DNA of 64,000 bases from a virus. Each line of letters opens with the position of its first letter. The stretch's first letter is position 1. Position numbers and translations under genes: made by a program. The stretch lies in the IMG/VR virus record IMGVR_UViG_3300032288_005579. One strand, given 5' to 3'. The notes beneath the pieces were generated by a model that was not told the DNA's origin, did no database searches, and was given only the letters and a program-made list of their open reading frames with translations. Shown piece by piece: positions 1-64,000 of the stretch.

Positions 1-793
1 TCTCTTTGGATTGCAGCGTAAATTCGTTTCCGTTATCTATGAAATCGTAAACCGCAGAGTAGTTAACTCCGTTTTTAGTAGCATCTGTACCAACGTAAAA
101 ATCGTGACCTAATCCTCCGTTTGCAGCGCTCAGCGAAAGAGCAGCTGGATTCAGTATTATAAGTCCAATATCAGGAAGGAATAGTCCGTAAGATCCAGCT
201 ATTGTATAACCCTCTTCAAATTGTGTAGTATCTGCGGATCCGTTTGATCCCCAAACTATATCGAAAGCTCTACCGCAATTAAGATATGTTACAGTAGAAA
301 CGTCGTTCGAATTGTCGGTCAAGTTAAGGTATGTAGATCCGCTTCCAAGTGTCAACTTAAAAGTTCCAGGAAGCAAACTCTCCTTATATCTATTTCTGTC
401 TATCGGTATAGCTATTATCGATTCGGCCTCTGTAGAAGTTCCTCCAAAATTGAATCTTCCTCCAACAACGTTTCCATTGCCCTCAGAATCCCCGTACACT
501 AAGTTTCTGTATTGTCCGTAAGTTATTCTACTAGGACTATTACCAACCACTAAAGGATTTATAGGAGCAGATCCTGAACCAGCGTAGTGCCCGTAAGCTA
601 TAGAAAATTGTACTGCGGCAGCTGTGCTTGAGCACGGAGCGTTGTATACGTCTATGTAGAAACTACTCGTATTGTAGCATGTTGATCCTGTATAAAAAAC
701 AGTCAACGTGGGATTATTTGTACTCCACGCCGGCGCAGTTATTGCATCCGCGGATATTACAAAATCTTGGGGATCTAAGGCTTTATAAGACAT
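1..793 (-). CDS. Tail/baseplate-region structural protein, partial (runs off the window start; absent from the ORF track)
   Basis: ATG at 793-791, open for 264 codons to the window edge: MSYKALDPQDFVISADAITAPAWSTN...RNRYKESLLPGTFKLTLGSG...GSYGLFLPDIGLIILNP. Starts 11 nt after the stop of the 805-1461 gene, in the same operon. Confidence 0.75.
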   Translation of the reverse strand, partial: MSYKALDPQDFVISADAITAPAWSTNNPTLTVFYTGSTCYNTSSFYIDVYNAPCSSTAAAVQFSIAYGHYAGSGSAPINPLVVGNSPSRITYGQYRNLVYGDSEGNGNVVGGRFNFGGTSTEAESIIAIPIDRNRYKESLLPGTFKLTLGSGSTYLNLTDNSNDVSTVTYLNCGRAFDIVWGSNGSADTTQFEEGYTIAGSYGLFLPDIGLIILNPAALSLSAANGGLGHDFYVGTDATKNGVNYSAVYDFIDNGNEFTLQSKE

Positions 794-804
794 GTCTTGT
801 TATT

Positions 805-1461
805 TTATGCTGATTTTGTTATTGTCACAGGCACAGAAATTCTAGCGCCAGAATCCCTACCGGTGATGGTGATGGTTGTTTGAAGCTTAGTTTGACTACC
901 AAACAGTGTATTAATGGTTGTAGCACTCACATTGCAAGTTATGCCTATGACGGTCTGACTTACGTTTGTGCCTATGGTAGTGGTCGCGTTAGCATTTACT
1001 GCCGCGGGAGTGTTTATACCAATGCCTGTGAAAGTGGCCATAGTTCTAACGTCTCCGATGGTGAATGTGTATCCTGAAGGCTCTCCTTGAGAAGTCGTGC
1101 CAAGGTAGTTTAGTGTCGTAGGCGTTATAGAAGTGCTTTCTCCCTGTTTTAATTGGATGTTAGTGTTAGCTATACTTACAACAGGTAACTTAGCGGTCCC
1201 CCTGGGCAGGGTTACGAGCTTATATTTCATTATCTCGTTGTCGTCGGGATAAGCTTGAAGTATTGGCATGGCTTCGATAGCTTCTCCGTAAAAAGCAGAT
1301 CCCGATGGGTGATTAGGATTGTACAAAGTGTAATCGATCTCGTCATCACCCAAAGAAAACTGGGTGATTCTAAAGGATCCATCGTTTCTTGACAGCAGCT
1401 CTCTTCCCTTCTTTGTTAGGATTGCGTCTACTATTACGGATGTTGAATTTAAATATGGCAT
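805..1461 (-). CDS. Virion structural protein with a tail-collar/fibre-attachment-like N-terminus
   Basis: AILTKKGRELL...FRITQFSLGDDEIDY resembles the ILTxxG...ITxFAxGD start of phage tail-collar fibre proteins. Preceded by ATATTTAT; baseplate context. Confidence 0.55.
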   Translation of the reverse strand: MPYLNSTSVIVDAILTKKGRELLSRNDGSFRITQFSLGDDEIDYTLYNPNHPSGSAFYGEAIEAMPILQAYPDDNEIMKYKLVTLPRGTAKLPVVSIANTNIQLKQGESTSITPTTLNYLGTTSQGEPSGYTFTIGDVRTMATFTGIGINTPAAVNANATTTIGTNVSQTVIGITCNVSATTINTLFGSQTKLQTTITITGRDSGARISVPVTITKSA

Positions 1462-1485
1462 GATTTTCTTATTGTGTGTCTAAAT

Positions 1486-1493
1486 ATAAATAT
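1486..1493 (-). promoter_or_regulatory. Putative late promoter ATATTTAT
   Basis: ataaatat on + at 1486-1493 reads ATATTTAT on the coding strand, 24 nt upstream of the ATG at 1461. Confidence 0.6.
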
Positions 1494-1508
1494 ATTGCCG
1501 ATGTGAAT

Positions 1509-4500
1509 TTATGCTATGTTTGTAGTGGTCTGGATCAAATTTTGGGACTTTAAAGATTTTATAATGTTTCCGGATCTTAATTTTAGATCCTCAGATATGT
1601 ATTCTGGGTATAATAATCCCTCTTCTTTTATCGTGGGATCAGTTGGATCAAAATCCAAAACTATATTTGTCTCGTCTGGCTCGTGTCGCCAGATTATAAA
1701 GTTAGAAGAACTAAAGTTAGCTTTTGTGGTTGAATCAACCCCGTTGGAAGATATGGGTCCGTATAGCAATCCAAGCGGTATGTTTCTGTTGAAAGTTAGT
1801 ACTATTCTAGATTCTGCCTCGTTATAGCTACCTGTGAATTCCACGGTTTTTATGCAAAACTCGTTTTTCCTATTCCAACCCTCTGTACCAATTGACCCAG
1901 TATCTCTAAAACTTACGAAATCTCCGGGTTTCAATAGAAAAGGTTTCACCACTCTTTCCAATCCTGATCCAGTAAAGTATAGATCAGAAGAAGAGCTATA
2001 TATCACAGAATAATTCTTGTATATGTCCTCTGTTCCGTACGTATCTGTCAATTTTATGACAGCGGTTTGAGAGGCTGTATTATAGAATAATCCTGATTGA
2101 CTAGTGAAAACACTTTCAACATAAAATACACTGTAATTGCCAACAATTTCATCAGGATAGTTTTTTATGTTAGATACAAACGCCAATCCTTGATCTAAAG
2201 CTGATATTATGGGATCTGGAATTATGGGAGCCGTATCATATACATACTTAATTGAAGATGAGACCAACGTAGGACCTCCAGGAGTGAAGTATACTATCGT
2301 GGTTTCAGTACTTAGTCCGTCCAATCTTGGTACATTTATAATTAAAGAAGCGCTGTACCCACCGGGGAAAGTTCCCCCAGGATCGTATGACGCTGTTACG
2401 CCTACTGACGCTTCTATGAAACCCTCTGGATAGTTTATGGAGCTTATCACATTATAGTCAAACAAACTATAGTTAGTCAATTTCCATTGGGGATCTTGAG
2501 CACTGAATGCTTGAGATGATCCACTAGGTACTACAAAGTCTATGGGTTTTACAAGATCAAATTGAGCGCGTGTCAAGCTACCAGACAGATTATGATATAC
2601 CGGTATGTATCTGTATCCCCCATCAAATATCTTTAGACTGGGATTGTTTACTAATTTTTGGGTATAGGGATTCCTTTCATCGTATTGAAATAACGCTATA
2701 TCGGTACTTTGTTGGCTTTTAAATATATTTTGAACTTCGAAGATATTAGAGTTTGTCTTAGTTAAATCTATGATGTTCTCATTAGCGTCTATGAGATATT
2801 TTATCTGAGCATTTGATCTTTCTGGAAAGAAGACTGATGCCGTAAATATATCTACTAGATATACGAAATAGTTTGTAAGTTTATCTATCGCAGCTGTTCT
2901 TCCGTAAGATTTGTCGCCGTTTGTGTAATCGTTGTATTGTCGACTCACGGTTTTTGTACCATAATATCTTAAATCTGTAAAAGCCCTAGATGTGTAATTT
3001 GTGTCTTGAACTTCTGCGTATGGGTAATTTGGATTGCAGTATATTGGAGCGTTTTCGTAATTTCTTGAAGCTGATGCTATGGCAATGTATGAGGCCGTGA
3101 TTATATTCAAATTCACGGGTTTCTTTTGTCCGCTAGTATAATCAAGATTTAAAAATCTTCTAGATCTAGCCGAAGCTGTAACGTTGTGTAAAAGACCCCC
3201 GTAATTAACGTATATAGAACTTGAATACTCTCCTACAGCCGTATAGTTGGAAGAAAGTTCTTTTTGTTCCATGTATCCGTTTTCATCTACCGCCGAAATA
3301 CGAGATCCGCTGAATTCTCCGTTATAGAATTCCACTGATTGGGTAGAAATATAGTGTACGGATCCAGTAGGAGTTTTAAACTTATTAGCGATCCAAGATG
3401 AAGACATATGAGTATCGCTAGAATTTCCTCCTGATATCTTTACTAGAATGGATTTTGCAGATTTTAGATCTACGCTTAGACTAGGTTCATTTCTTGCGTA
3501 TTTGTTTCTCTCTAATACGTGACTCTTTATAACAATTCCGGATTGTACGTTTGCTCGAGCGGGAACAAAGTCTTTTATCGTCTTGAATAAAGAGTTGTTG
3601 TAGTATTTGATGAGTCTCATGTACTCCCAAACACTATGAGGATAATTATAAGAAGAGGAAAAATAAGTGTTTCTGTAGCTTTCTAAGTCTGGATAGTTAT
3701 CCAAGTATTGGTAATTTGGGTTACCTATGAGTTGATCTATGTCAACAAAGAGAGACGAAGATTGCAGATTTTTATTTATTGTGTTCGCTGGCGAGAAACC
3801 TACTTCTATGTCGTAAGATCCTCTTCTAAAGGAATCAAAATTGTTCTTTTGTATAGTCGTGTAAGGAGACAATACAGATTGCGATAACTCGTTAGCGTTG
3901 TTGTAGATAAGAACTTTGCTGTTGTTTATCTCAGAAAGTCCAGTTTGTCTATATCTAGGATACGCACCAAATTCTGAAGGTTCTAATATAGTGTCAGGTA
4001 TTCCGTAACATGCTATAAGTGCTCGTAAAGCGCGCTGAGATCCTTTAGATTTGTACAGCAGCGGTAAGTTGTGATATATCCTTTTATAGAGTTCTTTTTG
4101 TATATCGTTCGCAGACAGCGTATCTATACTTGACGTAACATAACCTCTATTTCCTAAAGCGTTTATCTCTATGAGTTCTGATCCGGTGGGAGGAAGGAGA
4201 CTTCCGTCTGGATTCATTCCAAATAGAGAGTAGTATAGATTATTAGATAGATTGGTGTTAGTATGAAGTTTGAAACCCAATCCCTTTAAAGCATTTCCAA
4301 CGAGATCCATTGATATACCGCTCTTTGGATTATTGGTTGCATCGAACCTATTTGTTACGTCTTTATAATAGAGCCAAATGTTATCGAAGTGTTGTCCTAA
4401 CATGTACATAAAAGATACCATTGGAGCGTTATTGGGATCTTCTATTAGATATTGCGGAGCCGTATTAGTAATTATATCGTTGTTATTCGAATCGTATAAA

Positions 4501-5753
4501 GACGCAGAAAATAACATCGATACAGCAAGAGGATTAGACGGGTTAGGTAGCGTATCGTCATCACCTAGCCAAGCAATGGCTTGAGAAGAAGTCGTTGCAA
4601 AAAGTTTATAGGGCTTTGTGCTAGTAGATTTAGGCCAAGCAAAGGATTCGGACTCGTAATATAGATAGTATTCGTAAGTATCGAATTTTTTTACTATGTT
4701 GTCTATTTTATCTTTAGCAGATTGAATCGATTGGCTTATGTAAGATACTGTTAAAGATTGATTAGAGTTTATCGTTTGGCTAGATGATATTTCGTTTTCA
4801 TATTGCTCTATTAGCTGTAATTTGTACACAAAGTTTTCCAATCTCTCTGTTGCACTTGAGAAGTGCACGAAGTTAGAAAAATCTGTGTAATCAACATTTA
4901 TAGCTACTGCTTTATCGTCATAGTAACTAGATAGTTGCTGTATCGATGAAGATACTTCACTAGAAAATAAGCTAGAATAGTTGTAGTATCCCGTAGTTTG
5001 TCCTATTTGATTACTAATCTCTACGTTAAAGTTGGGTCCTCTAAGTAGATTTTCGCTTACCGGAGCTACCTCGGCCTCTACGTCAATGTTAACGTTAAAT
5101 AAGACCGATTCAGCCAATTTTTCTACTATCCATAGAACGTCTTTTTGTTTGAATTCTACAGGTAGAGGTTCGTATAATTTTATTAGTAGATAAGTCTCTT
5201 GATTATCGTTTAATTGTTCTACAGCTGCGTTTGTGCAAAGTACGAGTTTATTTAAACCGAAGTTTAAGTAAAAATCAGATTGGTAATTTCTGTTTTGTGC
5301 ATTAGCATCAAACAACTGAAATTCTGAGAGTATTGTATTGTCAGATATGTCTTGGCTGGAGAGCCTTAATTCCGTTCTTGATTTTGATATGTCTTTAATC
5401 CAATACTTTGATCCTATCGCTGCGGATCCGAATAGATTTTTTATGAAATTATATTGTATTCTTAAACTTCCGCGATTGTATCCTAAAGATTCTAGATCTC
5501 TTTTTGGATTTACGGATATCGAAGAGTACGTTAAACCGTTTTGAGGAGCACCTACGGGTGTGTAAGTTCTACAATTATATTCGTAATCTAATAGAGTGTC
5601 TGAGTTATCATATATGCCAAACTCCACTACATCTCCTCCCAAAGAAGAAAATTTGCTGTCTATGAAATTTGAAACAATTAGATTTTCGTCCCGTTCTTTG
5701 TAGGATTGGTAATCTATAGTTGAATTGTCGACGAATATCCTTACTATTTCCAT
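1509..5753 (-). CDS. Large baseplate wedge protein (T4 gp7 / P2 gpI-like segment)
   Basis: 1414 aa. ELYKRIYHNLPLLYKSKGSQRALRALIACYGIP matches the KG(T/S)xxAL...G motif of gp7/gpI-type wedge proteins. Lies next to the gp6- and gp25-like genes. Confidence 0.6.
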   Translation of the reverse strand: MEIVRIFVDNSTIDYQSYKERDENLIVSNFIDSKFSSLGGDVVEFGIYDNSDTLLDYEYNCRTYTPVGAPQNGLTYSSISVNPKRDLESLGYNRGSLRIQYNFIKNLFGSAAIGSKYWIKDISKSRTELRLSSQDISDNTILSEFQLFDANAQNRNYQSDFYLNFGLNKLVLCTNAAVEQLNDNQETYLLIKLYEPLPVEFKQKDVLWIVEKLAESVLFNVNIDVEAEVAPVSENLLRGPNFNVEISNQIGQTTGYYNYSSLFSSEVSSSIQQLSSYYDDKAVAINVDYTDFSNFVHFSSATERLENFVYKLQLIEQYENEISSSQTINSNQSLTVSYISQSIQSAKDKIDNIVKKFDTYEYYLYYESESFAWPKSTSTKPYKLFATTSSQAIAWLGDDDTLPNPSNPLAVSMLFSASLYDSNNNDIITNTAPQYLIEDPNNAPMVSFMYMLGQHFDNIWLYYKDVTNRFDATNNPKSGISMDLVGNALKGLGFKLHTNTNLSNNLYYSLFGMNPDGSLLPPTGSELIEINALGNRGYVTSSIDTLSANDIQKELYKRIYHNLPLLYKSKGSQRALRALIACYGIPDTILEPSEFGAYPRYRQTGLSEINNSKVLIYNNANELSQSVLSPYTTIQKNNFDSFRRGSYDIEVGFSPANTINKNLQSSSLFVDIDQLIGNPNYQYLDNYPDLESYRNTYFSSSYNYPHSVWEYMRLIKYYNNSLFKTIKDFVPARANVQSGIVIKSHVLERNKYARNEPSLSVDLKSAKSILVKISGGNSSDTHMSSSWIANKFKTPTGSVHYISTQSVEFYNGEFSGSRISAVDENGYMEQKELSSNYTAVGEYSSSIYVNYGGLLHNVTASARSRRFLNLDYTSGQKKPVNLNIITASYIAIASASRNYENAPIYCNPNYPYAEVQDTNYTSRAFTDLRYYGTKTVSRQYNDYTNGDKSYGRTAAIDKLTNYFVYLVDIFTASVFFPERSNAQIKYLIDANENIIDLTKTNSNIFEVQNIFKSQQSTDIALFQYDERNPYTQKLVNNPSLKIFDGGYRYIPVYHNLSGSLTRAQFDLVKPIDFVVPSGSSQAFSAQDPQWKLTNYSLFDYNVISSINYPEGFIEASVGVTASYDPGGTFPGGYSASLIINVPRLDGLSTETTIVYFTPGGPTLVSSSIKYVYDTAPIIPDPIISALDQGLAFVSNIKNYPDEIVGNYSVFYVESVFTSQSGLFYNTASQTAVIKLTDTYGTEDIYKNYSVIYSSSSDLYFTGSGLERVVKPFLLKPGDFVSFRDTGSIGTEGWNRKNEFCIKTVEFTGSYNEAESRIVLTFNRNIPLGLLYGPISSNGVDSTTKANFSSSNFIIWRHEPDETNIVLDFDPTDPTIKEEGLLYPEYISEDLKLRSGNIIKSLKSQNLIQTTTNIA

Positions 5754-6103
5754 TAGAACGTTATTTTATTTAGTGTGGAGAATGTTTGTCCAAGGTCTAA
5801 AAGTTGTTGTTTAAGACTGTTGATTTCCTCTATGAGAGCCTGTTTTTCTGGATCATTTATAGATCCTCCAACAAATTCTTGACTTCTTTGTATCAAGTAT
5901 TGATGGGAATTTATTTCTCCGGAAGGAGGTATATCGAAAAATAATGTATCGTAATACTCAAAGAACTCTTCCACCGTTGGAGTCGTGTCAGCGGTTTCTG
6001 GTGGTGTTTCAGCTACCAATTCAGTAAACCTAGTATCAATTACTTTATTGTAGGTGGCTACTCCCCTAGTCTTCTTCAGCAATCGAATGTCTTTGTTATC
6101 CAT
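5753..6103 (-). CDS. Hypothetical protein in the baseplate operon
   Basis: 116-aa ORF whose ends overlap both neighbours by one base. Confidence 0.7.
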   Translation of the reverse strand: MDNKDIRLLKKTRGVATYNKVIDTRFTELVAETPPETADTTPTVEEFFEYYDTLFFDIPPSGEINSHQYLIQRSQEFVGGSINDPEKQALIEEINSLKQQLLDLGQTFSTLNKITF

Positions 6104-7203
6104 TAGTTAGATACTTTAAAGATTAGATTTTCATCAAAAGCAACTGTTTCCCCCGAACTAAACGTACTTCTAATTAAGACTTTGTAATATCTCTCTGGTT
6201 CTAAGCCACTAAAGTGTACGTTAAAATAGCTGCTAGTTCCATCACAACTTATTTTTGTGTAGCTTTCATCAAAATCTACAACAACTTCGTTTGTTTTAGA
6301 GTCGACTATACACCAGTAAGACTCTTCGGGAAGTCTTTTATTTGTCGTATATAGCGAAGAAGTAGTGAATACTCTAGCCGGATAAGTATCTCTACAGTTT
6401 ATTTTAAACTTGTATTGTTTGGTTTTAGCGCTAAATTTGTAAGAGTTGTTTGCCAAGCTAACTATTGAAGCTGCGGTTTGTGCCTCCTGTAAATTTCCAG
6501 ATACATATTGACTATCATCCCAACGTATTTCTAGTGTAGGAGGATAAATAGTGTGAGTATCTGTACTATAATAATTCAAAGCTATATAACTGCTTTGATT
6601 GTTTTCTATTACTGTTGGATGCTTTATTAAAAATCCATTGTTTGGTTGTGCATTGTTAAACCAAGACGTGACTATATCTGTTACATCGACATGGATGTCT
6701 TTGTTTGATTGATAATCGAAAGACTGTGTTGTGTATGTACCCGTCCATGATCCTCCGCCCGAAGTTAAATAGTAGGATGGATTAGCCCAGTTTGTGGTAT
6801 CGGAATACCAGGATTGCGTATTGTACCAGTTAACACCGTTCTTTGTTTCAGGAGAATCGTTAAATTTTCCGGTTCCCATTGCCCAAGACTGATCCACTTG
6901 TCTGATCTCAACGTCGTAATCTGTGTTCAGATTTTCGGCGTTAGCTACGTATAGGTTTAAATACGTTTTCCAGGATCCCGTTCTAAAGGTTTTTAATGTT
7001 TCTAGATCAGAGTCAGAGAATTTTACCAGCGTTCTACGGATATCGTCTATAGATATGGTGTCCACTGAAGGAGTTAGAGTGGCTCCTATGTTTTCAGAAT
7101 TTTTTACAGAGACTTCAAGAATCTCGTCCAATCCAGTGTTTTGTCTTGGAAATTTTGAATAGAGAGTTGAGTCCGCCTCCGCAAATATCTTGTATACTGC
7201 CAT
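6103..7203 (-). CDS. DNRLRE-like (carbohydrate-binding-type) domain baseplate protein
   Basis: DSTLYSKFPRQNTG...W.MGTG...DIHVDVTDIVTSWF...NNGFLIK...LEIRW follows the DNRLRE/disaggregatase-type pattern. Confidence 0.5.
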   Translation of the reverse strand: MAVYKIFAEADSTLYSKFPRQNTGLDEILEVSVKNSENIGATLTPSVDTISIDDIRRTLVKFSDSDLETLKTFRTGSWKTYLNLYVANAENLNTDYDVEIRQVDQSWAMGTGKFNDSPETKNGVNWYNTQSWYSDTTNWANPSYYLTSGGGSWTGTYTTQSFDYQSNKDIHVDVTDIVTSWFNNAQPNNGFLIKHPTVIENNQSSYIALNYYSTDTHTIYPPTLEIRWDDSQYVSGNLQEAQTAASIVSLANNSYKFSAKTKQYKFKINCRDTYPARVFTTSSLYTTNKRLPEESYWCIVDSKTNEVVVDFDESYTKISCDGTSSYFNVHFSGLEPERYYKVLIRSTFSSGETVAFDENLIFKVSN

Positions 7204-7214
7204 TTTTTTATCTT

Positions 7215-9071
7215 TTACAGTGTTACTATTCTACCGTTTATGTCCGTGTTTGGATACCTCAATTCGAATATAGAGGGATCCAGTGACGGATATACAACTC
7301 CATTTATAGTGGCACCAACTATATCGTAAGCGTATTTAGAATAGCCACTAGATTCTCCCGATTTGTTTACTATCTCAACTCTTTTTACCGTCTGTACTCC
7401 GTCTTGGGTATCCAACAAAGAGTACACATTCGAAAGTATTATAGGTTGATTCATTTCCCAATTATTGATGTTGAAATGATTCTTTAACGCTAATATGCAC
7501 TTAGATATAACGTCTTGAGAATTGTAACCGGGTCTCATAATGATATCAAAATTGCATCCGATGTTTATTATGTATCCGCTCTTTAATAGTAAACTATCTG
7601 TCATCATTCTGTAATCTGAAAGATAAGTTTGTAAATTAGTTAACAGAGACACACTGGGTGCTTCTAAATTTCCGTTAGAGTTTAGGGATAATACATACAT
7701 GCTCATATTAGATGGGTCTTTGTTTATCATGGTTCCCACATTGTAATTTGAGAACACAGAATCATCTTTAGACATGTATACTTTTGCCACTTTTCCGTAT
7801 TTTCCAGGCATTTCTAGCGCGCGTTCCATATAATCTTGCTGGGTAACTGCTCTCATTTGCGCGCTAAACGCGTTTCTTATGTTGATCCGCATCTCTTCGA
7901 CCGTATCCCCATCACCTCCTCCAGAGGCCGGGTCCTCGTTGCCAACCGCTAATGTATTTGAATACGCATTTCCAGGTCCGTTTAAACTATAGCTGCCAAT
8001 TACGGATAACTCTCCCGATTTTGCATTTGAAGCTGCTCCTCCTCCCACTAGATAAGTGACAGTTAAGGTTGTATTGTAAGGAGCTAAACCATATGTAGAG
8101 GTTGTTAAAAAGTTAGTTGGATCAAAAGCCGTATTGATAGTTGTTGATCCAGAGGTCAAACCCACTCCTACTGTCGATGGGTTGGGTAGTATTAAATCGT
8201 CTATAACAGAATTTACACCCGCTCCGAACTCCATTACTAAAGTTTCTTTACTGGTAAATCTAGTTGTAAATCGCCTATCCACTTTTACCTTTTGCATTAT
8301 ATATGGAACCTGATTGGCGTCTTGATACAGATCTGGATAGTTGACGGCCATGTTTCTTACTGGATTGTATATATAATCTTGAGCCAGATTCGGAACTTCG
8401 TACCATACGTTATTCGAAGAATCAGTCACGTTTACTATTGATACAATGTCTGAATCGGATATCGTTAAAGTCGTGAATCTTTGAGCTGATCCTAAAACAA
8501 AACTCTGAGTTTTTATTTCTCCTGATACCGCGGTTACTTCTTTTTTTAACAGATAGCTCTGTGGAGTTCCTGCTCCATTTATTTCGTATACTGATACTTC
8601 GGTTGGATCTAACGATGATGATAATGAAAAATCTATTTTATTAGGAATGTAGTAACTCACTGATCCGTTAGCGCCTGATTTTACTGTCATACCTGGTTTT
8701 ATTACCATACAGTAAGTAAAATCAGGATACTTTTGTCCGCCGAAAGTGATAGCGGGAATAACTTGGTAAACTTGAAGTTTTGCTACTGCGGCAGAGGTGA
8801 CCTTTGGGGTATATCCCATCATGTACGCAAGAGCATATAGATTATTCTTTTGCTTGGCGTATTGTACGAAAGTCTCTTGTATCTGGTTATCTAGGTAGAA
8901 CGAGAGCACATCACCAACGTAAGATGCCATGTCTATAAACATAGTACCGGGTGACGCTTGCGAAAAGTCCGTGTATACAGTTGGAAAATAGGCTTTAGCG
9001 TACTCTATTAAATCAGCTTTAAAAGTGCTAAAATCTTTGTTTAAATACTTTATGTCTATGTTGTTTTCCAT
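7215..9071 (-). CDS. Baseplate wedge subunit (T4 gp6 / baseplate J-like)
   Basis: DFSTFKADLIEYAKAYFP...YTDFSQASPGTMFIDMASYVGDVLSFYLD; GGGDGDTVEEMR...QMRAVTQQDY. Confidence 0.85.
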   Translation of the reverse strand: MENNIDIKYLNKDFSTFKADLIEYAKAYFPTVYTDFSQASPGTMFIDMASYVGDVLSFYLDNQIQETFVQYAKQKNNLYALAYMMGYTPKVTSAAVAKLQVYQVIPAITFGGQKYPDFTYCMVIKPGMTVKSGANGSVSYYIPNKIDFSLSSSLDPTEVSVYEINGAGTPQSYLLKKEVTAVSGEIKTQSFVLGSAQRFTTLTISDSDIVSIVNVTDSSNNVWYEVPNLAQDYIYNPVRNMAVNYPDLYQDANQVPYIMQKVKVDRRFTTRFTSKETLVMEFGAGVNSVIDDLILPNPSTVGVGLTSGSTTINTAFDPTNFLTTSTYGLAPYNTTLTVTYLVGGGAASNAKSGELSVIGSYSLNGPGNAYSNTLAVGNEDPASGGGDGDTVEEMRINIRNAFSAQMRAVTQQDYMERALEMPGKYGKVAKVYMSKDDSVFSNYNVGTMINKDPSNMSMYVLSLNSNGNLEAPSVSLLTNLQTYLSDYRMMTDSLLLKSGYIINIGCNFDIIMRPGYNSQDVISKCILALKNHFNINNWEMNQPIILSNVYSLLDTQDGVQTVKRVEIVNKSGESSGYSKYAYDIVGATINGVVYPSLDPSIFELRYPNTDINGRIVTL

Positions 9072-9072
9072 G

Positions 9073-9486
9073 TTAACGGTTTTCTATGCCTACGACTAAA
9101 TCGTCTGTTTCGTTAGAGTTTAATAACCTATATGCCAAATTTAAAGTTATGATATTTGAGTCTTCTTGGGGAGTTATATAGCACTCGATGACTTGAACTA
9201 TAGGAAATCTGTCGTCTATTTGAGCAGCTATTTGTTGTTCAAGATTTGAAAGATTATCCGGGCTTATGTTTTCAAATAATTGGGCTCGTAAATTAGCTCC
9301 AAAATTGGGATAAAACACTCTTTCCCTGTTATTGGTTAAGAGAAAGTTAATTATGTTATATCTTATTTGATCTTTTGTGGTATAAACGCTAGTGAAAGCA
9401 CTTGGATAAGAGAAGGGTATCTTCACTCCCAAAGCTACAGACCTTTTTAGGTCTACGGGTGCGATTCTTTTTGCGTTATATGCCAT
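9073..9486 (-). CDS. Baseplate protein, GPW/gp25 family
   Basis: QIRYNIINFLLTNNRERVFYPNFGANLRAQLFE matches the gp25 pattern. Adjacent to the gp6-like gene. Confidence 0.85.
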   Translation of the reverse strand: MAYNAKRIAPVDLKRSVALGVKIPFSYPSAFTSVYTTKDQIRYNIINFLLTNNRERVFYPNFGANLRAQLFENISPDNLSNLEQQIAAQIDDRFPIVQVIECYITPQEDSNIITLNLAYRLLNSNETDDLVVGIENR

Positions 9487-9496
9487 TTCACGGGTA

Positions 9497-9913
9497 TTAC
9501 TTGTTCATTAACTTTTTCATAATACCTGAGAAGTCCGGAACGTTTTCTATCTCCACCATTTCTAAATTACTGCTTTTTCTAGCTGTTCCTATCATGTCAC
9601 TAACAGAAGACACAACAGAAGGCTCCCTGGTCTCACCCATGTCTTCTGGAGTCATATTTTGTGCGGTCTCGTTCAGTAACATAGATAACGGATTATTACC
9701 GCTGAATTGCACGGGTGCAGCCCGGCGAGGTTCGTTTAGGGTTAGAGGAATTCCTCCAGTAACGCTCTTTTTAACCTGTTCCCGAATCTTATTTTTATAA
9801 TCGGGGTCTTTTTCGACGTGTTTATTTTCAGAAAGTAGTCTAGGCAGCTCTTCTCTTATGGCTGACCTGATCTCCTCTCTGATTAATTTTCTAAGTGCGT
9901 CTAATTTACTCAT
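9497..9913 (-). CDS. Hypothetical protein with IREE/LSE motifs
   Basis: 138 aa, N-terminus LRKLIREEIRSAIREELPRLLSE. Has its own ATATTTAT motif. Confidence 0.7.
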   Translation of the reverse strand: MSKLDALRKLIREEIRSAIREELPRLLSENKHVEKDPDYKNKIREQVKKSVTGGIPLTLNEPRRAAPVQFSGNNPLSMLLNETAQNMTPEDMGETREPSVVSSVSDMIGTARKSSNLEMVEIENVPDFSGIMKKLMNK

Positions 9914-9917
9914 ATTG

Positions 9918-9925
9918 ATAAATAT
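9918..9925 (-). promoter_or_regulatory. Putative late promoter ATATTTAT
   Basis: Coding strand reads ATATTTAT-caat-ATG. Confidence 0.6.
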
Positions 9926-9941
9926 GGCTTTTAGTTTTTTA

Positions 9942-12440
9942 TTATCCAGGATTAATTATGTAGGTGTAGTTCTTTTCTTGATTTGGATCGTACTTGTCTA
10001 TCAATTTTTGTTTTGCTAGTTCGGCATCATCAGCTCTTAATTGTATGCTAGCCACTGATTGACCTGAAGAATTTTTAACTATTCCAAAGTAAGAGTTATC
10101 TCCCCTGGTTAAGTCCACGTTGGGGTTTTGAGTTTGTTTGTTGAAGGAATCGTTGACTTTAGTATCCGGAATTTGTTTTTTAGATTCTATTGGAGTCTGT
10201 TGTTTAGCTTTATCTGTGTCTTTCTTAAACGCACTCAATATTTTCTCCATCATTTTCCTCATTCTATTTCTTAATTTTCTTCCCCCTTTTAACTTATTCA
10301 CAAAAGCGTTTAATCCAAGACCCTTATCTTCGTCCTCATTGTCAGGAGGATCCATTGAATATTGGTCTAAATCAGGATCGATGTCTCCTAGAAATTCTGT
10401 ATCAAATAAACCGTCGTCTTCTGTATATCCTACGTCTTTCGGAGAAAATCCTTCGGCGACTTCTTCATCCTCGGCGCTTTGCGTTCTAGTTGGCTGAGTT
10501 CCGTTTTCCGGGACCGACCTATTGTTGCTTAAGTTGGGGAAATTATCCCAGTTTAAGGTATTATCAAACAGGTAGTTTTCTACTGTTTGAATCAATGCTT
10601 TTTCGTCGTTAGTATAAAGAGAAGAGTAGTGTTGGACTAGGTTTTTAGACAGTAACAATTGCTTTACTTCCTCTATTATAATTTGACTATCTGATGCGTA
10701 CGTTGGTGGCGTTTGAACTACGACTATGCCTTTATTGTCAAGCGCCACCCCGTATCTTCTTCTTAAATTGAACGTGGGTTCTACTACTTCTTCGTTTACT
10801 ATCTTTATGTCATACTGCCCCAATTTACCGCTTGGATCATTTACTCCACTAGCGTCTATTCCGTTTCTTGTATCTTTAGGCAATCCGCTTCTTATGAAGG
10901 GATTAACTCCCCAATAATCAGATAGACCGTTATCATCCATGTTTGGGGGATCGTTTAACACGTCGTCCACTGAACGGGAGTTGGGATCATATATTCCGTC
11001 TTTTGCATCATTGAGTTCCTTATTTTTAGAGAACAGATACATCATGTCAGCATACTTTTGCATACCGTCTCTTGCCCCTATTAGGTCATCGAGTACGTCT
11101 TTATCCATATTAGGACAATTACTCAATTGTATGATTATAAGGTTGATATTTTTTATGATCTCGTTTATTGGTGCAAGTACACTATTAATTAGAATTCTTA
11201 TTAATTCGCATAAAAATAAGGCCTGTCCTAATCTATTAAATAGAGTATTTGGCTTCTCCGGCTTACCTATAACCTCTTTGTCCAGCGTTGTTGCAGTATC
11301 AGATATAGTTGTAGTTATGCCAGTAGTTGTATATATGTTTGGAATAGGTAATTTTTTTAGTAGTTTAGCAATAAACTTTATAACAATGATTATTACCATC
11401 ACTATTTTTATAACCATTTGTAAAACCTGTATAATGTTTAATAACGTTTGACATATGGATTGTATTTTTCTACATACAGAGATTATTTTTTTTAGAAACG
11501 GTATAGCTCGCTCTGGTTTTATTATGGATTGAACTTTTTCAGAAATGTTAGCCAAACTAGGGCCAGCTAATGTTAATCCAACGCCGGTTAAAAACGCCAA
11601 TGGAGAGGAAAGTGACTGTATTGATATGAGTAATTTTCTTATGTTCTGTATTCGTAACATAAACTTTTGAAAATCTTTATCGGGTATTTGCCTCCAATCA
11701 GAGTATCCGTCTATTGCTGAAAAGACTCCGTTTAAGTATAAGTTCGCTCTTTGTAACATTGGAAAAGCGGTTATCAGAGTTTTTATCTCCGATGTTGCAT
11801 CTCCCAAACCGTTTCCCCCTAAACTTTGATACGCCGCAAATCCCCTGGTTTGTGTAGCAGAATTTATAAGATTATCCAATCCAGATTTACTTTCATTCGG
11901 ATCGTTTGATTCCAAGAACCTCTCATTTATGATGGTGTTTATGTCAGTAGTTAAACCCTTTTTCAATTTACGCATCAATTTGAATAGAGCGTTCTTAGAT
12001 TCGGGGTTTTGCACGTCCAAATATTGAGACATGAACTTATCTATCTCAGTTTGAGAATCGTAAGATACTTTTTGTAGTTTCCAAAGCGATCTTTTTATGC
12101 CAGGAGCATCATCTCCCGGTGGTTTATCTGGATCGAAATTATCGTTGGCGCTGCCTCGAGGAACTTTTGAAATGCCGTACCCTACGATATCACAATAATT
12201 GATAGACGCTATTAATCTAACTATTGGAATTATGCCTAGTTTTAATGGATCTTTTGGACGAAGTATTCCGTTTTTGAAATTATTTACTTCATCGGGTTTT
12301 CCATAAAATATTATTTCGAATGTATTTCCTAGCTTTACTACACCTATAGAGGATTTACACATCAATTTCTCTAATCCCTTACTCTCTTTACAATTAGGAA
12401 AAGCCAGTTGTATGTTTACGTTTAAATCTTTGAATGACAT
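9942..12440 (-). CDS. Large hypothetical virion protein with hydrophobic/amphipathic helices
   Basis: 832 aa, including LLNIIQVLQMVIKIVMVIIIVIKFIAKLLKKLP. Lies between the spike-like genes and gp25. Confidence 0.7.
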   Translation of the reverse strand: MSFKDLNVNIQLAFPNCKESKGLEKLMCKSSIGVVKLGNTFEIIFYGKPDEVNNFKNGILRPKDPLKLGIIPIVRLIASINYCDIVGYGISKVPRGSANDNFDPDKPPGDDAPGIKRSLWKLQKVSYDSQTEIDKFMSQYLDVQNPESKNALFKLMRKLKKGLTTDINTIINERFLESNDPNESKSGLDNLINSATQTRGFAAYQSLGGNGLGDATSEIKTLITAFPMLQRANLYLNGVFSAIDGYSDWRQIPDKDFQKFMLRIQNIRKLLISIQSLSSPLAFLTGVGLTLAGPSLANISEKVQSIIKPERAIPFLKKIISVCRKIQSICQTLLNIIQVLQMVIKIVMVIIIVIKFIAKLLKKLPIPNIYTTTGITTTISDTATTLDKEVIGKPEKPNTLFNRLGQALFLCELIRILINSVLAPINEIIKNINLIIIQLSNCPNMDKDVLDDLIGARDGMQKYADMMYLFSKNKELNDAKDGIYDPNSRSVDDVLNDPPNMDDNGLSDYWGVNPFIRSGLPKDTRNGIDASGVNDPSGKLGQYDIKIVNEEVVEPTFNLRRRYGVALDNKGIVVVQTPPTYASDSQIIIEEVKQLLLSKNLVQHYSSLYTNDEKALIQTVENYLFDNTLNWDNFPNLSNNRSVPENGTQPTRTQSAEDEEVAEGFSPKDVGYTEDDGLFDTEFLGDIDPDLDQYSMDPPDNEDEDKGLGLNAFVNKLKGGRKLRNRMRKMMEKILSAFKKDTDKAKQQTPIESKKQIPDTKVNDSFNKQTQNPNVDLTRGDNSYFGIVKNSSGQSVASIQLRADDAELAKQKLIDKYDPNQEKNYTYIINPG

Positions 12441-12441
12441 T

Positions 12442-12867
12442 TTATTTTACAAATGTTGTTTTAGATAGTGTGCTGTTCAAAGTTGATTTTAAAGCAGCTA
12501 CTGAGCTATTCATTTTTTCAAAAGCGGCTTTATATGCTGCGTCATTCCCAGGTCCAGCGGCTTGAGCAAACACAGTGGCTGTATACATTGTATCGCAAAA
12601 TTTTTGAATTGCGTCAACCATTGTTTTACCCAATATAACTGGTTCGTTCTCACTTTCTGCTCCGTTTCCTAAGTATATTTTTTTAGAGAAAACTGCAGTG
12701 TATATGTCTGCGTCTAGATTTATAGTGCCCTTTGAGGATAATCCAACAGACTCTTTTCCAAAAATAAACGAAGAATCATTTTTAGAGTATAAAGAAACCC
12801 TATCGGACACTACCATTGTTTGGCTTCCGCTATATGGAAATTGTGGTCTATAATCGGATAGTGGCAT
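12442..12867 (-). CDS. Baseplate spike-like protein (gp5 C-terminal beta-helix-like half)
   Basis: Short alternating beta strands (SDRVSLYSK...FIFGKESVGLSSKGTINLDA...IYLG...EPVILG), typical of gp5/gpV spike C-termini. Confidence 0.5.
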   Translation of the reverse strand: MPLSDYRPQFPYSGSQTMVVSDRVSLYSKNDSSFIFGKESVGLSSKGTINLDADIYTAVFSKKIYLGNGAESENEPVILGKTMVDAIQKFCDTMYTATVFAQAAGPGNDAAYKAAFEKMNSSVAALKSTLNSTLSKTTFVK

Positions 12868-12883
12868 ACGAAATTACTTTAGA

Positions 12884-13807
12884 TTAAGAATCCAACGTAC
12901 GAGCTGGTATGGTATCAGTTGGAGGATTATATTCTGTTTTTGTTATGATTGATTTTTTGGGGTTATATATAGTTCTTCCCAATCCGTAAGACAATAACGG
13001 AAAATCTAAGCCTGTAAAAGTTATAGATTGGTTACTAGTCAACCAAATCGATGAATCATCGTTGTTTATGTCTTCATCGAGAAGACTTTGATAATCCACC
13101 TCTTCTCTGTGCCCCTGTCCATTTCTTATTATAGTTATTGGACTATTTGGAGAATTTTTATCAGAAGACCATGGATTTAAAACTACGCCGGGTCTTTGTT
13201 TATCTACGTTTGTACTTCCCAATCTTATTGACTGGCCGAATCTCCCTTCTAATATGACGTCGCCTTCGTAAGGTTTTAATCCCCTTATGTCTTGTTTTTC
13301 TGCAAATGTGTTTCCCATAGGAATGGGCGGAAAAGAAAAAGTTTTGGGATTGTTGCGATTCCTGCTGTTGTTGTATCCAGGTTTACTTGATATGCTATCG
13401 TAGTATTTCTGTAATTCATCTAAACGAGGAAAAGCCCCGTGATTGGGAAAATTCCAAACTGAGAACGGAGGCATATAATAGAATGAGGCTCTATCTACAC
13501 CATCGTTCAAATTAGAGTCCGGTCCGGATATAATCATTACGAACTCATTCAATAGCGGATAGTTCTTGATAGAACTAAACATTGGATAGGCAAAATTTGT
13601 AGTTCCGTCTGAAAATGATTGGTTTAAACTAGAGAACATTACTTCAAAAGATATTCGGCCTATGTCTCGTCTCGTGGTTGTGGGTTCTAATGGGGAATCA
13701 GGCGTAGGGACGGAATTCTCTAATACTATTTCTTTTACGCGACCTATTATGAAAGGAACCGTCTCTTTCTTTCCATCGTTGTTATAGCCTTTGTAAAAAA
13801 GAGACAT
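12884..13807 (-). CDS. Baseplate hub/spike protein (gp5 N-terminal OB-fold-like half)
   Basis: IKNYPLLNEFVMII...FYYM and KPYEGDVILEGRFGQSIRLGST resemble gp5-type OB-fold starts. Baseplate context. Confidence 0.5.
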   Translation of the reverse strand: MSLFYKGYNNDGKKETVPFIIGRVKEIVLENSVPTPDSPLEPTTTRRDIGRISFEVMFSSLNQSFSDGTTNFAYPMFSSIKNYPLLNEFVMIISGPDSNLNDGVDRASFYYMPPFSVWNFPNHGAFPRLDELQKYYDSISSKPGYNNSRNRNNPKTFSFPPIPMGNTFAEKQDIRGLKPYEGDVILEGRFGQSIRLGSTNVDKQRPGVVLNPWSSDKNSPNSPITIIRNGQGHREEVDYQSLLDEDINNDDSSIWLTSNQSITFTGLDFPLLSYGLGRTIYNPKKSIITKTEYNPPTDTIPARTLDS

Positions 13808-14157
13808 TATTTTATGAGTTTTTGTTGGCCACTAAAAGCGCTCGGTGGCAAATCATTAAATAGATCGTCTATGTCTTTTTGAGTCAAATTCCCCGATTCC
13901 CCAGAGGCTTTTTGTTCGGAAGATTGTTTAAACAATTGAACCATCTTCAGGAGCACCTCGTTGTTTCTAACCCCAGTGTCCATGAGGTCTTTAATAAGGG
14001 GCATCATGACTATTGCGTCACCCGGAGTTTCAATATAGGAAGAAAGCAGGCCCAACTTCTCTTTCAAAGTGGTATCCTGCTCTTTTTGGCGATCGTAGAT
14101 CTCTTGCAATAGATCGGACACATTTTTGCCAGAAAACACCTGTTTATCTAATTCCAT
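13807..14157 (-). CDS. Helical hypothetical protein, possibly a terminase small subunit (gp16-like)
   Basis: 116 aa, helical. Contains PxxxxVxxxLIKxxxDT, the spacing I recall for gp16-type TerS. Preceded by ATATTTAT. Confidence 0.35.
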   Translation of the reverse strand: MELDKQVFSGKNVSDLLQEIYDRQKEQDTTLKEKLGLLSSYIETPGDAIVMMPLIKDLMDTGVRNNEVLLKMVQLFKQSSEQKASGESGNLTQKDIDDLFNDLPPSAFSGQQKLIK

Positions 14158-14170
14158 ATTGTGTTTTCTT

Positions 14171-14178
14171 ATAAATAT
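14171..14178 (-). promoter_or_regulatory. Putative late promoter ATATTTAT
   Basis: Immediately after the sigma-gene stop and 13 nt before the ATG at 14157. Confidence 0.6.
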
Positions 14179-14179
14179 C

Positions 14180-14926
14180 CTAGTAGTCCGATTTCTGTAT
14201 GTGCTCCTCGAGCACTTCTTTGTATATGTTTTTGAGCTTTTTTATGACTTTAGTTATGGTGTTTGTTTGAACATCCACCATTTCTTTCACGTATATGTAG
14301 ATCAATTTCTTATTGAAGATGTCAAGGGACTCTCTTTTTTCAAATATCTCTATCAGGGATATAGCTACTTTTACGTCCTGAGGCGATTGAAAGGTCTCAA
14401 ACAACCTATCGTTGACCGTTTTTATGAATTGTTCTATAAGTTTTTCTGCGTCAAGTTCATTATTGAACTCGTCATTGATTAGTTTATCTATAGTTTTTTC
14501 TTCGTTATCTACCTCTTTAACCTCTATTTTGGATATCTTGCTCTTATAATTCTTTTGGTTATACACTATGAGGTATCTTTTGGCTATTGTACCGAAGTAT
14601 GAATACGCTTTTCCCAAAGACGCGTTGTACTTATCAAGTTTTTGAAGCAGAAAAGATATCACTTCATACTTAAGGTCTTCTATGGAATCAGCTTCCATAT
14701 GATAAAACTTAAAAGTGTGTATAATGTTCTCTACAAGTTTGTAAAAAGCGCCGTGAATTCTCTCCTTGTATATCTTATTCCTTAGGTAAGGATCTTCAGT
14801 TTTTCTATATTCTATGATCGCGTTCTGTGTGTCTTCCGTAAAATAGTTGTTAGATTTCTTGGGCTTTCTCTTTCTTACAGTACCCTTCTTTGTGTACTGT
14901 ACTGACTCCTGCAAAAAGTTCTCCAT
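14180..14926 (-). CDS. Phage late-transcription sigma factor (T4 gp55-like)
   Basis: NYFTEDTQNAIIEY...FYKLVENII...EDLKYEVISFLLQKLDKYN...KAYSYFGTIAKRYLI matches sigma region 2 of gp55-like proteins. Confidence 0.75.
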   Translation of the reverse strand: MENFLQESVQYTKKGTVRKRKPKKSNNYFTEDTQNAIIEYRKTEDPYLRNKIYKERIHGAFYKLVENIIHTFKFYHMEADSIEDLKYEVISFLLQKLDKYNASLGKAYSYFGTIAKRYLIVYNQKNYKSKISKIEVKEVDNEEKTIDKLINDEFNNELDAEKLIEQFIKTVNDRLFETFQSPQDVKVAISLIEIFEKRESLDIFNKKLIYIYVKEMVDVQTNTITKVIKKLKNIYKEVLEEHIQKSDY

Positions 14927-14927
14927 A

Positions 14928-15197
14928 TTAACTTAGGAACTCTTTTGATTTTCTTTGCATCTCTTTGATTTTATCGAAAAGCGCTAATAATTCAGGATCA
15001 GATTGCACCCAAATTTGGGAATCTATTTTATTGACCACCTCATCGAATTCTCGTACGAGAGTTATCATTTCGTTTGAAAAATTGGCGTAATTATTCGCCA
15101 TTTGTTCTAATTTTTTATTTTTATTGTAGAGGTTAAATATAACCCATCCCACCATGGTTGTTATCCATAAAGATATTCCTACTATTCCTAAGATCAT
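14928..15197 (-). CDS. Small membrane-anchored coiled-coil protein
   Basis: N-terminal hydrophobic stretch ILGIVGISLWITTMVGWVIFNLY, then a heptad-like helix. Confidence 0.7.
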   Translation of the reverse strand: MILGIVGISLWITTMVGWVIFNLYNKNKKLEQMANNYANFSNEMITLVREFDEVVNKIDSQIWVQSDPELLALFDKIKEMQRKSKEFLS

Positions 15198-15201
15198 AAT
15201 T

Positions 15202-15864
15202 TTATTTTTGTGTTTCTATTTTGCTTGACATAAGATCTGCTTGATGAAGTACGTAAGGAAGGTTTGATTTCAATTCGTAGTCTTCATTGTACGACATGTA
15301 GTAAGATTTATTTGCTTCTTCGTAAAGACCGTCGTGAAGTTTTATAGCTAAAAATTCTTTCGCACTTACGGGTATACCAGCATTTTGTAGATAGAATAAA
15401 CTTCTGTCTGCAATACGCATATGGGGGATATTTGTATTATACTTGTAGTATATGCCTTTATCCAATTGCCACTGTACATCATTAGGAATATAAAAAGGCT
15501 CTTCATTGGTTCCTAATTTTCCTAAATCGTGATTGATCGCTGAGAAAACTAATTCCTCCAACGTATAATCCTGTGCCTGACCAAATTTGGTCCAAACTTT
15601 GTGGAACACTAACGCAGCCTGAGTCACGTTAATAACGTGGTCCAAGTATCCTCCAGCGAAACAATTGTGCCTAGTTACTTTAGACGAAGCAGGAGATGTG
15701 GCTAATACAAGCTCTATACTTTTATAGAATGATTTCAGTTTCTCTCCACGAACCTTATTTTCGCTAGTGATGTACGTATCTATGTACTCATAGAACGTTT
15801 TGAGATTCTCCTCGATCTCTAATTCAGTCAAAACCTTCATTTTCATAATAGCATTATTTTCCAT
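15202..15864 (-). CDS. HD-domain phosphohydrolase
   Basis: HNCFAGGYLDHVINV...AINHDLGKLG...LHDGLY...LHQADLMS gives the H...HD...H...D ligand pattern. Confidence 0.85.
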   Translation of the reverse strand: MENNAIMKMKVLTELEIEENLKTFYEYIDTYITSENKVRGEKLKSFYKSIELVLATSPASSKVTRHNCFAGGYLDHVINVTQAALVFHKVWTKFGQAQDYTLEELVFSAINHDLGKLGTNEEPFYIPNDVQWQLDKGIYYKYNTNIPHMRIADRSLFYLQNAGIPVSAKEFLAIKLHDGLYEEANKSYYMSYNEDYELKSNLPYVLHQADLMSSKIETQK

Positions 15865-15908
15865 GTTTATGAAAGTACATAAAAATAAACTATATTGGAA
15901 ATAATCGA

Positions 15909-16247
15909 TTACGGTGTATAGCGCTTCTTATATTCACTTATAGCTGAACCCATTAGTTCGTGAAACGTTAGAACACCAATTCCACTTAGTTTATCGTTTA
16001 GCTGTCTAACAGCGGCAGATTTAGTGTAATTTAGAAGTTGATATATTACGGTATTATCAATAACTATTATGGGATAATCTATTGCGCCTGTTAATACTTC
16101 AAGATTATGACACGTTTCGTTGTACCCAGAACAATCTATAAATTCGTAATCTATAGCTAATTCTCTAAACTTCTTTGCTGTATTTTCGCATTTTTCGCAG
16201 CCTAAAAGGCCATAAATTGCTATTTTTGAATTACTCATCTTCGTCAT
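15909..16247 (-). CDS. Glutaredoxin-like protein
   Basis: IAIYGLLGCEKCENTAKKF...YEFIDC...YPIIVID: CxxC plus the cis-Pro motif. The true start may be the second Met (MSNSK). Confidence 0.75.
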   Translation of the reverse strand: MTKMSNSKIAIYGLLGCEKCENTAKKFRELAIDYEFIDCSGYNETCHNLEVLTGAIDYPIIVIDNTVIYQLLNYTKSAAVRQLNDKLSGIGVLTFHELMGSAISEYKKRYTP

Positions 16248-16434
16248 CGTAAAAATTTTCGTCTAGCTTTTCAAGTGCGGTAGCTATAACAGCTAATTCA
16301 TCTTCAGAAAACTTATCCATTATACTATATAGATAGGTGTATACATAATCCATGTCTTTATCTGTTATAGATTCTTTAGCGATTTTTAATATGTCTTCAA
16401 CTTTTAAGTTATCTTCTTTTTCTCTATTTGACAT
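16231..16434 (-). CDS. Small acidic hypothetical protein
   Basis: 67 aa, first gene of the minus-strand block, overlapping the glutaredoxin start. Confidence 0.6.
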   Translation of the reverse strand: MSNREKEDNLKVEDILKIAKESITDKDMDYVYTYLYSIMDKFSEDELAVIATALEKLDENFYDDEDE

Positions 16435-16490
16435 AGTGGTTTCTATAAGGGTACAAAATTTTTGACTCCGTTTTGAGTTTCAGATTATTA

Positions 16491-16661
16491 GAACACCCCC
16501 TTAGCGGTCTTTCACCGTCGGATCACCCGATATTGGTGTTCTTTTTATGCCTACGCTCTATTTATATACCTGACGCATATTACTTCGTCTTAGCGCCTGG
16601 TAGATTGTTTAGCGATCGCTCTACAACACACCCATGGAATTTCACCAAGCTATGTGTATAG
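16491..16661. ncRNA. Candidate structured RNA/DNA element in the divergent intergenic region
   Basis: GAACACC(16491-97)/GGTGTTC(16535-41) encloses two small hairpins (CGGT/ACCG and TCGG/CCGA). Palindrome AGCGATCGCT at 16611-20. Long hairpin 16621-16661. GC-richer than the flanks. Confidence 0.3.
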
Positions 16662-16733
16662 ACCCCGAACGATAATCTTTCCTACAATATAACGAAATTT
16701 TCTAAATAAAAAAATTTTGTTTATAATAAATAC

Positions 16734-17702
16734 ATGAGCAAGAAAAAAGAAGTCCTGGATAAGAGTGTTCAGAAGCTTATACTCGGCGTGTTAGAGTCCC
16801 AATTGGGCAAAGGTAAGCCCGATAAGCTTGATAATTATACGTTCAATTGCCCAATCTGCAAGCACAGGAAACCGAAGCTCGTAGTAAACGTACGTACAGG
16901 CGCTTATAACTGTTGGACGTGTCATCCTCCCACAAAAGGAGGAAATCCCTCTTCACTTCTAAAAAAGATTGTGGCGCCGTCATCAGCTATAGTCGAGATG
17001 AAACAATACTACGGTATGAGCGTCACCAAAGAAGACACTCAGTCACAAGAAAACGTAGTAGAATTACCTAAAGAATATAAATTGATTACGTTTTCTAAAA
17101 AAGATACGTACGAAAACCGAGTTATCACGTATTTAAAAAAGAGGGGTCTAACTGAGCAAGACATTCTAAAGTACCAAATCGGATATTGCATGTCAGGGAG
17201 GTACAGAAACAGAGTCATAGTTCCGTCTTTCGATTCCCAAGGAAAATTAAATTACTTCGTGGCTAGATCGATAGACCCAAATGTTAAACCTGCTTACGAT
17301 GCACCAAGTATCAAGAAGACTGACATCATTGGTTTCGAATACTATATCAATTTCAACGTTCCAGTGGTGCTTTGCGAAGGAGCGTTTGACGCGATAGCCA
17401 TAAAAAGAAACGCTATACCCCTGTTCGGTAAAACAATTCCCAAAGCACTCATGATGAAACTTGTACAATCTCAAGTAAAAACTATATATTTAGCTTTGGA
17501 TAAGGACGCTATGCGAGAGAGTTACGACTACGCAGAGCAGCTATTAAACATGGGAAAAGACGTTTATTTTTTAGACATGGAAGACAAAGATCCATCAATC
17601 TTGGGTTTCGATAAGATGATCGAAATGCTGCAGCAAGCTAAACCCATGAATACACAAGATTTATTTTTTAGAAAGATGCAAATGGTATTGTACAAAATAT
17701 GA
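16734..17702 (+). CDS. DNA primase (zinc-binding domain plus TOPRIM)
   Basis: CPICKH...YNCWTC zinc finger; VVLCEGAFDAIAI and IYLALDKDA TOPRIM motifs. Confidence 0.9.
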   Translation: MSKKKEVLDKSVQKLILGVLESQLGKGKPDKLDNYTFNCPICKHRKPKLVVNVRTGAYNCWTCHPPTKGGNPSSLLKKIVAPSSAIVEMKQYYGMSVTKEDTQSQENVVELPKEYKLITFSKKDTYENRVITYLKKRGLTEQDILKYQIGYCMSGRYRNRVIVPSFDSQGKLNYFVARSIDPNVKPAYDAPSIKKTDIIGFEYYINFNVPVVLCEGAFDAIAIKRNAIPLFGKTIPKALMMKLVQSQVKTIYLALDKDAMRESYDYAEQLLNMGKDVYFLDMEDKDPSILGFDKMIEMLQQAKPMNTQDLFFRKMQMVLYKI

Positions 17703-20700
17703 GCGACATAGTAAAATCAAAACTACCGCTATCCAAGATAGATAAAATACATCACGTATCGGACGTACACATTAGGAATTACAAACGACACGCAGAATAC
17801 AATCGTGTGTTCAATAGGTTGTACGATAGGATAAAAACAAATCTAACTAAGAACGATCTTATAGTTCTTACTGGTGATATAGTACACTCTAAAACGGACG
17901 TCACACCCGAACTGTTCAACGAGGTTCAAAAGTTCCTAAACGGTCTGTGTGACATCGCACCGGTGCTCATGATACCCGGAAATCACGATACGAACCTCAA
18001 TAATTCTCACAGACTCGACGCGTTGACCCCGATAGTAAATGCTATGGCGTCATCTAAGCTAGAGTACTATAAAGATTCCGCCATAATTCGCTTAGGTAAT
18101 GTGGATTTTTACCACTGGTCTGTCATGGACGATGAACAGGACTACCCGTCTGTTATGGAAAATTCCCAAGTAAACATCGCGCTCTATCATGGTCCCGTAA
18201 ACAATTGCACGACTGAAGCTGGGTTCATCATAGAGAACGAGAGCATGACTGTGGAAAAATTCCGAGGCTTTGATGTGGTTCTTTTGGGCGACATACACAA
18301 GACACAGTTCTTAAACCCACAGAAAACAGTTGCCTATCCAGGATCCTTAATACAACAGAACCACGGAGAAGAACGCAAGCACGGTTATTTGCTATGGGAG
18401 GTAGAAAGCAGATTCGTGGAGTTCGTTGAGGTAGAAAACGACACGGCGTTTTACACCATAGATGTCGATGCGGGTCTACACAAACCCATAGACGAAACGC
18501 TTCCAGAGAATTTGCACCTTCGAGTAAGATACAAGAACACAGATCAAGCAACTCTGCGCGATATAGTCGACAGCGTGAGAAAACAGAAGAACATTGTAGA
18601 AATCACAACTCAGAGGATGAGTACTTTCACCTCTAGCGAAAAGACTCTCGATGCTTCTAAAACGTTGGACTTTAGATCCATAGAACAGCAGAAAAAGTTA
18701 CTCACAGATTTTCTCAAACAGAAGCATGATTTGAAACAAGAGGAGCTCGATAGAGTTCTTGAGATCAACGAACAGGTTAATAAATCACTGAAGAAAAGCG
18801 AAGTACCTAGGAACTCCATGTGGATTCCCAAGCGCTTTGAGTTCGAGAACATGTTCAGCTACGGAAAGAACAATTTCGTCGATTTTACGAACATGAAAGG
18901 TACTTTTGGACTTTTTGCGCCTAACGCAAGTGGTAAGTCCACGTTGCTTGATTCTTTGACGTATTGCATATTCGATAAGTGTACCAAGACCAATCGTGGT
19001 CACCAAGTCATGAACTCAAGTAGCAACACGTTTTACTGTAAATTGAATTTTGAGCTCAACGGGCTCGATTATTTCATAGAGAGAAACGCTAAGCGACAAA
19101 ACTCTGGAAACGTTAGGGTAGAAGTAGATTTCTACTACGTAGATGAAGAAGGAAACAAGATTTCTCTAAACGGAAAAGATCGATCGGACACTAATAATAG
19201 CATAAAAAACTTGCTGGGTAACTACGAGGACTTTGTTTTAACGACACTATCCACACAGAGCAACAATACTGGGTTCATAGACATGAATCAGAAAGACCGT
19301 AAGGACCTACTGAGTCAATTTATGGACATAGGAGTCTTCGAAGAACTGTACAATATAGCAAACGAGACCGCCAGGGAAAATGCAGCGGTACTAAAACACT
19401 TCCAGAAAACCGACTACGAATCAAAACTCTGCGAGATAGAGCACAATCTAGAACAATACAACAAAGATCTAAAAAAACAAAATCTAGAAAAAATTCATTC
19501 AGACTCGGAGAAGTCTGTTTTGACTGATAAGTTAGAAAAACTCATAAAAGAACTTGAGTATGTCGATACTTCTATAATAGACGAAAAGGCAATAAGCAAC
19601 AGCATACAATCTTCGAAAAGCAATTTGGTAGATCTTAAAGAGGCAAAACAATTACTCACTAACGAACTACATGCTCTTGCTATAGAGATAGACGAGTTAC
19701 ATTTTAGAATCGATTCAGTCGATGAAAAATCTCTCAAGACACAATTAGAAGAGTGTAAACAACTCGTAACCGAATTCAATAACGTTAATATAGAGAAACA
19801 AAAGTTATCAGAGCACATTTCCCATAAATTGGATAAAATGGGAAAATTGAAAGAGTTGGAATACGATCCAAACTGTAAGTATTGCATGGGAAATGTGTTT
19901 GTAAAAGACGCCATAACCGCAAAAGAACAAATAACTGCAGATAAAGAGAAGCTTCAAGTGTTAGAAAATAAGCACAAAGAACTCGCCTCTAGTGTAAAAA
20001 AGTGTGCATTGATCGAGCAATCTAGAGATTCTTACGAAGAAGTTAAAAGAATCTTAATGACCCTTAAGAATAAGTCTTCTGAATTGTCTTTGAAACTTGA
20101 GAGAGTCATCAATAAGATAAAATCAGAGGAGGATTCAATAAAATTGGGCGAAGAGAAACTACAACTTAGAAAAAAACAACTCTCTTCCATTAAGAAAAAC
20201 GAAATAACAAATAAAAAGATAGAGGACACCAAGCGTGATATCAAAGTGCTTGATGCGGAAATAAAATTGTTGAACTCCTCGCTATCAGATCTAAACGCGC
20301 AGATAAAGATAACTGAGAAGAGCATAGACGATTTAAGAACTGAGATTGATAAGCGTAAAGGCCTTGAAACTTCTCACCAACTGTATCAATACTATTTAGA
20401 AGCCACTCATAGGGACGGAATACCTCACGAAGTCATATCTGTAACAATACCACAGATAGAAGAGGAAGTCAACAACATCCTTTCTCAATTGGTTGATTTT
20501 AGGATAGTATTTGAAACTGACGATAAGAACGTCAACGCCTACATCGCCTACAGCGAAGAGCGGTTTTGGCCTTTAGAGTTGACTTCCGGAATGGAAAAGT
20601 TCGTCTCGTCCCTAGCAATTCGTACAGCACTTATCAACATATCCACCCTTCCCAGGCCCAATTTTATTGCGATAGACGAGGGCTTTGGATCTTTGGACAA

Positions 20701-20857
20701 ATCAAACCTTGGATCCATGTCGCTGCTCTTCGATTACTTAAAGACCCAATTCAAATTTATAGTTATAATATCCCACATTGACTCTATGCGTGACGTGGTA
20801 GACTCCTACATAGAAATCCACAAAGTAAAAGATAGGTCATTAGTGAACCACGAGTAG
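17699..20857 (+). CDS. Mre11/SbcD nuclease fused to Rad50/SbcC ATPase (gp47-gp46 fusion)
   Basis: Metallophosphoesterase motifs SDVH, TGDIVH, PGNHD, GDIHK. Then Walker A APNASGKST, coiled coil, CKYC zinc hook, TSGMEK signature, IAIDEGFGSLD Walker B/D-loop and IISH. Confidence 0.93.
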   Translation: MSDIVKSKLPLSKIDKIHHVSDVHIRNYKRHAEYNRVFNRLYDRIKTNLTKNDLIVLTGDIVHSKTDVTPELFNEVQKFLNGLCDIAPVLMIPGNHDTNLNNSHRLDALTPIVNAMASSKLEYYKDSAIIRLGNVDFYHWSVMDDEQDYPSVMENSQVNIALYHGPVNNCTTEAGFIIENESMTVEKFRGFDVVLLGDIHKTQFLNPQKTVAYPGSLIQQNHGEERKHGYLLWEVESRFVEFVEVENDTAFYTIDVDAGLHKPIDETLPENLHLRVRYKNTDQATLRDIVDSVRKQKNIVEITTQRMSTFTSSEKTLDASKTLDFRSIEQQKKLLTDFLKQKHDLKQEELDRVLEINEQVNKSLKKSEVPRNSMWIPKRFEFENMFSYGKNNFVDFTNMKGTFGLFAPNASGKSTLLDSLTYCIFDKCTKTNRGHQVMNSSSNTFYCKLNFELNGLDYFIERNAKRQNSGNVRVEVDFYYVDEEGNKISLNGKDRSDTNNSIKNLLGNYEDFVLTTLSTQSNNTGFIDMNQKDRKDLLSQFMDIGVFEELYNIANETARENAAVLKHFQKTDYESKLCEIEHNLEQYNKDLKKQNLEKIHSDSEKSVLTDKLEKLIKELEYVDTSIIDEKAISNSIQSSKSNLVDLKEAKQLLTNELHALAIEIDELHFRIDSVDEKSLKTQLEECKQLVTEFNNVNIEKQKLSEHISHKLDKMGKLKELEYDPNCKYCMGNVFVKDAITAKEQITADKEKLQVLENKHKELASSVKKCALIEQSRDSYEEVKRILMTLKNKSSELSLKLERVINKIKSEEDSIKLGEEKLQLRKKQLSSIKKNEITNKKIEDTKRDIKVLDAEIKLLNSSLSDLNAQIKITEKSIDDLRTEIDKRKGLETSHQLYQYYLEATHRDGIPHEVISVTIPQIEEEVNNILSQLVDFRIVFETDDKNVNAYIAYSEERFWPLELTSGMEKFVSSLAIRTALINISTLPRPNFIAIDEGFGSLDKSNLGSMSLLFDYLKTQFKFIVIISHIDSMRDVVDSYIEIHKVKDRSLVNHE

Positions 20858-20859
20858 TC

Positions 20860-20867
20860 ATATTTAT
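20860..20867 (+). promoter_or_regulatory. Putative late promoter ATATTTAT
   Basis: ATATTTAT-acgt-ATG. Confidence 0.6.
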
Positions 20868-20871
20868 ACGT

Positions 20872-22587
20872 ATGAAGACTACTGTTTTACTCCCCGGAGG
20901 ATTTAAACCTCCACACGTGGGACACCTACAACTCGCAAACGCTTACGCCGCTGATCCCAGTGTTGAAAAAGTGGTGGTGCTTGTCGGTCCCTCTGAGCGA
21001 GACGGAATAGGCCGAAATCAATCTTTAGCCGTTTGGAAACTTCTTCCTACTCACCCAAAAGTGAAAGTAGTCGCTTCTAATGTAGATAATCCCATGGAAG
21101 CAGCGTTTGAAACAGTGTTGAATTTGGACAAATCAGCAACAGGACAATATGCAATGGGAGCTAGTTCAAAGGGATCTGACGCTGAAAGATCCAAGGTATT
21201 TGTTGACTATCTAAGAAAACACAAAACAGTTCCAACTCCTAGAGACAAAAAGATGACGCCGAAAGGCGTAAATCCAGTTTTACTTCCAATAGATACAAGA
21301 CCCTTATTGTATAGAGGTCGTACAGACAAATTGAACGGAACCGGTATAAGCGCTAGCGTGCTCAGAAAAGATCTTAAACTAGGCGACGTAAATAATTTTG
21401 CTACAAACTATCCAGGTGTTCCTAAGAACATCATACAGAACATTTTCGACATACTGTCAAAAAAAAAGCTGAAAACTCCTACTAAAAAGTTAAGAGAATT
21501 TGCTGATATCTTGGAAAGTGTGGCGGTATTTAGAACAGCCATAAGACAATTACTTACAGAGGGAGGAGCAGCTGGACACATGGCCCACCCATTTGATATC
21601 CCTACAGTGAAAAACGGATCTGATCTCATAAAAGTCTTTAAAGACACTGAGACGTATTTAAAGAATAACGAAGTGCCCCTAAAAATAGACGGCATAAATT
21701 CTTCCATTAGGCTTGTAAATACCGATAGTGGTAAAGAATTTGCGTTGGACCGTGGGTCTAACAAATCTCTGGATGTAAAGGGTGTAACAACTAAAGACTT
21801 AAAAGACAGGTTCGAAAAGGGTCATGGAATGATAAAGATCGGTGGCACCGTTCTTAAGATATTCAACGAGGCATTACCGTCTGCTAAATCTGCGTTAAGC
21901 AAATTGGGAATCATGAAGAATCCTAACATTATGCTTAACATAGAATACGTAGAAGGAAAATCTAACGTGCAAAAGTACGAAAAGAATTTCATAGTGATAC
22001 ACAATTTGCTTGAAGTAAAACAGTCGAAAGAGGGAAAAAGGTCTATAGGTGAAATGTCTTATTCTAAAAACGATCTTCAAGCTTTGGTAGATGCTTTGAA
22101 ACCGACAGCTAAAAAGTACGGATTCGAAGTGTTCAATGTGATACCGGCAAAAATGGAAAAGAGTTCTAGTCTTTCAACCGAATTGGGTAAATCCTATACG
22201 GTGAATTACGCTAAAGGTAAGAAAGAAACCAAGACCCTGGATCAGTGGTTGAAGGATGCTAAGAATACTAAAGGTCAGAAACTAAAATTGAAAGACGGTA
22301 AAACTGTCGATGCGTTGAGCAAACAAGTTTTCATGGCGATAAACGGGGGTCAAAACATCCAAGACATGGTCGCTGATCCTAAAGACATGAAAATTGCTAT
22401 AGATTCTTTTGTCATATATCTAGCAACAGAAAAATTAGGAGAAGCTATACTCAAATCAATGAGCTCTCCTTTAGGAGACGTTAACGATCAAGAGGGTATA
22501 GTGGTTAGAAACCCCAAGGTTTACGATAAACCCTATAAGATCACTGGGTCTTTCATAACTAGGGGAATGCAATCACAATTCCGATAA
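20872..22587 (+). CDS. HIGH-type nucleotidyltransferase fused to a ligase-like (KxDG) nucleotidyltransferase domain
   Basis: N-terminal LPGGFKPPHVGH (HxGH motif). C-terminal half has LKIDGIN, LNIEYV, EGIVVR and YKITG. The domains are joined by ILES...LLTEG. Confidence 0.65.
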   Translation: MKTTVLLPGGFKPPHVGHLQLANAYAADPSVEKVVVLVGPSERDGIGRNQSLAVWKLLPTHPKVKVVASNVDNPMEAAFETVLNLDKSATGQYAMGASSKGSDAERSKVFVDYLRKHKTVPTPRDKKMTPKGVNPVLLPIDTRPLLYRGRTDKLNGTGISASVLRKDLKLGDVNNFATNYPGVPKNIIQNIFDILSKKKLKTPTKKLREFADILESVAVFRTAIRQLLTEGGAAGHMAHPFDIPTVKNGSDLIKVFKDTETYLKNNEVPLKIDGINSSIRLVNTDSGKEFALDRGSNKSLDVKGVTTKDLKDRFEKGHGMIKIGGTVLKIFNEALPSAKSALSKLGIMKNPNIMLNIEYVEGKSNVQKYEKNFIVIHNLLEVKQSKEGKRSIGEMSYSKNDLQALVDALKPTAKKYGFEVFNVIPAKMEKSSSLSTELGKSYTVNYAKGKKETKTLDQWLKDAKNTKGQKLKLKDGKTVDALSKQVFMAINGGQNIQDMVADPKDMKIAIDSFVIYLATEKLGEAILKSMSSPLGDVNDQEGIVVRNPKVYDKPYKITGSFITRGMQSQFR

Positions 22588-22592
22588 TTCTC

Positions 22593-23498
22593 ATGAAGGA
22601 TACACAAAAAATAGCGATAATAAGGGATTTCTTGAAGTACTGCTATCATGAGCTTCAGATAAAAGAAGCACCTAAGATCCGTTTACACCATGACAATAAA
22701 GCAGTAAAAGATCAAGCGAGTTTCGGAGGCTATTATCCAGACGGAAAAAGCATTCAAGTGTACATGAAAAACCGGAATTTGGCCGACGTTCTTAGAACTT
22801 TGGGTCATGAACTGGTTCATCACAGTCAACACGAAATAGCTGGTATAGACGTAATGGACGGAGCAACTGGATCAGATTATGAGAACGAAGCGAATAGCAA
22901 AGCTGGTGTTCTATTAAGGAATTACGGAAAGATGAATCCCATGATTTACGAATCAGTAGTTTACATGGAGATGATAAACGAAGAAGACACAAAAGTCTAT
23001 CAGATATACTGTGACATGGACGGGGTATTGTGCGATTTCGATGCGCAATTTGAACACTATTTCGGAAACTCTCCGTCAGAATACAAAAAAGAAAAAGGCA
23101 TACCAAGTTTTAAGAACGCAATAGACGAAGCAGGAAAAGATTTTTGGGCTAACATGCCATGGACTTCAGCGGGAAAAAGACTGTGGGAAAAGATAGGAGA
23201 ATACGGGGTGATAATACTCACGGACCCCTCTAATTTTACAGATTCTAAGAAGGGAAAACTTGAGTGGATAAATCTCCATCTTTCTCCAATGCCGAAAAGC
23301 GTGATATTCAAATCTACCGGTAAAAAACACGAGGTACTTCAGGGTATGAATCCGAATGACGTAGAAAAATGCGTTCTTATAGACGATTCAAAACTTAATA
23401 CTCAACCTTGGGAATCTGCAGGAGGTATAGCATTTGAACATAGCGATAACAATCCCACACATTATCAAGTAGATCTTCTAAAATTAAAAGACAAATAA
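22593..23498 (+). CDS. HEXXH metallopeptidase-like domain fused to a HAD 5'(3')-nucleotidase-like domain
   Basis: RTLGHELVHHSQ...ENEAN, then IYCDMDGVLCDF...FWANMPW...ILTDP...KLEWI...LIDD...W. Linker IYES...MINEE. Confidence 0.8.
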   Translation: MKDTQKIAIIRDFLKYCYHELQIKEAPKIRLHHDNKAVKDQASFGGYYPDGKSIQVYMKNRNLADVLRTLGHELVHHSQHEIAGIDVMDGATGSDYENEANSKAGVLLRNYGKMNPMIYESVVYMEMINEEDTKVYQIYCDMDGVLCDFDAQFEHYFGNSPSEYKKEKGIPSFKNAIDEAGKDFWANMPWTSAGKRLWEKIGEYGVIILTDPSNFTDSKKGKLEWINLHLSPMPKSVIFKSTGKKHEVLQGMNPNDVEKCVLIDDSKLNTQPWESAGGIAFEHSDNNPTHYQVDLLKLKDK

Positions 23499-23503
23499 AA
23501 GTC

Positions 23504-24073
23504 ATGAAAGAATCAAATTTAAACAAAGAGTTTAGTAAACGAGAGGTACAACGGATGAGAAATCTCATCTCTGGACAAATTGGAGAAAAAACCCAAGTCC
23601 AATCTGGATGGGAAAAACAAAAACAATATCGAAAAGAGGGCGAAGTTTGGGAAGAAAACGGAAAAAATTGGACAATAAAAAACGGGATAAAACAGAGTGT
23701 CACAAAGCACGATTCTATAAGGAAATTAGCCCACTTTCCAATAGCCTGTCCAAAGTGTAAAAAACACATGAGGGCAGACGATATAAACAAAAAAATGTAT
23801 TCTATACACTCTATGTGCTTAGATTGTGTCATAGAAATGGAAGCAGAATTGAAAAAACAGGGCACTTTTGAAAGTTACAGTACACAGATTGTAAAGAGCA
23901 ATCAAACAGTTTATTTAAAGGACATTGAAGACGCTCTGGAGGCTTGGTATAAAGACAACGAAACGTATGTTACCGAGAATGGACAGATAGAATCTTGGGT
24001 CGGTGGAAACAAAAAGAATGTTTATGATGCCGTAAAAGAGCAATTGAACCGAATAAAAAGCGAACAGGAGTAG
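23504..24073 (+). CDS. Hypothetical zinc-finger protein
   Basis: CPKC...CLDC pairs in a 189-aa ORF. Confidence 0.7.
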   Translation: MKESNLNKEFSKREVQRMRNLISGQIGEKTQVQSGWEKQKQYRKEGEVWEENGKNWTIKNGIKQSVTKHDSIRKLAHFPIACPKCKKHMRADDINKKMYSIHSMCLDCVIEMEAELKKQGTFESYSTQIVKSNQTVYLKDIEDALEAWYKDNETYVTENGQIESWVGGNKKNVYDAVKEQLNRIKSEQE

Positions 24074-24081
24074 ATATTTAT
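24074..24081 (+). promoter_or_regulatory. Putative late promoter ATATTTAT
   Basis: Starts right after the TAG at 24073, 14 nt before the ATG at 24096. Confidence 0.6.
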
Positions 24082-24095
24082 AAGAAAAAACCAGT

Positions 24096-24758
24096 ATGCT
24101 GACAAGAAAACAACTTAGACTTCTCGAAAATAAACTCAAGAAGCACGCTGTAAAAGAGGGAGAACTCGATGGAGCCGTATCCCAGCTTTTTTTGGTTAAG
24201 AAGCCAGAAGATGGATGCGCAATGAAAGGAATGATTCAACCCATAGATCCTCTAGTAGGTTTACAAGGATCTCAAATGGTACCAGACCAAATACACGGGG
24301 TGTATCCAGATAAAGAATTAGCGGCGACTGTTGCAGAGGGTTTATGCGCAGAATGCATGCAACGTGAACAAGCTCTCGAAGAGAAGAAGTATAAAGTCAC
24401 TGAGAAGTTGAAAAAAGCGATCAATGTGCTTGAAAAGCAACGTACCGAATCTATGAATCTCATAAAAGAGGAACCTGCAAAAGCTGGCGAACACAAGGAC
24501 GTTGTAGCTAATATCACGTCTAAAATAGATGATTACATGACTACTTTAGAGAAAGTGGCAAAGTCTGTTAAGCCTAAAGAAAAAGAAGAGAAGTCGAAAG
24601 ACAAAAAAGATAAAGATAACCTAAAAGAAGATCTTGCCAAACAAGATAATCTTGATAGTGCACAATACCAAAAAGAAAAAGATAAAAAGGGTTTCAAAAA
24701 ATCAGATTGGAAATGGAATCCAAACCAAAGTCTTTATAACAGAAACAGAAAAAAATGA
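24096..24758 (+). CDS. Putative internal head protein
   Basis: Charged 220-aa protein with LLEN, VKEG and LKED motifs. Confidence 0.65.
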   Translation: MLTRKQLRLLENKLKKHAVKEGELDGAVSQLFLVKKPEDGCAMKGMIQPIDPLVGLQGSQMVPDQIHGVYPDKELAATVAEGLCAECMQREQALEEKKYKVTEKLKKAINVLEKQRTESMNLIKEEPAKAGEHKDVVANITSKIDDYMTTLEKVAKSVKPKEKEEKSKDKKDKDNLKEDLAKQDNLDSAQYQKEKDKKGFKKSDWKWNPNQSLYNRNRKK

Positions 24759-25120
24759 TGGACCAGTTCGCTATATTCGTCGGTACTCTGATGCAGAGTC
24801 GCAATCAGGTACACATATACCATTTACAAACTGACTCTTACGCTGCGCACGTAGCGCTTCAAGGGTATTACGATGGGATAGTGGGTTTAATAGACGGATT
24901 GGTAGAATCTTATCAAGGCAGATACGGAATACTTACCGGTTACAGAATGGCAGGAAACATAAAAGAAGATAACAATCCTATTATGTATTTCGAAGGTCTT
25001 TGTAAATTCGTAGAAACGCTGAGATCACAGATTCCCCAAGACTCCTACATCCAGAATCAAGTTGACGAAGTGGTAGCTCTTATAGAGTCAACAAAGTATA
25101 AGCTGAAATTTCTGAAGTGA
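24755..25120 (+). CDS. Ferritin/Dps-like four-helix protein
   Basis: SRNQVHIYHLQT.SYAAHVALQGYYD...IDGLVESYQGRYG follows the Dps-like H..HW...H..L...Y pattern. Confidence 0.65.
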   Translation: MMDQFAIFVGTLMQSRNQVHIYHLQTDSYAAHVALQGYYDGIVGLIDGLVESYQGRYGILTGYRMAGNIKEDNNPIMYFEGLCKFVETLRSQIPQDSYIQNQVDEVVALIESTKYKLKFLK

Positions 25121-25554
25121 TGAATACCACAGACATGATACAATGTAAAAACTGTGGTTGGGAGTGGAAAGCTTCAGAGGGGGGCAAAGATAAGTACATT
25201 TGTCATAAGTGTGGAACAGATAACAGTCCCATAGAAGAACTTCACGAAGGCCAATTTTGTCCGCAGTGTTTAATAGAGTATATACTAGAGAGGTGGAATA
25301 AAGGCATTCTTGAAGAGGCAGAATATCAAGGGAGGACAGTTCCGCTTGGTAAACCCATGGCGGGAGACGTAAAGAAATTTAAGGTCTATGTAAAAAATAA
25401 AAAAGGTAACGTTGTAAAGGTAAACTTCGGACAAAAGGGCGTAAAGATCAAGAAAAATAATCCCGGAAGGAGAAAAAATTTCAGAGCTCGTCATCGTTGT
25501 GATACCGCGAAAGACCGAACCACAGCAAGATACTGGTCTTGCAGAAAGTGGTAA
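25117..25554 (+). CDS. Zinc-ribbon plus basic C-terminal module (putative head cargo)
   Basis: CKNC...CHKC ribbon, linker IEELHE...ILEEAE, then basic KKFKVYVKNKKGNVVKVNFG...RRKNFRARHRC...ARYWSCRKW. Confidence 0.7.
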   Translation: MMNTTDMIQCKNCGWEWKASEGGKDKYICHKCGTDNSPIEELHEGQFCPQCLIEYILERWNKGILEEAEYQGRTVPLGKPMAGDVKKFKVYVKNKKGNVVKVNFGQKGVKIKKNNPGRRKNFRARHRCDTAKDRTTARYWSCRKW

Positions 25555-25565
25555 GGCGTTATTGA

Positions 25566-25823
25566 ATGTTTGTATTGAATATAATAATATGGACGATGGC
25601 AGTAAACACTCAAACAACCTGGAGAAAAACACTAGCGGGGAATCTAGCGACATTCTGTTTGATGATGGCGATGTTTTTCAACCCTCTTGGATTCGACGTG
25701 CTTTTCAAGACAGTGATGGACTTGACAAACAGCTATTGGATTACGGATTTTATTTTCTATGGCGCTGCACTATTATTTCTTGGATTGTATATTTTATTGA
25801 AATCGTATTCTAAAAAACTATGA
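25566..25823 (+). CDS. Small membrane protein with two hydrophobic helices
   Basis: LATFCLMMAMFFNPLGF and WITDFIFYGAALLFLGLYILL. The start may be the ATG at 25596. Confidence 0.6.
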   Translation: MFVLNIIIWTMAVNTQTTWRKTLAGNLATFCLMMAMFFNPLGFDVLFKTVMDLTNSYWITDFIFYGAALLFLGLYILLKSYSKKL

Positions 25824-28327
25824 AACACCTCAAAAAAGTGATCGAAAAATTGATAACAGAAGAGTCCAAAGGGCTTTGGCACAATATAAATCAGAAAAAA
25901 GAAAAAGGCGAAAAACCTGCTAGAAAAGGCTCAGAAGCTTATAAGAGTGCCGTTAAAGCCGCAAAAGAAATAAATAAAGCTACAAATGAAGAGGCGGCTA
26001 AATTCACAGACAAGCACGACGATAGTCCTAAATTGAAAGGCGATCAGAAGAAACTTCCTGATCAATTACAGGCACAAATAGTTAAAAAAGAGAATCACGA
26101 GGGCGGAGATCACGAGGTTTCCATGGCCAACAACAGTCTAAGATCTATAGTCAGCAACGCAAGTCAACTCATAGACAAAGTGGGGCAAGACGAAAAAGAC
26201 ATTCCCGCTTGGATACAGGATCACATAGCTAAGGCAGAAAATTACATAGAACAGGCCAACAGTAACTATCACGAGTACGGAGAAGAAGATCACGAAGAAT
26301 TGCCAACAGGCAACATAAAACTTATGAGCGCTCTTCAAGAGATGTACGACGAAGACGATGTTGAAGAGACACGGTTTCAAATCGGAGATATCGTTTTGGT
26401 AACTTATCCCAACCAATACAAAGGAGAACAAGGCGAAATCGTAGAACTCAGCAGAGACGGTTCGTTCCTGACATTGGAGATGCCCGATGGCAACACTGTT
26501 TCAATGCACTCTAGCGACGTAGAATTGGCAGACGACTCAGATTTTGATGACAATTTTGGCTACGACGATGAAGGTTGGGACGACGGTATTCGCGCCAGTG
26601 ACGACAAGCACCCCGGTGGTTTCCCTGGCATGACAGAGGCCAGAGACATCAATGACCCTGCTCGCATGGCCTCAGCAGCTCGTATACATGCATTCAAACA
26701 AAGACAAACACAACCAAAACAATCTCTCGCGCAATTCATGGGACAGAGAGATAATGATTTTGAAATAGAACAAGAGATAAAAGCCCTAAAGAGAGATCGC
26801 CTCCAGTTAATGAGAGACATGGAACAGGAAGCTGAACCTGAAGGCGGTCCGATAGCTGACGATTACGGAGACAGACTCAACCAAATAGATCAGCAGATAG
26901 CAGATCTTCAGGCTCAACTTATTGGTAAAAGTTTGGAAGAAGACACAATACAGGAGGCAAATGTACCTAGCAACATTTTAGAGTTCGCTAAAAGAAAGGG
27001 TGTCTCAGCTCTAGTCCAAAAAGTCGCTCGTTGGGCCGAGAAAGCCGGAAAAAGAATTGTCGGAGGTACAGCGATAGGTAAAAACTATAACGCTTTAGTG
27101 TTAGATCTAACGTATAATGGTGGTGAGATATACATAGACTGTTTCAAAAAACAAGTAAAAGTAAATGACCAATACGCAGACGATTACGAATCCTTTGTGT
27201 ACGCCTTAGATCCTAGCAACTTCGACTCAGACGATGACTATGAATATAACGACGGAATTACTGCAGACCCCGATCCACATCCAGCTGGTTTCCCCGGTAT
27301 GACAGAGAAAACCGAAATCATAAAGAAGATCGTACAAAAAGAATCAAAGATGATTCAAGAGCGACATATCGCAAAGAATCTAGTCACAATGATTTTGAAA
27401 GAAGCTGAAGAAGTAAAGAAAGCGGATAACAAAAAACCCGTAGACAATAAAAAAAGTAGTAAAGGTCTAAATGCAGATCCTGAAGTCGTAAAAAAAGCGG
27501 CTAAAAACATGCCTAAACCCGATTCTACTATAGCTGTAAAAGGATTAAAAGACTTGGCTAAGAAAGCGGGTTTGGGTGACGCCGATGTTAAAGTGAATCC
27601 TGGAAATAAAGAAGTTCCCGTGGAATTGAATGTAAAGGGTGGTAAACAAGATCTAAAAGAAGAAGGCATAACGCTAACTCTAGTTCTACTTGCACCTACA
27701 ATACTAGAATATCTAGGAAAACTCGTAAACTGGTTCACTAAAGACATAAAAGACGTTCTTAGATCTGGTTACGAAAAGGATGATTTACAGAAAATGAAAG
27801 ACGAATTACTTACGGCTCAAGAAAAATATAAAGCGGCTGATAAAGTAGATGATAGAAAAGGCGAAGAGAAATACCAAAAAGAGGTAGAACACTTAAAACA
27901 CGAGATAGATAAAATAGAGGGCAACGTAGTAGGTAATTTTCTGCAATGGTTGGGCCATCTCACTCACAGCGTATATCTGTGGCTTAGTGTAAAACCACTC
28001 GTTGAAGGATTTGGACTTATAGTGCGAAAGAGGTACGGATGGGATAAAGCACAGGGGAAATATAAAGAACAACCTAAATTTGAAACCATAGCAAGACTCG
28101 GATCAAGTAAACAGTTTAGACAATACATATCAGAGTTGATATATTGCGTATTCTGGGTGTTTGTAGCGGGTTCGCACATGTGGAAATCTCTGACTAATCC
28201 TGAGGTAGCCACAAAGATGGCAAAAGCCGTAGGAACCACTACCGAAGTAGTAGGAGAAGCTCTTAATGCTGCTAAAGGATCTAGCAGTCTTAAAGGAGCG
28301 ATAGAAGCCGCACTAAAAGCAGTTTAA
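25820..28327 (+). CDS. Mosaic putative internal head polyprotein
   Basis: 835 aa of short, distinct modules separated by ITEE, TNEE, VEET, MTEA, LEED, IQEA, LKEA and LKEE. Confidence 0.7.
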   Translation: MKHLKKVIEKLITEESKGLWHNINQKKEKGEKPARKGSEAYKSAVKAAKEINKATNEEAAKFTDKHDDSPKLKGDQKKLPDQLQAQIVKKENHEGGDHEVSMANNSLRSIVSNASQLIDKVGQDEKDIPAWIQDHIAKAENYIEQANSNYHEYGEEDHEELPTGNIKLMSALQEMYDEDDVEETRFQIGDIVLVTYPNQYKGEQGEIVELSRDGSFLTLEMPDGNTVSMHSSDVELADDSDFDDNFGYDDEGWDDGIRASDDKHPGGFPGMTEARDINDPARMASAARIHAFKQRQTQPKQSLAQFMGQRDNDFEIEQEIKALKRDRLQLMRDMEQEAEPEGGPIADDYGDRLNQIDQQIADLQAQLIGKSLEEDTIQEANVPSNILEFAKRKGVSALVQKVARWAEKAGKRIVGGTAIGKNYNALVLDLTYNGGEIYIDCFKKQVKVNDQYADDYESFVYALDPSNFDSDDDYEYNDGITADPDPHPAGFPGMTEKTEIIKKIVQKESKMIQERHIAKNLVTMILKEAEEVKKADNKKPVDNKKSSKGLNADPEVVKKAAKNMPKPDSTIAVKGLKDLAKKAGLGDADVKVNPGNKEVPVELNVKGGKQDLKEEGITLTLVLLAPTILEYLGKLVNWFTKDIKDVLRSGYEKDDLQKMKDELLTAQEKYKAADKVDDRKGEEKYQKEVEHLKHEIDKIEGNVVGNFLQWLGHLTHSVYLWLSVKPLVEGFGLIVRKRYGWDKAQGKYKEQPKFETIARLGSSKQFRQYISELIYCVFWVFVAGSHMWKSLTNPEVATKMAKAVGTTTEVVGEALNAAKGSSSLKGAIEAALKAV

Positions 28328-28328
28328 C

Positions 28329-30257
28329 ATGTCAGATCAAGATAAACACATATTAGCAAGATTGATAAAAGAGCAGGATAACGAAAATCCTGCTTTGAGT
28401 GTAAAGAGCCCATTTGAAAGGGATCCAATGGGATTCATATTGAGAAAGTATACCACTCTAAACGATGTACTAACGGAGCTCATGACATCTGGTTTTCAAG
28501 ATTACTTAAACGCGATATTCATAGTTGCGCCTAAACCCACGACATTTAAGATACTTCTTCACAATGGTCAATTCTTTTTCTTGACATTCATGGGTAAAGC
28601 GTATCAAGCCACAGTGCAAGGTACGGATTATTATTTGATGACCATAGGAGAGAAAGAGCGTTGTATGCAAGCCATCGCAAGGCTACTAAGATTTGGAAGC
28701 CCGCTGAAAAATAAAGGCCCAGAGGGAGCTGAACAAAGTACAGACTCAGGCACTTCAGATACCGGAGATACTGGAGGAGGCGGTGGAGGTGGCGAAGAGT
28801 TTAGCGGAGAAGGCGGTGGAGGTGAAGAGGGCGGAGGAGAAGGCGGAGGAGAAGGAGAAACCCTAACTGAATCAAATAAAAATTTTGGAAAACTAATACT
28901 TGAATCCCTCTTAAAAAAAAACTTAAATGAGGCCTCAGGAATGAGAGGCAGAAAAACCGGTTCTGCTTTTACAGACGGAAAAAATACGTTGACATTAGAC
29001 ACAGAGCTATACGTAAAACCAAAAGATAAGCTAACTCCCCAAGAAAAGAAAGCTTTTTTTCAAAATCCCCAATTGGCGGATAAAAGACCTAACGTAGCGT
29101 TGGTAAAATTTAAAGACGACAAAGGCAAAATTGTCATATGGGGTAAATATGTTGATACAAATGTATCGTCTGCCGTTTCTTGGAAGAGCGATGGTACAGA
29201 ATCACCGCAAGGCGAATATCAAAAATACGGATTCAGAAACATTAAAGCCGTATCAGGAATAAGTCCTTCTGAATTGATACGCACAGAGGAACCTTTGAGT
29301 TTGGAAGAGATAATAAGCACCGTCTCTAAGAATACAAAAGATACAGCGCTCGTAAATGCCTTGAAAGACTTAGCCAAAGGAAATTTGCCCACTGTGGTAG
29401 GATACGCAGATAGGTTGTCAGCGGTCAGAGACTATTTTGGAGAAATCATGGCGCCTGTCGCTCTTTTGAGCGGAAAAAACGTACAAGGCAGCAAAGAAGC
29501 AGAAAGAGACGTTTTACAGGGCAAAACATTTAAAAGCGCCAAAGCAAAGTGGCCCATGTCAAAGACCACTGGACTTTTCGATAGTTACATAGTCACTTCA
29601 GCAGGAGAATACGGAGTAAGTAGCAAAGGCGCTAAAGGCGCGCCTGCCTCCTTATTGAATCTTAATGATGGAATAAAAAAAGCTGAAGAAGATAGAGAAG
29701 ATACTACTAAATACATCGGATTTAAAAAAATAGTGGAGATCGTTAAACAATACGATTCCATAGAAGGCATATTCGAATTGGCTAAGCTATATAATCCTTA
29801 CAAAGGATACGATAAGAGCGACATTGACACTTTGAAAAAAGAGGTGATAGATTACAAAACCAAAGGAAAAACAAAGCCCGCGAACAACGCTTCAGATCTT
29901 GCTAAAAAATTGTGGAAAGAAAACAGAAGTAAATTCCAAGTAGAATCGGGAACATTTAACGTTGGCTACGCGATTCTTTCTGTGGTCGCTAAAGACGTGT
30001 GTAGAGTGATAAACGCAAAAGGCGCGTTATCAAAGAAAGGCGCCAATTTCTCAGATTCCGCTAAATACTTCATGAATAAATTGAATTTCATGCAGGTCTA
30101 TTGCGACGTTAAAAAAGACGGAGATGACGTTAAAGTCAGCTCGTTCGATATCGTTTACACGAAATCTATAACGGGCCAAGTTGTGCTTTGGGCCGACAAG
30201 AATTATTTTGCGGGAGGCCCGCCAAAAGGAAAGCTTTCTTTCAAGGTGCCTCATTAA
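28329..30257 (+). CDS. Putative head-cargo protein with a C-terminal restriction-endonuclease-like domain
   Basis: N-terminal module, Gly/Glu linker, LTES/ILES/LNEA sites, then YFGEIMAP...WP...LFDSYI...YGVSSKG. Confidence 0.55.
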   Translation: MSDQDKHILARLIKEQDNENPALSVKSPFERDPMGFILRKYTTLNDVLTELMTSGFQDYLNAIFIVAPKPTTFKILLHNGQFFFLTFMGKAYQATVQGTDYYLMTIGEKERCMQAIARLLRFGSPLKNKGPEGAEQSTDSGTSDTGDTGGGGGGGEEFSGEGGGGEEGGGEGGGEGETLTESNKNFGKLILESLLKKNLNEASGMRGRKTGSAFTDGKNTLTLDTELYVKPKDKLTPQEKKAFFQNPQLADKRPNVALVKFKDDKGKIVIWGKYVDTNVSSAVSWKSDGTESPQGEYQKYGFRNIKAVSGISPSELIRTEEPLSLEEIISTVSKNTKDTALVNALKDLAKGNLPTVVGYADRLSAVRDYFGEIMAPVALLSGKNVQGSKEAERDVLQGKTFKSAKAKWPMSKTTGLFDSYIVTSAGEYGVSSKGAKGAPASLLNLNDGIKKAEEDREDTTKYIGFKKIVEIVKQYDSIEGIFELAKLYNPYKGYDKSDIDTLKKEVIDYKTKGKTKPANNASDLAKKLWKENRSKFQVESGTFNVGYAILSVVAKDVCRVINAKGALSKKGANFSDSAKYFMNKLNFMQVYCDVKKDGDDVKVSSFDIVYTKSITGQVVLWADKNYFAGGPPKGKLSFKVPH

Positions 30258-30300
30258 GAGCCGCATCACTCGTACAATAAATTTTTTACTGTCGAGGTTT

Positions 30301-30314
30301 TTTTGTACTTTGTA
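30301..30314 (+). promoter_or_regulatory. Possible early/host-sigma promoter element TTTTGTACTTTGTA
   Basis: 8 nt before the denV ATG. Similar TGTACYYT elements precede minus-strand genes at 15868-15885 and 16444-16460. Confidence 0.3.
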
Positions 30315-30322
30315 GAAAAGTT

Positions 30323-30790
30323 ATGAACATATTCTACGTACAATCCGACCCCGTTCAAGCGGCCAAGGACCTCACAGATCAACACATACTTAAAATGGGC
30401 ATAGAGTCAGCACAGATGCTGGCCACAGCCCACTGGATGAATGGATCTTCTGCGCCCTACAAGAAAGCACACGTCAATCACCCATCAACCAAGTGGACAC
30501 GTGAGTCCATACAGCACTATCGCTGGTTAGCCAAGCATGCTAAGGCCATACTACAGGAATTCACAGCGCGTTACGGCAACGTGCACAAGACGGAACAGAT
30601 TGTGGACTGGCTCATAGACAACGAACCCAACATCGAAGACCGAGGATTCGTACCGCCTCCTCAATGTATGCCTGAGGAGTATAAAAATCCTGACACTATA
30701 GCTGCGTATCGTAACTTCTACATTAAAGACAAACTGGGAGTCAAGAAGCTTAAATATGGCAAGTGTGCCCCTCCTCCATGGATTGCGTAA
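30323..30790 (+). CDS. denV: Pyrimidine-dimer DNA glycosylase (endonuclease V family)
   Basis: MNIFYV..DP..AA..L.D.H..KM..ESAQML.TAH...HVNHPSTKW.RES..HY.WL..H...EFT.RYG..H. Confidence 0.85.
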   Translation: MNIFYVQSDPVQAAKDLTDQHILKMGIESAQMLATAHWMNGSSAPYKKAHVNHPSTKWTRESIQHYRWLAKHAKAILQEFTARYGNVHKTEQIVDWLIDNEPNIEDRGFVPPPQCMPEEYKNPDTIAAYRNFYIKDKLGVKKLKYGKCAPPPWIA

Positions 30791-30795
30791 CTTGC

Positions 30796-30803
30796 ATATT
30801 TAT
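30796..30803 (+). promoter_or_regulatory. Putative late promoter ATATTTAT
   Basis: 8 nt before the terminase ATG. Confidence 0.6.
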
Positions 30804-30811
30804 TATAGTAT

Positions 30812-32407
30812 ATGAGTGAAAACGCGCAACAGATACGTGAAAGAATAAAAGAGGAATTCGTAAAGTGTGCCTCTGATCCAACGTATTTCATGCGTAAATA
30901 CTACATGATACAACACCCCACCAGGGGTAGACAGCGCTTCGATCTGTATCCATTTCAGGAAAAAACTCTAACGCTTCTTCAAAAGAACGACTACGTAATC
31001 ATAAATAAGTCCAGACAGCTCGGAATATCCACGCTAGTGTCTGCCATATCCCTGTGGATGATGCTGTTCAATAAGGATAAGAACATCCTTGTTGTAGCCA
31101 CTACTCAGGCCACAGCAAAGAACATGGTGACGAAGGTCAGATTTGCCTACCAAAACCTTCCGACCTGGCTTAAAATAGGAGCTCAGGAAGATAACAGATT
31201 GAGCTTGAGATTGGTTAATGGATCACAAATAAAGGCAGTATCCGGTGCTGGTGATGCAACTCGATCTGAAGCCGTATCGCTCTTGATAATGGACGAAGCG
31301 GCTTTCATAGACAGGATCGACGACATATTCACAGCTGCTCAACAAACTCTTGCTACAGGTGGTCGTTGCATAGCGTTATCCACTCCAAACGGCGTAGGTA
31401 ACTGGTTTCACAAGACCTATACGAAAGCACAAAAGCGGGAAAACAACTTCCTACCCATATCGCTTCCTTGGACCGTACACCCAGAGAGGGATCAAACGTG
31501 GAGAGATCAACAGACCAAAGAATTAGGAGTAAGAAACGCGGCACAAGAGTGCGATTGCGATTTTGCCACTTCAGGAGCTACGGTAATAGATCCGGAAATC
31601 ATGACTTGGTACGAGATGAACATGATCTCAGAACCCGTAGAGCGTCGATTGATGGACAAATCCTTGTGGATTTGGGAATACGCTGATCCCATAAAGCATT
31701 ATGCCCTAGTCGCTGACGTTGCTAGGGGCGACGGAGCCGATTACTCTGCTTTTCACGTCATAGACATAGAAACCGTAACGCAAGTTGCAGAGTTTAAAGC
31801 GCAAATAGATACGCGGGAATTTGCCAACGTACTGCTTTCAGTAGCCAACGAATACAATCAAGCACTGCTAGTCGTAGAAAACGCAAACATAGGTTGGGAC
31901 GTTTTACAAACGCTCATAGAACGCGGATACACAAACATCCATTACAGCCATAGGATGGAAACAGACAGTAGTTTTGAGAAATATATAGATCGCTACGATA
32001 AGAATGCCGGTATGGTCCCAGGTTTTACCATGACTCATAAATCGAGACCGCTTGTCATAGAAAGGTTAAGAGATTTTGTGGAGAATAAAGTTTGTTCGAT
32101 AAGATCGGTTAGACTACTTGAAGAGCTTAGAGTCTTTATTTGGAAAAACGGAAAGCAACAAGCCATGCAGGGTTACAACGACGATTTAGTAATATCGTTT
32201 GCTACTGCTATGTATCTTAGAGAAACTTCTTTGAGATTTAAGAAAACCATGGACAATTTAACTGTGGCGACCTTGAACAGCTACAATAAATCGAGTACTC
32301 AACAAACTACATATTTAAATACATACACCAACCAATCTAATCCATGGCAATTGAGTTACTACACGGCTAATGGAGAACAAAAAGAGGATCTAACGTGGCT
32401 AATATAA
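30812..32407 (+). CDS. terL: Terminase large subunit (T4 gp17-like)
   Basis: INKSRQLGIST Walker A, LLIMDEAAF Walker B, LSTPNG motif, nuclease LVADVARG.GADYS and DDLV. Confidence 0.97.
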   Translation: MSENAQQIRERIKEEFVKCASDPTYFMRKYYMIQHPTRGRQRFDLYPFQEKTLTLLQKNDYVIINKSRQLGISTLVSAISLWMMLFNKDKNILVVATTQATAKNMVTKVRFAYQNLPTWLKIGAQEDNRLSLRLVNGSQIKAVSGAGDATRSEAVSLLIMDEAAFIDRIDDIFTAAQQTLATGGRCIALSTPNGVGNWFHKTYTKAQKRENNFLPISLPWTVHPERDQTWRDQQTKELGVRNAAQECDCDFATSGATVIDPEIMTWYEMNMISEPVERRLMDKSLWIWEYADPIKHYALVADVARGDGADYSAFHVIDIETVTQVAEFKAQIDTREFANVLLSVANEYNQALLVVENANIGWDVLQTLIERGYTNIHYSHRMETDSSFEKYIDRYDKNAGMVPGFTMTHKSRPLVIERLRDFVENKVCSIRSVRLLEELRVFIWKNGKQQAMQGYNDDLVISFATAMYLRETSLRFKKTMDNLTVATLNSYNKSSTQQTTYLNTYTNQSNPWQLSYYTANGEQKEDLTWLI

Positions 32408-32413
32408 TACAAA

Positions 32414-34345
32414 ATGGCAGAAAACAATAACATACAAACAAATTTATTTGGCGTTCTAAGGAGATTATTTTCTACTGACGTTATCATTCGTAACGAAGGC
32501 GGAGGAATGGTAAAGGTCTTAGACTCAGAAAGAATACAAACAAGCGGTGTACTACAACACAATAGTTTAATAGACAGGTTCAATAAAGTATACACCACGT
32601 CTACGGCGTACGGTGTTAACATGAACTTAGCGCAAAACTACCAATCTGCAAGGATACAGATATATGCAGATTACGACGCCATGGACACAGACGCCATAGT
32701 TTCATCCGCGTTAGATATCATAGCAGACGAGTGTACACTTAAGAACGAACAGGGCGAGGTGCTCCAAATAAAGTCCTCAGACGAGAATATACAAAAGTTA
32801 CTTTACAACCTATTTTACTCTGTATTGAACATAGAATTTACGCTGTGGTCGTGGATCAGAAACATGTGTAAGTACGGAGATTTTTATCTTAAACTAGAGA
32901 TCGCAGAGAAATATGGTGTCTATAACGTAATCCCGTTCTCAGCGTATAACATAGTTAGACAAGAGGGATTCAATAAAAACAATCCCGCTGAAGTCAGATT
33001 CAAGTACGATCCCAATGCATCGTTAGCCATATCTTCAGGAGCTTATTCCACAGCGTTTAACAACCAAGACGTGGGAGTTTTCTTTGAGAACTATGAAATG
33101 GCGCACTTTCGTTTGACAGGTGACGTTAACTACTTACCTTACGGTCGTTCCTATTTGGAACCTGCTCGTAAGCTGTTCAAGCAGTACGTGTTGATCGAAG
33201 ACGCGATGTTGATTCACCGTATCGTTCGTGCACCGGAGCGTCGCATATTTTATGTGAACGTTGGGGCCATTCCCCCTGGAGAAGTCGAAAACTTCATGCA
33301 ACGCATGATTTCCAAGATGAAAAAGACCCCTCTCGTAGATCCTCAGACAGGTCAGTATAATCTTAAGTATAATGTGCAAAACATGTTAGAAGATTACTTC
33401 ATACCAGTTAGAGGTAACGATCAATCCACAAAGATAGATACAGCAAAGGGATTAGAATACAACGGTATCGAAGACGTAGCTTACTTTAGGGAAAAACTTT
33501 TCGCGGCTCTTAAGATACCTAAGGCTTTCATGGGCTACGAGAAAGACTTGACGGGTAAAGCAACGCTTGCGGCTGAAGACATTAGATTTGCTAGAACTGT
33601 AGAGAGAATACAGAGAATCATAGTATCAGAACTCACAAAGATAGGTTTGATACACTTATATGCCCACGGATATACCAACGAATCCGCTGCAAATTTCACA
33701 CTATCTCTGACTAATCCATCTATCATATACGATCAAGAGAGAATTGCGCTGTTCAAAGAGAAGATCGACTTGGCGAACCAAGCAATGGAATCCAGACTTT
33801 TGCCTAAGGACTTTATTTATGACAAGATATTCCACTTCTCGGAAGATCAATACGCTGAAATGGAACAGCAAATAGTAGAAGATCAAAAGCGAATGTTCAG
33901 ATACGAACAGATAAAGGCAGAAGGCAACGATCCTGCAGAAACAGGTCAAGCGTTCGGAACTCCTCACCAGTTGGCAGGTCTATACGGAGGTAAAGGTGAT
34001 ATGACATTGGACGTTCCAACTGGATACGATGAGAACAAACCTGAAGAAGAATACGAAAGCCCAGGTCGTCCTCAAAAATATAAATCTACGAAAGGCACAG
34101 ATAAAGCAGCATTTGGTAGAGATCCTATAGGAAGAGCTGGGGTAAAGAGCAACGCAGAGACTGGGGAAGATAAAATTACTCCCGAATATAGACCCGCAGC
34201 TCTTACTTTAGAAAATACCAATCAGGAGTATCTAAAAAACAAGACACTATTGGATGCCATGAATCTTAAAATACGAAGAAAAGTGAACCTTTTCGAACAA
34301 CCAGACGTATTGAACGAGAATAACATCATAGACGATCAGGATTAA
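32414..34345 (+). CDS. Portal protein (T4 gp20-like)
   Basis: HRIVRAPERRIFYVNVG, MLEDYFIPVRG, LFAALKIPKAF and EDIRFARTVERIQ. Follows terL. Confidence 0.95.
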   Translation: MAENNNIQTNLFGVLRRLFSTDVIIRNEGGGMVKVLDSERIQTSGVLQHNSLIDRFNKVYTTSTAYGVNMNLAQNYQSARIQIYADYDAMDTDAIVSSALDIIADECTLKNEQGEVLQIKSSDENIQKLLYNLFYSVLNIEFTLWSWIRNMCKYGDFYLKLEIAEKYGVYNVIPFSAYNIVRQEGFNKNNPAEVRFKYDPNASLAISSGAYSTAFNNQDVGVFFENYEMAHFRLTGDVNYLPYGRSYLEPARKLFKQYVLIEDAMLIHRIVRAPERRIFYVNVGAIPPGEVENFMQRMISKMKKTPLVDPQTGQYNLKYNVQNMLEDYFIPVRGNDQSTKIDTAKGLEYNGIEDVAYFREKLFAALKIPKAFMGYEKDLTGKATLAAEDIRFARTVERIQRIIVSELTKIGLIHLYAHGYTNESAANFTLSLTNPSIIYDQERIALFKEKIDLANQAMESRLLPKDFIYDKIFHFSEDQYAEMEQQIVEDQKRMFRYEQIKAEGNDPAETGQAFGTPHQLAGLYGGKGDMTLDVPTGYDENKPEEEYESPGRPQKYKSTKGTDKAAFGRDPIGRAGVKSNAETGEDKITPEYRPAALTLENTNQEYLKNKTLLDAMNLKIRRKVNLFEQPDVLNENNIIDDQD

Positions 34346-34353
34346 ATATCTGT

Positions 34354-34361
34354 ATATTTAT
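34354..34361 (+). promoter_or_regulatory. Putative late promoter ATATTTAT
   Basis: Intergenic, 17 nt before the ATG at 34379. Confidence 0.6.
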
Positions 34362-34378
34362 AGTTAGATCATAACGAA

Positions 34379-35242
34379 ATGACGATAAAGCACAGCAAAT
34401 ATCGTAACACTGCTATTCTTTTTGAATTGCTAGTGAGACAAACAACAGCAGATCTGTTGCAAAACAGAGACTCCAGGGCGGTGAAGATACTGAGAAAACA
34501 CTTCACGAACACAGAATTGGGTAAAGAATACGCCCTTTACACTTCCTTTAATACTATAGGAAGATTATCAGAATCAAAAGCCGAGATGTTTATCAACACT
34601 GTGTTGGAGCAAAGGAAGAAACTTAACGAAGATAGGCTTAAAAAAGAGAAATTTAACCTCATAAAGGAAATAAAGAACGTTTATGATATAGACGACTTCT
34701 TTAAAGCTAAGATAGACAACTATAAGACTTACGCCTCTGTATATACGCTCTTTGAATCCCAGAATAACAAGGCTTTTGTTGATAGTAAACAACTACTATT
34801 AAACAAAATAAACATAGTTGAACACATCGTCGGAGAAAATGCGAGCCAAAAACCGGCTTCTGCTACACTAGTGGAAGAATTCATGAAGGAAGACAAAGAG
34901 GTTCGTTTGTTGGCTTATAAACTTTTGGTTGAGAAGTTCAACGAAAAGTACTCGGATCTTTCAAAGAAACAAAAAGCTGTTTTAAAGGAGTACATAAACA
35001 ACATATCTGAAACCGAGAATCTCAAAGAGTTCATGAATAGAACCATAAAAGAGATAAAGTCTGAGCTCAGTAACATAAGCACCAAGATAAAAGATCCGGT
35101 GGTCAAGATAAAGCTTAACGAAACTATTAAGTTGTTGCATCCTATAAACAACAATCAGTTCGTTAAAGACGAAATAATAACAAGCGTTTTGCAATACTTG
35201 GATCTAATAGACGAGTTAAAACGTGTCTCTAATGAAAAATAA
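34379..35242 (+). CDS. Helical head-morphogenesis hypothetical protein
   Basis: 287 aa, IKHSKYRNTAILFELLVRQ..., located between portal and protease. Confidence 0.7.
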   Translation: MTIKHSKYRNTAILFELLVRQTTADLLQNRDSRAVKILRKHFTNTELGKEYALYTSFNTIGRLSESKAEMFINTVLEQRKKLNEDRLKKEKFNLIKEIKNVYDIDDFFKAKIDNYKTYASVYTLFESQNNKAFVDSKQLLLNKINIVEHIVGENASQKPASATLVEEFMKEDKEVRLLAYKLLVEKFNEKYSDLSKKQKAVLKEYINNISETENLKEFMNRTIKEIKSELSNISTKIKDPVVKIKLNETIKLLHPINNNQFVKDEIITSVLQYLDLIDELKRVSNEK

Positions 35243-36305
35243 AAATAGTGACTTTAACGTCCAATTTGCCACTCAGAGGCTTCGTGAAAATGTTACGACC
35301 ACTGGAGGAGCAACAGCTACCGCCGGAACTGGCGAACAGTATTTTGCTAGGGGCAAAAAGATCAGAGAGACAATAAAGAAAGTAGATGGAAAATACGCTG
35401 TTTATCCCGAAAAGGGAGGAAGTAGATTGGGCACTCACGATACAAAAGAGAAAGCGCAAAAGCAACTAGCCGCAATAGAGATCAGCAAACAAAAGCACGA
35501 GGCTAAAGAACGCGGTACTGGAAAAGGCTTCATATATAAGGATCTTTGGGAGATGTTCACCGAAGAGGATGCGGATTTTAAAGAGGGAGACTCAGTAAAG
35601 ATACAAAAGAAAGGAAGTCCTCAAGACGGGAAGATAGGTAAGATAGTTTCCATCACAGAACCCGGTGCTTACAACATAGATTTCAACGGAAAGGTATACA
35701 CATTTCAAGAAACGGATTTTATCATCGACAAAAGCGCAGAAGATCAACCTGAAGAAACAGGAGAAAAGGGCGGAGAAGAAACTGCTGAAGAACCCGTTAG
35801 CGAGGGTTTAGGCACGCCTGGAATGAACGTAGGTACTGTTGGTCTGGGAGGTGGAAGAAAAGGTATCTATTTCATAACTGATAAGGGAAAATTTGTATAC
35901 GAACCCAATCCGTTAGAATACGAGGCCTTCGAAATATCAGGCAATAAGGTTCGAATGTTGTTAGCAAAATCATGGTTTCCTAAAGCGCAACCTTGGGAGG
36001 AAAAACCGAATCCGATGGCATCGCTCGGTCAGGGTAAAGGTCACCACATTGACGAGGAGTTGAACGAAAACTATTCGCGCTTTAAGAAAGAGACTAAGAC
36101 ACGCACCAACGAGCAACAGTTGCACGCGGCAATGAGACTCGCTGAGAAAAAGATACACGAGGCCAACAGGATCCTAGAGTACACTTCGCAATTGCGCGGT
36201 GAACTCAACGAGACCAAAGTAAATAAGAACATTAAAAGGATAATGGAAAAAATCACCATCGGTATCGCAGAAGCTTACAGTAAAATGAAACAAATCAAAA
36301 GATAA
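35223..36305 (+). CDS. Modular putative internal head protein
   Basis: Modules, including a KOW-like FKEGDSVKIQKKG...GKIGKIV, separated by LREN, IRET, FTEE, VSEG and LNEN. Confidence 0.7.
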   Translation: MSLMKNKNSDFNVQFATQRLRENVTTTGGATATAGTGEQYFARGKKIRETIKKVDGKYAVYPEKGGSRLGTHDTKEKAQKQLAAIEISKQKHEAKERGTGKGFIYKDLWEMFTEEDADFKEGDSVKIQKKGSPQDGKIGKIVSITEPGAYNIDFNGKVYTFQETDFIIDKSAEDQPEETGEKGGEETAEEPVSEGLGTPGMNVGTVGLGGGRKGIYFITDKGKFVYEPNPLEYEAFEISGNKVRMLLAKSWFPKAQPWEEKPNPMASLGQGKGHHIDEELNENYSRFKKETKTRTNEQQLHAAMRLAEKKIHEANRILEYTSQLRGELNETKVNKNIKRIMEKITIGIAEAYSKMKQIKR

Positions 36306-36317
36306 AATTATAAAATT

Positions 36318-36731
36318 ATGAACAACGACATAAAAAGAATGCAGAAGCTCGCAGGAATTTTGAGCGAAGGATTTTTTGGATTCGGTGGATCTAAAAAAGA
36401 CGGAGATAAAAAAGATTCCGGAAAAGAATCCGATGCCCTTGGAGGAAAAGATGTTAATCCCGATCAATTAGCTGTAGATAAGAAATATCGTTTCTACGGC
36501 TATCCCCAAAAGGAAAGGTCATCAGCCGCCAGTAAAAGTCCAGAAAAAGCTAAGAGCGAAGCATACTACTTAGCCAATGTCATCTTCGTAGCCAAAGATC
36601 CTGATTACGATGAATATAAATTCAAAATAGATACGGTTTATGATAGAAGACAGGGTGTGGAACCTGATAGAGGAACAAATATTGTTCTCAAAAACAACGA
36701 AGTTAAAGCGCTAATCAAAACCGCAGGATAA
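36318..36731 (+). CDS. Putative head-cargo protein with an RMQKLAGI leader
   Basis: N-terminus MNNDIKRMQKLAGILSEG. Confidence 0.7.
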   Translation: MNNDIKRMQKLAGILSEGFFGFGGSKKDGDKKDSGKESDALGGKDVNPDQLAVDKKYRFYGYPQKERSSAASKSPEKAKSEAYYLANVIFVAKDPDYDEYKFKIDTVYDRRQGVEPDRGTNIVLKNNEVKALIKTAG

Positions 36732-36734
36732 AAG

Positions 36735-36872
36735 ATGGCCACAAAGACCAACAAAAAAGCCGGTATGAACATCGGTAAAATCAGTTTCGGAAAACGTCGC
36801 GAAGGGGTTGCAAAGAAAAATTGGGGCCCCAAAGAGGAAAGACCGAAAAAATATAGGGGACAAGGAAGATAA
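36735..36872 (+). CDS. 45-aa basic peptide ending KKYRGQGR (absent from the ORF track)
   Basis: MATKTNKKAGMNIGKISFGKRREGVAKKNWGPKEERPKKYRGQGR. Fills the gap between the stop at 36731 and the promoter at 36876. Confidence 0.7.
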   Translation: MATKTNKKAGMNIGKISFGKRREGVAKKNWGPKEERPKKYRGQGR

Positions 36873-36875
36873 CTG

Positions 36876-36883
36876 ATATTTAT
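36876..36883 (+). promoter_or_regulatory. Putative late promoter ATATTTAT
   Basis: ATATTTAT-tagt-ATG. Confidence 0.6.
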
Positions 36884-36887
36884 TAGT

Positions 36888-37907
36888 ATGAAAAACATAA
36901 CGCACTTATACCAACAGTTGAACGAGGGCAAGATCAGCAAGGACTTCTTCATGAAGAACGCTCGCATGCAATTCCCGCAGTTCATCAGTCCCACACTATC
37001 ATTCAGGGACACTGTTAATGTTTTAAAGGGTAAGAGACTTATCCAAGAATCTCACACCATGACGGTGGATCAAGTCATAGACAGGTTAAATCCTTATCAT
37101 TTTAGAAGGGGCGTACAAAAAGAACTCGCAAAGATACAGGATCCGACAAGAGATGATGTTAGAAAGGTGAATGAGAAAGTCGCAAAGAGACTTCAAAAAG
37201 ATCCTATGACCTACGAGGATCAAATCTTCGCAAACGCAAAAGATATAGAAAAAAAGGACGATAAACTACAAACTGGTGAAGTTAAAGTCGGCACTCAAAG
37301 CGTTGACAAGAACAACGCCATGAAAGTTAAGAAGAAGCTTGAGTCCGCTAACACGCGCGCCACTAAGAAAGAGAACAAAAAAGGCAAACCCCGCGGAGTT
37401 AAGGTCATGACTTACAAGGCTAAGACCGCAAAAGGCATTTCCGAGACAATGCCCGCAACAGGTAAAGAGAAAGTACTTAAGGTTCTTCACGAAAATATGT
37501 ACGCTTCTGGCATTGCAACTCCACACAATTGGCACAGTGGAAAAGAAGTTAACACACCAAAAGGATTTGGTGTAGTTAAAGGGATTCACGGCGGCACTCT
37601 TGAGATCGAACTCAAAGACGGTGCGTTGGTAGAATACCAGATGAACATAGTTGAAAAGTACATGGATAAGGCCAAACAAGCAGATAACGCTTCTAACCAC
37701 GGTCAAGAAAAAGAGAACAACATTAAGGAAGTAACCAATTCTTTAAAAAATTTCGTTAAAAAATTGAAGGAAGTCATTCTTACCCAAACTAGTGGAGGTA
37801 AGAAGCAGATTGCAGTTGCAAAAAACCAAAAAAGCATATCTACATTACAAGGTGCTGGTTGGAAAGTGGAACCTGGAACGCAAGACGCTGAAATTCAAGG
37901 AAATTAA
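36888..37907 (+). CDS. Putative prohead core/internal protein
   Basis: Basic protein with LNEG, IQES, ISET, LHEN, IKEV and LKEV, directly upstream of the protease. Confidence 0.7.
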   Translation: MKNITHLYQQLNEGKISKDFFMKNARMQFPQFISPTLSFRDTVNVLKGKRLIQESHTMTVDQVIDRLNPYHFRRGVQKELAKIQDPTRDDVRKVNEKVAKRLQKDPMTYEDQIFANAKDIEKKDDKLQTGEVKVGTQSVDKNNAMKVKKKLESANTRATKKENKKGKPRGVKVMTYKAKTAKGISETMPATGKEKVLKVLHENMYASGIATPHNWHSGKEVNTPKGFGVVKGIHGGTLEIELKDGALVEYQMNIVEKYMDKAKQADNASNHGQEKENNIKEVTNSLKNFVKKLKEVILTQTSGGKKQIAVAKNQKSISTLQGAGWKVEPGTQDAEIQGN

Positions 37908-37908
37908 A

Positions 37909-38538
37909 ATGGCCAAAGAACTTCTGATAGAGTATTCGATATTCAAACCCCAAATGGGATTAAAAGAGGGGTTTCGAGCTTCCAACGGAAACATGGTCGT
38001 TAGCGGACAGGTGCAAGCGTGCGACAAGCCCAACGCAAACAAAAGAATATACCCATACGATACTCTAAAGAAACAGGTCGACCTATATTTAGACGGTCCG
38101 ATAAAAGAAAACAGGGCATTGGGTGAACTCGATCACCCTGAATCCTCAGTGATAAACTTAAAAAACGTTTCTCACATCATAAAGAACCTTTGGTGGGAGG
38201 ATAAAGATCTATACGGTACAGTGGAAGTTTTACCCACTCCCTCTGGAAACATACTCAAAGAGTTGTTCAAAAACAACATAACTGTTGGAATATCTTCGAG
38301 GGCACAGGGAAGCACCAGTCCCATAGGCGAAGGACTCGTTAAAGTAGAAGACGATCTAGAGATCATTTGTTGGGACTTCGTATCCCAGCCCTCTACTTAC
38401 GGTGCTTATATGAAACCTGTTTCTGGAATAAACGAATCCATAGATTACAATCAACGAATAGTAAATAACTACAGCAGAGCGAACGATCTGATGCGCAACA
38501 TAATTTGCGAAATGTCGGGTGTTTGTTGCGTGAAGTAA
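37909..38538 (+). CDS. Prohead core protease (T4 gp21-like)
   Basis: NANKRIYP, ALGELDHP (catalytic His), VGISSR (catalytic Ser) and WDFVSQPS. ATG at 37909 follows the TAA at 37905-07. Confidence 0.93.
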   Translation: MAKELLIEYSIFKPQMGLKEGFRASNGNMVVSGQVQACDKPNANKRIYPYDTLKKQVDLYLDGPIKENRALGELDHPESSVINLKNVSHIIKNLWWEDKDLYGTVEVLPTPSGNILKELFKNNITVGISSRAQGSTSPIGEGLVKVEDDLEIICWDFVSQPSTYGAYMKPVSGINESIDYNQRIVNNYSRANDLMRNIICEMSGVCCVK

Positions 38539-38559
38539 TCGTTTTTTTTTCAAGTGCGC

Positions 38560-38567
38560 ATATTTAT
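38560..38567 (+). promoter_or_regulatory. Putative late promoter ATATTTAT of the scaffold/capsid operon
   Basis: 90 nt upstream of the ATG at 38658. The leader contains two hairpins. Confidence 0.55.
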
Positions 38568-38657
38568 GGGTAAATGCGCGAATTTCTATTGTCGCGCTAT
38601 ACTATTTTTAACCCTATATCGTCTCAATTCTGAATAGACGATTAACGCACAAACAAG

Positions 38658-39938
38658 ATGGAAAAGAACATCTATCAACAAGCGATTCTTGACGCGAAAG
38701 CTATTCGTGCCAGTGCCATTGCGAACGCTAAAGCTAGTTTGCAAGAGGCTATCGAGCCGAAGATTCAAGAAATGATGCGTCTTAGACTTTCCGAAGAACT
38801 TGAAGAGGAGCTCGAAGAGGGCAACTACGAAGAGGGAATGAAACACGGGGAGATGGAAGAAGACGCTGTGAACGAAGCTTCTCTTGACGAGATCCTCGCC
38901 GAACTTGACGCCATGGAAGAAGGCAAAAAAGACATGGAAGAAGGTAAGGAGGAAATGGAAGAGGGCAAAGACGAAGAAAAAGTTGTAAAAGAAGCCGAAG
39001 ACGACGAAGAGCCAGCTGACGATGCCGAAGGCGAAGGTGAAGGCGATGATGCCGAAGCCGATGAGGAAGGCGGAGAAGAAGGCGAAGAAGGCGGCGAAGG
39101 CGAAGAAGGTGGTGAAGAGGAAGTCGACGATGACACCAAAGTGATTGACATCACTCTAGGTGACCTCAAGCAGATCCTACAATCCGTAATGGACGGTGAG
39201 GCTCAGGGCGAAGAGGACTTAGAGGCCGATATCGACATGCCGGGTGGAGAAGAAGGAGGCGAAGGCGAAGAAGCCGGCGCTGAAGCTCCCGAAGGCGGTG
39301 AAGGCGAAGAGGTTTCTCTTGACGAGATCCTTGCAGAACTCGAGAACGAAGGCTACGCTGGCGGAGCACAAACTGACAAAGCCGGCTCAGCAAAATTCCA
39401 AGAGGCTAAGGGTCACTCTGGGGGTGTATACACCAAAGGAGTTAAAGGCGTAAAAGAGGCCAAGAAAGATGACGAAGCGAAAGTCGAAGAGGGCAAGGGT
39501 CATTCCGGCGGCGTCTACACAAAAGGCGTTAAAGGTATGAAAGAAGCCAAGAAAGAGGACGAGAAGGATAAGAAAGAACTCGATGAGCTGAAGAAAGAGC
39601 TTAAAGAGGCCAAAAATGCTATCAAAGTCCTCAGCGAAAACATCAAAGAAGTCAACCTTCTGAATGCTAAGCTGCTTTTCATGAACAAGATTTTCAAAGC
39701 TAAGTCTCTTAACGAGTCTCAAAAAGTAAAAGTGATCAAAGCTTTTGATCGCGCTGGTTCTGTAAAAGAGGTGAAAAACGTGTACGAAACTTTGAAAGAG
39801 TCTTTGAATACAAAGTCTACGATTAAAGAATCTATCGGTTTCGCTTCGAAGCCCGCGGGTGTCGCCCCGGCAAAAGGCCCGATCGTTGAATCGGAAGCTT
39901 TTGTATCGCGTTGGCAAAAAATCGCTGGCATAAAGTAA
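38658..39938 (+). CDS. Prohead scaffold/core protein (gp22-like)
   Basis: Very acidic, with a C-terminal coiled coil, between protease and MCP. Ends FVSRWQKIAGIK. Confidence 0.85.
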   Translation: MEKNIYQQAILDAKAIRASAIANAKASLQEAIEPKIQEMMRLRLSEELEEELEEGNYEEGMKHGEMEEDAVNEASLDEILAELDAMEEGKKDMEEGKEEMEEGKDEEKVVKEAEDDEEPADDAEGEGEGDDAEADEEGGEEGEEGGEGEEGGEEEVDDDTKVIDITLGDLKQILQSVMDGEAQGEEDLEADIDMPGGEEGGEGEEAGAEAPEGGEGEEVSLDEILAELENEGYAGGAQTDKAGSAKFQEAKGHSGGVYTKGVKGVKEAKKDDEAKVEEGKGHSGGVYTKGVKGMKEAKKEDEKDKKELDELKKELKEAKNAIKVLSENIKEVNLLNAKLLFMNKIFKAKSLNESQKVKVIKAFDRAGSVKEVKNVYETLKESLNTKSTIKESIGFASKPAGVAPAKGPIVESEAFVSRWQKIAGIK

Positions 39939-39963
39939 TAAAAACAAAACCAATCACAAAACA

Positions 39964-41685
39964 ATGGCAAACTTAGTTCAAAACCTATTGTCCGAATCTG
40001 CCCAAACCGCTTTTGCTGATCAGAATGGCGTAGCCTCAAGATTAGCTAAGAAGTGGCAGAAGTCCGGACTCCTCGAGGGTCTTCAGGACTACGATAAGAC
40101 TGGCATGGCTGTCCTTTTGGAAAACCAAGCTAAGCAACTCGTAGTTGAAAACTCTCAAACCAACGGCGGCTTAAACGCTGGTGGTGCAACATTTACAGCA
40201 GGCACTGGCGAACAGTGGGCTGGTGTAGCTCTTCCGCTCGTGCGCAAGATCCTTGGTCAAATCTCTGCAAAAGAGTTCGTTAGCGTTCAGCCTATGAACC
40301 TTCCTGCGGGTCTGGTATTCTACCTCGACTTCCAGTACGGAGACACCAAGCGTCCTTTCACTACTGGAGATTCTCTCTACGGTAATGCAACCGCAAACTT
40401 CGGTAACGACAAAGCCGGTGCCCTTTACGGCGCTGGAAGATTCGGATACTCGTTGAACCAGTTCTCTGCATCCCTGTCGTCATCCAACCTTACGGCTTTC
40501 GGATCGGCTTCAGCTACATGGGACGAAGTTCGTTTCGATACAGCTTATTCAGCTTCTATCGTAAACAAGAGCATCACCAAATTCACAGTTCCTACTGCTT
40601 CTCTGTCTGCTTCTTTTAATGCACTCGGTGTAAGAGCGTTCATATTTACCACGGCTTCTTCGCCTGTAGGTACAACTAACGCAACTATCGGTGTCGCAGA
40701 TAACCTACAGCAGTTCACTAACATCTCTGCTTCCGTTGGTGGGGAATACATCGAATTCTTCATTAACAAAGCCATCGGCGGTGGTGGTAGCCACGCAAGT
40801 TCCGGCGTAAACAACACTTACGCTGTGTTCTTCAACAAGTCTACCGACTTCAACACTCGTGGTGATTTCGAAGATCGCACTGGCAACCCTTCCGTACCGA
40901 ACCAAGCTTCCGCAACATCTATCGTTATCCCAGAGATCAACGTACAGATGAAGTCTCAGACTGTGTCTGCAAAGACCCGCAAACTGAAGGCTCAGTGGAC
41001 GCCTGAATTCGCTCAGGACCTGAACGCTTACCACTCTCTCGACGCAGAAGCCGAATTGACCGGTATCCTCTCCGAGCACATCTCTCTTGAGATCGACCTC
41101 GAAGTTCTGGATATGTTGATCTCTCAGGCCCCTACAGTTGAGACTTGGTCCGCTACCGTTGGTAAACAAATCGACGCGGCAGGTACAGCGTTTAACCTGA
41201 ACACAAGCGGTGTATACTACACCCAGATGACCTGGTTCCAGACTCTCGGCATCAAACTGCAGAAAGTTAGCAACATCATCCACCAGAGAACTCTGCGTGG
41301 CGGTGCTAACTTCATGGTTGTTTCTCCGACCGTTGCTACCATACTCGAGTCCATCCCTGGATTCGCTGCTGATACAGACGGCGCAGCTGACAACATGAAG
41401 TACGCTTTCGGTGTGCAGAAAATCGGCGCTCTGAACAGCCGCTACAAAGTGTACAAAAACCCTTACATGACTGAGAACGTAATCCTTCTTGGTCTGAAAG
41501 GCTCCGCATTCCTAGAGTGTGGTGCAGTGTACGCCCCGTACGTGCCGCTGATCATGACGCCTCTTGTGTACGATCCTAATACCTTCACCCCTCGTAAAGG
41601 TATCATGACTCGCTACGCAATGACGATGCTGCGTCCTGAATTCTACGGCTTAGTACTCGTATCAGATCTGACTACAGCTCTCTGA
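39964..41685 (+). CDS. Major capsid protein (T4 gp23-like)
   Basis: AVLLENQAK, LPLVRK, FVSVQPMNLPAGLVFYLDF, TRKLKAQWTPEFAQDL, EIDLEVL, GAVYAPYVPL and FTPRKGIMTRYA. Confidence 0.97.
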   Translation: MANLVQNLLSESAQTAFADQNGVASRLAKKWQKSGLLEGLQDYDKTGMAVLLENQAKQLVVENSQTNGGLNAGGATFTAGTGEQWAGVALPLVRKILGQISAKEFVSVQPMNLPAGLVFYLDFQYGDTKRPFTTGDSLYGNATANFGNDKAGALYGAGRFGYSLNQFSASLSSSNLTAFGSASATWDEVRFDTAYSASIVNKSITKFTVPTASLSASFNALGVRAFIFTTASSPVGTTNATIGVADNLQQFTNISASVGGEYIEFFINKAIGGGGSHASSGVNNTYAVFFNKSTDFNTRGDFEDRTGNPSVPNQASATSIVIPEINVQMKSQTVSAKTRKLKAQWTPEFAQDLNAYHSLDAEAELTGILSEHISLEIDLEVLDMLISQAPTVETWSATVGKQIDAAGTAFNLNTSGVYYTQMTWFQTLGIKLQKVSNIIHQRTLRGGANFMVVSPTVATILESIPGFAADTDGAADNMKYAFGVQKIGALNSRYKVYKNPYMTENVILLGLKGSAFLECGAVYAPYVPLIMTPLVYDPNTFTPRKGIMTRYAMTMLRPEFYGLVLVSDLTTAL

Positions 41686-41705
41686 TAAAGCGCTACAGCT
41701 AAAAT

Positions 41706-41734
41706 AAAAAGCCCGCCCGTAAGCGGGCTTTTTT
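41706..41734 (+). terminator. Intrinsic terminator after the MCP gene
   Basis: AAAAA-GCCCGC-ccgtaa-GCGGGC-TTTTTT, 20 nt after the MCP stop. Confidence 0.9.
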
Positions 41735-41750
41735 ATTGTCTCTGGTGAGC

Positions 41751-41758
41751 ATATTTAT
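41751..41758 (+). promoter_or_regulatory. Putative late promoter ATATTTAT
   Basis: Lies just after the terminator and 17 nt before the GTG at 41776, so it could restart transcription of the neck genes. Confidence 0.65.
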
Positions 41759-41775
41759 ACAAAAGAAAAATACAA

Positions 41776-42942
41776 GTGGCAAATCCAGCAATATACGACG
41801 GCACACCAATACAAATATCAGGATCTACCCCGTTTGGATTCTATGATAACGATGCGTCATTTCAAAATGACGGTCCAAAAGTAGCAAATTATGTAGCAAG
41901 AAAATTGGGTTACGGGGTCATGGACGTTGAATTGGACGACATGAACATCTATGCTTGTTTCGAAGAAGCTGTTTCCATCTATTCAGAGGAGTTGTACCAA
42001 TTAAAAATAAAGGACAACTACATAAACATAGAGGGATCTGCTACAGCTTCGTTGTTAAATAACACAGTCGTAACCCCGAATCTAAACAATGTCATAGCCA
42101 TATCAGACACTTACGGAACTATGGCCGGTGTTGGAGGAACTGTTGAATGGTATTCAGGATCCATCAATCTAATACCCGATCAACAAGTGTACGACATGCA
42201 ACAGTGGGCGATAGACAACGCTGGTTTACAGCCCAACGATAGGATCGTCATAAAGCGCATATTCTACGAATCTAATCCAGCGATCAACCAATACTACGAT
42301 CCGTACATCGGTGGTTCCATAAACTACCAAGGTGCAACGGAAAACTTCGGTTGGGCCTCGTACTCTCCCGGTCTAAACTTCGTTCTGTTCCCTATTTATT
42401 GGGACATCGCAAGGATACAGGAAATCGAGATGTCTAACCAAGTGAGACGCTCGGCCTTTACATTCGAACTAATAAACAACAAACTCAGAATTTTCCCGAA
42501 ACCCCAAGACGCTGGTTACGTTCTGTGGTTCCAATACTCCAAGCTCAGCGAGCAATCGAGCGCTGCGTCTTCTAGTTTTTACGGCACCAATCAAGGACTT
42601 GTAAGCAATCCTTCAAACGTACCTTACGGCACAATAACGTATTCGCAGATAAACCATCCTGGAAAACAGTGGATTTACGAATACACTCTCGCTCTTGCCA
42701 CTGAATTGTTAGGCATCATAAGAGGAAAGTATTCGACTGTTCCCATACCCGGAGCCGAAGTGACTCTAAACGGTGGAGATTTAGTGGGTCGCGGTAGAGA
42801 CGCTCAGACCGCATTGAGAGAAAAACTCAGAGGAGATTTTGAAGACATGAGTAGAAAAGCTCAATTAGAAAGAAAACAAACAGAAAATCAGGCTTTGAAT
42901 GATACGTTAGTGAACATACCTCTCGTAATTTACATAGGATAA
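41776..42942 (+). CDS. Neck protein (gp13-like head-tail connector)
   Basis: YVARKLGYGVMDVELDD, WIYEYTLALATELLGIIRGKY...IPG.EVTLNG. Follows the MCP. Confidence 0.8.
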   Translation: MANPAIYDGTPIQISGSTPFGFYDNDASFQNDGPKVANYVARKLGYGVMDVELDDMNIYACFEEAVSIYSEELYQLKIKDNYINIEGSATASLLNNTVVTPNLNNVIAISDTYGTMAGVGGTVEWYSGSINLIPDQQVYDMQQWAIDNAGLQPNDRIVIKRIFYESNPAINQYYDPYIGGSINYQGATENFGWASYSPGLNFVLFPIYWDIARIQEIEMSNQVRRSAFTFELINNKLRIFPKPQDAGYVLWFQYSKLSEQSSAASSSFYGTNQGLVSNPSNVPYGTITYSQINHPGKQWIYEYTLALATELLGIIRGKYSTVPIPGAEVTLNGGDLVGRGRDAQTALREKLRGDFEDMSRKAQLERKQTENQALNDTLVNIPLVIYIG

Positions 42943-43433
42943 TGGCGCTTTTTGGATCAACAAGAGACATATCGACTTTCAGAGGGATCTCAAGAGAACT
43001 CTTAGAAAACATAATATCGCAAAATTGTGGATACTATAAACTCAAATTGAGCGACAGCCCAGTGAACGTATACGGTGAAGCCCCCAAAAAATACTTCATC
43101 GGGCCTGTATTATTGACGTGTTTAATAGAGCGCGGAGATTTCACAACAGAGAGAGTTGATTACGGTCCTACTACAAAACGATCTAACGTATTTAGATTTT
43201 TAAAATACCATTTACAACAAGCTAACATACTCCCTGAAGTTGGAGACGTAATAATGTACAACGAAGAGTATTACGAAGTTGACAACGTTAACGAAAACCA
43301 ATTCATAGTGGGTAAAGATAACGATTTTGACTACGAACCTGGATTGGAGGAATTTGGTACGTCTTATTCTGTGATCTTAGAAACTCACCTCGCCAATGTA
43401 GATACTTTAGGAATAACTCAAGCTAGACTCTAA
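42942..43433 (+). CDS. Neck/head-closure protein (gp14-like)
   Basis: NVYGEA.KKYF..P...C...R...F.F...L...PEVGDVI.YN..YYEV. Position after gp13-like gene. Confidence 0.65.
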   Translation: MALFGSTRDISTFRGISRELLENIISQNCGYYKLKLSDSPVNVYGEAPKKYFIGPVLLTCLIERGDFTTERVDYGPTTKRSNVFRFLKYHLQQANILPEVGDVIMYNEEYYEVDNVNENQFIVGKDNDFDYEPGLEEFGTSYSVILETHLANVDTLGITQARL

Positions 43434-44710
43434 TGGCACAAAAAACAAGAGCAAGAAGTAGACAAGAATTCATGAGTAAGCTCAATGAGCCTTACGAGTT
43501 ATCCAATTATCCAAATCCCAATCAGGTATACACAGAACCCAAAAAAGCGGGAATGCCTGAAGTGAAGAGGTCTGAACAAATGTCGTCCAGAAAAGACGGC
43601 GATAAAGACTTTCACGTAGGAATCAAAGACATAGATGAGGCCGTAATGTACTATTTTAAAGAGGTTTTAAAATTGACTGTAGTGCAAAACGGAACCGCGA
43701 TTGTTGTGCCTGTCATATACGGAAACCAGGAAAACTGGAAGAGCGTTCAATTGGACGGCTTTTACAGGGACAAAGAGGGGAAACTTATGGCGCCTCTGTT
43801 GATGTTTAAGCGCGATTCTGTGGCGCAAAACAGAAACTTAGGAAACAAATTGGACGGCAACCATGTGACCAATCTCCAATACTTTCAAAAGAAATACTCC
43901 AAAACAAATTTTTACAGCAACTTTAACGTACTAACCAATAGATCACCTGAAACCGAATACAAAGTTTCAGTCACCCCCGATTACGTCACCGTGACATACA
44001 CATGTTCCATGTGGACGCAATACATGGAGCAAATGGATAATCTCATAGAAGCCGTGAACTTCGCATCCAGGAGTTACTGGGGTGATCCCAATCGATTCCA
44101 ATTCTATACGTCTATAGAGACATTCAATGACGCGACAGAGTACAATCAGGGAGATAACAGGTTCGTTAGAACAAACTTCAATATCACCATAAATGCGTAT
44201 TTGATACCTGATACCATAAACAAAAAGATAGCTAATTCCACTAAAGCGTTTGGTTTATCAAAACTGGTTTTTGGATTAGAGGCCTCAGATAGTCCTATAG
44301 ATAAAGTAACAGTTTCTAAGAGCTCTAAAGGAGGAAAACCTATGGGCTCTATAATAGCCGCAGATTCTACGAATACAAACATAACAAACAACGTAGCGAC
44401 CGCGTATTCTATATTGGCGTACGTGAATGCAAATGTCACCAAAAAGGCGACGTCTGTACCGGCTCCTCACATCGCAAGATTCGCAGGTTGCACAATACTC
44501 CAACCCCCGGATGGCTCTGGTTTACCGAGTACCACAGCTTACAGTTTCACGGTATTTATAAACGGACAATACGTTCCGTCATCCCAGATAACTATAATAG
44601 ATAACACAACGTACGTAGATTTTGTGTTCAATATAAGTCAAATAACTGGGGGTCTTGGTTATCGATTAGAGACAGACGATGAAGTCATAGCAGTAGGAAA
44701 ATGGGTTTAA
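43433..44710 (+). CDS. Tail terminator/sheath-stabiliser (gp15-like) with a C-terminal extension
   Basis: VPVIYG...W...Q.DG...D..GK...P...F.R, and VTVTY...WTQY.EQM..LIE. Position after the neck genes. Confidence 0.65.
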   Translation: MAQKTRARSRQEFMSKLNEPYELSNYPNPNQVYTEPKKAGMPEVKRSEQMSSRKDGDKDFHVGIKDIDEAVMYYFKEVLKLTVVQNGTAIVVPVIYGNQENWKSVQLDGFYRDKEGKLMAPLLMFKRDSVAQNRNLGNKLDGNHVTNLQYFQKKYSKTNFYSNFNVLTNRSPETEYKVSVTPDYVTVTYTCSMWTQYMEQMDNLIEAVNFASRSYWGDPNRFQFYTSIETFNDATEYNQGDNRFVRTNFNITINAYLIPDTINKKIANSTKAFGLSKLVFGLEASDSPIDKVTVSKSSKGGKPMGSIIAADSTNTNITNNVATAYSILAYVNANVTKKATSVPAPHIARFAGCTILQPPDGSGLPSTTAYSFTVFINGQYVPSSQITIIDNTTYVDFVFNISQITGGLGYRLETDDEVIAVGKWV

Positions 44711-44711
44711 C

Positions 44712-44939
44712 ATGGCAAGATTAAAACTAAAACAGGTACTATCAAATTTGCAGTACGACGCGACTGAAAATAAACTCATGCTCAGCGGCAGCAATAATTC
44801 TTCAGAGCCTGATTTTGTAATTACAGGATCTGTCTACATAAAAACTGACACGGTCACAAGCGGTTCTTTGACCATTCAGGGCGTAGATACTTTTGGAGAC
44901 TCCGGAAGCTTCTACACCATGGATCTGGGCGAATATTAA
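44712..44939 (+). CDS. Small beta-rich structural protein
   Basis: 75 aa with ITGSV/SGSL motifs shared with the fibre proteins. Confidence 0.65.
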   Translation: MARLKLKQVLSNLQYDATENKLMLSGSNNSSEPDFVITGSVYIKTDTVTSGSLTIQGVDTFGDSGSFYTMDLGEY

Positions 44940-44962
44940 AAATAGTTATTGGTAATTGTTTC

Positions 44963-44970
44963 ATATTTAT
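44963..44970 (+). promoter_or_regulatory. Putative late promoter ATATTTAT
   Basis: 54 nt before the ATG at 45025, followed by the hairpin GTGGCT-ATAT-AGCCGC. Confidence 0.55.
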
Positions 44971-45024
44971 AGGTGGCTATATAGCCGCTATATTGTTGGT
45001 ACATACTAATTAGGAGCTAGACAC

Positions 45025-48000
45025 ATGTCAGATCAGTATTTAAAACTGCGTAGAAGTTCCGTGCCCGGAAAGGTGCCGGGGATAGAACAGCTAGAATTCG
45101 GTGAAATAGCTCTTAACACGTATGACGGACTAGCCTACATGAAAAAATCCGGTTCTGCCGGAGAAGAAATAATTCAAATAGGTGGTGTATCATCTAATAC
45201 TGGAAACTTTACAGGTTCATTTTCAGGATCCGTAGTAGGTCTTGGACAATTTACAGGATCCTTTTCAGGATCGCTTTCGGGATCTTTTTATGGATCAGCG
45301 TCTTATGCAGACACTGCGAGTTACGCTTTATCTGCATCTTATTTCTTAACATCATCGGTAACAAGCGCGTCTTACGCAAGAACTGCTTCTTACGTAAATC
45401 CGTTGTATCAAGACGTGCAGATAACCGGTTCGTTATACGTAACGCAATCCCATATATCTACCGTCGATTGGATAGATTTTACCATAGATCCCCAACCCGA
45501 TCCTCCCCACCTAGAAGGAAGAATACACTGGGATGTGGATAGAAAGACGTTAAAACTCGACACAGAGCAAGCAGATTTTAGCATCGATACCGGCCACGTC
45601 AACGTACTCAGGGGAAAGAACAACAACAGTTACGCTCTGACCCCCGGAATGGTCATATACATAGACGGAAACGCTGGACAGTTCGCAACCTTTACCACCG
45701 CCAGTTGGGAAAACGATCCAAATTCCGCTTATTCCATAGGTATCATACCGCAAACCATAAATCCGAACAACAGCGGCTACGCGATCATACAGGGCGAGAT
45801 AAGTGGAATAAACACGAACGCGTACCCTCCTGGCACCCTCCTTTACCTCTCAGCTTCTGGTCAATACACAGACCAAAAACCTCAGGCGCCCCTTCACACG
45901 GTTCGCTTGGGTCAAGTCGTGGTACAAGCCACAGACGGTAAACTGCAGGTAAAAATAGACAACGGATACGAGATAGACGAGCTTCACGACGTTCTTGTGA
46001 CAAACGCCACGCACGGAGACCTGTTGGTCAGAAGTGCAAGCATTTGGATAAACTCTAAACAACTCAGCGGATCCTACGGATTGACCGGAAGTTTCTCTAT
46101 ATCGGGATCTGGAATAATAGGAACTTCGAGTTTTGCTACGAGCGCGTCTTATGCTAGAACGGCTTCTTACGTTGACACTGCTCTCACCGCTTCTTACTTC
46201 ATAACGAGTTCGGTGACTTCTGCGTCTTATGCATCAACAGCGTCTTATGTAGTAAATGCATTAACTGCATCATATTTCATAACGTCTTCTGTCACAAGCG
46301 CTTCTTACGCTAGAACCGCGTCTTACGTTGACACTGCTCTAACTGCTTCATACTTCATAACATCATCAGTTACTAGCGCGTCTTACGCTAGAAGTTCATC
46401 TCTTGCGCAAACTGCGTCCTATTTCATTACGAGCTCTGTTACTAGTGCTTCATACGCAGCTACTGCATCTTATGTAGTAAACGCTCTTACCGCATCTTAT
46501 TTTATAACGAGCTCCGTAACAAGCGCTTCTTACGCTTCGACTGCATCGTATGTAGTAAATTCTCTCACCGCGTCATACTTCATTACGAGTTCAGTTACGT
46601 CTGCATCATACGCTAGAACCGCATCGTATGTAGATACGGCGTTAACAGCGTCTTACTTCATAACATCATCAGTCACCAGCGCTTCTTACGCAAGAAGTTC
46701 ATCTCTTGCTCAAACGGCTTCTTATTTCATAACAAGCTCTGTTACTAGCGCTTCATACGCAGCAACTGCGTCTTATGTAGTGAACGCTTTAACAGCTTCT
46801 TATTTTATAACATCGTCTGTAACTAGTGCATCGTACGCTGCGACCGCTTCTTTTGTAACAGGATCTTCATTTACATCTGCAAATCCTGTACTATCTTCGT
46901 CTTATGCATTGACATCGTCTTTTGCATGGACCGCATCAGTGGCTTTGAACGCAGTTGGATCAGTAGGCGGTAGTGGAACGGTAAACAGAATAAGCAAATT
47001 CGTAGGCGCCACTACACTGGGAAACAGTCAGATATTCGATGACGGCACGAATATACAAATAACTGGTTCTAGCATTATTTTTAGTGGTTCTAATTCTACA
47101 CTGAGGATCACAGGAAGTGTGATGTCCCTTGGAGGATTTACAGGAAGTCTTTTTGGAACGTCTAGTTGGGCGATAAACTCTCTAACAGCTTCGTATTTCC
47201 TAACTTCATCCGTCACCTCTGCATCATACGCACGAACCGCGTCTTACGTCGATACTGCTTTAACAGCATCGTACTTCATAACAAGTTCAGTAACTTCAGC
47301 GTCATATGCTAGAACAGCTTCCTATGTTGATACTGCTTTAACAGCATCTTACTTTATAACAAGTTCCGTAACTTCGGCTTCGTATGCTAGAACTGCATCT
47401 TACGTAGATACGGCATTAACGGCTTCTTACTTCATAACTAGTTCGGTAACTTCTGCGTCTTATGCAAGAAGTTCATCGCTTGCGCAAACAGCGTCTTATT
47501 TCATAACTTCTTCTGTTACAAGCGCGTCTTATGCAGCAACCGCTTCTTACGTAGTAAATGCTTTAACAGCTTCTTACTTCATAACGAGTTCAGTAACAAG
47601 CGCATCATACGCAGCAACTGCTTCTTACGTAACAAACGCTCTTACAGCGTCTTATTTCATAACGTCTTCCGTCACGAGCGCTTCATACGCTAGAACTGCG
47701 TCTTATGTAGATACCGCTTTAACAGCTTCATACTTTATAACAAGCTCTGTAACCAGCGCCTCATACGCTATAAGTTCTTCTTTAGCAGCAACCGCCTCTT
47801 ACATCACTGGATCCGCACTAAATTCCAGCAACTTAGCGCTATCTTCCTCTTATGCTATAACAGCGTCATACGCGCTCAATGCCGGAGGGGGTGGAGATAT
47901 TACTGTAGCCGATGAAGGTAACGCTCAAGGAGTAGCCACATTCTTAAATTTCCTAGGATCTGGTGTGACAGCAACAGTTGCATCAAGCACTGCAAGCATA

Positions 48001-48921
48001 ACAATAACTGGCGGTGGAGGCGATTCTTTCCCCTATACTGGTTCCGCGATAATAAGCGGAAGTTTAACAGTAACCGGGTCTCTATATGTTAGCGGTACGT
48101 TGTATGGAGATGGAAGCGGACTGACAAATCTTGGATTCGGAAACACAAGGAAACTGATTCAATCCACTCCAGCCACCACATGGTCGTTTGCTCACAACAT
48201 GGGCGAACAGTATCCTGCGGTAACGATATACGATTCTAACACGAATGTTATAGTCCCTGGTAGAATAGAGGCCGTGGATACTAATAACTTGAAAGTCTAT
48301 TTCGATATAGCGCAATCGGGTATAGCAGTAGCGGTAGTAGCGGGAAGAGTAGAGACAGGAAGTTTAGCGAAATTAGAACAAACCATAGCCGCAAATACCT
48401 GGTCGTTTGCTCACAACCTAGGATACAGATACGCCATCATAGACGTGTTTGATTCAGCTGGGGATGTATTAGTTCCTGGAAGGATAGAGACCATAGACGA
48501 AAACAATGCGAATATATATTTCACCATAGCTCAAACAGGAACAGCTGTGGCGATGGTCGGAGGTACGGCATTGACTTCGTCATACGCAAACACGATGACC
48601 ATAAACGGTACATCGTTGAGCACCCAAACCAATCCCGACGCAGACACTGGAACAGAAATTGTGGCCACAGTTTACACCGGATCCTATCAATCAGCCTTCT
48701 TTGATTACGTATTGAACGACGGAACCAATTTCAGAGCAGGCACGGTGATGTCAGTTTGGGATAATATAGGAACCGTTAAGTACAACGATAACTCAACAGA
48801 CGACATTGGAAACACTACCGGAGTCATATTTATTGTAGACATAAACGGAGACACCGCGCAATTAAAAGTGACCACAAACAGCAACAATTGGAACATAAAA
48901 ACATTCGTAAGAGCACTTTGA
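45025..48921 (+). CDS. Long fibre protein with TASY repeats
   Basis: N-terminal LKLRRSSVPGKVP...LEFGEIALNTYDG fibre anchor, two repeat arrays, two TWSFAHN(M/L)G domains and a C-terminal beta domain. Confidence 0.8.
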   Translation: MSDQYLKLRRSSVPGKVPGIEQLEFGEIALNTYDGLAYMKKSGSAGEEIIQIGGVSSNTGNFTGSFSGSVVGLGQFTGSFSGSLSGSFYGSASYADTASYALSASYFLTSSVTSASYARTASYVNPLYQDVQITGSLYVTQSHISTVDWIDFTIDPQPDPPHLEGRIHWDVDRKTLKLDTEQADFSIDTGHVNVLRGKNNNSYALTPGMVIYIDGNAGQFATFTTASWENDPNSAYSIGIIPQTINPNNSGYAIIQGEISGINTNAYPPGTLLYLSASGQYTDQKPQAPLHTVRLGQVVVQATDGKLQVKIDNGYEIDELHDVLVTNATHGDLLVRSASIWINSKQLSGSYGLTGSFSISGSGIIGTSSFATSASYARTASYVDTALTASYFITSSVTSASYASTASYVVNALTASYFITSSVTSASYARTASYVDTALTASYFITSSVTSASYARSSSLAQTASYFITSSVTSASYAATASYVVNALTASYFITSSVTSASYASTASYVVNSLTASYFITSSVTSASYARTASYVDTALTASYFITSSVTSASYARSSSLAQTASYFITSSVTSASYAATASYVVNALTASYFITSSVTSASYAATASFVTGSSFTSANPVLSSSYALTSSFAWTASVALNAVGSVGGSGTVNRISKFVGATTLGNSQIFDDGTNIQITGSSIIFSGSNSTLRITGSVMSLGGFTGSLFGTSSWAINSLTASYFLTSSVTSASYARTASYVDTALTASYFITSSVTSASYARTASYVDTALTASYFITSSVTSASYARTASYVDTALTASYFITSSVTSASYARSSSLAQTASYFITSSVTSASYAATASYVVNALTASYFITSSVTSASYAATASYVTNALTASYFITSSVTSASYARTASYVDTALTASYFITSSVTSASYAISSSLAATASYITGSALNSSNLALSSSYAITASYALNAGGGGDITVADEGNAQGVATFLNFLGSGVTATVASSTASITITGGGGDSFPYTGSAIISGSLTVTGSLYVSGTLYGDGSGLTNLGFGNTRKLIQSTPATTWSFAHNMGEQYPAVTIYDSNTNVIVPGRIEAVDTNNLKVYFDIAQSGIAVAVVAGRVETGSLAKLEQTIAANTWSFAHNLGYRYAIIDVFDSAGDVLVPGRIETIDENNANIYFTIAQTGTAVAMVGGTALTSSYANTMTINGTSLSTQTNPDADTGTEIVATVYTGSYQSAFFDYVLNDGTNFRAGTVMSVWDNIGTVKYNDNSTDDIGNTTGVIFIVDINGDTAQLKVTTNSNNWNIKTFVRAL
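46141..46857 (+). repeat. Coding tandem array 1, TASYFITSSVTSASYA(RTASYVDTAL/ATASYVVNAL/RSSSLAQ), 9 copies
   Basis: 23-26-aa units counted in the translation; synonymous positions differ between copies. Confidence 0.9.
47185..47802 (+). repeat. Coding tandem array 2, same unit, 8 copies
   Basis: Counted in the translation. Confidence 0.9.
48826..48833 (+). promoter_or_regulatory. Possible internal late promoter ATATTTAT for the second fibre gene
   Basis: Sense-strand exact match inside the 3' end of the first fibre gene, 89 nt before the ATG at 48923. Confidence 0.3.
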
Positions 48922-48922
48922 T

Positions 48923-51900
48923 ATGAAGATATTCGACCCTAAATTAACAGGAAGCATAGAGTTTCAATCTCCGGTAAATTTTACTGGATCGATGCATGGT
49001 ACCGCGTCATGGGCGACTAATGTGGTAAACGGAGGGGGAGGATCACTAAGCGGAGGCGAACAAAACTACATAGCCCGTTGGGAATCTTCGAATACGCTAA
49101 CAACCAGTTCCATATACGAGGATCCTACAACACCGAGCGTCGCGATAGGCGGCGTACAAAACTTCGATCCCACAAACCCAGAAACTTTACTCGTCTCTGG
49201 ATCAGGCATCAACGTCATAAGTGGAAAAGTCGACATAGATAACTATACCCAATTAAATATCCAGAATACTTTCGCTGGAACTGCTGCTTCTTCGGACATA
49301 GTTGCCACAAACGACACTGGCGACGAGTTTGGAAATTACGTAGATCTTGGAATAAACAGTAGCCTTTATTCCGGATTTTTGGGTTCTCCCAACGAATCGT
49401 ACTTATACAATACGGGTTCTAACTTACTAATTGGAAACATAACTAGAGGAGAAAATGCGAATGTCAAACTATTTGCAGGAAACGATGCGACAGTGTTTCC
49501 GCTAATAGTAACGGGATCTCAAGTTTTGATAACAGGATCGATGTTCGGTACCTCCAGTTGGGCAGCTAGTTCGTCTGTGAACATATCTTCGTCTTACGCT
49601 TTAAGCGCATCATTCGCAGTAAGCGCATCTAATGCTCGCAGTGCGTCTTACGCAATCAGTTCCTCTAATGCGTTAAGTTCTTCTTACGCTATAAGTGCTT
49701 CAAACGCAAGTACAGCTTCTTACGTAGTCAATGCATTAACGGCGTCATTCGTAAATAACCTAAGTCAAAATCTTTCTATAACAGGATCTGTAACGATAAG
49801 TGGTTCTGCACAACAAGAACTCATAATATTGGGAGACCAACACTTAACAGGATCCTTATTCGTATCCAACTCAATAGTGCTAACTCCATCAGGAAGTTTA
49901 CTGGTGGCCTCAGGTTCTATAAGAGCGTTGTCTTTGACTGGAAGTTTGTTCGGAACTGCGTCTTTCGTATCCGGATCCGTATTCACTAGCGAAAATAGAG
50001 CGTTATCGTCTTCAAACGCAGTAAGTGCTTCTTACGCAATAAGCTCTTCTAATGCGTTAAGTTCTTCTTACGCTATAAGCGCTTCAAATTCAAGCACGGC
50101 TTCTTACGTAGTCAATGCGTTAACGTCCTCCTTCATAAACAATTTAAACCAGAACCTATCTATAACTGGATCAGTAAGAATAAGCGGTTCTGCTGCAGTA
50201 GAGCTATTCGTTTTAGGAGATCAACACGTGACGGGATCCCTATGGGTATCAAGTTCAGTAATCGTAACTCCCTCTGGAAGTATAGTGGTCGCCTCAGGCT
50301 CTATAAGGGCACTATCGATTACTGGAAGTTTATTTGGTACGGCGTCCTTCGTATCTGGTTCTGTATACACTTCTACAAACCCCGCGCTTTCCGCATCTTA
50401 CGCTTTTAGTTCTTCTTACGCGATAAGTTCCTCTTATTCTATAAGTTCGTCTTACGCAATAAGTGCTTCTTATTCCATAACATCGTCTTACGCCGTAACA
50501 TCGTCTAACTCTGTAAGTTCTTCTTACGCAATAACTTCTTCTTACGCTATAAATGCGTTTCCTTACAGCGGAAGTTCTGCGCAAATAACAGGATCTCTAT
50601 CAATAACTGGATCTCTTGCTTTATATTCTGCCTTAGATCCAGATTTATTGGGATCAAATACAGAAACAGCGTACTACTTTGTATCGAGGTCCCAATACAA
50701 TACCGCAGTTAACGACATATTCTATAGAAGCGCAGGAAATCTATGGAGCCAGGACTTTTTACAGCAAGCTGTAGATACAGGTATAATCTACGGTGGTATA
50801 GTGTCATTCACAGGTAGCGTAGAAGATACAGCGCCGTACACAACAGAAGTTAGAGTGACACCAGGCGTTGCTTTACTCATAGATCACAACGCCGAAACAG
50901 GATCGAAGGGGGAAACAGTACCCACTATAGTTAATTTTGGACCCATAACCCAATCTTTCAAAGATCAAGTTACTGGATCGCAAGTACATTATCTGTATAT
51001 AGATCAAGCGGGTACCCTTCAGTATCAAACTACCATTTTCAATACCTCGCAATATCACTCTGAATTTCCTCTGGGAGTCATATTCTCTTTGACGACTGAG
51101 AGCATATCCTCTTACGGAGATCTTAGAGTTACCGCTTACGGACAAACTCAACAATCGGGAGAATTTGTTAGAGCTTTTGGTCCTTTAAAAGTAAATGGAT
51201 TTGATATAAGTCCAATAAGCACGACTTTGAGTGCAAGCATAGCGTCAGGAAAATCTTACAGATTCGGGGGTTTTTACACACAAAACCCAGAAACCCCCTC
51301 TAGTTACAATTCTCCTGCGATTCCAACGGCGAGTTTCGTTAGGGTGTATAGAGATCCTGCAGTTTTAGGTGGATATAAAGCCCAAGTTTACGATAGCGGA
51401 CTTCCATTTAAAGGAATAGATCCCACGAAATACGACGATGGCAGTGGAACTTTACAAAGCGTAGGATCCGGCGAATTCACAATACAGCGTCTATTTCAAG
51501 GCGTTGTGAACGGCATAACATACGTTTACTACGGTCAAAACAAATATACAAGTTTAACCGCGGCTCTAAATAGCGTAACAACCGAAGATTTTTCAGAATC
51601 TCAAACTTCTATAATCACGCTTCCTTTTATAGGATACATTATAGTAGAAGGCACTGCGACGAGTTTAGCGGACACAAACACGAGTAGGATCATAAACGCT
51701 GGTCTGTTTAGAAACACCGCGGGTTCTTCAGGCGGCGGAGGTGCAGCTGTTACTAATTTGAACGATCTTGGAGACGTCGTAATAGGCGGAGCGGTTAACG
51801 GTCAAGCGCTTATATACAACACAGGAAACTGGATTAATGGAAATCCTACTTCAGCGTCTTACGCGAGTAGCGCTTCTTACGTAAATGGATCGATATTCGA

Positions 51901-53701
51901 TTCTAATAATCCTGTTCTCTCTTCTTCTTACGCTCTTACAGCGTCGTACGTAAACAGTTCTTCATACGCATACACCGCTTCTTACGTAACTGGATCGTCA
52001 TTCAATTCGACAAATTTAGCGCTATCTGCGTCTTACGCGATAACCGCGTCTTACGCTTTAAACGGAGGCGGAGGATCAGGCGTAAATGTGCAAGACGAAG
52101 GCGGCACGCCGTTCTCAGCAACGACTTTGAATTTTCAAGGCGCAGGAGTAACAGCGGCCGACGCAGGCGGAGGAACTGCAACGATAACGATATCAGGCGG
52201 ATCTGGGGAAACTTTCCCCTACACAGGTTCTGCTATCGTAAGCGGAAGCGTACGTGTAATAGAATCAGGATCTACGGGATTAGAGGTCACGGGATCTTCA
52301 AGGATTACTGGAAGTTTGATAGTGACAGGAAGCATAACAACTGACCATGGATTTACAGCGTTGTCTGTCACTGCGTCTTTCGTGTCGTCTTCTCAAATAA
52401 CAGGAAGTCTTTTTGGAAGTTCTTCTTTTGCTACAACTGCTTCTCACGCCTTAACGGCCTCTTACGTGCTTAACGCGCCCAGCTCAGATCCTTTCCCCTA
52501 TACAGGTTCTGCTGTGATAAGCGGTAGTTTGATACTCACAGGATCTTTTAGAACCCTCGCGTCTGGAACAGAGGGCGCAGCCGTATTCGGTGACGTTAAC
52601 ACATATTTAGAAGTGTTCGCGCAAAATAGAAACGCTGGAATAAGCGCTTCTACTGATATAGTCGCCTACAACGATCAAGGAAACAAGAGCCAATACTACG
52701 TCGATATGGGCATAAACGGATCTGGAATGGATCCTGCCTACACTTTTGGAAGACCCAACGACGCTTACGTGTACAATACAGGTGGAGATCTATTCATAGG
52801 AAACTCTACTGGATTTTATCAGCCTTCACTAACTTCGCAATCGCTACACCTGTTTGCCAATGCTGCAGGAATTCCAGATGTTACGCTGTCAGGCAGTAGA
52901 GTAGGCATAGAAAAATCTTCTTCGTTGAACGCCACTCTTGACGTGAACGGAAACACCATGATTAGTGGCACTCTGTTTGTGTCCGGAGCACACTACTTAG
53001 ATTTAGATGTCAAAGGAAACTCAGCGATATCAGGAACTCTTTTCCTAACCTCTTCAAATTCAACAGAGTATTTAGCACTGTGGATGAATGGGGATTCCGA
53101 AATATCTGGAACGATATACATCACTTCGTCTAGAAACAATACATCTATAGAATCCATAGGGGACATAGTGATTAGCGGAAGCATATACGCTTCAGCTTCA
53201 TTCGGTCCGGATGTTCTTAGAGCAGTAGGAAATACGAAATACACTGGATCTTTCATGATCACGAGCTCGGGAGTTTCTACAGAGAGAGAACTTGTCGTGA
53301 ATGGTGAAGCAGTTGTCACAGGATCATTAATAGTATCAGGTTCCGGTGGATTCGGAGTTTTCTCTAAGGGATTCACACTAGCTGACTTAACAAGTACGTT
53401 CACCGTTACCGGATCTTATCACGTCTGGAGAGCGCCGTTCTCTTGCTCGGTGGTCGGAATATGGGCTTTCAAATCAGGAAGCACAGATCCCCAAATAAAC
53501 GCAAGACGTAGCGGATCTGGTGCATCTTTACACTTAGCAACGAATCTAACGATCGCTAACGATAATCAATGGACTTCTGGAGGAAGCGTACAGAACACAA
53601 CTTACGCAGGCGGCGATTCTCTAGAAGTGATAATATCGGGAAGCACACAATACCAAGTGTCCGTACAGGTGGACTTCATAAAACTACAACGTAGAACATA
53701 A
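48923..53701 (+). CDS. Long fibre protein with TGS/SSY-rich repeats
   Basis: 1592 aa with recurring ITGSLxVTGS and SSSYA motifs. Shares modules with the 45025 gene. Confidence 0.8.
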   Translation: MKIFDPKLTGSIEFQSPVNFTGSMHGTASWATNVVNGGGGSLSGGEQNYIARWESSNTLTTSSIYEDPTTPSVAIGGVQNFDPTNPETLLVSGSGINVISGKVDIDNYTQLNIQNTFAGTAASSDIVATNDTGDEFGNYVDLGINSSLYSGFLGSPNESYLYNTGSNLLIGNITRGENANVKLFAGNDATVFPLIVTGSQVLITGSMFGTSSWAASSSVNISSSYALSASFAVSASNARSASYAISSSNALSSSYAISASNASTASYVVNALTASFVNNLSQNLSITGSVTISGSAQQELIILGDQHLTGSLFVSNSIVLTPSGSLLVASGSIRALSLTGSLFGTASFVSGSVFTSENRALSSSNAVSASYAISSSNALSSSYAISASNSSTASYVVNALTSSFINNLNQNLSITGSVRISGSAAVELFVLGDQHVTGSLWVSSSVIVTPSGSIVVASGSIRALSITGSLFGTASFVSGSVYTSTNPALSASYAFSSSYAISSSYSISSSYAISASYSITSSYAVTSSNSVSSSYAITSSYAINAFPYSGSSAQITGSLSITGSLALYSALDPDLLGSNTETAYYFVSRSQYNTAVNDIFYRSAGNLWSQDFLQQAVDTGIIYGGIVSFTGSVEDTAPYTTEVRVTPGVALLIDHNAETGSKGETVPTIVNFGPITQSFKDQVTGSQVHYLYIDQAGTLQYQTTIFNTSQYHSEFPLGVIFSLTTESISSYGDLRVTAYGQTQQSGEFVRAFGPLKVNGFDISPISTTLSASIASGKSYRFGGFYTQNPETPSSYNSPAIPTASFVRVYRDPAVLGGYKAQVYDSGLPFKGIDPTKYDDGSGTLQSVGSGEFTIQRLFQGVVNGITYVYYGQNKYTSLTAALNSVTTEDFSESQTSIITLPFIGYIIVEGTATSLADTNTSRIINAGLFRNTAGSSGGGGAAVTNLNDLGDVVIGGAVNGQALIYNTGNWINGNPTSASYASSASYVNGSIFDSNNPVLSSSYALTASYVNSSSYAYTASYVTGSSFNSTNLALSASYAITASYALNGGGGSGVNVQDEGGTPFSATTLNFQGAGVTAADAGGGTATITISGGSGETFPYTGSAIVSGSVRVIESGSTGLEVTGSSRITGSLIVTGSITTDHGFTALSVTASFVSSSQITGSLFGSSSFATTASHALTASYVLNAPSSDPFPYTGSAVISGSLILTGSFRTLASGTEGAAVFGDVNTYLEVFAQNRNAGISASTDIVAYNDQGNKSQYYVDMGINGSGMDPAYTFGRPNDAYVYNTGGDLFIGNSTGFYQPSLTSQSLHLFANAAGIPDVTLSGSRVGIEKSSSLNATLDVNGNTMISGTLFVSGAHYLDLDVKGNSAISGTLFLTSSNSTEYLALWMNGDSEISGTIYITSSRNNTSIESIGDIVISGSIYASASFGPDVLRAVGNTKYTGSFMITSSGVSTERELVVNGEAVVTGSLIVSGSGGFGVFSKGFTLADLTSTFTVTGSYHVWRAPFSCSVVGIWAFKSGSTDPQINARRSGSGASLHLATNLTIANDNQWTSGGSVQNTTYAGGDSLEVIISGSTQYQVSVQVDFIKLQRRT

Positions 53702-53713
53702 AAATAGTTTTTC

Positions 53714-54481
53714 ATGGCGTTAGTATCGCAATCATTTACTACAGTCGGCACATCCTCCTTCTACATTCCCTCAGGAGTAACTTACGTACAAGTCAGAGCT
53801 TGGGCTGGTGGAGGAGGCGGAGGTGGAAAAACTAACACCAACGGAACAGCAGGTGGAGGTGGAGGTGGAGCATTTGTTTCCGGTGCATTGAACGTTTTTC
53901 CCGGAGAAAGACTATCAATAGTTGTCGGAAGCGCAGGTACAGCAGGTCCCGCTTCGGATACTGCAGGCGGTAACGGCGGGTATTCTTACGTAACATCCTC
54001 GGCTAATTCTAGTATTTTCGTAAGAGCAGATTTTGGAGACGCTGGAGGCGGAGGTAATGCTGGAGTGGGAGGTCCCGGAGGGGCGGCATCGTTGTGCTCT
54101 ACAGGTAGTCCAAATATCAGTGGATTTGCTTTTAACGGAGGATCAGGTTCTGCTGGATCAGGCGCAACCACGGGATCAGGCGGAGGAGGCGGAGCTGGAA
54201 CTGTGAGAGCGGGCACTAGAGGCACGGGATCTTTTGGTGGAACAGGTAGCATTTTGTTCGGTGGAAACGGTGGAGTTGGAGCATCAAATGCAGCAGGTGG
54301 CGCTGCCGCTTCTACCTCGGGATCATTTAACGTATACGGTGGAGGTGGCGGAGGAGGATCTAGATCCGCCGGCGGCGGTAAAGGTGGGGGAGTAGGAAGG
54401 CAGGGTTACGTGGAAATATATTATGAAACACTTGACACTCAACCGGTATTTATACATTGGATAGACGACGAAGAGTATTGA
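53714..54481 (+). CDS. Glycine-rich domain protein (possible adhesin)
   Basis: SFYIPSGVTYVQVRAWAGGGGGGG...GGGGGAF...LSIVVG.AG..G, the typical phage glycine-rich fibre-tip pattern. Confidence 0.75.
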   Translation: MALVSQSFTTVGTSSFYIPSGVTYVQVRAWAGGGGGGGKTNTNGTAGGGGGGAFVSGALNVFPGERLSIVVGSAGTAGPASDTAGGNGGYSYVTSSANSSIFVRADFGDAGGGGNAGVGGPGGAASLCSTGSPNISGFAFNGGSGSAGSGATTGSGGGGGAGTVRAGTRGTGSFGGTGSILFGGNGGVGASNAAGGAAASTSGSFNVYGGGGGGGSRSAGGGKGGGVGRQGYVEIYYETLDTQPVFIHWIDDEEY

Positions 54482-54524
54482 TAAAAGGTTGTTTACTTTT
54501 GGAAAGTGAAAAAAGTAAAAACGC

Positions 54525-54974
54525 ATGGCAAACGAATTCATAGCCAGGAATGGCATAATAGCAAGAAGTAATTCCGTAATAACGGGATCCCTATCGGTTA
54601 GTTCGTCTCTTTCTATAGGGGACATACAACCGTCTGCCACGATAGGCAGATTGGACGCATCAAACGACATAGTAGCTTTCAACAGCTCTGATAAAAGATT
54701 CAAAACGAACATAACTCCCATAGAGAATGCGCTTGAAAAAGTGCAGAAGATAAACGGCGTTGAATTCGATTGGATACCCGATCCGGTGAATCACGGGTAC
54801 CAGGGTCACGATGTCGGAGTGATAGCTCAAGAGATCGAGGAGGTCGTCCCAGAATTAGTAAGGACTAGGAACAGCGGTTACAAAGCCGTTAAATACGATA
54901 AGATAGTAGCACTACTAATAGAAGCGATAAAAGACCTTAAGAAAGAGATAGACGAACTGAAGAAAGGGAAGTAA
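54525..54974 (+). CDS. Mini-fibre with a peptidase S74 intramolecular chaperone domain
   Basis: SSDKRFKTNI..I.NALEKV.KINGV.FDW...GVIAQEIEEVVPELV...AVKYDKIVALLIEAIKDL, after only about 55 N-terminal residues. Confidence 0.9.
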   Translation: MANEFIARNGIIARSNSVITGSLSVSSSLSIGDIQPSATIGRLDASNDIVAFNSSDKRFKTNITPIENALEKVQKINGVEFDWIPDPVNHGYQGHDVGVIAQEIEEVVPELVRTRNSGYKAVKYDKIVALLIEAIKDLKKEIDELKKGK

Positions 54975-54976
54975 CC

Positions 54977-57900
54977 ATGCCTATACCCGCTTCAGGTCCG
55001 ATATCGATGAGTATGATGAATACGGAGCTGGGTAGGATACCCAATGCTCCTGTATCGATATTGGCCGGGGGACTGGTTCCCATAGAGGGATCTTTGTTTT
55101 GGTTGGGAGGACAGAGCGGTAGTTTAAACCAAACTGCGCCCCACTACTTCAGCGAATGGTACAATTATACTCCTAACAATTCCCCCACTCCTACACCTAC
55201 AGTATCTGTAACTGTAAGCGTTACTCCTACAGTTGGTATATCTTCTACGCCTAGTGTGAGCGTGACTCCGACAAAGAGTATCACTCCTACTATAAGCATA
55301 ACACCTACCATAAGTGTAACTTCTACGATCAGCGTTACTCCCACAATCAGCGTAACTCCAACTATAAGTGTAACTAAAACAATCACACCTACGATTAGCG
55401 TTACACAGACTACAAGCGTGACTGCTACTATAAGTTTAACTCCTACTATAAGCGTTACAAGAAGCGTTAGCATTACTCCCACGATAAGTATCACGACGAC
55501 CGTTACCCCTACAAATACTGCTACTCCTACGATAAGTGTCACTCCCACCATCAGCGTCACTCCTACTATTAGTTTGACTCCAACAATAAGCATTACTTCC
55601 ACCATCAGTGTCACTCCAACTAGAACAGCGACTGTAAGCGTAACTCCCACGATAAGTATAACTCCTACTATAAGCGTAACTAGCACAATTACTCCAACTA
55701 CTAGTGTAACTCCTACTATTAGTATAACACCTAGCATAAGTATTACGCCGACAATCAGCGTCACTCCTACTATTAGTATTACATCTACGATTAGCGCTAC
55801 AGCTGGAATAAGTCTTACTCCTACGGTAAGCATTACACCTACAATCAGTGTTACATCCACTATAACTCCTACAATAAGTACTACTCCCACTATAAGCATT
55901 ACACCTACTATTAGTATAACAAGCAGCATTACTCCCACTGTTAGTATTACACCCACCATTAGTGTTACTTCAACAATTAGCGTTACTCCTACCGTAAGTG
56001 TAACTAGAACAGTAACTCCTACGATAAGTGTTACTCCTACAATCAGTGTTACTCCTACCGTAAGTGTAACTAGTACAATAACTCCTACATTAAGCATTAC
56101 ACCTACTAATAGTATAACTCCTACTATAAGCGTAACTAGCACAATTACTCCCACTACTAGTGTAACTCCTACTATCAGCATTACTCCTACAATTAGCGTT
56201 ACATCGACGGTAACTCCCACTATTAGTGTAACACAGACTATTAGCGTAACTCCCACAATTAGTGTAACAACTACTGTTACGCCGACTATAAGTATTACTC
56301 CTACCATCAGTGTTACTTCTACAATAAGCTCAACCCCGGGAATAAGTCTCACTCCTACTGTGAGTATCACACCCACGATAAGTATAACTCCTACTATAAG
56401 CGTAACTAGCACAATTACTCCCACTACTAGTACTACGCCTACAATATCTATCACTCCAACTATAAGCATAACTTCCACTCCAACTCCTACTATTAGCGTC
56501 ACTCCCACAATTAGCATTACTCGAACCGCTAGTATAACTCCTACAATAAGCATAACCAATACGACTACTCCTACCATTAGCGTAAGTCCCACTATAAGTG
56601 TTACGCCAACTATTAGTATCACGCCTACAATAAGCATAACAAGTACCATTACGCCTACTATTAGCGTGACTAAAACAGCTACGATTACTCCAACAATCAG
56701 TATAACTCCTACTAGGACAATAACTCCAACGATAAGCGTAACTACAACGATTACTCCTACAATTAGTGTTACACAGACCGCAAGTATTACGCCTACAATA
56801 AGCGTAACTAGCACAATTACTCCTACAATTAGTGTAACGCCTAGCATGAGCATTACTTCCACAATTAGCGTTACGCCTACTATAAGTGTAACTAGAACAG
56901 TTACTCCCACGATCAGCATCACTCCAACTATAAGTGTTAGTCCAACGATAAGTGTAACAAGCACCGTTACGCCTACAATTAGTGTTACGCCGACTATAAG
57001 CGTTACTCCCACTATTAGTGTCACTTCCACAATAAGCGCAACTCCTGGAATAAGTACAACACCTACTGTCAGCATTACACCCACTATTAGTGTAACCGCG
57101 AGCATTACTCCAACTATCAGTATAACTCCAACTATTAGCATTACACCAACAATCAGCGTCACTCAAACGGTTAGTGTTACACCCACTATTAGTATTACTC
57201 AAACTGCTAGCATTACACCAACCACTAGTATAACTCCTACAATAAGTGTGACTAGTAGCGTTACTCCTACTATAAGCGTTAGTGCTACGGCGAGTGTTAC
57301 TCCTACTATAAGTGTAACTAATACAATAACACCAACAATCAGTATCACTCCGACTATATCAATCACTCCTACCATAAGTCTTACCCCCACAATCAGCGTT
57401 ACTAGATCTGTTACGCCTACTATAAGCGTCACTCCCACCATCAGCATTACACCGACTATAAGCATCACGCCTACTATAAGTGTAACTAGTACAATTACGC
57501 CTACCATAAGTGTAACTAGAACCGCAACTCCTACAATAAGTGTTACTCCTACCATAAGCGTAACACCTACCATAAGTGTAACTAGAACCGCAACTCCTAC
57601 AATAAGTGTTACTCCTACAATCAGCATCACTTCTACTATAACGGCTACTACCAGTGTTACACCCACAATTAGTATTACACCTACTATAAGTGTAACTAAA
57701 ACTGTAACTCCTACAATTAGTATTACTCCTACTATAAGTGTAACACCGACTATAAGTGTCACATCAACAGTTACCCCTACTATAAGCGCTACTCCTACGA
57801 TTAGTATCACTCCGACTATATCAATCACTCCTACCACAAGTATCACTCCGACCATTAGTATTACCCCCACAATCAGTGTTACCAGAACAGCAACTATTAC

Positions 57901-59857
57901 GCCTACGATCAGTGTTACTCCCACAATTAGCGTTACACCAACTATCAGTGTGACTCCTACGATTAGCATTACTCCTACTAGAACGGCCACTATCAGCGTT
58001 ACACCCACTATTAGCGTGACGCCAACCATAAGTGTCACTTCTACAATTACTCCCACAACGAGCGTTACTCCTACGATATCTATTACGCCTACGATTAGCG
58101 TAACCAAAACCATTACGCCAACAATAAGCATTACTCCAACGATCTCTATAACTCCCACTATTAGTATTACTTCTACTATAAGTGTTACGCCAACCATAAG
58201 TGTCACTTCAAGCGTTAGTGCAACTCCGACAATAAGCATTAGTCCTACTAGAACTGCTACAATAAGCGTTACACCGACTATAAGCATAACGCCCACAATA
58301 AGTGTAACTATAACTGTTACTCCCACTATTAGTATCACGCCTACGATTAGTATAACGCCCACAATAAGTGTAACTAGTAGCATAACTCCTACTATCAGCG
58401 TTACTCAAACCGCTAGCATAACTCCTACAATCAGTATTACTAGAACTGTAACTATAACTCCTACAATTAGTGTTACGCCTACAGTAACTCCTACAATCAG
58501 CATTACACAGACTTCATCAATTACTCCCACTATCAGTGTAACACCTACAATTAGTATTACGCGAACTGTTACTATAACTCCTACCATAAGCATAACGCAA
58601 ACGGCAACTATTACTTCAACGATCAGTGTAACTCCAACTATAAGTGTAACTCAAACAACTACAGTAACTCCGACAATTAGTGTTACGCCAACTATCAGTA
58701 TTACTAGAACCGCAACTATTACGCCTACTATAAGCATTACTCCTACAATAAGCATTACTCAAACTCCTACCATTACGCCTACTATTAGCATAACTCCTAC
58801 AACTACTATAACGCCAACCATCAGCATAACTCCTACAATCAGTATTACTAGAACCGTAACTATAACTCCTACTATAAGCATTACTCCTACAACAAGCGTT
58901 ACTCCAACTATATCTATAACTCCCACTATTAGCATAACTCCTACTATCAGCATTACACGTACTATAAGTGTGACTAGCACTGCTACACCAACGATCAGCG
59001 TAACTCCAACCATCAGCATTACTCCAAGTACCAGCGTAACTCCAACCATCAGCATAACTCCTACAATAAGTGTAACTCCTACAATTAGTATTACGCAAAC
59101 TGCAACCATTACTCCAACCATCAGCATAACTCCTACTATTAGTATTACAAGAACTCCTACCATTACGCCTACTATTAGCATAACTCCTACAACTACTATA
59201 ACGCCAACCATCAGCATAACTAGAACCGCAACTATTACTCCTACTATTAGCATAACTCCTACAATAAGTGTTACAAAAACTGCTACTATTAGCATAACTC
59301 CTACGAGGACAGCCACTATTAGCATTACACCAACAAGAACTCCTACCATTACACCTACTATTAGCATAACTCCTACGAGGACAGCCACTATTAGCATTAC
59401 ACCAACAAGAACTCCTACCATTACACCTACTATTAGCATAACTCCTACGAGGACGCCTAGTATTACGGCTACCCCAGTAACAGATCGCACGATAAATATA
59501 TATGTAAGTAATCAAGCGACTGTTACCATTAATGGACCTCTACAAACTTTTTATAAAATAGGAGTTGGAGGAAGCTGGACATTATTCAATAATACTTTTA
59601 ATAGTACAACGTGTACTAACCTTGGATCGGTATCGGTTCCTAACGGATCTTTGTTATATATCGGATTCCAAGACGCAAATAATGTAAACGTAGGTTTCGA
59701 TGCTGTGGCGCCCGGAACAAGTAGCACTACATGCCCTACTTTTACCGGTGTGGCTGACTACTGTAGAGATACATCTGATTGGTCTGATACTATAAATGCT
59801 AATGGTAGTAGAGCATTCACAATACAAGTAACAGGCGGAGAATATGTAGGTTGTTAA
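54977..59857 (+). CDS. Mucin-like Thr/Ser/Pro-repeat virion protein
   Basis: About 70-aa N-terminal domain (PASGPISMS..NTELG...FSEWY), about 1430 aa of TPTIS(V/I) repeats, and an approximately 120-aa C-terminal domain with four Cys. Confidence 0.85.
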   Translation: MPIPASGPISMSMMNTELGRIPNAPVSILAGGLVPIEGSLFWLGGQSGSLNQTAPHYFSEWYNYTPNNSPTPTPTVSVTVSVTPTVGISSTPSVSVTPTKSITPTISITPTISVTSTISVTPTISVTPTISVTKTITPTISVTQTTSVTATISLTPTISVTRSVSITPTISITTTVTPTNTATPTISVTPTISVTPTISLTPTISITSTISVTPTRTATVSVTPTISITPTISVTSTITPTTSVTPTISITPSISITPTISVTPTISITSTISATAGISLTPTVSITPTISVTSTITPTISTTPTISITPTISITSSITPTVSITPTISVTSTISVTPTVSVTRTVTPTISVTPTISVTPTVSVTSTITPTLSITPTNSITPTISVTSTITPTTSVTPTISITPTISVTSTVTPTISVTQTISVTPTISVTTTVTPTISITPTISVTSTISSTPGISLTPTVSITPTISITPTISVTSTITPTTSTTPTISITPTISITSTPTPTISVTPTISITRTASITPTISITNTTTPTISVSPTISVTPTISITPTISITSTITPTISVTKTATITPTISITPTRTITPTISVTTTITPTISVTQTASITPTISVTSTITPTISVTPSMSITSTISVTPTISVTRTVTPTISITPTISVSPTISVTSTVTPTISVTPTISVTPTISVTSTISATPGISTTPTVSITPTISVTASITPTISITPTISITPTISVTQTVSVTPTISITQTASITPTTSITPTISVTSSVTPTISVSATASVTPTISVTNTITPTISITPTISITPTISLTPTISVTRSVTPTISVTPTISITPTISITPTISVTSTITPTISVTRTATPTISVTPTISVTPTISVTRTATPTISVTPTISITSTITATTSVTPTISITPTISVTKTVTPTISITPTISVTPTISVTSTVTPTISATPTISITPTISITPTTSITPTISITPTISVTRTATITPTISVTPTISVTPTISVTPTISITPTRTATISVTPTISVTPTISVTSTITPTTSVTPTISITPTISVTKTITPTISITPTISITPTISITSTISVTPTISVTSSVSATPTISISPTRTATISVTPTISITPTISVTITVTPTISITPTISITPTISVTSSITPTISVTQTASITPTISITRTVTITPTISVTPTVTPTISITQTSSITPTISVTPTISITRTVTITPTISITQTATITSTISVTPTISVTQTTTVTPTISVTPTISITRTATITPTISITPTISITQTPTITPTISITPTTTITPTISITPTISITRTVTITPTISITPTTSVTPTISITPTISITPTISITRTISVTSTATPTISVTPTISITPSTSVTPTISITPTISVTPTISITQTATITPTISITPTISITRTPTITPTISITPTTTITPTISITRTATITPTISITPTISVTKTATISITPTRTATISITPTRTPTITPTISITPTRTATISITPTRTPTITPTISITPTRTPSITATPVTDRTINIYVSNQATVTINGPLQTFYKIGVGGSWTLFNNTFNSTTCTNLGSVSVPNGSLLYIGFQDANNVNVGFDAVAPGTSSTTCPTFTGVADYCRDTSDWSDTINANGSRAFTIQVTGGEYVGC
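55185..59478 (+). repeat. Degenerate coding repeat of 18-bp units encoding T-P-T-I-S-(V/I), with 4-aa variants
   Basis: Continuous over about 4.3 kb; roughly 240 units estimated from length. Codons are shuffled. Confidence 0.95.
59286..59454 (+). repeat. Exact 72-bp tandem duplication (about 2.3 copies)
   Basis: ctattagcataactcctacgaggac starts at 59286, 59358 and 59430. Confidence 0.85.
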
Positions 59858-59904
59858 AAATTTGCACTTAAAAGTTGAATGGCAAATTCCATCCAGAAAA
59901 TGGT

Positions 59905-59912
59905 ATATTTAT
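59905..59912 (+). promoter_or_regulatory. Putative late promoter ATATTTAT of the glycosyltransferase operon
   Basis: Intergenic, 30 nt before the ATG at 59943. Confidence 0.6.
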
Positions 59913-59942
59913 AGTAAATGATCGTTTCGGCAAAACTAGTTT

Positions 59943-61199
59943 ATGGCAAAAATATTTGTTTCGATAGCTTCATACAGAGATCCAGAATTACTTCCTACTT
60001 TAAGAGATTGTATCGCTAACGCCGATCAACCAGATAATCTGGTATTCGGTATATGTTGGCAACACGCAAAAGAGGACGAGTGGGATAACTTAGATCAATT
60101 TAAAAAAGACAAAAGGTTCAGGATACTTGACATAGATCACAAGGAATCAAAGGGCGTTTGTTGGGCAAGGAATAAAATAGGGTCTTTATATAAAGACGAG
60201 GACTATTATATGCAATTGGATTCTCACCACCGTTTCATACAGGGTTGGGACTCCAAATTAAAGGACATGATAGGTTATCTACAGTCCCAGTGTTACGAAA
60301 AACCCATACTCTCTACCTATCTGCCTTCCTATTTTCCTGAAAAAGATCCAGCAGATAGAACTCAAGAGGTTTGGTTTTTAAACATAGATAGGTTTTTACC
60401 AGAGGGCGCAGTATTCCTACGTCCACAGGGTTTAGACGGATGGAGAGATATGAAAGAGCCAGTTAGATCCAGATTCTTATCAGCTCACTTTATATTTACT
60501 CTTGGTAAATTCGCTAAAGAGGTTCCTTACGATCCGTATCTGTATTTTCACGGAGAAGAAACTTCATTGGCGGCTAGAGCTTTTACTCATGGGTACGATA
60601 TATTTAATCCTCACAGGATATATGTTTGGCACGAATACACGAGAGAAGGAAAGAAAAAACACTGGGACGATCACACCTCATATCCGGACCTTGATAAGAC
60701 CTCTTACGCGCGTTTTAGAAAGCTTTTTGCGATGGAAGGAGAATGTACTCCGTGTACGATAAAGAGTTTTGGAGAATTTTATTTTGGAAACGAAAGAACT
60801 CTTGAAGAGTACGAACGTTACGCGGGATTAAAGTTTAAAACCAGACAAATACACGAAGAGACTCTACAACACAAACCTGCCCCTATTGTAGGAGATTACG
60901 AATCGGGATTGAAGAGCAAAGTGAAAGTTTGTATAGACGTGTATAGAGGGGCTTTAAAAGAAACCGATTACGATACTTTCGTTATCGCTCTACTAGACGA
61001 AAACGGAAAGGATTTGTATAGACAAGACGCTGATAAAAACGAGATCTCTATGATCATGAATTCTGACATTAAAGACCAATTTGTGCACATTTGGAGAGAA
61101 TACGAAAGCCAAAAATTGCCTCACAGTTGGAGAGTTTGGCCCCATAGCGAATCAAAAGGTTGGATGGAAAGAATAGAAAACGTTATAAAATATGAGTAA
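59943..61199 (+). CDS. GT60-like polypeptide N-acetylglucosaminyltransferase (GlcNAc family), paralogue 1
   Basis: IFVSIASYRDPEL..TL, GVCWARN, YMQLDSHHRF..GWD (DxH), FLSAHFIF, YDP.LYFHGEE.SLAARAFTHGYD and WHEY. Confidence 0.85.
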   Translation: MAKIFVSIASYRDPELLPTLRDCIANADQPDNLVFGICWQHAKEDEWDNLDQFKKDKRFRILDIDHKESKGVCWARNKIGSLYKDEDYYMQLDSHHRFIQGWDSKLKDMIGYLQSQCYEKPILSTYLPSYFPEKDPADRTQEVWFLNIDRFLPEGAVFLRPQGLDGWRDMKEPVRSRFLSAHFIFTLGKFAKEVPYDPYLYFHGEETSLAARAFTHGYDIFNPHRIYVWHEYTREGKKKHWDDHTSYPDLDKTSYARFRKLFAMEGECTPCTIKSFGEFYFGNERTLEEYERYAGLKFKTRQIHEETLQHKPAPIVGDYESGLKSKVKVCIDVYRGALKETDYDTFVIALLDENGKDLYRQDADKNEISMIMNSDIKDQFVHIWREYESQKLPHSWRVWPHSESKGWMERIENVIKYE

Positions 61200-62460
61200 G
61201 AAACTAGAGACAATACTGCTGCATCTTCCCTCTTACAGGGATCCAGAACTTATACCCACAATCAAAGACGCTTTAGAAAAAGCGAAATATCCCAAAAGGA
61301 TTCATTTCGGAATATGCCGTCAATACCACCCTGAAGATAAGTTTGACGATCTGACAGAATACAAATCGGACAAACGATTCAAGATTTACGAGTGTTTGTA
61401 TACGGAGGCAAAAGGACTTCCCTGGGCGAGATCTATCATAAATGAGAAGCTGCTTGACGACGAAGACTACATATGTCAATTGGACTCACATCACAGATTC
61501 GCTCAAGATTGGGACGAGACTCTTATAACTATGCACAACGACCTTGAGAAGAGGGGCTACAAGAAACCTATCGTTGCTGGTTATTCTCCTCTGTACGATC
61601 CGTTCAACGACCCAGCAGGAAGATCGATGGAACCGTGGCAATCTCAGTTCGTATGCTTCTATCCCCACGGTACTATATTTATTCGACCAGGTTTGTTGCA
61701 CGGTTACCAAAACATGACAGAGCCACCGATGTCTAGGTTCCTCTGCGGGCATTTCGATTTCGCAAGAAGCGAATGGGCTAGAGAGATCAAGCACGATCCA
61801 GACATCTACTTTAGCGGTGAGGAAATAAATCTCACAGTAAGATCTTACACTCACGGTTACGATTTCTTTCATCCACATAAGATCGTAGTTTGGCATTCGA
61901 CAATGAGAGAAGAGCGCGCTGGAAAATTGAAATGGGACGATGATGCTAGATTGGGCGTTGATTGGTATAATAAACAAGAATATGCTCGCAGAAAAATACG
62001 CTGCTTACTTCGCACAGAAGAGGGTGTCGATTTAACGGGTTACGATTTGGGCACAGTTAGAACTTTGCGAGATTACGAAAGATACGCAGGATTCAACTTT
62101 AAAAAGAAAGCTGTTCAAAAATATACTCTAGAAAATAAATATCCTCCGAACCCTGTGATAGAGGATCCCGAACTATGGGAACAATCATTCATGAATTCGT
62201 ACTATCATCTCGTAGACGTACAAAGGTCTATGTTCAAAGAAGATAAATATAAATTTGTGTTGGTAGCTTTTGATGACGAGACTGGTAAATCTGTCAATAG
62301 TAAATTTATAGACGATTATAGATTGGAAATGTTTAATAAGGGCCAAAATATTCATTACGAAGAGTACTTCTTATCAGAAAAGAAGCCTACACGAGTAGTG
62401 TATTGGGGACACACTGAAGAAAAAGGCTGGTGCGAAAGGTACGAATTCAATATAGGATAA
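61192..62460 (+). CDS. GT60-like polypeptide N-acetylglucosaminyltransferase, paralogue 2
   Basis: PSYRDPEL, GLPWAR, CQLDSHHRFAQDWD, FLCGHFDF and HDP.IYFSGEEI.LTVRSYTHGYD. Overlaps paralogue 1 by 8 nt. Confidence 0.85.
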   Translation: MSKKLETILLHLPSYRDPELIPTIKDALEKAKYPKRIHFGICRQYHPEDKFDDLTEYKSDKRFKIYECLYTEAKGLPWARSIINEKLLDDEDYICQLDSHHRFAQDWDETLITMHNDLEKRGYKKPIVAGYSPLYDPFNDPAGRSMEPWQSQFVCFYPHGTIFIRPGLLHGYQNMTEPPMSRFLCGHFDFARSEWAREIKHDPDIYFSGEEINLTVRSYTHGYDFFHPHKIVVWHSTMREERAGKLKWDDDARLGVDWYNKQEYARRKIRCLLRTEEGVDLTGYDLGTVRTLRDYERYAGFNFKKKAVQKYTLENKYPPNPVIEDPELWEQSFMNSYYHLVDVQRSMFKEDKYKFVLVAFDDETGKSVNSKFIDDYRLEMFNKGQNIHYEEYFLSEKKPTRVVYWGHTEEKGWCERYEFNIG

Positions 62461-62477
62461 CAAAAAGATAGAACATA

Positions 62478-64000
62478 ATGGCTAACATATCTTTTTACGG
62501 TTCGCACAACGCTGCGTATGTCGTAGAGAAAGACGGAGAGATTATACTAGTATTAGAGGTAGAGAGATTCTTAAACCACAAGAATAGTGGAATCGCCCAG
62601 TATAATTGTCCAAGAACTGACGATATTCTGTTTTTCGCAGAGTATATTCCTAAATGGATCATGAAAAAATTGGACATAGAAGAATTTGACAATTGCTTTT
62701 ATTCTAATAGCGATGTGATAATGGACGAAGTTCGTTATTGTTTACATAAAGCCATACCCGCCAAAAAATATACAGAGTGTTGGCATCACCAATCTCACGC
62801 AGCTGGAGCTTTTTATCAATCTAATCACAAGAAAGCATTGATATTCTCTTTCGACGGAGGAGGAAATGATGGAAAATTTTGTGTGTACACTTGCAATAGA
62901 GGAGAGTCTCCAAAATTATTGAAGAGCGTATTAAATCCTGTGCTGAATCATCCTCATATAGGTTATGATTTGGGATTTCCCTACATGGTATTAGCGCACT
63001 ATCTAAAAGATATAAAGTACGAAGATCTGGGAATGGGTAACTTAGTTTATCCTGGAAAACTTATGGGTCTTGCGTCATATGGAAAAGTTATTGAAGATTG
63101 GATACCCGCTTTCACAAAATTTTATAAGAGTAATCCAGATGGAGGAAATTATCACAGTAAAGTAAGCGAACTTTCTGAAGAAATTGGAGTAGTATTCGAT
63201 GTTAATAATCGTCTTGATGGACAAATCGCCTACGACATAGCGGCCACAACTCAGAGAGTGTTCGAAGATTGTTTCTTAGAAATCGCTAAACCCTATATTG
63301 ATGAGTACCCTGATTATCCCATTTGTGTAACAGGAGGATGCGGATTAAACATCATATTGAACACTAGATTAGTCACAGAATTAGAAAAAGAAGTTTTCGT
63401 AGGACCAGATCCAAATGATTGTGGAATTGCATTAGGAATGATGCTCAATTACTTGAAGCCAGCAAAACCTTACGATTCCACCTACTCAGGAACAGAACTA
63501 CTAGATATAGATACGCTTTCGGCTAAAATACAGGGCGTAGGATTCCCTATGAAGAGTCGAAGACTAAATCTTACAAATCTAGCAAAAGATATTGAAGCAG
63601 GCAAAATAGTGGGAGTAGCTAGAGGGAGATCAGAACACGGTCCTCGAGCACTAGGAAATAGAAGCATAATTTGCAATCCCGCAATCGCTAACATGAAAGA
63701 CGTGCTTAATGAAAAGGTAAAACACAGAGAGTGGTATAGGCCTTTTGCGCCCGTGGTTAGATTAGAAGATGTCAATAAGTACTTTGAATGGAATAAAGAA
63801 TCCAGATGGATGAGTTTTTGTCCCAAAGTAAAAGAAGAGTGGAAAAGCAGACTTGGAGCTATAACCCACGTAGATGGAACCGCGAGAGTTCAAACTGTTA
63901 CTAGAAAACAAAACGAATTCTTATACGATCTATTGACTGAATTTGAAAAGGTGACTGGCGTGGGAGTTTTACTCAATACCTCATTTAATGTGGACGGTAA
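62478..64000 (+). CDS. Carbamoyltransferase, NodU/CmcH/TobZ family, partial (runs off the window end; absent from the ORF track)
   Basis: GSHNAA...EVERF..HK, HHQSHAAGAFYQS, SFDGGG, GKLMGLASYG, TGGCGLN, NDCG.ALG, SEHGPRALGNRSI, KHREWYRPFAP, HVDGTARVQTV and LLNTSFN. Confidence 0.95.
   Translation, partial: MANISFYGSHNAAYVVEKDGEIILVLEVERFLNHKNSGIAQYNCPRTDDILFFAEYIPKWIMKKLDIEEFDNCFYSNSDVIMDEVRYCLHKAIPAKKYTECWHHQSHAAGAFYQSNHKKALIFSFDGGGNDGKFCVYTCNRGESPKLLKSVLNPVLNHPHIGYDLGFPYMVLAHYLKDIKYEDLGMGNLVYPGKLMGLASYGKVIEDWIPAFTKFYKSNPDGGNYHSKVSELSEEIGVVFDVNNRLDGQIAYDIAATTQRVFEDCFLEIAKPYIDEYPDYPICVTGGCGLNIILNTRLVTELEKEVFVGPDPNDCGIALGMMLNYLKPAKPYDSTYSGTELLDIDTLSAKIQGVGFPMKSRRLNLTNLAKDIEAGKIVGVARGRSEHGPRALGNRSIICNPAIANMKDVLNEKVKHREWYRPFAPVVRLEDVNKYFEWNKESRWMSFCPKVKEEWKSRLGAITHVDGTARVQTVTRKQNEFLYDLLTEFEKVTGVGVLLNTSFNVDG

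Follow-up and report, generated by a model that had tools for sequence, protein, structure and literature searches.

A candidate phage cassette for mucin-type O-glycosylation of a fibre-like stalk by paired GT60 transferases

Mucin-type O-glycosylation is viewed as a trait of eukaryotes. In animals it is initiated by the GT27 enzymes, type-II membrane proteins of the Golgi that bear a ricin-type lectin domain. Among protists, the polypeptide alpha-GlcNAc-transferases of the GT60 family (PF11397), namely Dictyostelium Gnt1 and pp-alphaGlcNAcT2 and the Trypanosoma cruzi mucin GlcNAc-transferase, initiate O-glycosylation at Thr/Ser-rich mucin repeats or at the hydroxyproline of Skp1. A bacterial parallel is offered by the serine-rich-repeat adhesins, where O-HexNAc is added in the cytoplasm to a very long Ser/Thr stalk bearing a binding domain; a paralogous transferase pair starts the glycan and variable glycosyltransferases extend it, resembling the phage cassette proposed below. 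A further relevant enzyme is NodU, which carbamoylates a GlcNAc hydroxyl of Nod factors. To our knowledge, only few cases of protein glycosylation in phage particles have come to light. In mycobacteriophages, according to the summary of Freeman et al. 2023 in PMC12619734, it is the short C-termini of capsid and tail-tube subunits that carry the glycans. As in our proposal, the structural proteins are decorated by the phage's own glycosyltransferases, and the phage XacN1 has a GT60 homologue together with Schiff-positive virion bands (PMC5852040); the acceptor proposed here is instead a dedicated stalk of up to ~1,800 residues. We found no paper in the literature describing a phage glycosylation system that couples GT60 to Thr/Ser/Pro-dominated (PTS) tracts.

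We analysed a 64,000-nucleotide stretch of viral DNA (IMGVR_UViG_3300032288_005579; hereafter the window). The initial annotation had described a protein with about 1430 residues of TPTIS(V/I) repeats, followed by two paralogous transferases and a NodU-family carbamoyltransferase, and this gene order was fully borne out. The repeat protein is a 1,626-aa ORF on the plus strand (54977-59857) with three parts: an N-terminal domain that is presumably an anchor (residues 1-64, 64 aa; 55168 being its last nucleotide, 54977..55168), a stalk of TPTIS(V/I)-type hexapeptide repeats that is the proposed O-glycan acceptor (residues 65-1495, 1,431 aa; 55169..59461), and a beta-sandwich tip domain of ~125 aa with four conserved Cys (59480..59857, stop codon included). 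The stalk is composed of 36.5% T, 19.4% I, 16.7% S, 12.7% P and 8.5% V; it holds 762 Ser/Thr residues (T+S 53%) and 130 exact TPTIS[VI] hexamers, and a composition count of residues 65-1495 finds neither Asp nor Glu. As a long array of tandem repeats dominated by Thr, Ser and Pro, it has the composition of a mucin-type (PTS) acceptor domain. The underlying DNA is a degenerate repeat with periods of 18, 36 and 66 and matches of 60-80% (TRF), which rules out a recent slippage artefact as its origin and indicates that the repeat is maintained at the protein level. Versions of 1,757 and 2,184 aa are found in relatives from independent assemblies. The long reverse-strand ORFs within the repeat are its by-products.

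The anchor is 92-98% identical in two related loci (L005 and L006) despite their different tips, and a 177-aa homologue (P0129) joins an anchor-type domain straight to a tip domain with no stalk between them. The tip, a modular domain, stands behind PTS or poly-Thr linkers in nine homologues. The stalks vary freely in length (80 to ~1,800 aa) and in motif (TPSV, TPTIS or PTPT). Immediately upstream, ending 2 nt before the repeat gene, lies the gene for a 149-aa mini-fibre (54525..54974, plus strand; PHROG tail-fibre families), in which ~54 residues precede a Peptidase_S74 intramolecular chaperone domain (PF13884, E 7.5e-19, match residues 55-113), making it an unusually short carrier of this domain. 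The same order of S74 protein, PTS protein and GT60 pair recurs in two relatives (L009 and L013).

Certain features of the stalk are unusual for a mucin and weigh against its proposed glycosylation: Ile and Val make up 28% of its residues, and 92% of steps along the chain switch between a hydroxyl and a non-hydroxyl residue, a strict alternation that is also compatible with a beta-structured fibre. Both would fit amphipathic beta strands, and hence an alternative in which the glycan genes act on virion proteins other than PTS tracts (perhaps capsid, sheath or fibre termini). The stalk would then be a spacer free of glycans, or else a beta-structured fibre with a Thr/Ser face used for, say, self-assembly or ice-/surface-binding. 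The abutting S74 trimerisation chaperone gene and the capsid and tail-tube glycans summarised for mycobacteriophages lend this some support. However, Pro at each sixth residue and the variable length and motif of the stalks favour a composition-defined spacer over a fixed fold. We consider this alternative unlikely, as it also sits poorly with the joint gain and loss of PTS tracts and GT60 in two unrelated phage groups and with the occurrence of Pro/Thr linkers right beside GT60 in many phyla of bacteria, which have no capsid (see below).

The two transferase genes, GT60-A (59943-61199, 418 aa) and GT60-B (61192-62460, 422 aa), lie on the plus strand, overlap by 8 nt and encode paralogues that are 40% identical. 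Profile searches place both far above the PF11397 gathering score of 21 bits (245.6 bits, E 1e-72, and 164 bits, E 9e-48, respectively), confirming the family originally proposed for them. The DSH and YFxGEE motifs noted earlier are present in both as DSH(HR) and YF(H/S)GEE: the invariant residues of GT60-A are D93-S-H95, G204-E-E206 and H230, and GT60-B retains the catalytic motifs as D98-S-H100, GEE 209-211 and H235. GT60-A consists of a GT-A catalytic domain, soluble and spanning residues 1 to ~320, and a C-terminal beta domain (~320-418). The pair has the GT-A fold, the DxH metal motif and the acidic/His residues common to GT27, and the nearest fold of both proteins is indeed that of the GT27 ppGalNAc-transferases, in keeping with the relationship initially suggested; identity is only 12-18%, and neither phmmer nor a 35-sequence profile returned a PDB chain at E <= 1.

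Comparison with the described systems shows both shared and distinct features. The phage pair resembles the protist GT60s in Pfam family (with a very high score), GT-A fold and DxH metal motif, and Gnt1 also in being a soluble cytoplasmic enzyme. The phage and bacterial versions differ from those of protists in the extra C-terminal beta domain and the conserved paralogue pair, which is sometimes fused: two relatives (L011 and L012) encode both paralogues in a single 1,069-aa ORF, and a fused relative scores 404.8 bits to PF11397 over two domains. Unlike the membrane-bound GT27 enzymes with their ricin-type lectin domain, the phage GT60s are soluble proteins with a C-terminal beta domain. The likeness to the GtfA/GtfB pair of the serine-rich-repeat adhesins is functional only: those are GT-B (GT4) proteins of which GtfB is non-catalytic, whereas both phage paralogues are GT-A/GT60 proteins with the catalytic motifs kept; further, the accessory Sec system is absent from the phage cassette. 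The family is very abundant in metagenomes, with more than 7,000 clusters of proteins related to GT60-A.

The next gene encodes a NodU/TobZ/NovN-type O-carbamoyltransferase (62478-64000, plus strand), cut by the window end at 507 of 539 aa; the complete 539-aa gene is present on a related contig (L001). It shows the two-domain architecture of the NodU/CmcH type, with an N-terminal Kae1/ASKHA-like domain (PF02543, Carbam_trans_N, 1.9e-23) and a C-terminal YrdC-like domain (PF16861, Carbam_trans_C, 2.3e-55). Its best solved relatives are NovN, TobZ and GdmN (E 1e-44 to ~1e-48), and these nearest structures act on hydroxyls of sugars or natural products; the GlcNAc acceptor of NodU would suit a GlcNAc installed by GT60. 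Just past the window, the next gene of the cassette encodes an HtrL/GT2 protein, and the tail sheath follows. In relatives the GT60 pair is followed by genes for GT2-like, GT10-like, FkbM and SAM methyltransferase, HtrL and NAD-epimerase proteins.

A phage sub-clade of this carbamoyltransferase family acts on 5hmC in DNA, with W408, G421 and R423 as its discriminating residues in the published alignment; its product is 5-carbamoyloxymethylcytosine, and it is found together with thymidylate-synthase homologues and dCMP deaminases (PMC8670742). This raises the alternative that 5-hydroxymethyl-pyrimidines in phage DNA are the substrate of the GT60s, the carbamoyltransferase or both, yielding glycosyl- or carbamoyloxymethyl-cytosine, with the repeat protein as an unrelated neighbour. 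A close relative (G004) has a dUTPase, a dCMP deaminase and a thymidylate-synthase homologue with Asp where thymidylate synthases have Asn; being of the cytosine-type hydroxymethylase kind, the latter implies that a hydroxymethyl-pyrimidine acceptor for a sugar or carbamoyl group may exist in the DNA. Moreover, the GT60-carbamoyltransferase pair of XacN1 adjoins DNA polymerase, RNase H and NUDIX genes, a replication-gene neighbourhood outside the structural module, which counts against a role in fibre glycosylation. Nevertheless, the carbamoyltransferase is flanked by GT60 and HtrL/GT2. In G004 the synthase cluster lies ~35 kb away from it, and a GT-B gene 1.7 kb from the synthase homologue is a better-placed candidate for a DNA glycosyltransferase; carbamoyltransferases flanked by glycosyltransferases are the context of the unmodified contigs in the same earlier study (PMC8670742). 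The carbamoyltransferase tracks GT60 and not the synthase: a genome with synthase homologues (G006) has neither enzyme. A genome with the GT60 pair (G005, 93% complete) yields no PF00303, Tet_JBP or C5-methylase match. As for the GT60s themselves, phage DNA-modifying GT-A enzymes are JGT/TarP-like with a DDD motif (bioRxiv 10.1101/2023.12.21.572611), and the pair shows neither their R...DDD...EDY/F motifs nor adjacency to C5-MT/5mYOX or ThyS genes; a better match to a DNA-modifying family, named in the initial annotation as grounds for abandoning its reading, was not found. With the co-occurrence of GT60 and PTS tracts in phages and bacteria also left unexplained, we regard DNA hypermodification as highly improbable. 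Membership of the present carbamoyltransferase in the 5hmC sub-clade is unlikely from its gene context, which lacks the TS-family hydroxymethylase/dCMP deaminase/PRA-PH neighbourhood.

The motif ATATTTAT occurs 17 times against 6.2 expected, a count reached in 0 of 100 shuffles. Of these copies, 13 share the orientation of a gene whose start follows 4-90 nt downstream. It precedes TerL, genes beside portal and capsid, and the genes at 45025 and 48923; the copy at 48826..48833 (plus strand), 89 nt upstream of gene 48923, is the last before the run of fibre genes 48923, 53714, 54525 and 54977. A further copy at 59905..59912 (plus strand) precedes the first GT60 gene by 30 nt, in agreement with the earlier remark that the transferases share their upstream motif with the structural genes. 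It is solely from this common upstream motif that late co-expression of acceptor and glycosyltransferase operon would be predicted. The location of the operon between fibre and sheath genes, behind a structural-gene motif, also speaks against an alternative in which the island would alter an envelope glycan of the infected host (LPS, capsule or a teichoic-acid-like polymer), perhaps as a block on superinfection. In favour of that alternative, HtrL/YibB and GT2 proteins typically belong to LPS or polysaccharide synthesis, NodU-type enzymes are established to carbamoylate oligosaccharides, and XacN1 ORF328 is GT9-like. On the other hand, the closest folds to that of GT60 are polypeptide transferases, flippase, polymerase and lipid-carrier genes were not seen in the islands examined, and the PTS co-occurrence would have no explanation; host-directed glycosylation is the least probable of the alternatives weighed.

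The linkage of Thr/Ser-repeat and GT60 genes was originally put forward as a check and, like the other computational checks suggested there, turned out favourably: it holds for relatives, for jumbo phages in culture that are only distantly related, and for bacteria. The counts stand for few independent lineages (~3 contrasts among phages; ~10 or more lineages among bacteria). PTS proteins are present in 10 of 11 GT60-carrying relative contigs from IMG/VR; at 9 of the 11 loci with a full GT60 the tracts lie within 10 kb of it, often in several proteins each, and at a tenth just beyond the flank. One GT60-carrying fragment (L008; 26 kb, 10% complete) shows no PTS protein. The 100% complete G006 is syntenic from TerL to neck (identity 77% for TerL, 71% for the sheath), and a single block is missing there that comprises the PTS protein, the two GT60s, the carbamoyltransferase and HtrL; in G005 the sheath is just 37% identical, yet the GT60 pair is accompanied by at least 9 PTS ORFs. 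A second, unrelated group of cultured phages combines GT60 with PTS matches (XacN1 25, Xoo-sp13 27, RAS14 17), many in large ORFs adjoining the tail sheath, and in all three the carbamoyltransferase is directly 3' of GT60. Immuto, Mel-JY01, RsoM2USA and PA5oct have no GT60 and 0 PTS matches. This joint gain and loss of stalk and enzymes leads us to predict that, very probably, the phage coats an appendage of its own with sugar.

On sequence evidence, the best explanation of these observations, and a probable one, is a substrate-plus-enzyme cassette by which fibre stalks of the phage receive mucin-type O-glycans in the cytoplasm. The cassette is accessory and resides in the tail/fibre module of a large uncultured water myophage. 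We infer the acceptor-enzyme relation, the identity of the sugar, the carbamoyl acceptor, incorporation into the virion and the biological role as follows. The substrate would be the conserved anchor with its 1,431-residue Thr/Ser/Pro/Ile/Val stalk and small swappable beta-sandwich tip. The soluble GT60 paralogues, as retaining GT-A enzymes with a DxH metal site, would attach the first sugar to stalk Thr/Ser hydroxyls; this would be an alpha-linked HexNAc from a UDP-sugar by family precedent, and it is by that precedent only that GlcNAc is suggested. The downstream HtrL/GT2 protein would then extend the chain, a task that may fall in relatives to the variable GT2, GT10-like, methyltransferase and epimerase genes, and the NodU-type enzyme would O-carbamoylate a sugar hydroxyl. 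The predicted product is a long, stiffened, protease-shielded glycosylated tether presenting a binding domain.

In 80 bacterial GT60 loci spanning many phyla, the density of clean Pro/Thr-rich linkers is 10.4 per 100 kb up to a distance of 1.25 kb from the GT60 gene and 1.8 per 100 kb at 5-10 kb (ratio 5.7, p 2.5e-6); they mostly abut the GT60 gene on the same strand, and 25 of the 80 loci have tandem GT60 pairs. We see about an even chance that GT60s define a widespread, undescribed cytoplasmic mucin-type O-glycosylation of Pro/Thr/Ser linkers in prokaryotes and phages, including glycosylated tethers with exchangeable tips in large phages. On this reading, large aquatic and soil phages combine GT60 with swappable glycan-tailoring genes, here carbamoylation, and their tethers, which could reach several hundred nanometres when extended, would act as a sugar-coated 'fishing line' or a virion shield. 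Should the cassette work as proposed, many bacteria and a large share of big environmental phages would sugar-coat Pro/Thr-rich stalks in the cytoplasm, with bearing on phage adsorption, stability, protease/antibody shielding and host range, and a simple two-gene system for mucin-like glycoproteins in bacteria would be at hand.

The idea is directly testable in XacN1, which is cultured and for which virion proteomics data are public. Its purified virions show at least two Schiff-positive glycoprotein bands, attributed by the authors to ORF328 and ORF334; the paper does not give the band identities, identify acceptors or draw a link to Pro/Thr tracts (PMC5852040). We find that ORF328 is a GT9-like glycosyltransferase and that ORF334 is a GT60 homologue.

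The repeat gene of the window (54977-59857) encodes a protein of 1,626 aa, in which a 64-aa N-terminal domain is followed by 1,431 aa of TPTIS(V/I)-type repeats (residues 65-1495, the stalk) and a tip of about 125 aa with four conserved cysteines. Thr and Ser account for 53% of the stalk (762 residues), Pro for 12.7% and Ile and Val for 28%; acidic residues are absent, and 92% of the steps alternate a hydroxyl with a non-hydroxyl residue. As the DNA of the repeat units is merely 60-80% alike, the repeat is maintained by selection at the protein level. If it extends by about 0.25 nm for each residue, our estimate for glycosylated mucin domains, the stalk would be some 350 nm long. A GC skew of -0.4 within the repeat and long ORFs of up to 665 aa on its minus strand (55165-59515) are both by-products of the ACN/CCN-rich codons, and we rejected these ORFs as genes.

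Neither the N-terminal anchor nor the tip has a match in Pfam or PHROG. The tip is modeled as a beta-sandwich (pLDDT 91.7), whose resemblance to adhesins, CBMs or pilins is generic only. In two close relatives (L005 and L006) the anchor is 92-98% identical, while the stalks measure 1,757 and 2,184 aa, respectively, and the same anchor and stalk carry another, weakly PKD/SprB-like tip with a GGTSPYTY motif (L005, 9396-9902; L006, 9405-9914). Nine homologues of the window's own tip occur behind Pro/Thr/Ser-repeat (PTS) or poly-Thr linkers or are directly joined to an anchor of the same type in a 177-aa protein. Because the anchor is near-identical while stalk lengths and tips vary among relatives, the protein is built as a conserved anchor joined to an exchangeable tip by a spacer whose length is free. 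The alternative tip fits with a Flavobacterium phage being the nearest cultured relative (see below), as Bacteroidota typically carry SprB repeats. Immediately upstream, a 149-aa ORF (54525-54974) couples about 54 aa to a Peptidase_S74 (S74) intramolecular chaperone domain, its end lying 2 nt short of the repeat gene. The same order of S74 and PTS genes recurs in two further loci (L009 and L013); the product could be a mini-fibre or serve its neighbour as a chaperone.

The repeat gene is followed by two transferase genes, GT60-A (59943-61199) and GT60-B (61192-62460), which overlap by 8 nt. The GT60 assignment proposed in the initial annotation was borne out, with both products matching PF11397/GT60 (E-values of 1.3e-72 and 9e-48). 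They are 40% identical to each other, and both retain the DSH(HR), GEE, His and W-DD motifs; in relatives, the two orthologue classes are kept as a pair down to 46% identity. In L011 and L012 (9917-13126) a gene fusion unites the paralogues in a single protein of 1,069 aa, which has four PF11397 stretches; this Rosetta-stone sign hints at their joint action. Searches against solved structures with a single sequence and with a 35-sequence profile gave no match; hence, the relation to solved enzymes is one of fold only. The AlphaFold model (pLDDT 92.3, pTM 0.87) has a C-terminal beta domain past residue ~320, and its first strand begins at residue 4, from which we predict a soluble enzyme.

GT60 genes and PTS tracts are also found together outside the window. 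Of the 11 IMG/VR loci in which the GT60 gene is full, 9 contain PTS tracts at distances of up to 10 kb, and in a tenth one lies just beyond that distance. In L009 and L013 the carriers are short anchor-stalk-tip proteins encoded immediately upstream of the GT60 pair, with the S74 protein before them; further tracts form C-terminal tails of other structural proteins or belong to proteins with Cys-rich domains. For genome-wide comparisons, three relative phage genomes (G004, G005 and G006) served as proxies for that of the window. The 93%-complete G005 has at least nine PTS ORFs, the majority no more than 25 kb away from the GT60 pair. G006, a 100%-complete genome of 179.6 kb with TerL-to-neck synteny (TerL 77% and sheath 71% identical), is without GT60, PTS and carbamoyltransferase genes, and the entire block ahead of the sheath is missing; the G005 sheath is just 37% identical, yet both GT60 and PTS are present. 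The control set based on TerL consists mainly of short fragments, with G006 alone being informative.

Among the INPHARED phages, this GT60 occurs only in XacN1, Xoo-sp13, CM1 and RAS14. PTS matches number 25 in XacN1, 27 in Xoo-sp13 and 17 in RAS14; the ORFs that contain them encode about 350-2,800 residues, and several adjoin the tail sheath. In XacN1, for which virion proteomics data are public (PXD008065), ORF350, 369, 370, 372 and 384 carry PTS tracts, which offer no sites for trypsin. Both GT60 and PTS are absent from immuto, Mel-JY01, PA5oct and RsoM2USA, the last being the next sheath relative of XacN1. Purified XacN1 virions display at least two Schiff-positive bands, which the authors suggested to be made by the phage glycosyltransferases ORF328 and ORF334 (PMC5852040); we find ORF334 to be a GT60 homologue.

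A comparable linkage is seen in bacteria, for which we assembled 80 loci from many phyla with homologues 34-55% identical. A clean Pro/Thr linker is found within 1.25 kb of the GT60 gene in 20 of these, equivalent to 10.4 per 100 kb, whereas the interval of 5-10 kb has 1.8 per 100 kb (a ratio of 5.7, with a binomial p of 2.5e-6 over the 80 loci, relatedness ignored). This enrichment draws on about ten independent lineages or more. The neighbouring proteins are diverse, and tandem GT60 pairs are present in 25 of the 80 loci. In five Sphingomonas loci (L170, L173, L174, L178 and L180; ~5950-9990), proteins of 1,220-1,350 aa with Pro/Thr linkers abut the GT60 gene; four of them have another GT60 copy 1.6 kb downstream, none being found in L170. 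The L170 protein, the sole one scanned, also has an Rv2525c-like glycoside-hydrolase domain.

The carbamoyltransferase (62478-64000) contains both domains of its family, and among solved enzymes NovN, TobZ and GdmN are closest to it. GT60-carbamoyltransferase adjacency, with the carbamoyltransferase being ORF333 in XacN1, is conserved in the Xanthomonas and Stenotrophomonas phages, which suggests that the carbamoyl group might be placed on or near the first sugar. The enzyme is optional, as G005 shows. A related phage carbamoyltransferase clade generates 5-carbamoyloxymethylcytosine and co-occurs with thymidylate synthase (TS) homologues and dCMP deaminases (PMC8670742), raising the alternative that the GT60s, the carbamoyltransferase or both modify the bases of phage DNA. 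Its main support is XacN1, where the GT60-carbamoyltransferase pair adjoins replication genes; moreover, G004, with a GT60-A 87% identical to that of the window, encodes a dUTPase, a dCMP deaminase and a TS homologue of the cytosine type, with Asp at the Asn177-equivalent position. However, in G004 about 35 kb separate the TS cluster from the cassette, and a GT-B gene of its own accompanies the cluster at 1.7 kb, while G006 has TS homologues but neither carbamoyltransferase nor GT60. Conversely, G005 has GT60 but no match to TS, C5-methylase or Tet_JBP, the search for the last having been run without a positive control. Further, those GT-A enzymes that are known to modify DNA resemble JGT/TarP and have a DDD motif. 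We accordingly regard a role in DNA modification as very improbable, with a somewhat higher chance for the carbamoyltransferase taken alone. In G004 itself, a stretch at 66000-82000 (L194) clusters the dUTPase, dCMP deaminase, 211-aa TS homologue, a PD-(D/E)XK nuclease and a GT-B (Glycos_transf_1) gene (9005-13702 of L194). These genes make up a candidate cluster for 5hmC glycosylation of DNA, apart from the GT60 cassette, in which the TS homologue, given its Asp, could perhaps be a cytosine-type hydroxymethylase.

Under the favoured reading, glycosylation of the stalk, the soluble GT60 pair would initiate O-glycans on its Thr and Ser residues in the cytoplasm. These would then be extended by the HtrL/GT2 protein or, in relatives, by the products of variable GT2-like, GT10-like, methyltransferase and epimerase genes, and the NodU-type enzyme would add a carbamoyl group to a sugar hydroxyl. 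Several 280-390-aa genes of the glycan islands in L005, L006 and L008 have no match in Pfam or PHROG. Our literature search found no paper on PF11397/GT60 in phages, and phages go unmentioned in a 2024 review of viral O-glycosylation. Of the published cases, the glycosylation of mycobacteriophage capsid and tail-tube, as relayed in PMC12619734, and the unexplained glycoprotein bands of XacN1 come closest.

The motif ATATTTAT occurs in 17 copies against 6.2 expected, 13 of which (1486-59912) are in gene orientation 4-90 nt upstream of gene starts, some just 4 nt from the start codon. The genes so preceded include TerL, several head genes, those at 45025 and 48923, and the first GT60. This looks like a late or structural promoter element of the phage lineage, possibly yielding near-leaderless mRNAs, and supports a co-regulation of the GT60 operon with the structural genes, the timing of which the motif does not prove. 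A scan for an intrinsic terminator past the end of the repeat gene, ahead of the GT operon, gave no convincing candidate.

The window belongs to a large myophage and contains genes for a fused SbcCD, TerL, portal, T4-type capsid, neck and baseplate. The same genes are present on an ENA contig (186,914 bp) that begins inside the repeat gene. There, the carbamoyltransferase gene is followed by one for an HtrL_YibB/GT2 protein of 602 aa, then by two small ORFs, and after these come the tail sheath and a T4-type baseplate protein; adding the 59 kb that precede the contig's start in the window, the whole genome probably exceeds 240 kb. Among cultured phages, Flavobacterium phage immuto (TerL 54%, sheath 50% identical) and Microcystis phage Mel-JY01 are the nearest relatives, and megablast of the cassette against cultured phages gave no match. 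The fused SbcCD is a single 1,052-aa ORF (17699-20857) with the SbcD-like part N-terminal to the SbcC-like part. The T4-type family match of the 573-aa major capsid protein (39964-41685) covers residues 315-555 only, and it therefore has a long N-terminal extension.

Follow-up and report, generated by a model that had tools for sequence, protein, structure and literature searches.

A 1,626-residue phage protein that is probably a sugar-coated tether carrying an adhesin far out from the tail fiber

Immediately downstream of a small tail-fiber gene, the 64,000-nt stretch of viral DNA analyzed here (IMG/VR record IMGVR_UViG_3300032288_005579; hereafter the window) encodes a 1,626-aa protein that consists largely of a threonine/serine-rich repeat. 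What could such a protein do next to a fiber, and what shape would its repeat adopt? The source phage, a myovirus of the far-T4 type, is related to a Flavobacterium phage. We conclude that the protein probably serves as a sugar-coated tether, holding an adhesin at a great distance from the tail fiber.

Modular architecture in an S74 fiber module

The protein and its neighbors in the fiber module are arranged as follows.

48923..53701, + strand: fiber-like protein, 1,592 aa, syntenic and 46-70% identical in contigs L001 and L002
53714..54481, + strand: Gly_rich_2 protein, 255 aa, same fiber module (Pfam PF21722, E 1.7e-12)
54525..54974, + strand: 149-aa S74 "mini-fiber" (Pfam Peptidase_S74, E 7.5e-19, residues 55-113)
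54977-59857, + strand: stalk-protein ORF, a single ATG-to-stop frame of 1,626 aa
54977..55168, + strand: N-terminal anchor domain, residues 1-64, starting 2 nt past the S74 gene stop codon
55169..59482, + strand: stalk, residues 65-1502, 719 (T/S)-x dipeptides, by composition and two-residue register
59483..59857, + strand: C-terminal tip, residues 1503-1626 plus stop, four conserved Cys

Translation and residue composition bear out the three modules proposed in the initial annotation, delimited here as a 64-aa N-terminal domain, a 1,438-aa stalk and a 124-aa C-terminal domain. The N-terminal motif it had pointed out lies at residues 4-62 (P4-x-S6-G7-P8-I9-S10-x-S12, E17-L18-G19, S59-E60-W61-Y62), and the C-terminal domain indeed holds four Cys, the only ones in the entire protein (1546, 1586, 1596, 1626), at positions kept in homologs. 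We rejected a chance ORF within a repeat because the N-terminal domain is found in 63 homologous proteins (57-78% identity, with unrelated C-termini) and 133 viral-contig matches, the tip has 10 representative homologs at E 1e-3 or better (best 69% identity, varied architectures), two independent contigs (L001 and L002) share the gene order, and the repeat is scrambled synonymously (see below). The long minus-strand ORFs across 54977-59857 were regarded as by-products of the repeat.

The anchor domain, covered by no Pfam or PHROG family, defines a family of 144 proteins whose median length is 183 aa. Its consensus, M-x-[IL]-P-x-S-G-x-I-S-x-S-x-x-N-x-E-L-G-R ... S-E-W-Y, spans ~64 aa at the very N-terminus, and N15, E17, L18 and Y64 are invariant in a 44-sequence alignment. 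The expectation that this N-terminus follows S74-chaperone fiber genes was confirmed in 70 of 81 sources overall and, where the N-domain was complete and the upstream DNA long enough, in 60 of 61 loci. The S74 fiber gene immediately precedes the anchor gene in the same orientation and often overlaps it; gaps across the 70 sources are -17, -4, -1 or +2 nt (+2 nt in the window), or ~370-390 nt where a small DUF7936 gene intervenes. The background rate was 4 of 80 GT60 glycosyltransferase loci, two of the four belonging to the window lineage. Vibrio phage BUCT194 is a cultured phage with this arrangement.

The S74 mini-fiber comprises ~55 aa of fiber end and a self-cleaving intramolecular chaperone, with a predicted cut after S55 and before D56-K-R-F-K, where the conserved Ser-Asp-x-Arg-x-Lys site is present. 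Many PHROG tail-fiber families match it with their C-terminal ends, and residues 1-55 align with the 35-55 aa that precede the cut site in long fibers. In combining an S74 domain with an S-D-x-R-x-K cut site, the 149-aa protein resembles S74-chaperone fibers (K1F endosialidase, T5 pb1) and mini S74 stubs; unlike in K1F endosialidase and T5 pb1, only ~55 residues would be left after cleavage, and the stalk protein has no S74 domain. Among relatives, nothing in the locus is better conserved than stub and anchor (100% and 99% identity in L001, where neighboring proteins show 59-90%; the mini-fiber is 89% identical in L002). A co-variation comparison of anchor similarity with the last 40 residues of the fiber was flat (rho 0.09), which weighs against the docking proposed below, as does the low-confidence AlphaFold2 model of the anchor on its own. 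The 1,592-aa protein, for which Pfam and PHROG searches gave no family match, is a candidate for the main fiber into which the S74 stub would plug. The Gly_rich_2 domain, encoded as a separate protein in the window, is fused to a (T/S)-x stalk in other phages (L099 and L156).

Behind the anchor, the family carries varied, lectin-like cargo: Laminin_G_3, MAM, PKD/SprB-like domains, the four-Cys β-sandwich tip and poly-T linkers. Sequence comparison bears out the adaptor-and-tip logic proposed initially and shows a modular family of anchors with exchangeable tips: short anchor-plus-tip proteins without a stalk occur (L008, P0070 and P0004-like proteins), the L001 tip is unrelated to that of the window by profile comparison, and the window tip family is found on other anchors. 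The last 124 residues likewise behave as an exchangeable tip. Their family is a C-terminal domain of ~115-124 aa with Cys at domain positions 44, 84, 94 and 124 (alignment A2); it also caps stalks with other N-termini beside GT60 pairs in L126 and L095 (hhalign probability against the window tip 97-98%), and the L002 tip did not match it at E 1e-3. The structure search suggested for the tip was partly productive, in that AlphaFold2 (AF2) predicted a confident all-β sandwich (pLDDT 96.3) for which only generic matches were found (Ig-like, CBM20/25/41 and pilin adhesins; Z at most 6.8).

The initial comparison with the gp37-gp38 pair holds only as an analogy. As for gp38 of T2/T6/S16-type phages, a separate gene lies directly 3' of the distal fiber gene and encodes a small conserved N-terminal attachment part and a variable receptor-binding part that is swapped among relatives. 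Membership in the Pfam family did not stand: Gp38_N (PF21721) gave no match for 32 anchor-family members, even at E up to 10, nor for the window domain, and a language-model lead to gp38 was weak (Atlas cluster with 12% Gp38_N, score 0.86). Unlike gp38, the protein lacks a Gly-rich PGII sandwich (the stalk contains 0.3% Gly, and the tip is a conventional β-sandwich), and unlike gp37, the partner fiber ends in an S74 self-cleaving chaperone. To our knowledge, no gp38 has a spacer, let alone one of 1,438 residues.

On balance, we lean toward reading the gene product as a modular accessory adhesin of the tail-fiber module. In the window phage this module follows the head genes and is distant from the baseplate genes, a position that we counted against the reading.

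The stalk and its possible shapes

The stalk is composed of T (36.6%), I (19.3%), S (16.6%), P (12.7%) and V (8.6%), with T+S+P amounting to 65.9% over 1,438 residues, and is free of D, E, F, W, Y, H and C. T or S occupies 99.2% of even positions with zero register slip across 719 dipeptides. The x positions are mostly I, P or V; under the strict two-residue register, I+V (27.9%) all lie on the same face. The repeat is built on the hexapeptide TPTIS(V/I) with super-periods of 22 aa (66 nt) and other even lengths; along the stalk, the period changes between 6, 22, 12, 14 and 24 residues, 6 and 22 being dominant. Tandem repeats share 60-80% DNA identity, and TPTISI and TPTISV, with 65 copies each, are written in 56 and 53 DNA versions (77-80% nt identity). 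Judging from these copies, the stalk is kept at the protein level while its DNA has been scrambled synonymously.

The stalk matches phrog_15511, a family of unknown function. Within the anchor family, the giant stalk was found only in the window phage and two relatives (1,757- and 2,184-aa versions) and is specific to the window lineage; other members contain short hydroxy-amino-acid spacers (P0010, P0011 and P0068). Such spacers have a counterpart in the Ser/Thr/Pro-rich linkers of bacterial glycoside hydrolases and the poly-T linkers of the family, which also join a module to a binding domain, but those linkers have 20-60 residues and no fixed register, whereas the window stalk is ~25-70 times longer and strictly alternating. 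A whisker of the T4 type (fibritin, wac) was rejected, the stalk composition being incompatible with heptad coiled coils; a Pfam search for a fibritin-type shaft or foldon gave nothing except a sub-threshold match to GMPPB_C (PF25087; 18.1 bits versus a 39-bit cut-off), a left-handed β-helix domain.

At 0.25 nm per residue, 1,438 residues would extend over 360 nm, in agreement with the ~350 nm calculated initially. This value may not apply here, since 28% Ile+Val in strict register, unlike in mucins, suggests β-type packing, and a β-structured, much shorter rod is therefore possible. The stalk would then be a β-solenoid, as in TxT ice-binding-like repeats, or a trimeric in-register rod and not a mucin-like thread, with I/V/P packed inside, rows of Thr/Ser hydroxyls outside and the roles of anchor and tip unchanged; as a solenoid with 18-22 residues per 0.48-nm turn it would measure only ~31-38 nm. 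We consider such a fold unlikely, even though the slip-free alternation, the even length of every repeat unit with its dominant 6- and 22-residue periods, the Ile, Val or Leu at 47% of positions outside the T/S register and the sub-threshold GMPPB_C match all point to it. AF2 also drew β-strands in the stalk, but at a pLDDT of 24-47 that amounts to no confident fold, with only 3 sequences covering the region. Moreover, the usual turn formers Gly, Asn and Asp stay at or below 0.7%, the changing period is a misfit with one uniform coil, and even-only indels could reflect slippage between ACN codons 6 nt apart and not structural selection.

Glycosyltransferase genes beside the stalk

If the stalk is instead an extended thread, the genes that follow it may explain how it is coated.

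59943..61199, + strand: GT60-type glycosyltransferase 1 (PF11397), candidate stalk-modifying enzyme (Pfam E 1.3e-72; phrog_24687 E 7.6e-146)
61192..62460, + strand: GT60-type glycosyltransferase 2 (Pfam E 9e-48)
62478..63998, + strand: NodU/CmcH-type carbamoyltransferase, running off the window (Carbam_trans_C E 2.3e-55; Carbam_trans_N E 1.9e-23)

The first PF11397 gene begins after a gap of 85 nt, and its product is 87-90% identical in L001 and L002. The second enzyme is a paralog of the first (42% identical, alignment A4; genes overlapping by 8 nt), and the tandem pair is kept in many loci. A carbamoyltransferase gene, whose product may tailor the glycan, was present in 11 of 80 GT60 loci. 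Characterized PF11397/GT60 enzymes are polypeptide GlcNAc transferases, with Trypanosoma cruzi mucins, Dictyostelium mucin-like proteins and Skp1 as substrates.

Strict (T/S)-x ORFs of at least 40 aa were then scored within 10 kb of GT60 genes, with 78 N-domain loci lacking GT60 as controls. They occurred at 28 of 80 GT60 loci versus 0 of 78 controls (Fisher p = 4e-10), a co-occurrence that supports glycosylation of the stalk. At 11 of the 28 loci the ORF immediately precedes the GT pair in the same orientation, and 10 of 17 GT60 clusters (70% identity) hold one, with unrelated N-terminal domains. By these counts, (T/S)-x stalks co-occur with GT60 genes across several phage lineages.

The mucin analogy drawn earlier is accordingly sound in part: like mucin-type O-glycoproteins and other GT60 substrates, the stalk has long Thr/Ser/Pro-rich tandem repeats, and two PF11397/GT60 polypeptide GlcNAc-transferase homologs are encoded downstream. 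It fails where the hydrophobic content is concerned, because mucins have few hydrophobics and no fixed register. Furthermore, in contrast to protist mucin systems, the enzymes and their candidate substrate are phage-encoded and would act in the bacterial cytoplasm, with a carbamoyltransferase in the cluster. Virion glycosylation has a precedent in mycobacteriophages, whose own glycosyltransferases decorate phage structural proteins: according to Freeman et al. (2023, PMC10527164, as cited in PMC12619734), capsid and tail-tube subunits bear the glycans on short extensions at their C-termini. The window phage differs in its presumed substrate, a dedicated fiber-accessory stalk of 1,438 residues, in its presumed GT60-type enzymes and in the likely host group.

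Alternatively, the targets of the GT60 enzymes and the carbamoyltransferase might be phage DNA, a glycan of the host envelope or a different protein, leaving the stalk as an unglycosylated spacer. GT60 and carbamoyltransferase pairs occur also in XacN1-type jumbo phages, and in XacN1, the sole example examined, the pair sits next to the genes for DNA polymerase and RNase H, and the surrounding 9 kb contain no T/S-rich ORF; the enzymes could hence have another target. DNA glycosylation is known for phage GT-A enzymes (bioRxiv 10.1101/2023.12.21.572611), and 52 of 80 GT60 loci lack a stalk ORF within 10 kb. Set against the repeated association of stalk and GT60 genes, the polypeptide substrates of characterized family members and the lack of a hydroxymethylase among the window ORFs scanned, we judge this alternative quite improbable.

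Proposed mechanism and its implications

In the mechanism that we propose for the tether, the 149-aa S74 protein would trimerize and then cut off its own chaperone, and the anchor would dock onto the processed stub. Both GT60 enzymes would O-glycosylate Thr/Ser of the stalk in the cytoplasm, and the carbamoyltransferase may then tailor the sugar. So coated, the stalk would form an extended, semi-flexible tether of ~360 nm at 0.25 nm per residue, or up to ~475 nm if fully extended, that keeps the tip, a binder of glycans or surfaces, well away from the particle and widens the capture radius for a first, reversible host contact.

Genes that immediately follow fiber genes often encode assembly chaperones, and S74 fibers, as established for that family, carry a chaperone of their own. 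The position just 3' of the fiber gene, the proposal that Alteromonas phage chaperones act as transient fiber caps (PMC10579305) and the low confidence of the anchor folded alone (AF2 pLDDT 55-69) would suit a transient fiber-tip cap or assembly factor, or a soluble adhesin or decoy released at lysis, in place of a permanent virion part. This is very unlikely: the fiber's chaperone is already provided for, the lectin- and adhesin-type cargo of the family is suited to binding and not to folding, and a chaperone of 1,626 aa served by two transferases of its own would be improbable.

If the tether reading is true, phages carry their own mucin-type protein O-glycosylation machinery with enzymes best known from protists, and appendages that far exceed any described tail fiber in length. 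The unannotated anchor domain would be the hallmark of a widespread class of exchangeable adhesins mounted on S74-type fibers and would help to predict host range from metagenomes. A natural, very regular (T/S)-x polymer with cognate transferases would also be a tractable system for how dense O-glycosylation shapes a polypeptide.

A bolder version, which we regard as doubtful, treats the (T/S)-x stalk as a fibrous protein of a new kind. With the trimeric S74 stub as template, three chains would pack their Ile/Val/Pro faces in register and expose a continuous Thr/Ser face bearing phage-made (carbamoyl-)GlcNAc, giving a self-glycosylated filament of 0.4-0.5 µm, several times the virion length. 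The genes would then constitute a phage-encoded, cytoplasmic, mucin-type O-glycosylation system, and the stalk gene and GT60 pair would travel together as a mobile cassette, inserted by many aquatic phages between differing anchors and tips.

The stalk gene and its genomic setting

The protein encoded by the stalk gene is probably a fiber-tip accessory adhesin with a hypertrophied, self-glycosylated spacer. The window is phage DNA and also carries genes for a terminase, a portal, SbcCD, a baseplate wedge protein, and a major head protein. The last shares 53% identity with its counterpart in the Flavobacterium myovirus vB_FspM_immuto and has more distant matches in Microcystis and Rhodothermus far-T4 phages. 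A megablast search of 50,697 phage records with the locus as query gave no match.

Local gene order at the stalk locus
Two large fiber-like ORFs (+), 1,298 aa and 1,592 aa, first in the order
Gly_rich_2 protein (+), after the two fiber-like ORFs and two genes upstream of the stalk gene
54525-54974 (+), 149-aa Peptidase_S74 chaperone-domain protein (E 7.5e-19)
54977-59857 (+), stalk gene, starting 2 nt past the S74 gene stop
Two PF11397 (GT60) glycosyltransferases (+), E 1e-72 and 9e-48, after the stalk gene
Carbamoyltransferase (+), after the GT60 pair

The stalk gene is a single ATG-to-stop ORF of 1,626 aa. Its product has the three-part architecture proposed in the initial annotation: an anchor (residues 1-64) with the described motif P-x-S-G-P-I-S-x-S, E-L-G, S-E-W-Y, a stalk (residues 65-1502), and a C-terminal tip (residues 1503-1626) holding the only four Cys of the whole protein. 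The stalk consists mainly of T (36.6%), I (19.3%), S (16.6%), P (12.7%), and V (8.6%); it includes 30 Lys/Arg but lacks His, Cys, and all acidic and aromatic residues. Of the even positions, 99.2% are occupied by Thr or Ser, without a single register slip across 719 dipeptides, and every repeat unit has an even length (chief periods 6 and 22 residues). The even-only indels could also stem from slippage between ACN codons that lie 6 nt from one another.

Both end domains have homologues elsewhere, and the local gene order is repeated on two further contigs. Reading the span as a non-coding repeat or a minus-strand gene was ruled out, since the plus-strand frame links two domains, both with homologues. 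As by-products, the stalk repeat gives rise to long ORFs on the minus strand and a strongly negative GC skew. The repeat peptides TPTISI and TPTISV occur in 65 copies each, encoded by 56 and 53 DNA versions, respectively (77-80% nt identity), and the longest exact repeat in the stalk DNA is 100 nt. Because the peptide repeat is kept while the DNA is scrambled, concern about assembly collapse is limited to a perfect 72-nt tandem repeat at the distal stalk end (59283-59454; 2.4 copies, 100% identity, with the remaining repeats 60-85% identical), which is either a recent expansion or a site where copies may have been collapsed in assembly. Between 55169 and 59482, 209 of 239 stalk Ser codons (87%) are AGY, compared with 27% in neighboring genes, and ACT is favored for Thr. 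A founder effect in the original repeat unit or a DNA/RNA-level constraint could lie behind this codon bias.

The anchor family and its S74 linkage

Searching with the N-domain alone retrieved 63 proteins (131-492 aa, 57-78% identity) with mutually unrelated C-termini, comprising Laminin_G_3, MAM, and Cys-rich domains as well as poly-T linkers. No Pfam or PHROG family spans the anchor domain. A scan of viral contigs returned 133 confirmed matches, from which 80 loci were kept. Of 81 sources, 70 have an S74-containing gene a short way upstream, on the same strand; among loci that offer a complete domain and sufficient upstream DNA, the figure rises to 60 of 61. In the contrast set of 80 GT60-selected loci, S74 genes were found in four, two of which belong to the lineage of the window. 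The association of this N-terminus with S74 fibers, put forward in the initial annotation, is thus correct and strong. The upstream fibers measure between 149 and over 2,600 aa and have little in common beyond their S74 end. The gap between the two genes is -17, -4, -1, or +2 nt, or about 370-390 nt holding a small DUF7936 gene.

A conserved gene of ~120 aa separates the S74 fiber gene from the anchor-family gene in 16 loci, forming a three-gene cassette (L005-L008, L020, L024, L027-L029, L032, L035, L036, L041, L042, L045, L072). In L020 this gene has a match to Pfam DUF7936 (E 3e-14); the window lacks such an intervening gene. Vibrio phage BUCT194 provides a cultured case of the S74-anchor arrangement with a more distant N-motif. 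Neither the N-domain of the window nor a second variant gave a tblastn match in the 50,697 phage records; a third variant gave only weak N-motif matches in Vibrio schitoviruses.

Together with the anchor, the S74 protein is the best conserved part of the locus in the two relatives with a giant stalk: it is 100% (L001) and 89% (L002) identical to that of the window, and the anchor 99% and 93%. Next to flanking fiber proteins at 59-87%, full identity between the window and L001 is unusually strong for a fiber-module gene. Co-variation of the anchor with the last 40 residues of the fiber and with the chaperone was flat (rho 0.09 each); with two partners that are strongly conserved or often recombined, the comparison is uninformative. 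AF2 models of the anchor alone reached a pLDDT of 55-69, which would fit, but does not establish, a domain that folds on a partner.

Anchor-family proteins are short (median 183 aa, n = 144), and among them the giant stalk occurs only in the window, L001 (1,757 aa), and L002 (2,184 aa), with a different stalk length in each. No protein of 894-2,846 aa with the N-domain or tip of the window was found in a set of 5.8 billion proteins; since repeat genes assemble poorly, this is weak evidence of rarity.

The tip and exchange of modules

The tip was modeled by AF2 as a confident all-beta sandwich (pLDDT 96.3). The structure search proposed in the initial annotation (Foldseek against PDB and BFVD, VIA-align wide) did return beta-sandwich matches, all of them generic (Ig-like, starch-binding CBM, and pilin-adhesin sandwiches; Z at most 6.8), so that no specific ligand can be inferred. 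By tblastn, the tip had no match in the 50,697 phage records, and an exhaustive profile-free search yielded 10 representatives, among them P0070, one Laminin_G+poly-T+tip protein, and a protein with two tips in tandem.

Anchor and tip are joined without a stalk in P0070 (177 aa) and in a 178-aa protein encoded by locus L008. Profile comparison (probability 97-98%) showed that in L126 and L095 the tip family of the window caps (T/S)-x stalks whose N-termini are different. The protein of L001, the closest relative, with its 99% identical anchor, carries a tip unrelated by profile comparison and weakly similar to PKD/SprB, and the L002 tip also has no match to that of the window. In these combinations, anchor, stalk, and tip behave as separate exchangeable modules, and the modular adaptor/tip view of the initial annotation holds.

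Homologues also show other arrangements. P0074 (314 aa) has two tandem four-Cys tip domains with poly-T linkers between them. In P0067 (466 aa), on a 1.7-kb contig that offers no gene context, a DUF5122 beta-propeller is joined to a PT/ST linker and to a tip that shares 69% identity with that of the window. The tip domain moves among carriers of quite different kinds.

Glycosyltransferases and the form of the stalk

Scanning viral contigs for relatives of GT60 left 80 loci, in which we searched within 10 kb of the GT60 gene for ORFs where strict (T/S)-x alternation extends over 40 residues or more. Such ORFs were present in 28 of the 80 loci, in 11 of them directly upstream of a tandem GT60 pair, but in none of 78 anchor-family loci without GT60 (Fisher p = 4e-10). 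With GT60 sequences clustered at 70% identity, 10 of 17 clusters were positive. Examples are L126 (1,174 aa, 968 alternating), L093 (1,021 aa), and L097 (more than 635 aa), and the N-terminal parts of these ORFs are unrelated, e.g., Gly_rich_2 or RCC1 propellers. The stalk is fused to Gly_rich_2, a separate gene in the window, in L099:199-3489 and L156:1143-5126, and to an RCC1 beta-propeller in L114:5369-9937. As contextual evidence, this co-occurrence argues well for an action of GT60 enzymes on (T/S)-x stalks, and it supports the mucin analogy of the initial annotation.

GT60 and the carbamoyltransferase may nevertheless have targets other than the stalk. XacN1-type jumbo phages carry the same pair, which in XacN1, the only such phage examined, adjoins replication genes with no T/S-rich ORF nearby (its large neighbor ORF325 is not T/S-rich), and phage GT-A enzymes are able to glycosylate DNA (bioRxiv 10.1101/2023.12.21.572611). 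The two enzymes may form a conserved unit with different targets. In Xanthomonas phage XacN1 (L081, 213144-232496), the GT60 homologue is 40% identical and directly followed by a carbamoyltransferase as in the window, beside DNA polymerase and RNase H genes.

Mucins measure about 0.25 nm per residue. The initial annotation applied this value correctly (1,438 x 0.25 nm = 360 nm); the computed length is about 475 nm for a fully extended chain and about 31-38 nm for a solenoid with 18-22 residues per 0.48-nm turn. Unlike mucins, the stalk contains 28% Ile+Val, all on one face of the two-residue register, which leads to three readings: it may be a glycosylated thread, a ribbon of several in-register chains that buries the hydrophobic face, or a solenoid. 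Against a uniform solenoid, Gly, Asn, and Asp are nearly absent and the repeat period changes along the stalk; a GMPPB_C match hinting at a beta-helix was sub-threshold. An AF2 model that covered the anchor plus 185 residues from the start of the stalk showed no confident fold (stalk pLDDT 24-47, only three sequences covering the stalk part) and was left out of fold searching for its low confidence. PDB sequence searches found nothing significant, the sole match (E 0.0047) lying within the low-complexity stalk.

The protein resembles the gp37-gp38 pair in that a separate adhesin gene follows the fiber gene, with a conserved attachment part and a variable binding part. Membership in gp38 was rejected because the anchor family has no Gp38_N match and the PGII sandwich of gp38 is absent. 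Phage-encoded virion glycosylation in mycobacteriophages differs in that the modified parts are short extensions at the C-termini of capsid and tail-tube subunits (cited in PMC12619734). Literature searches found no description of the anchor family, (T/S)-x phage stalks, or protein-acting phage GT60 enzymes. Overall, the interpretation in the initial annotation is partly supported: architecture, S74 linkage, modularity, and glycosylation context hold, while a location in the virion, docking by the anchor on the S74 fiber, and a length of ~350 nm are inferences.

The profile phrog_15511 ('unknown function') matches, over its positions ~190-350, the stalk of the window protein and of 8 out of 9 further GT60-linked stalk proteins that were tested. 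This looks like a family of repeat stalks, which would imply members in sequenced phage genomes.
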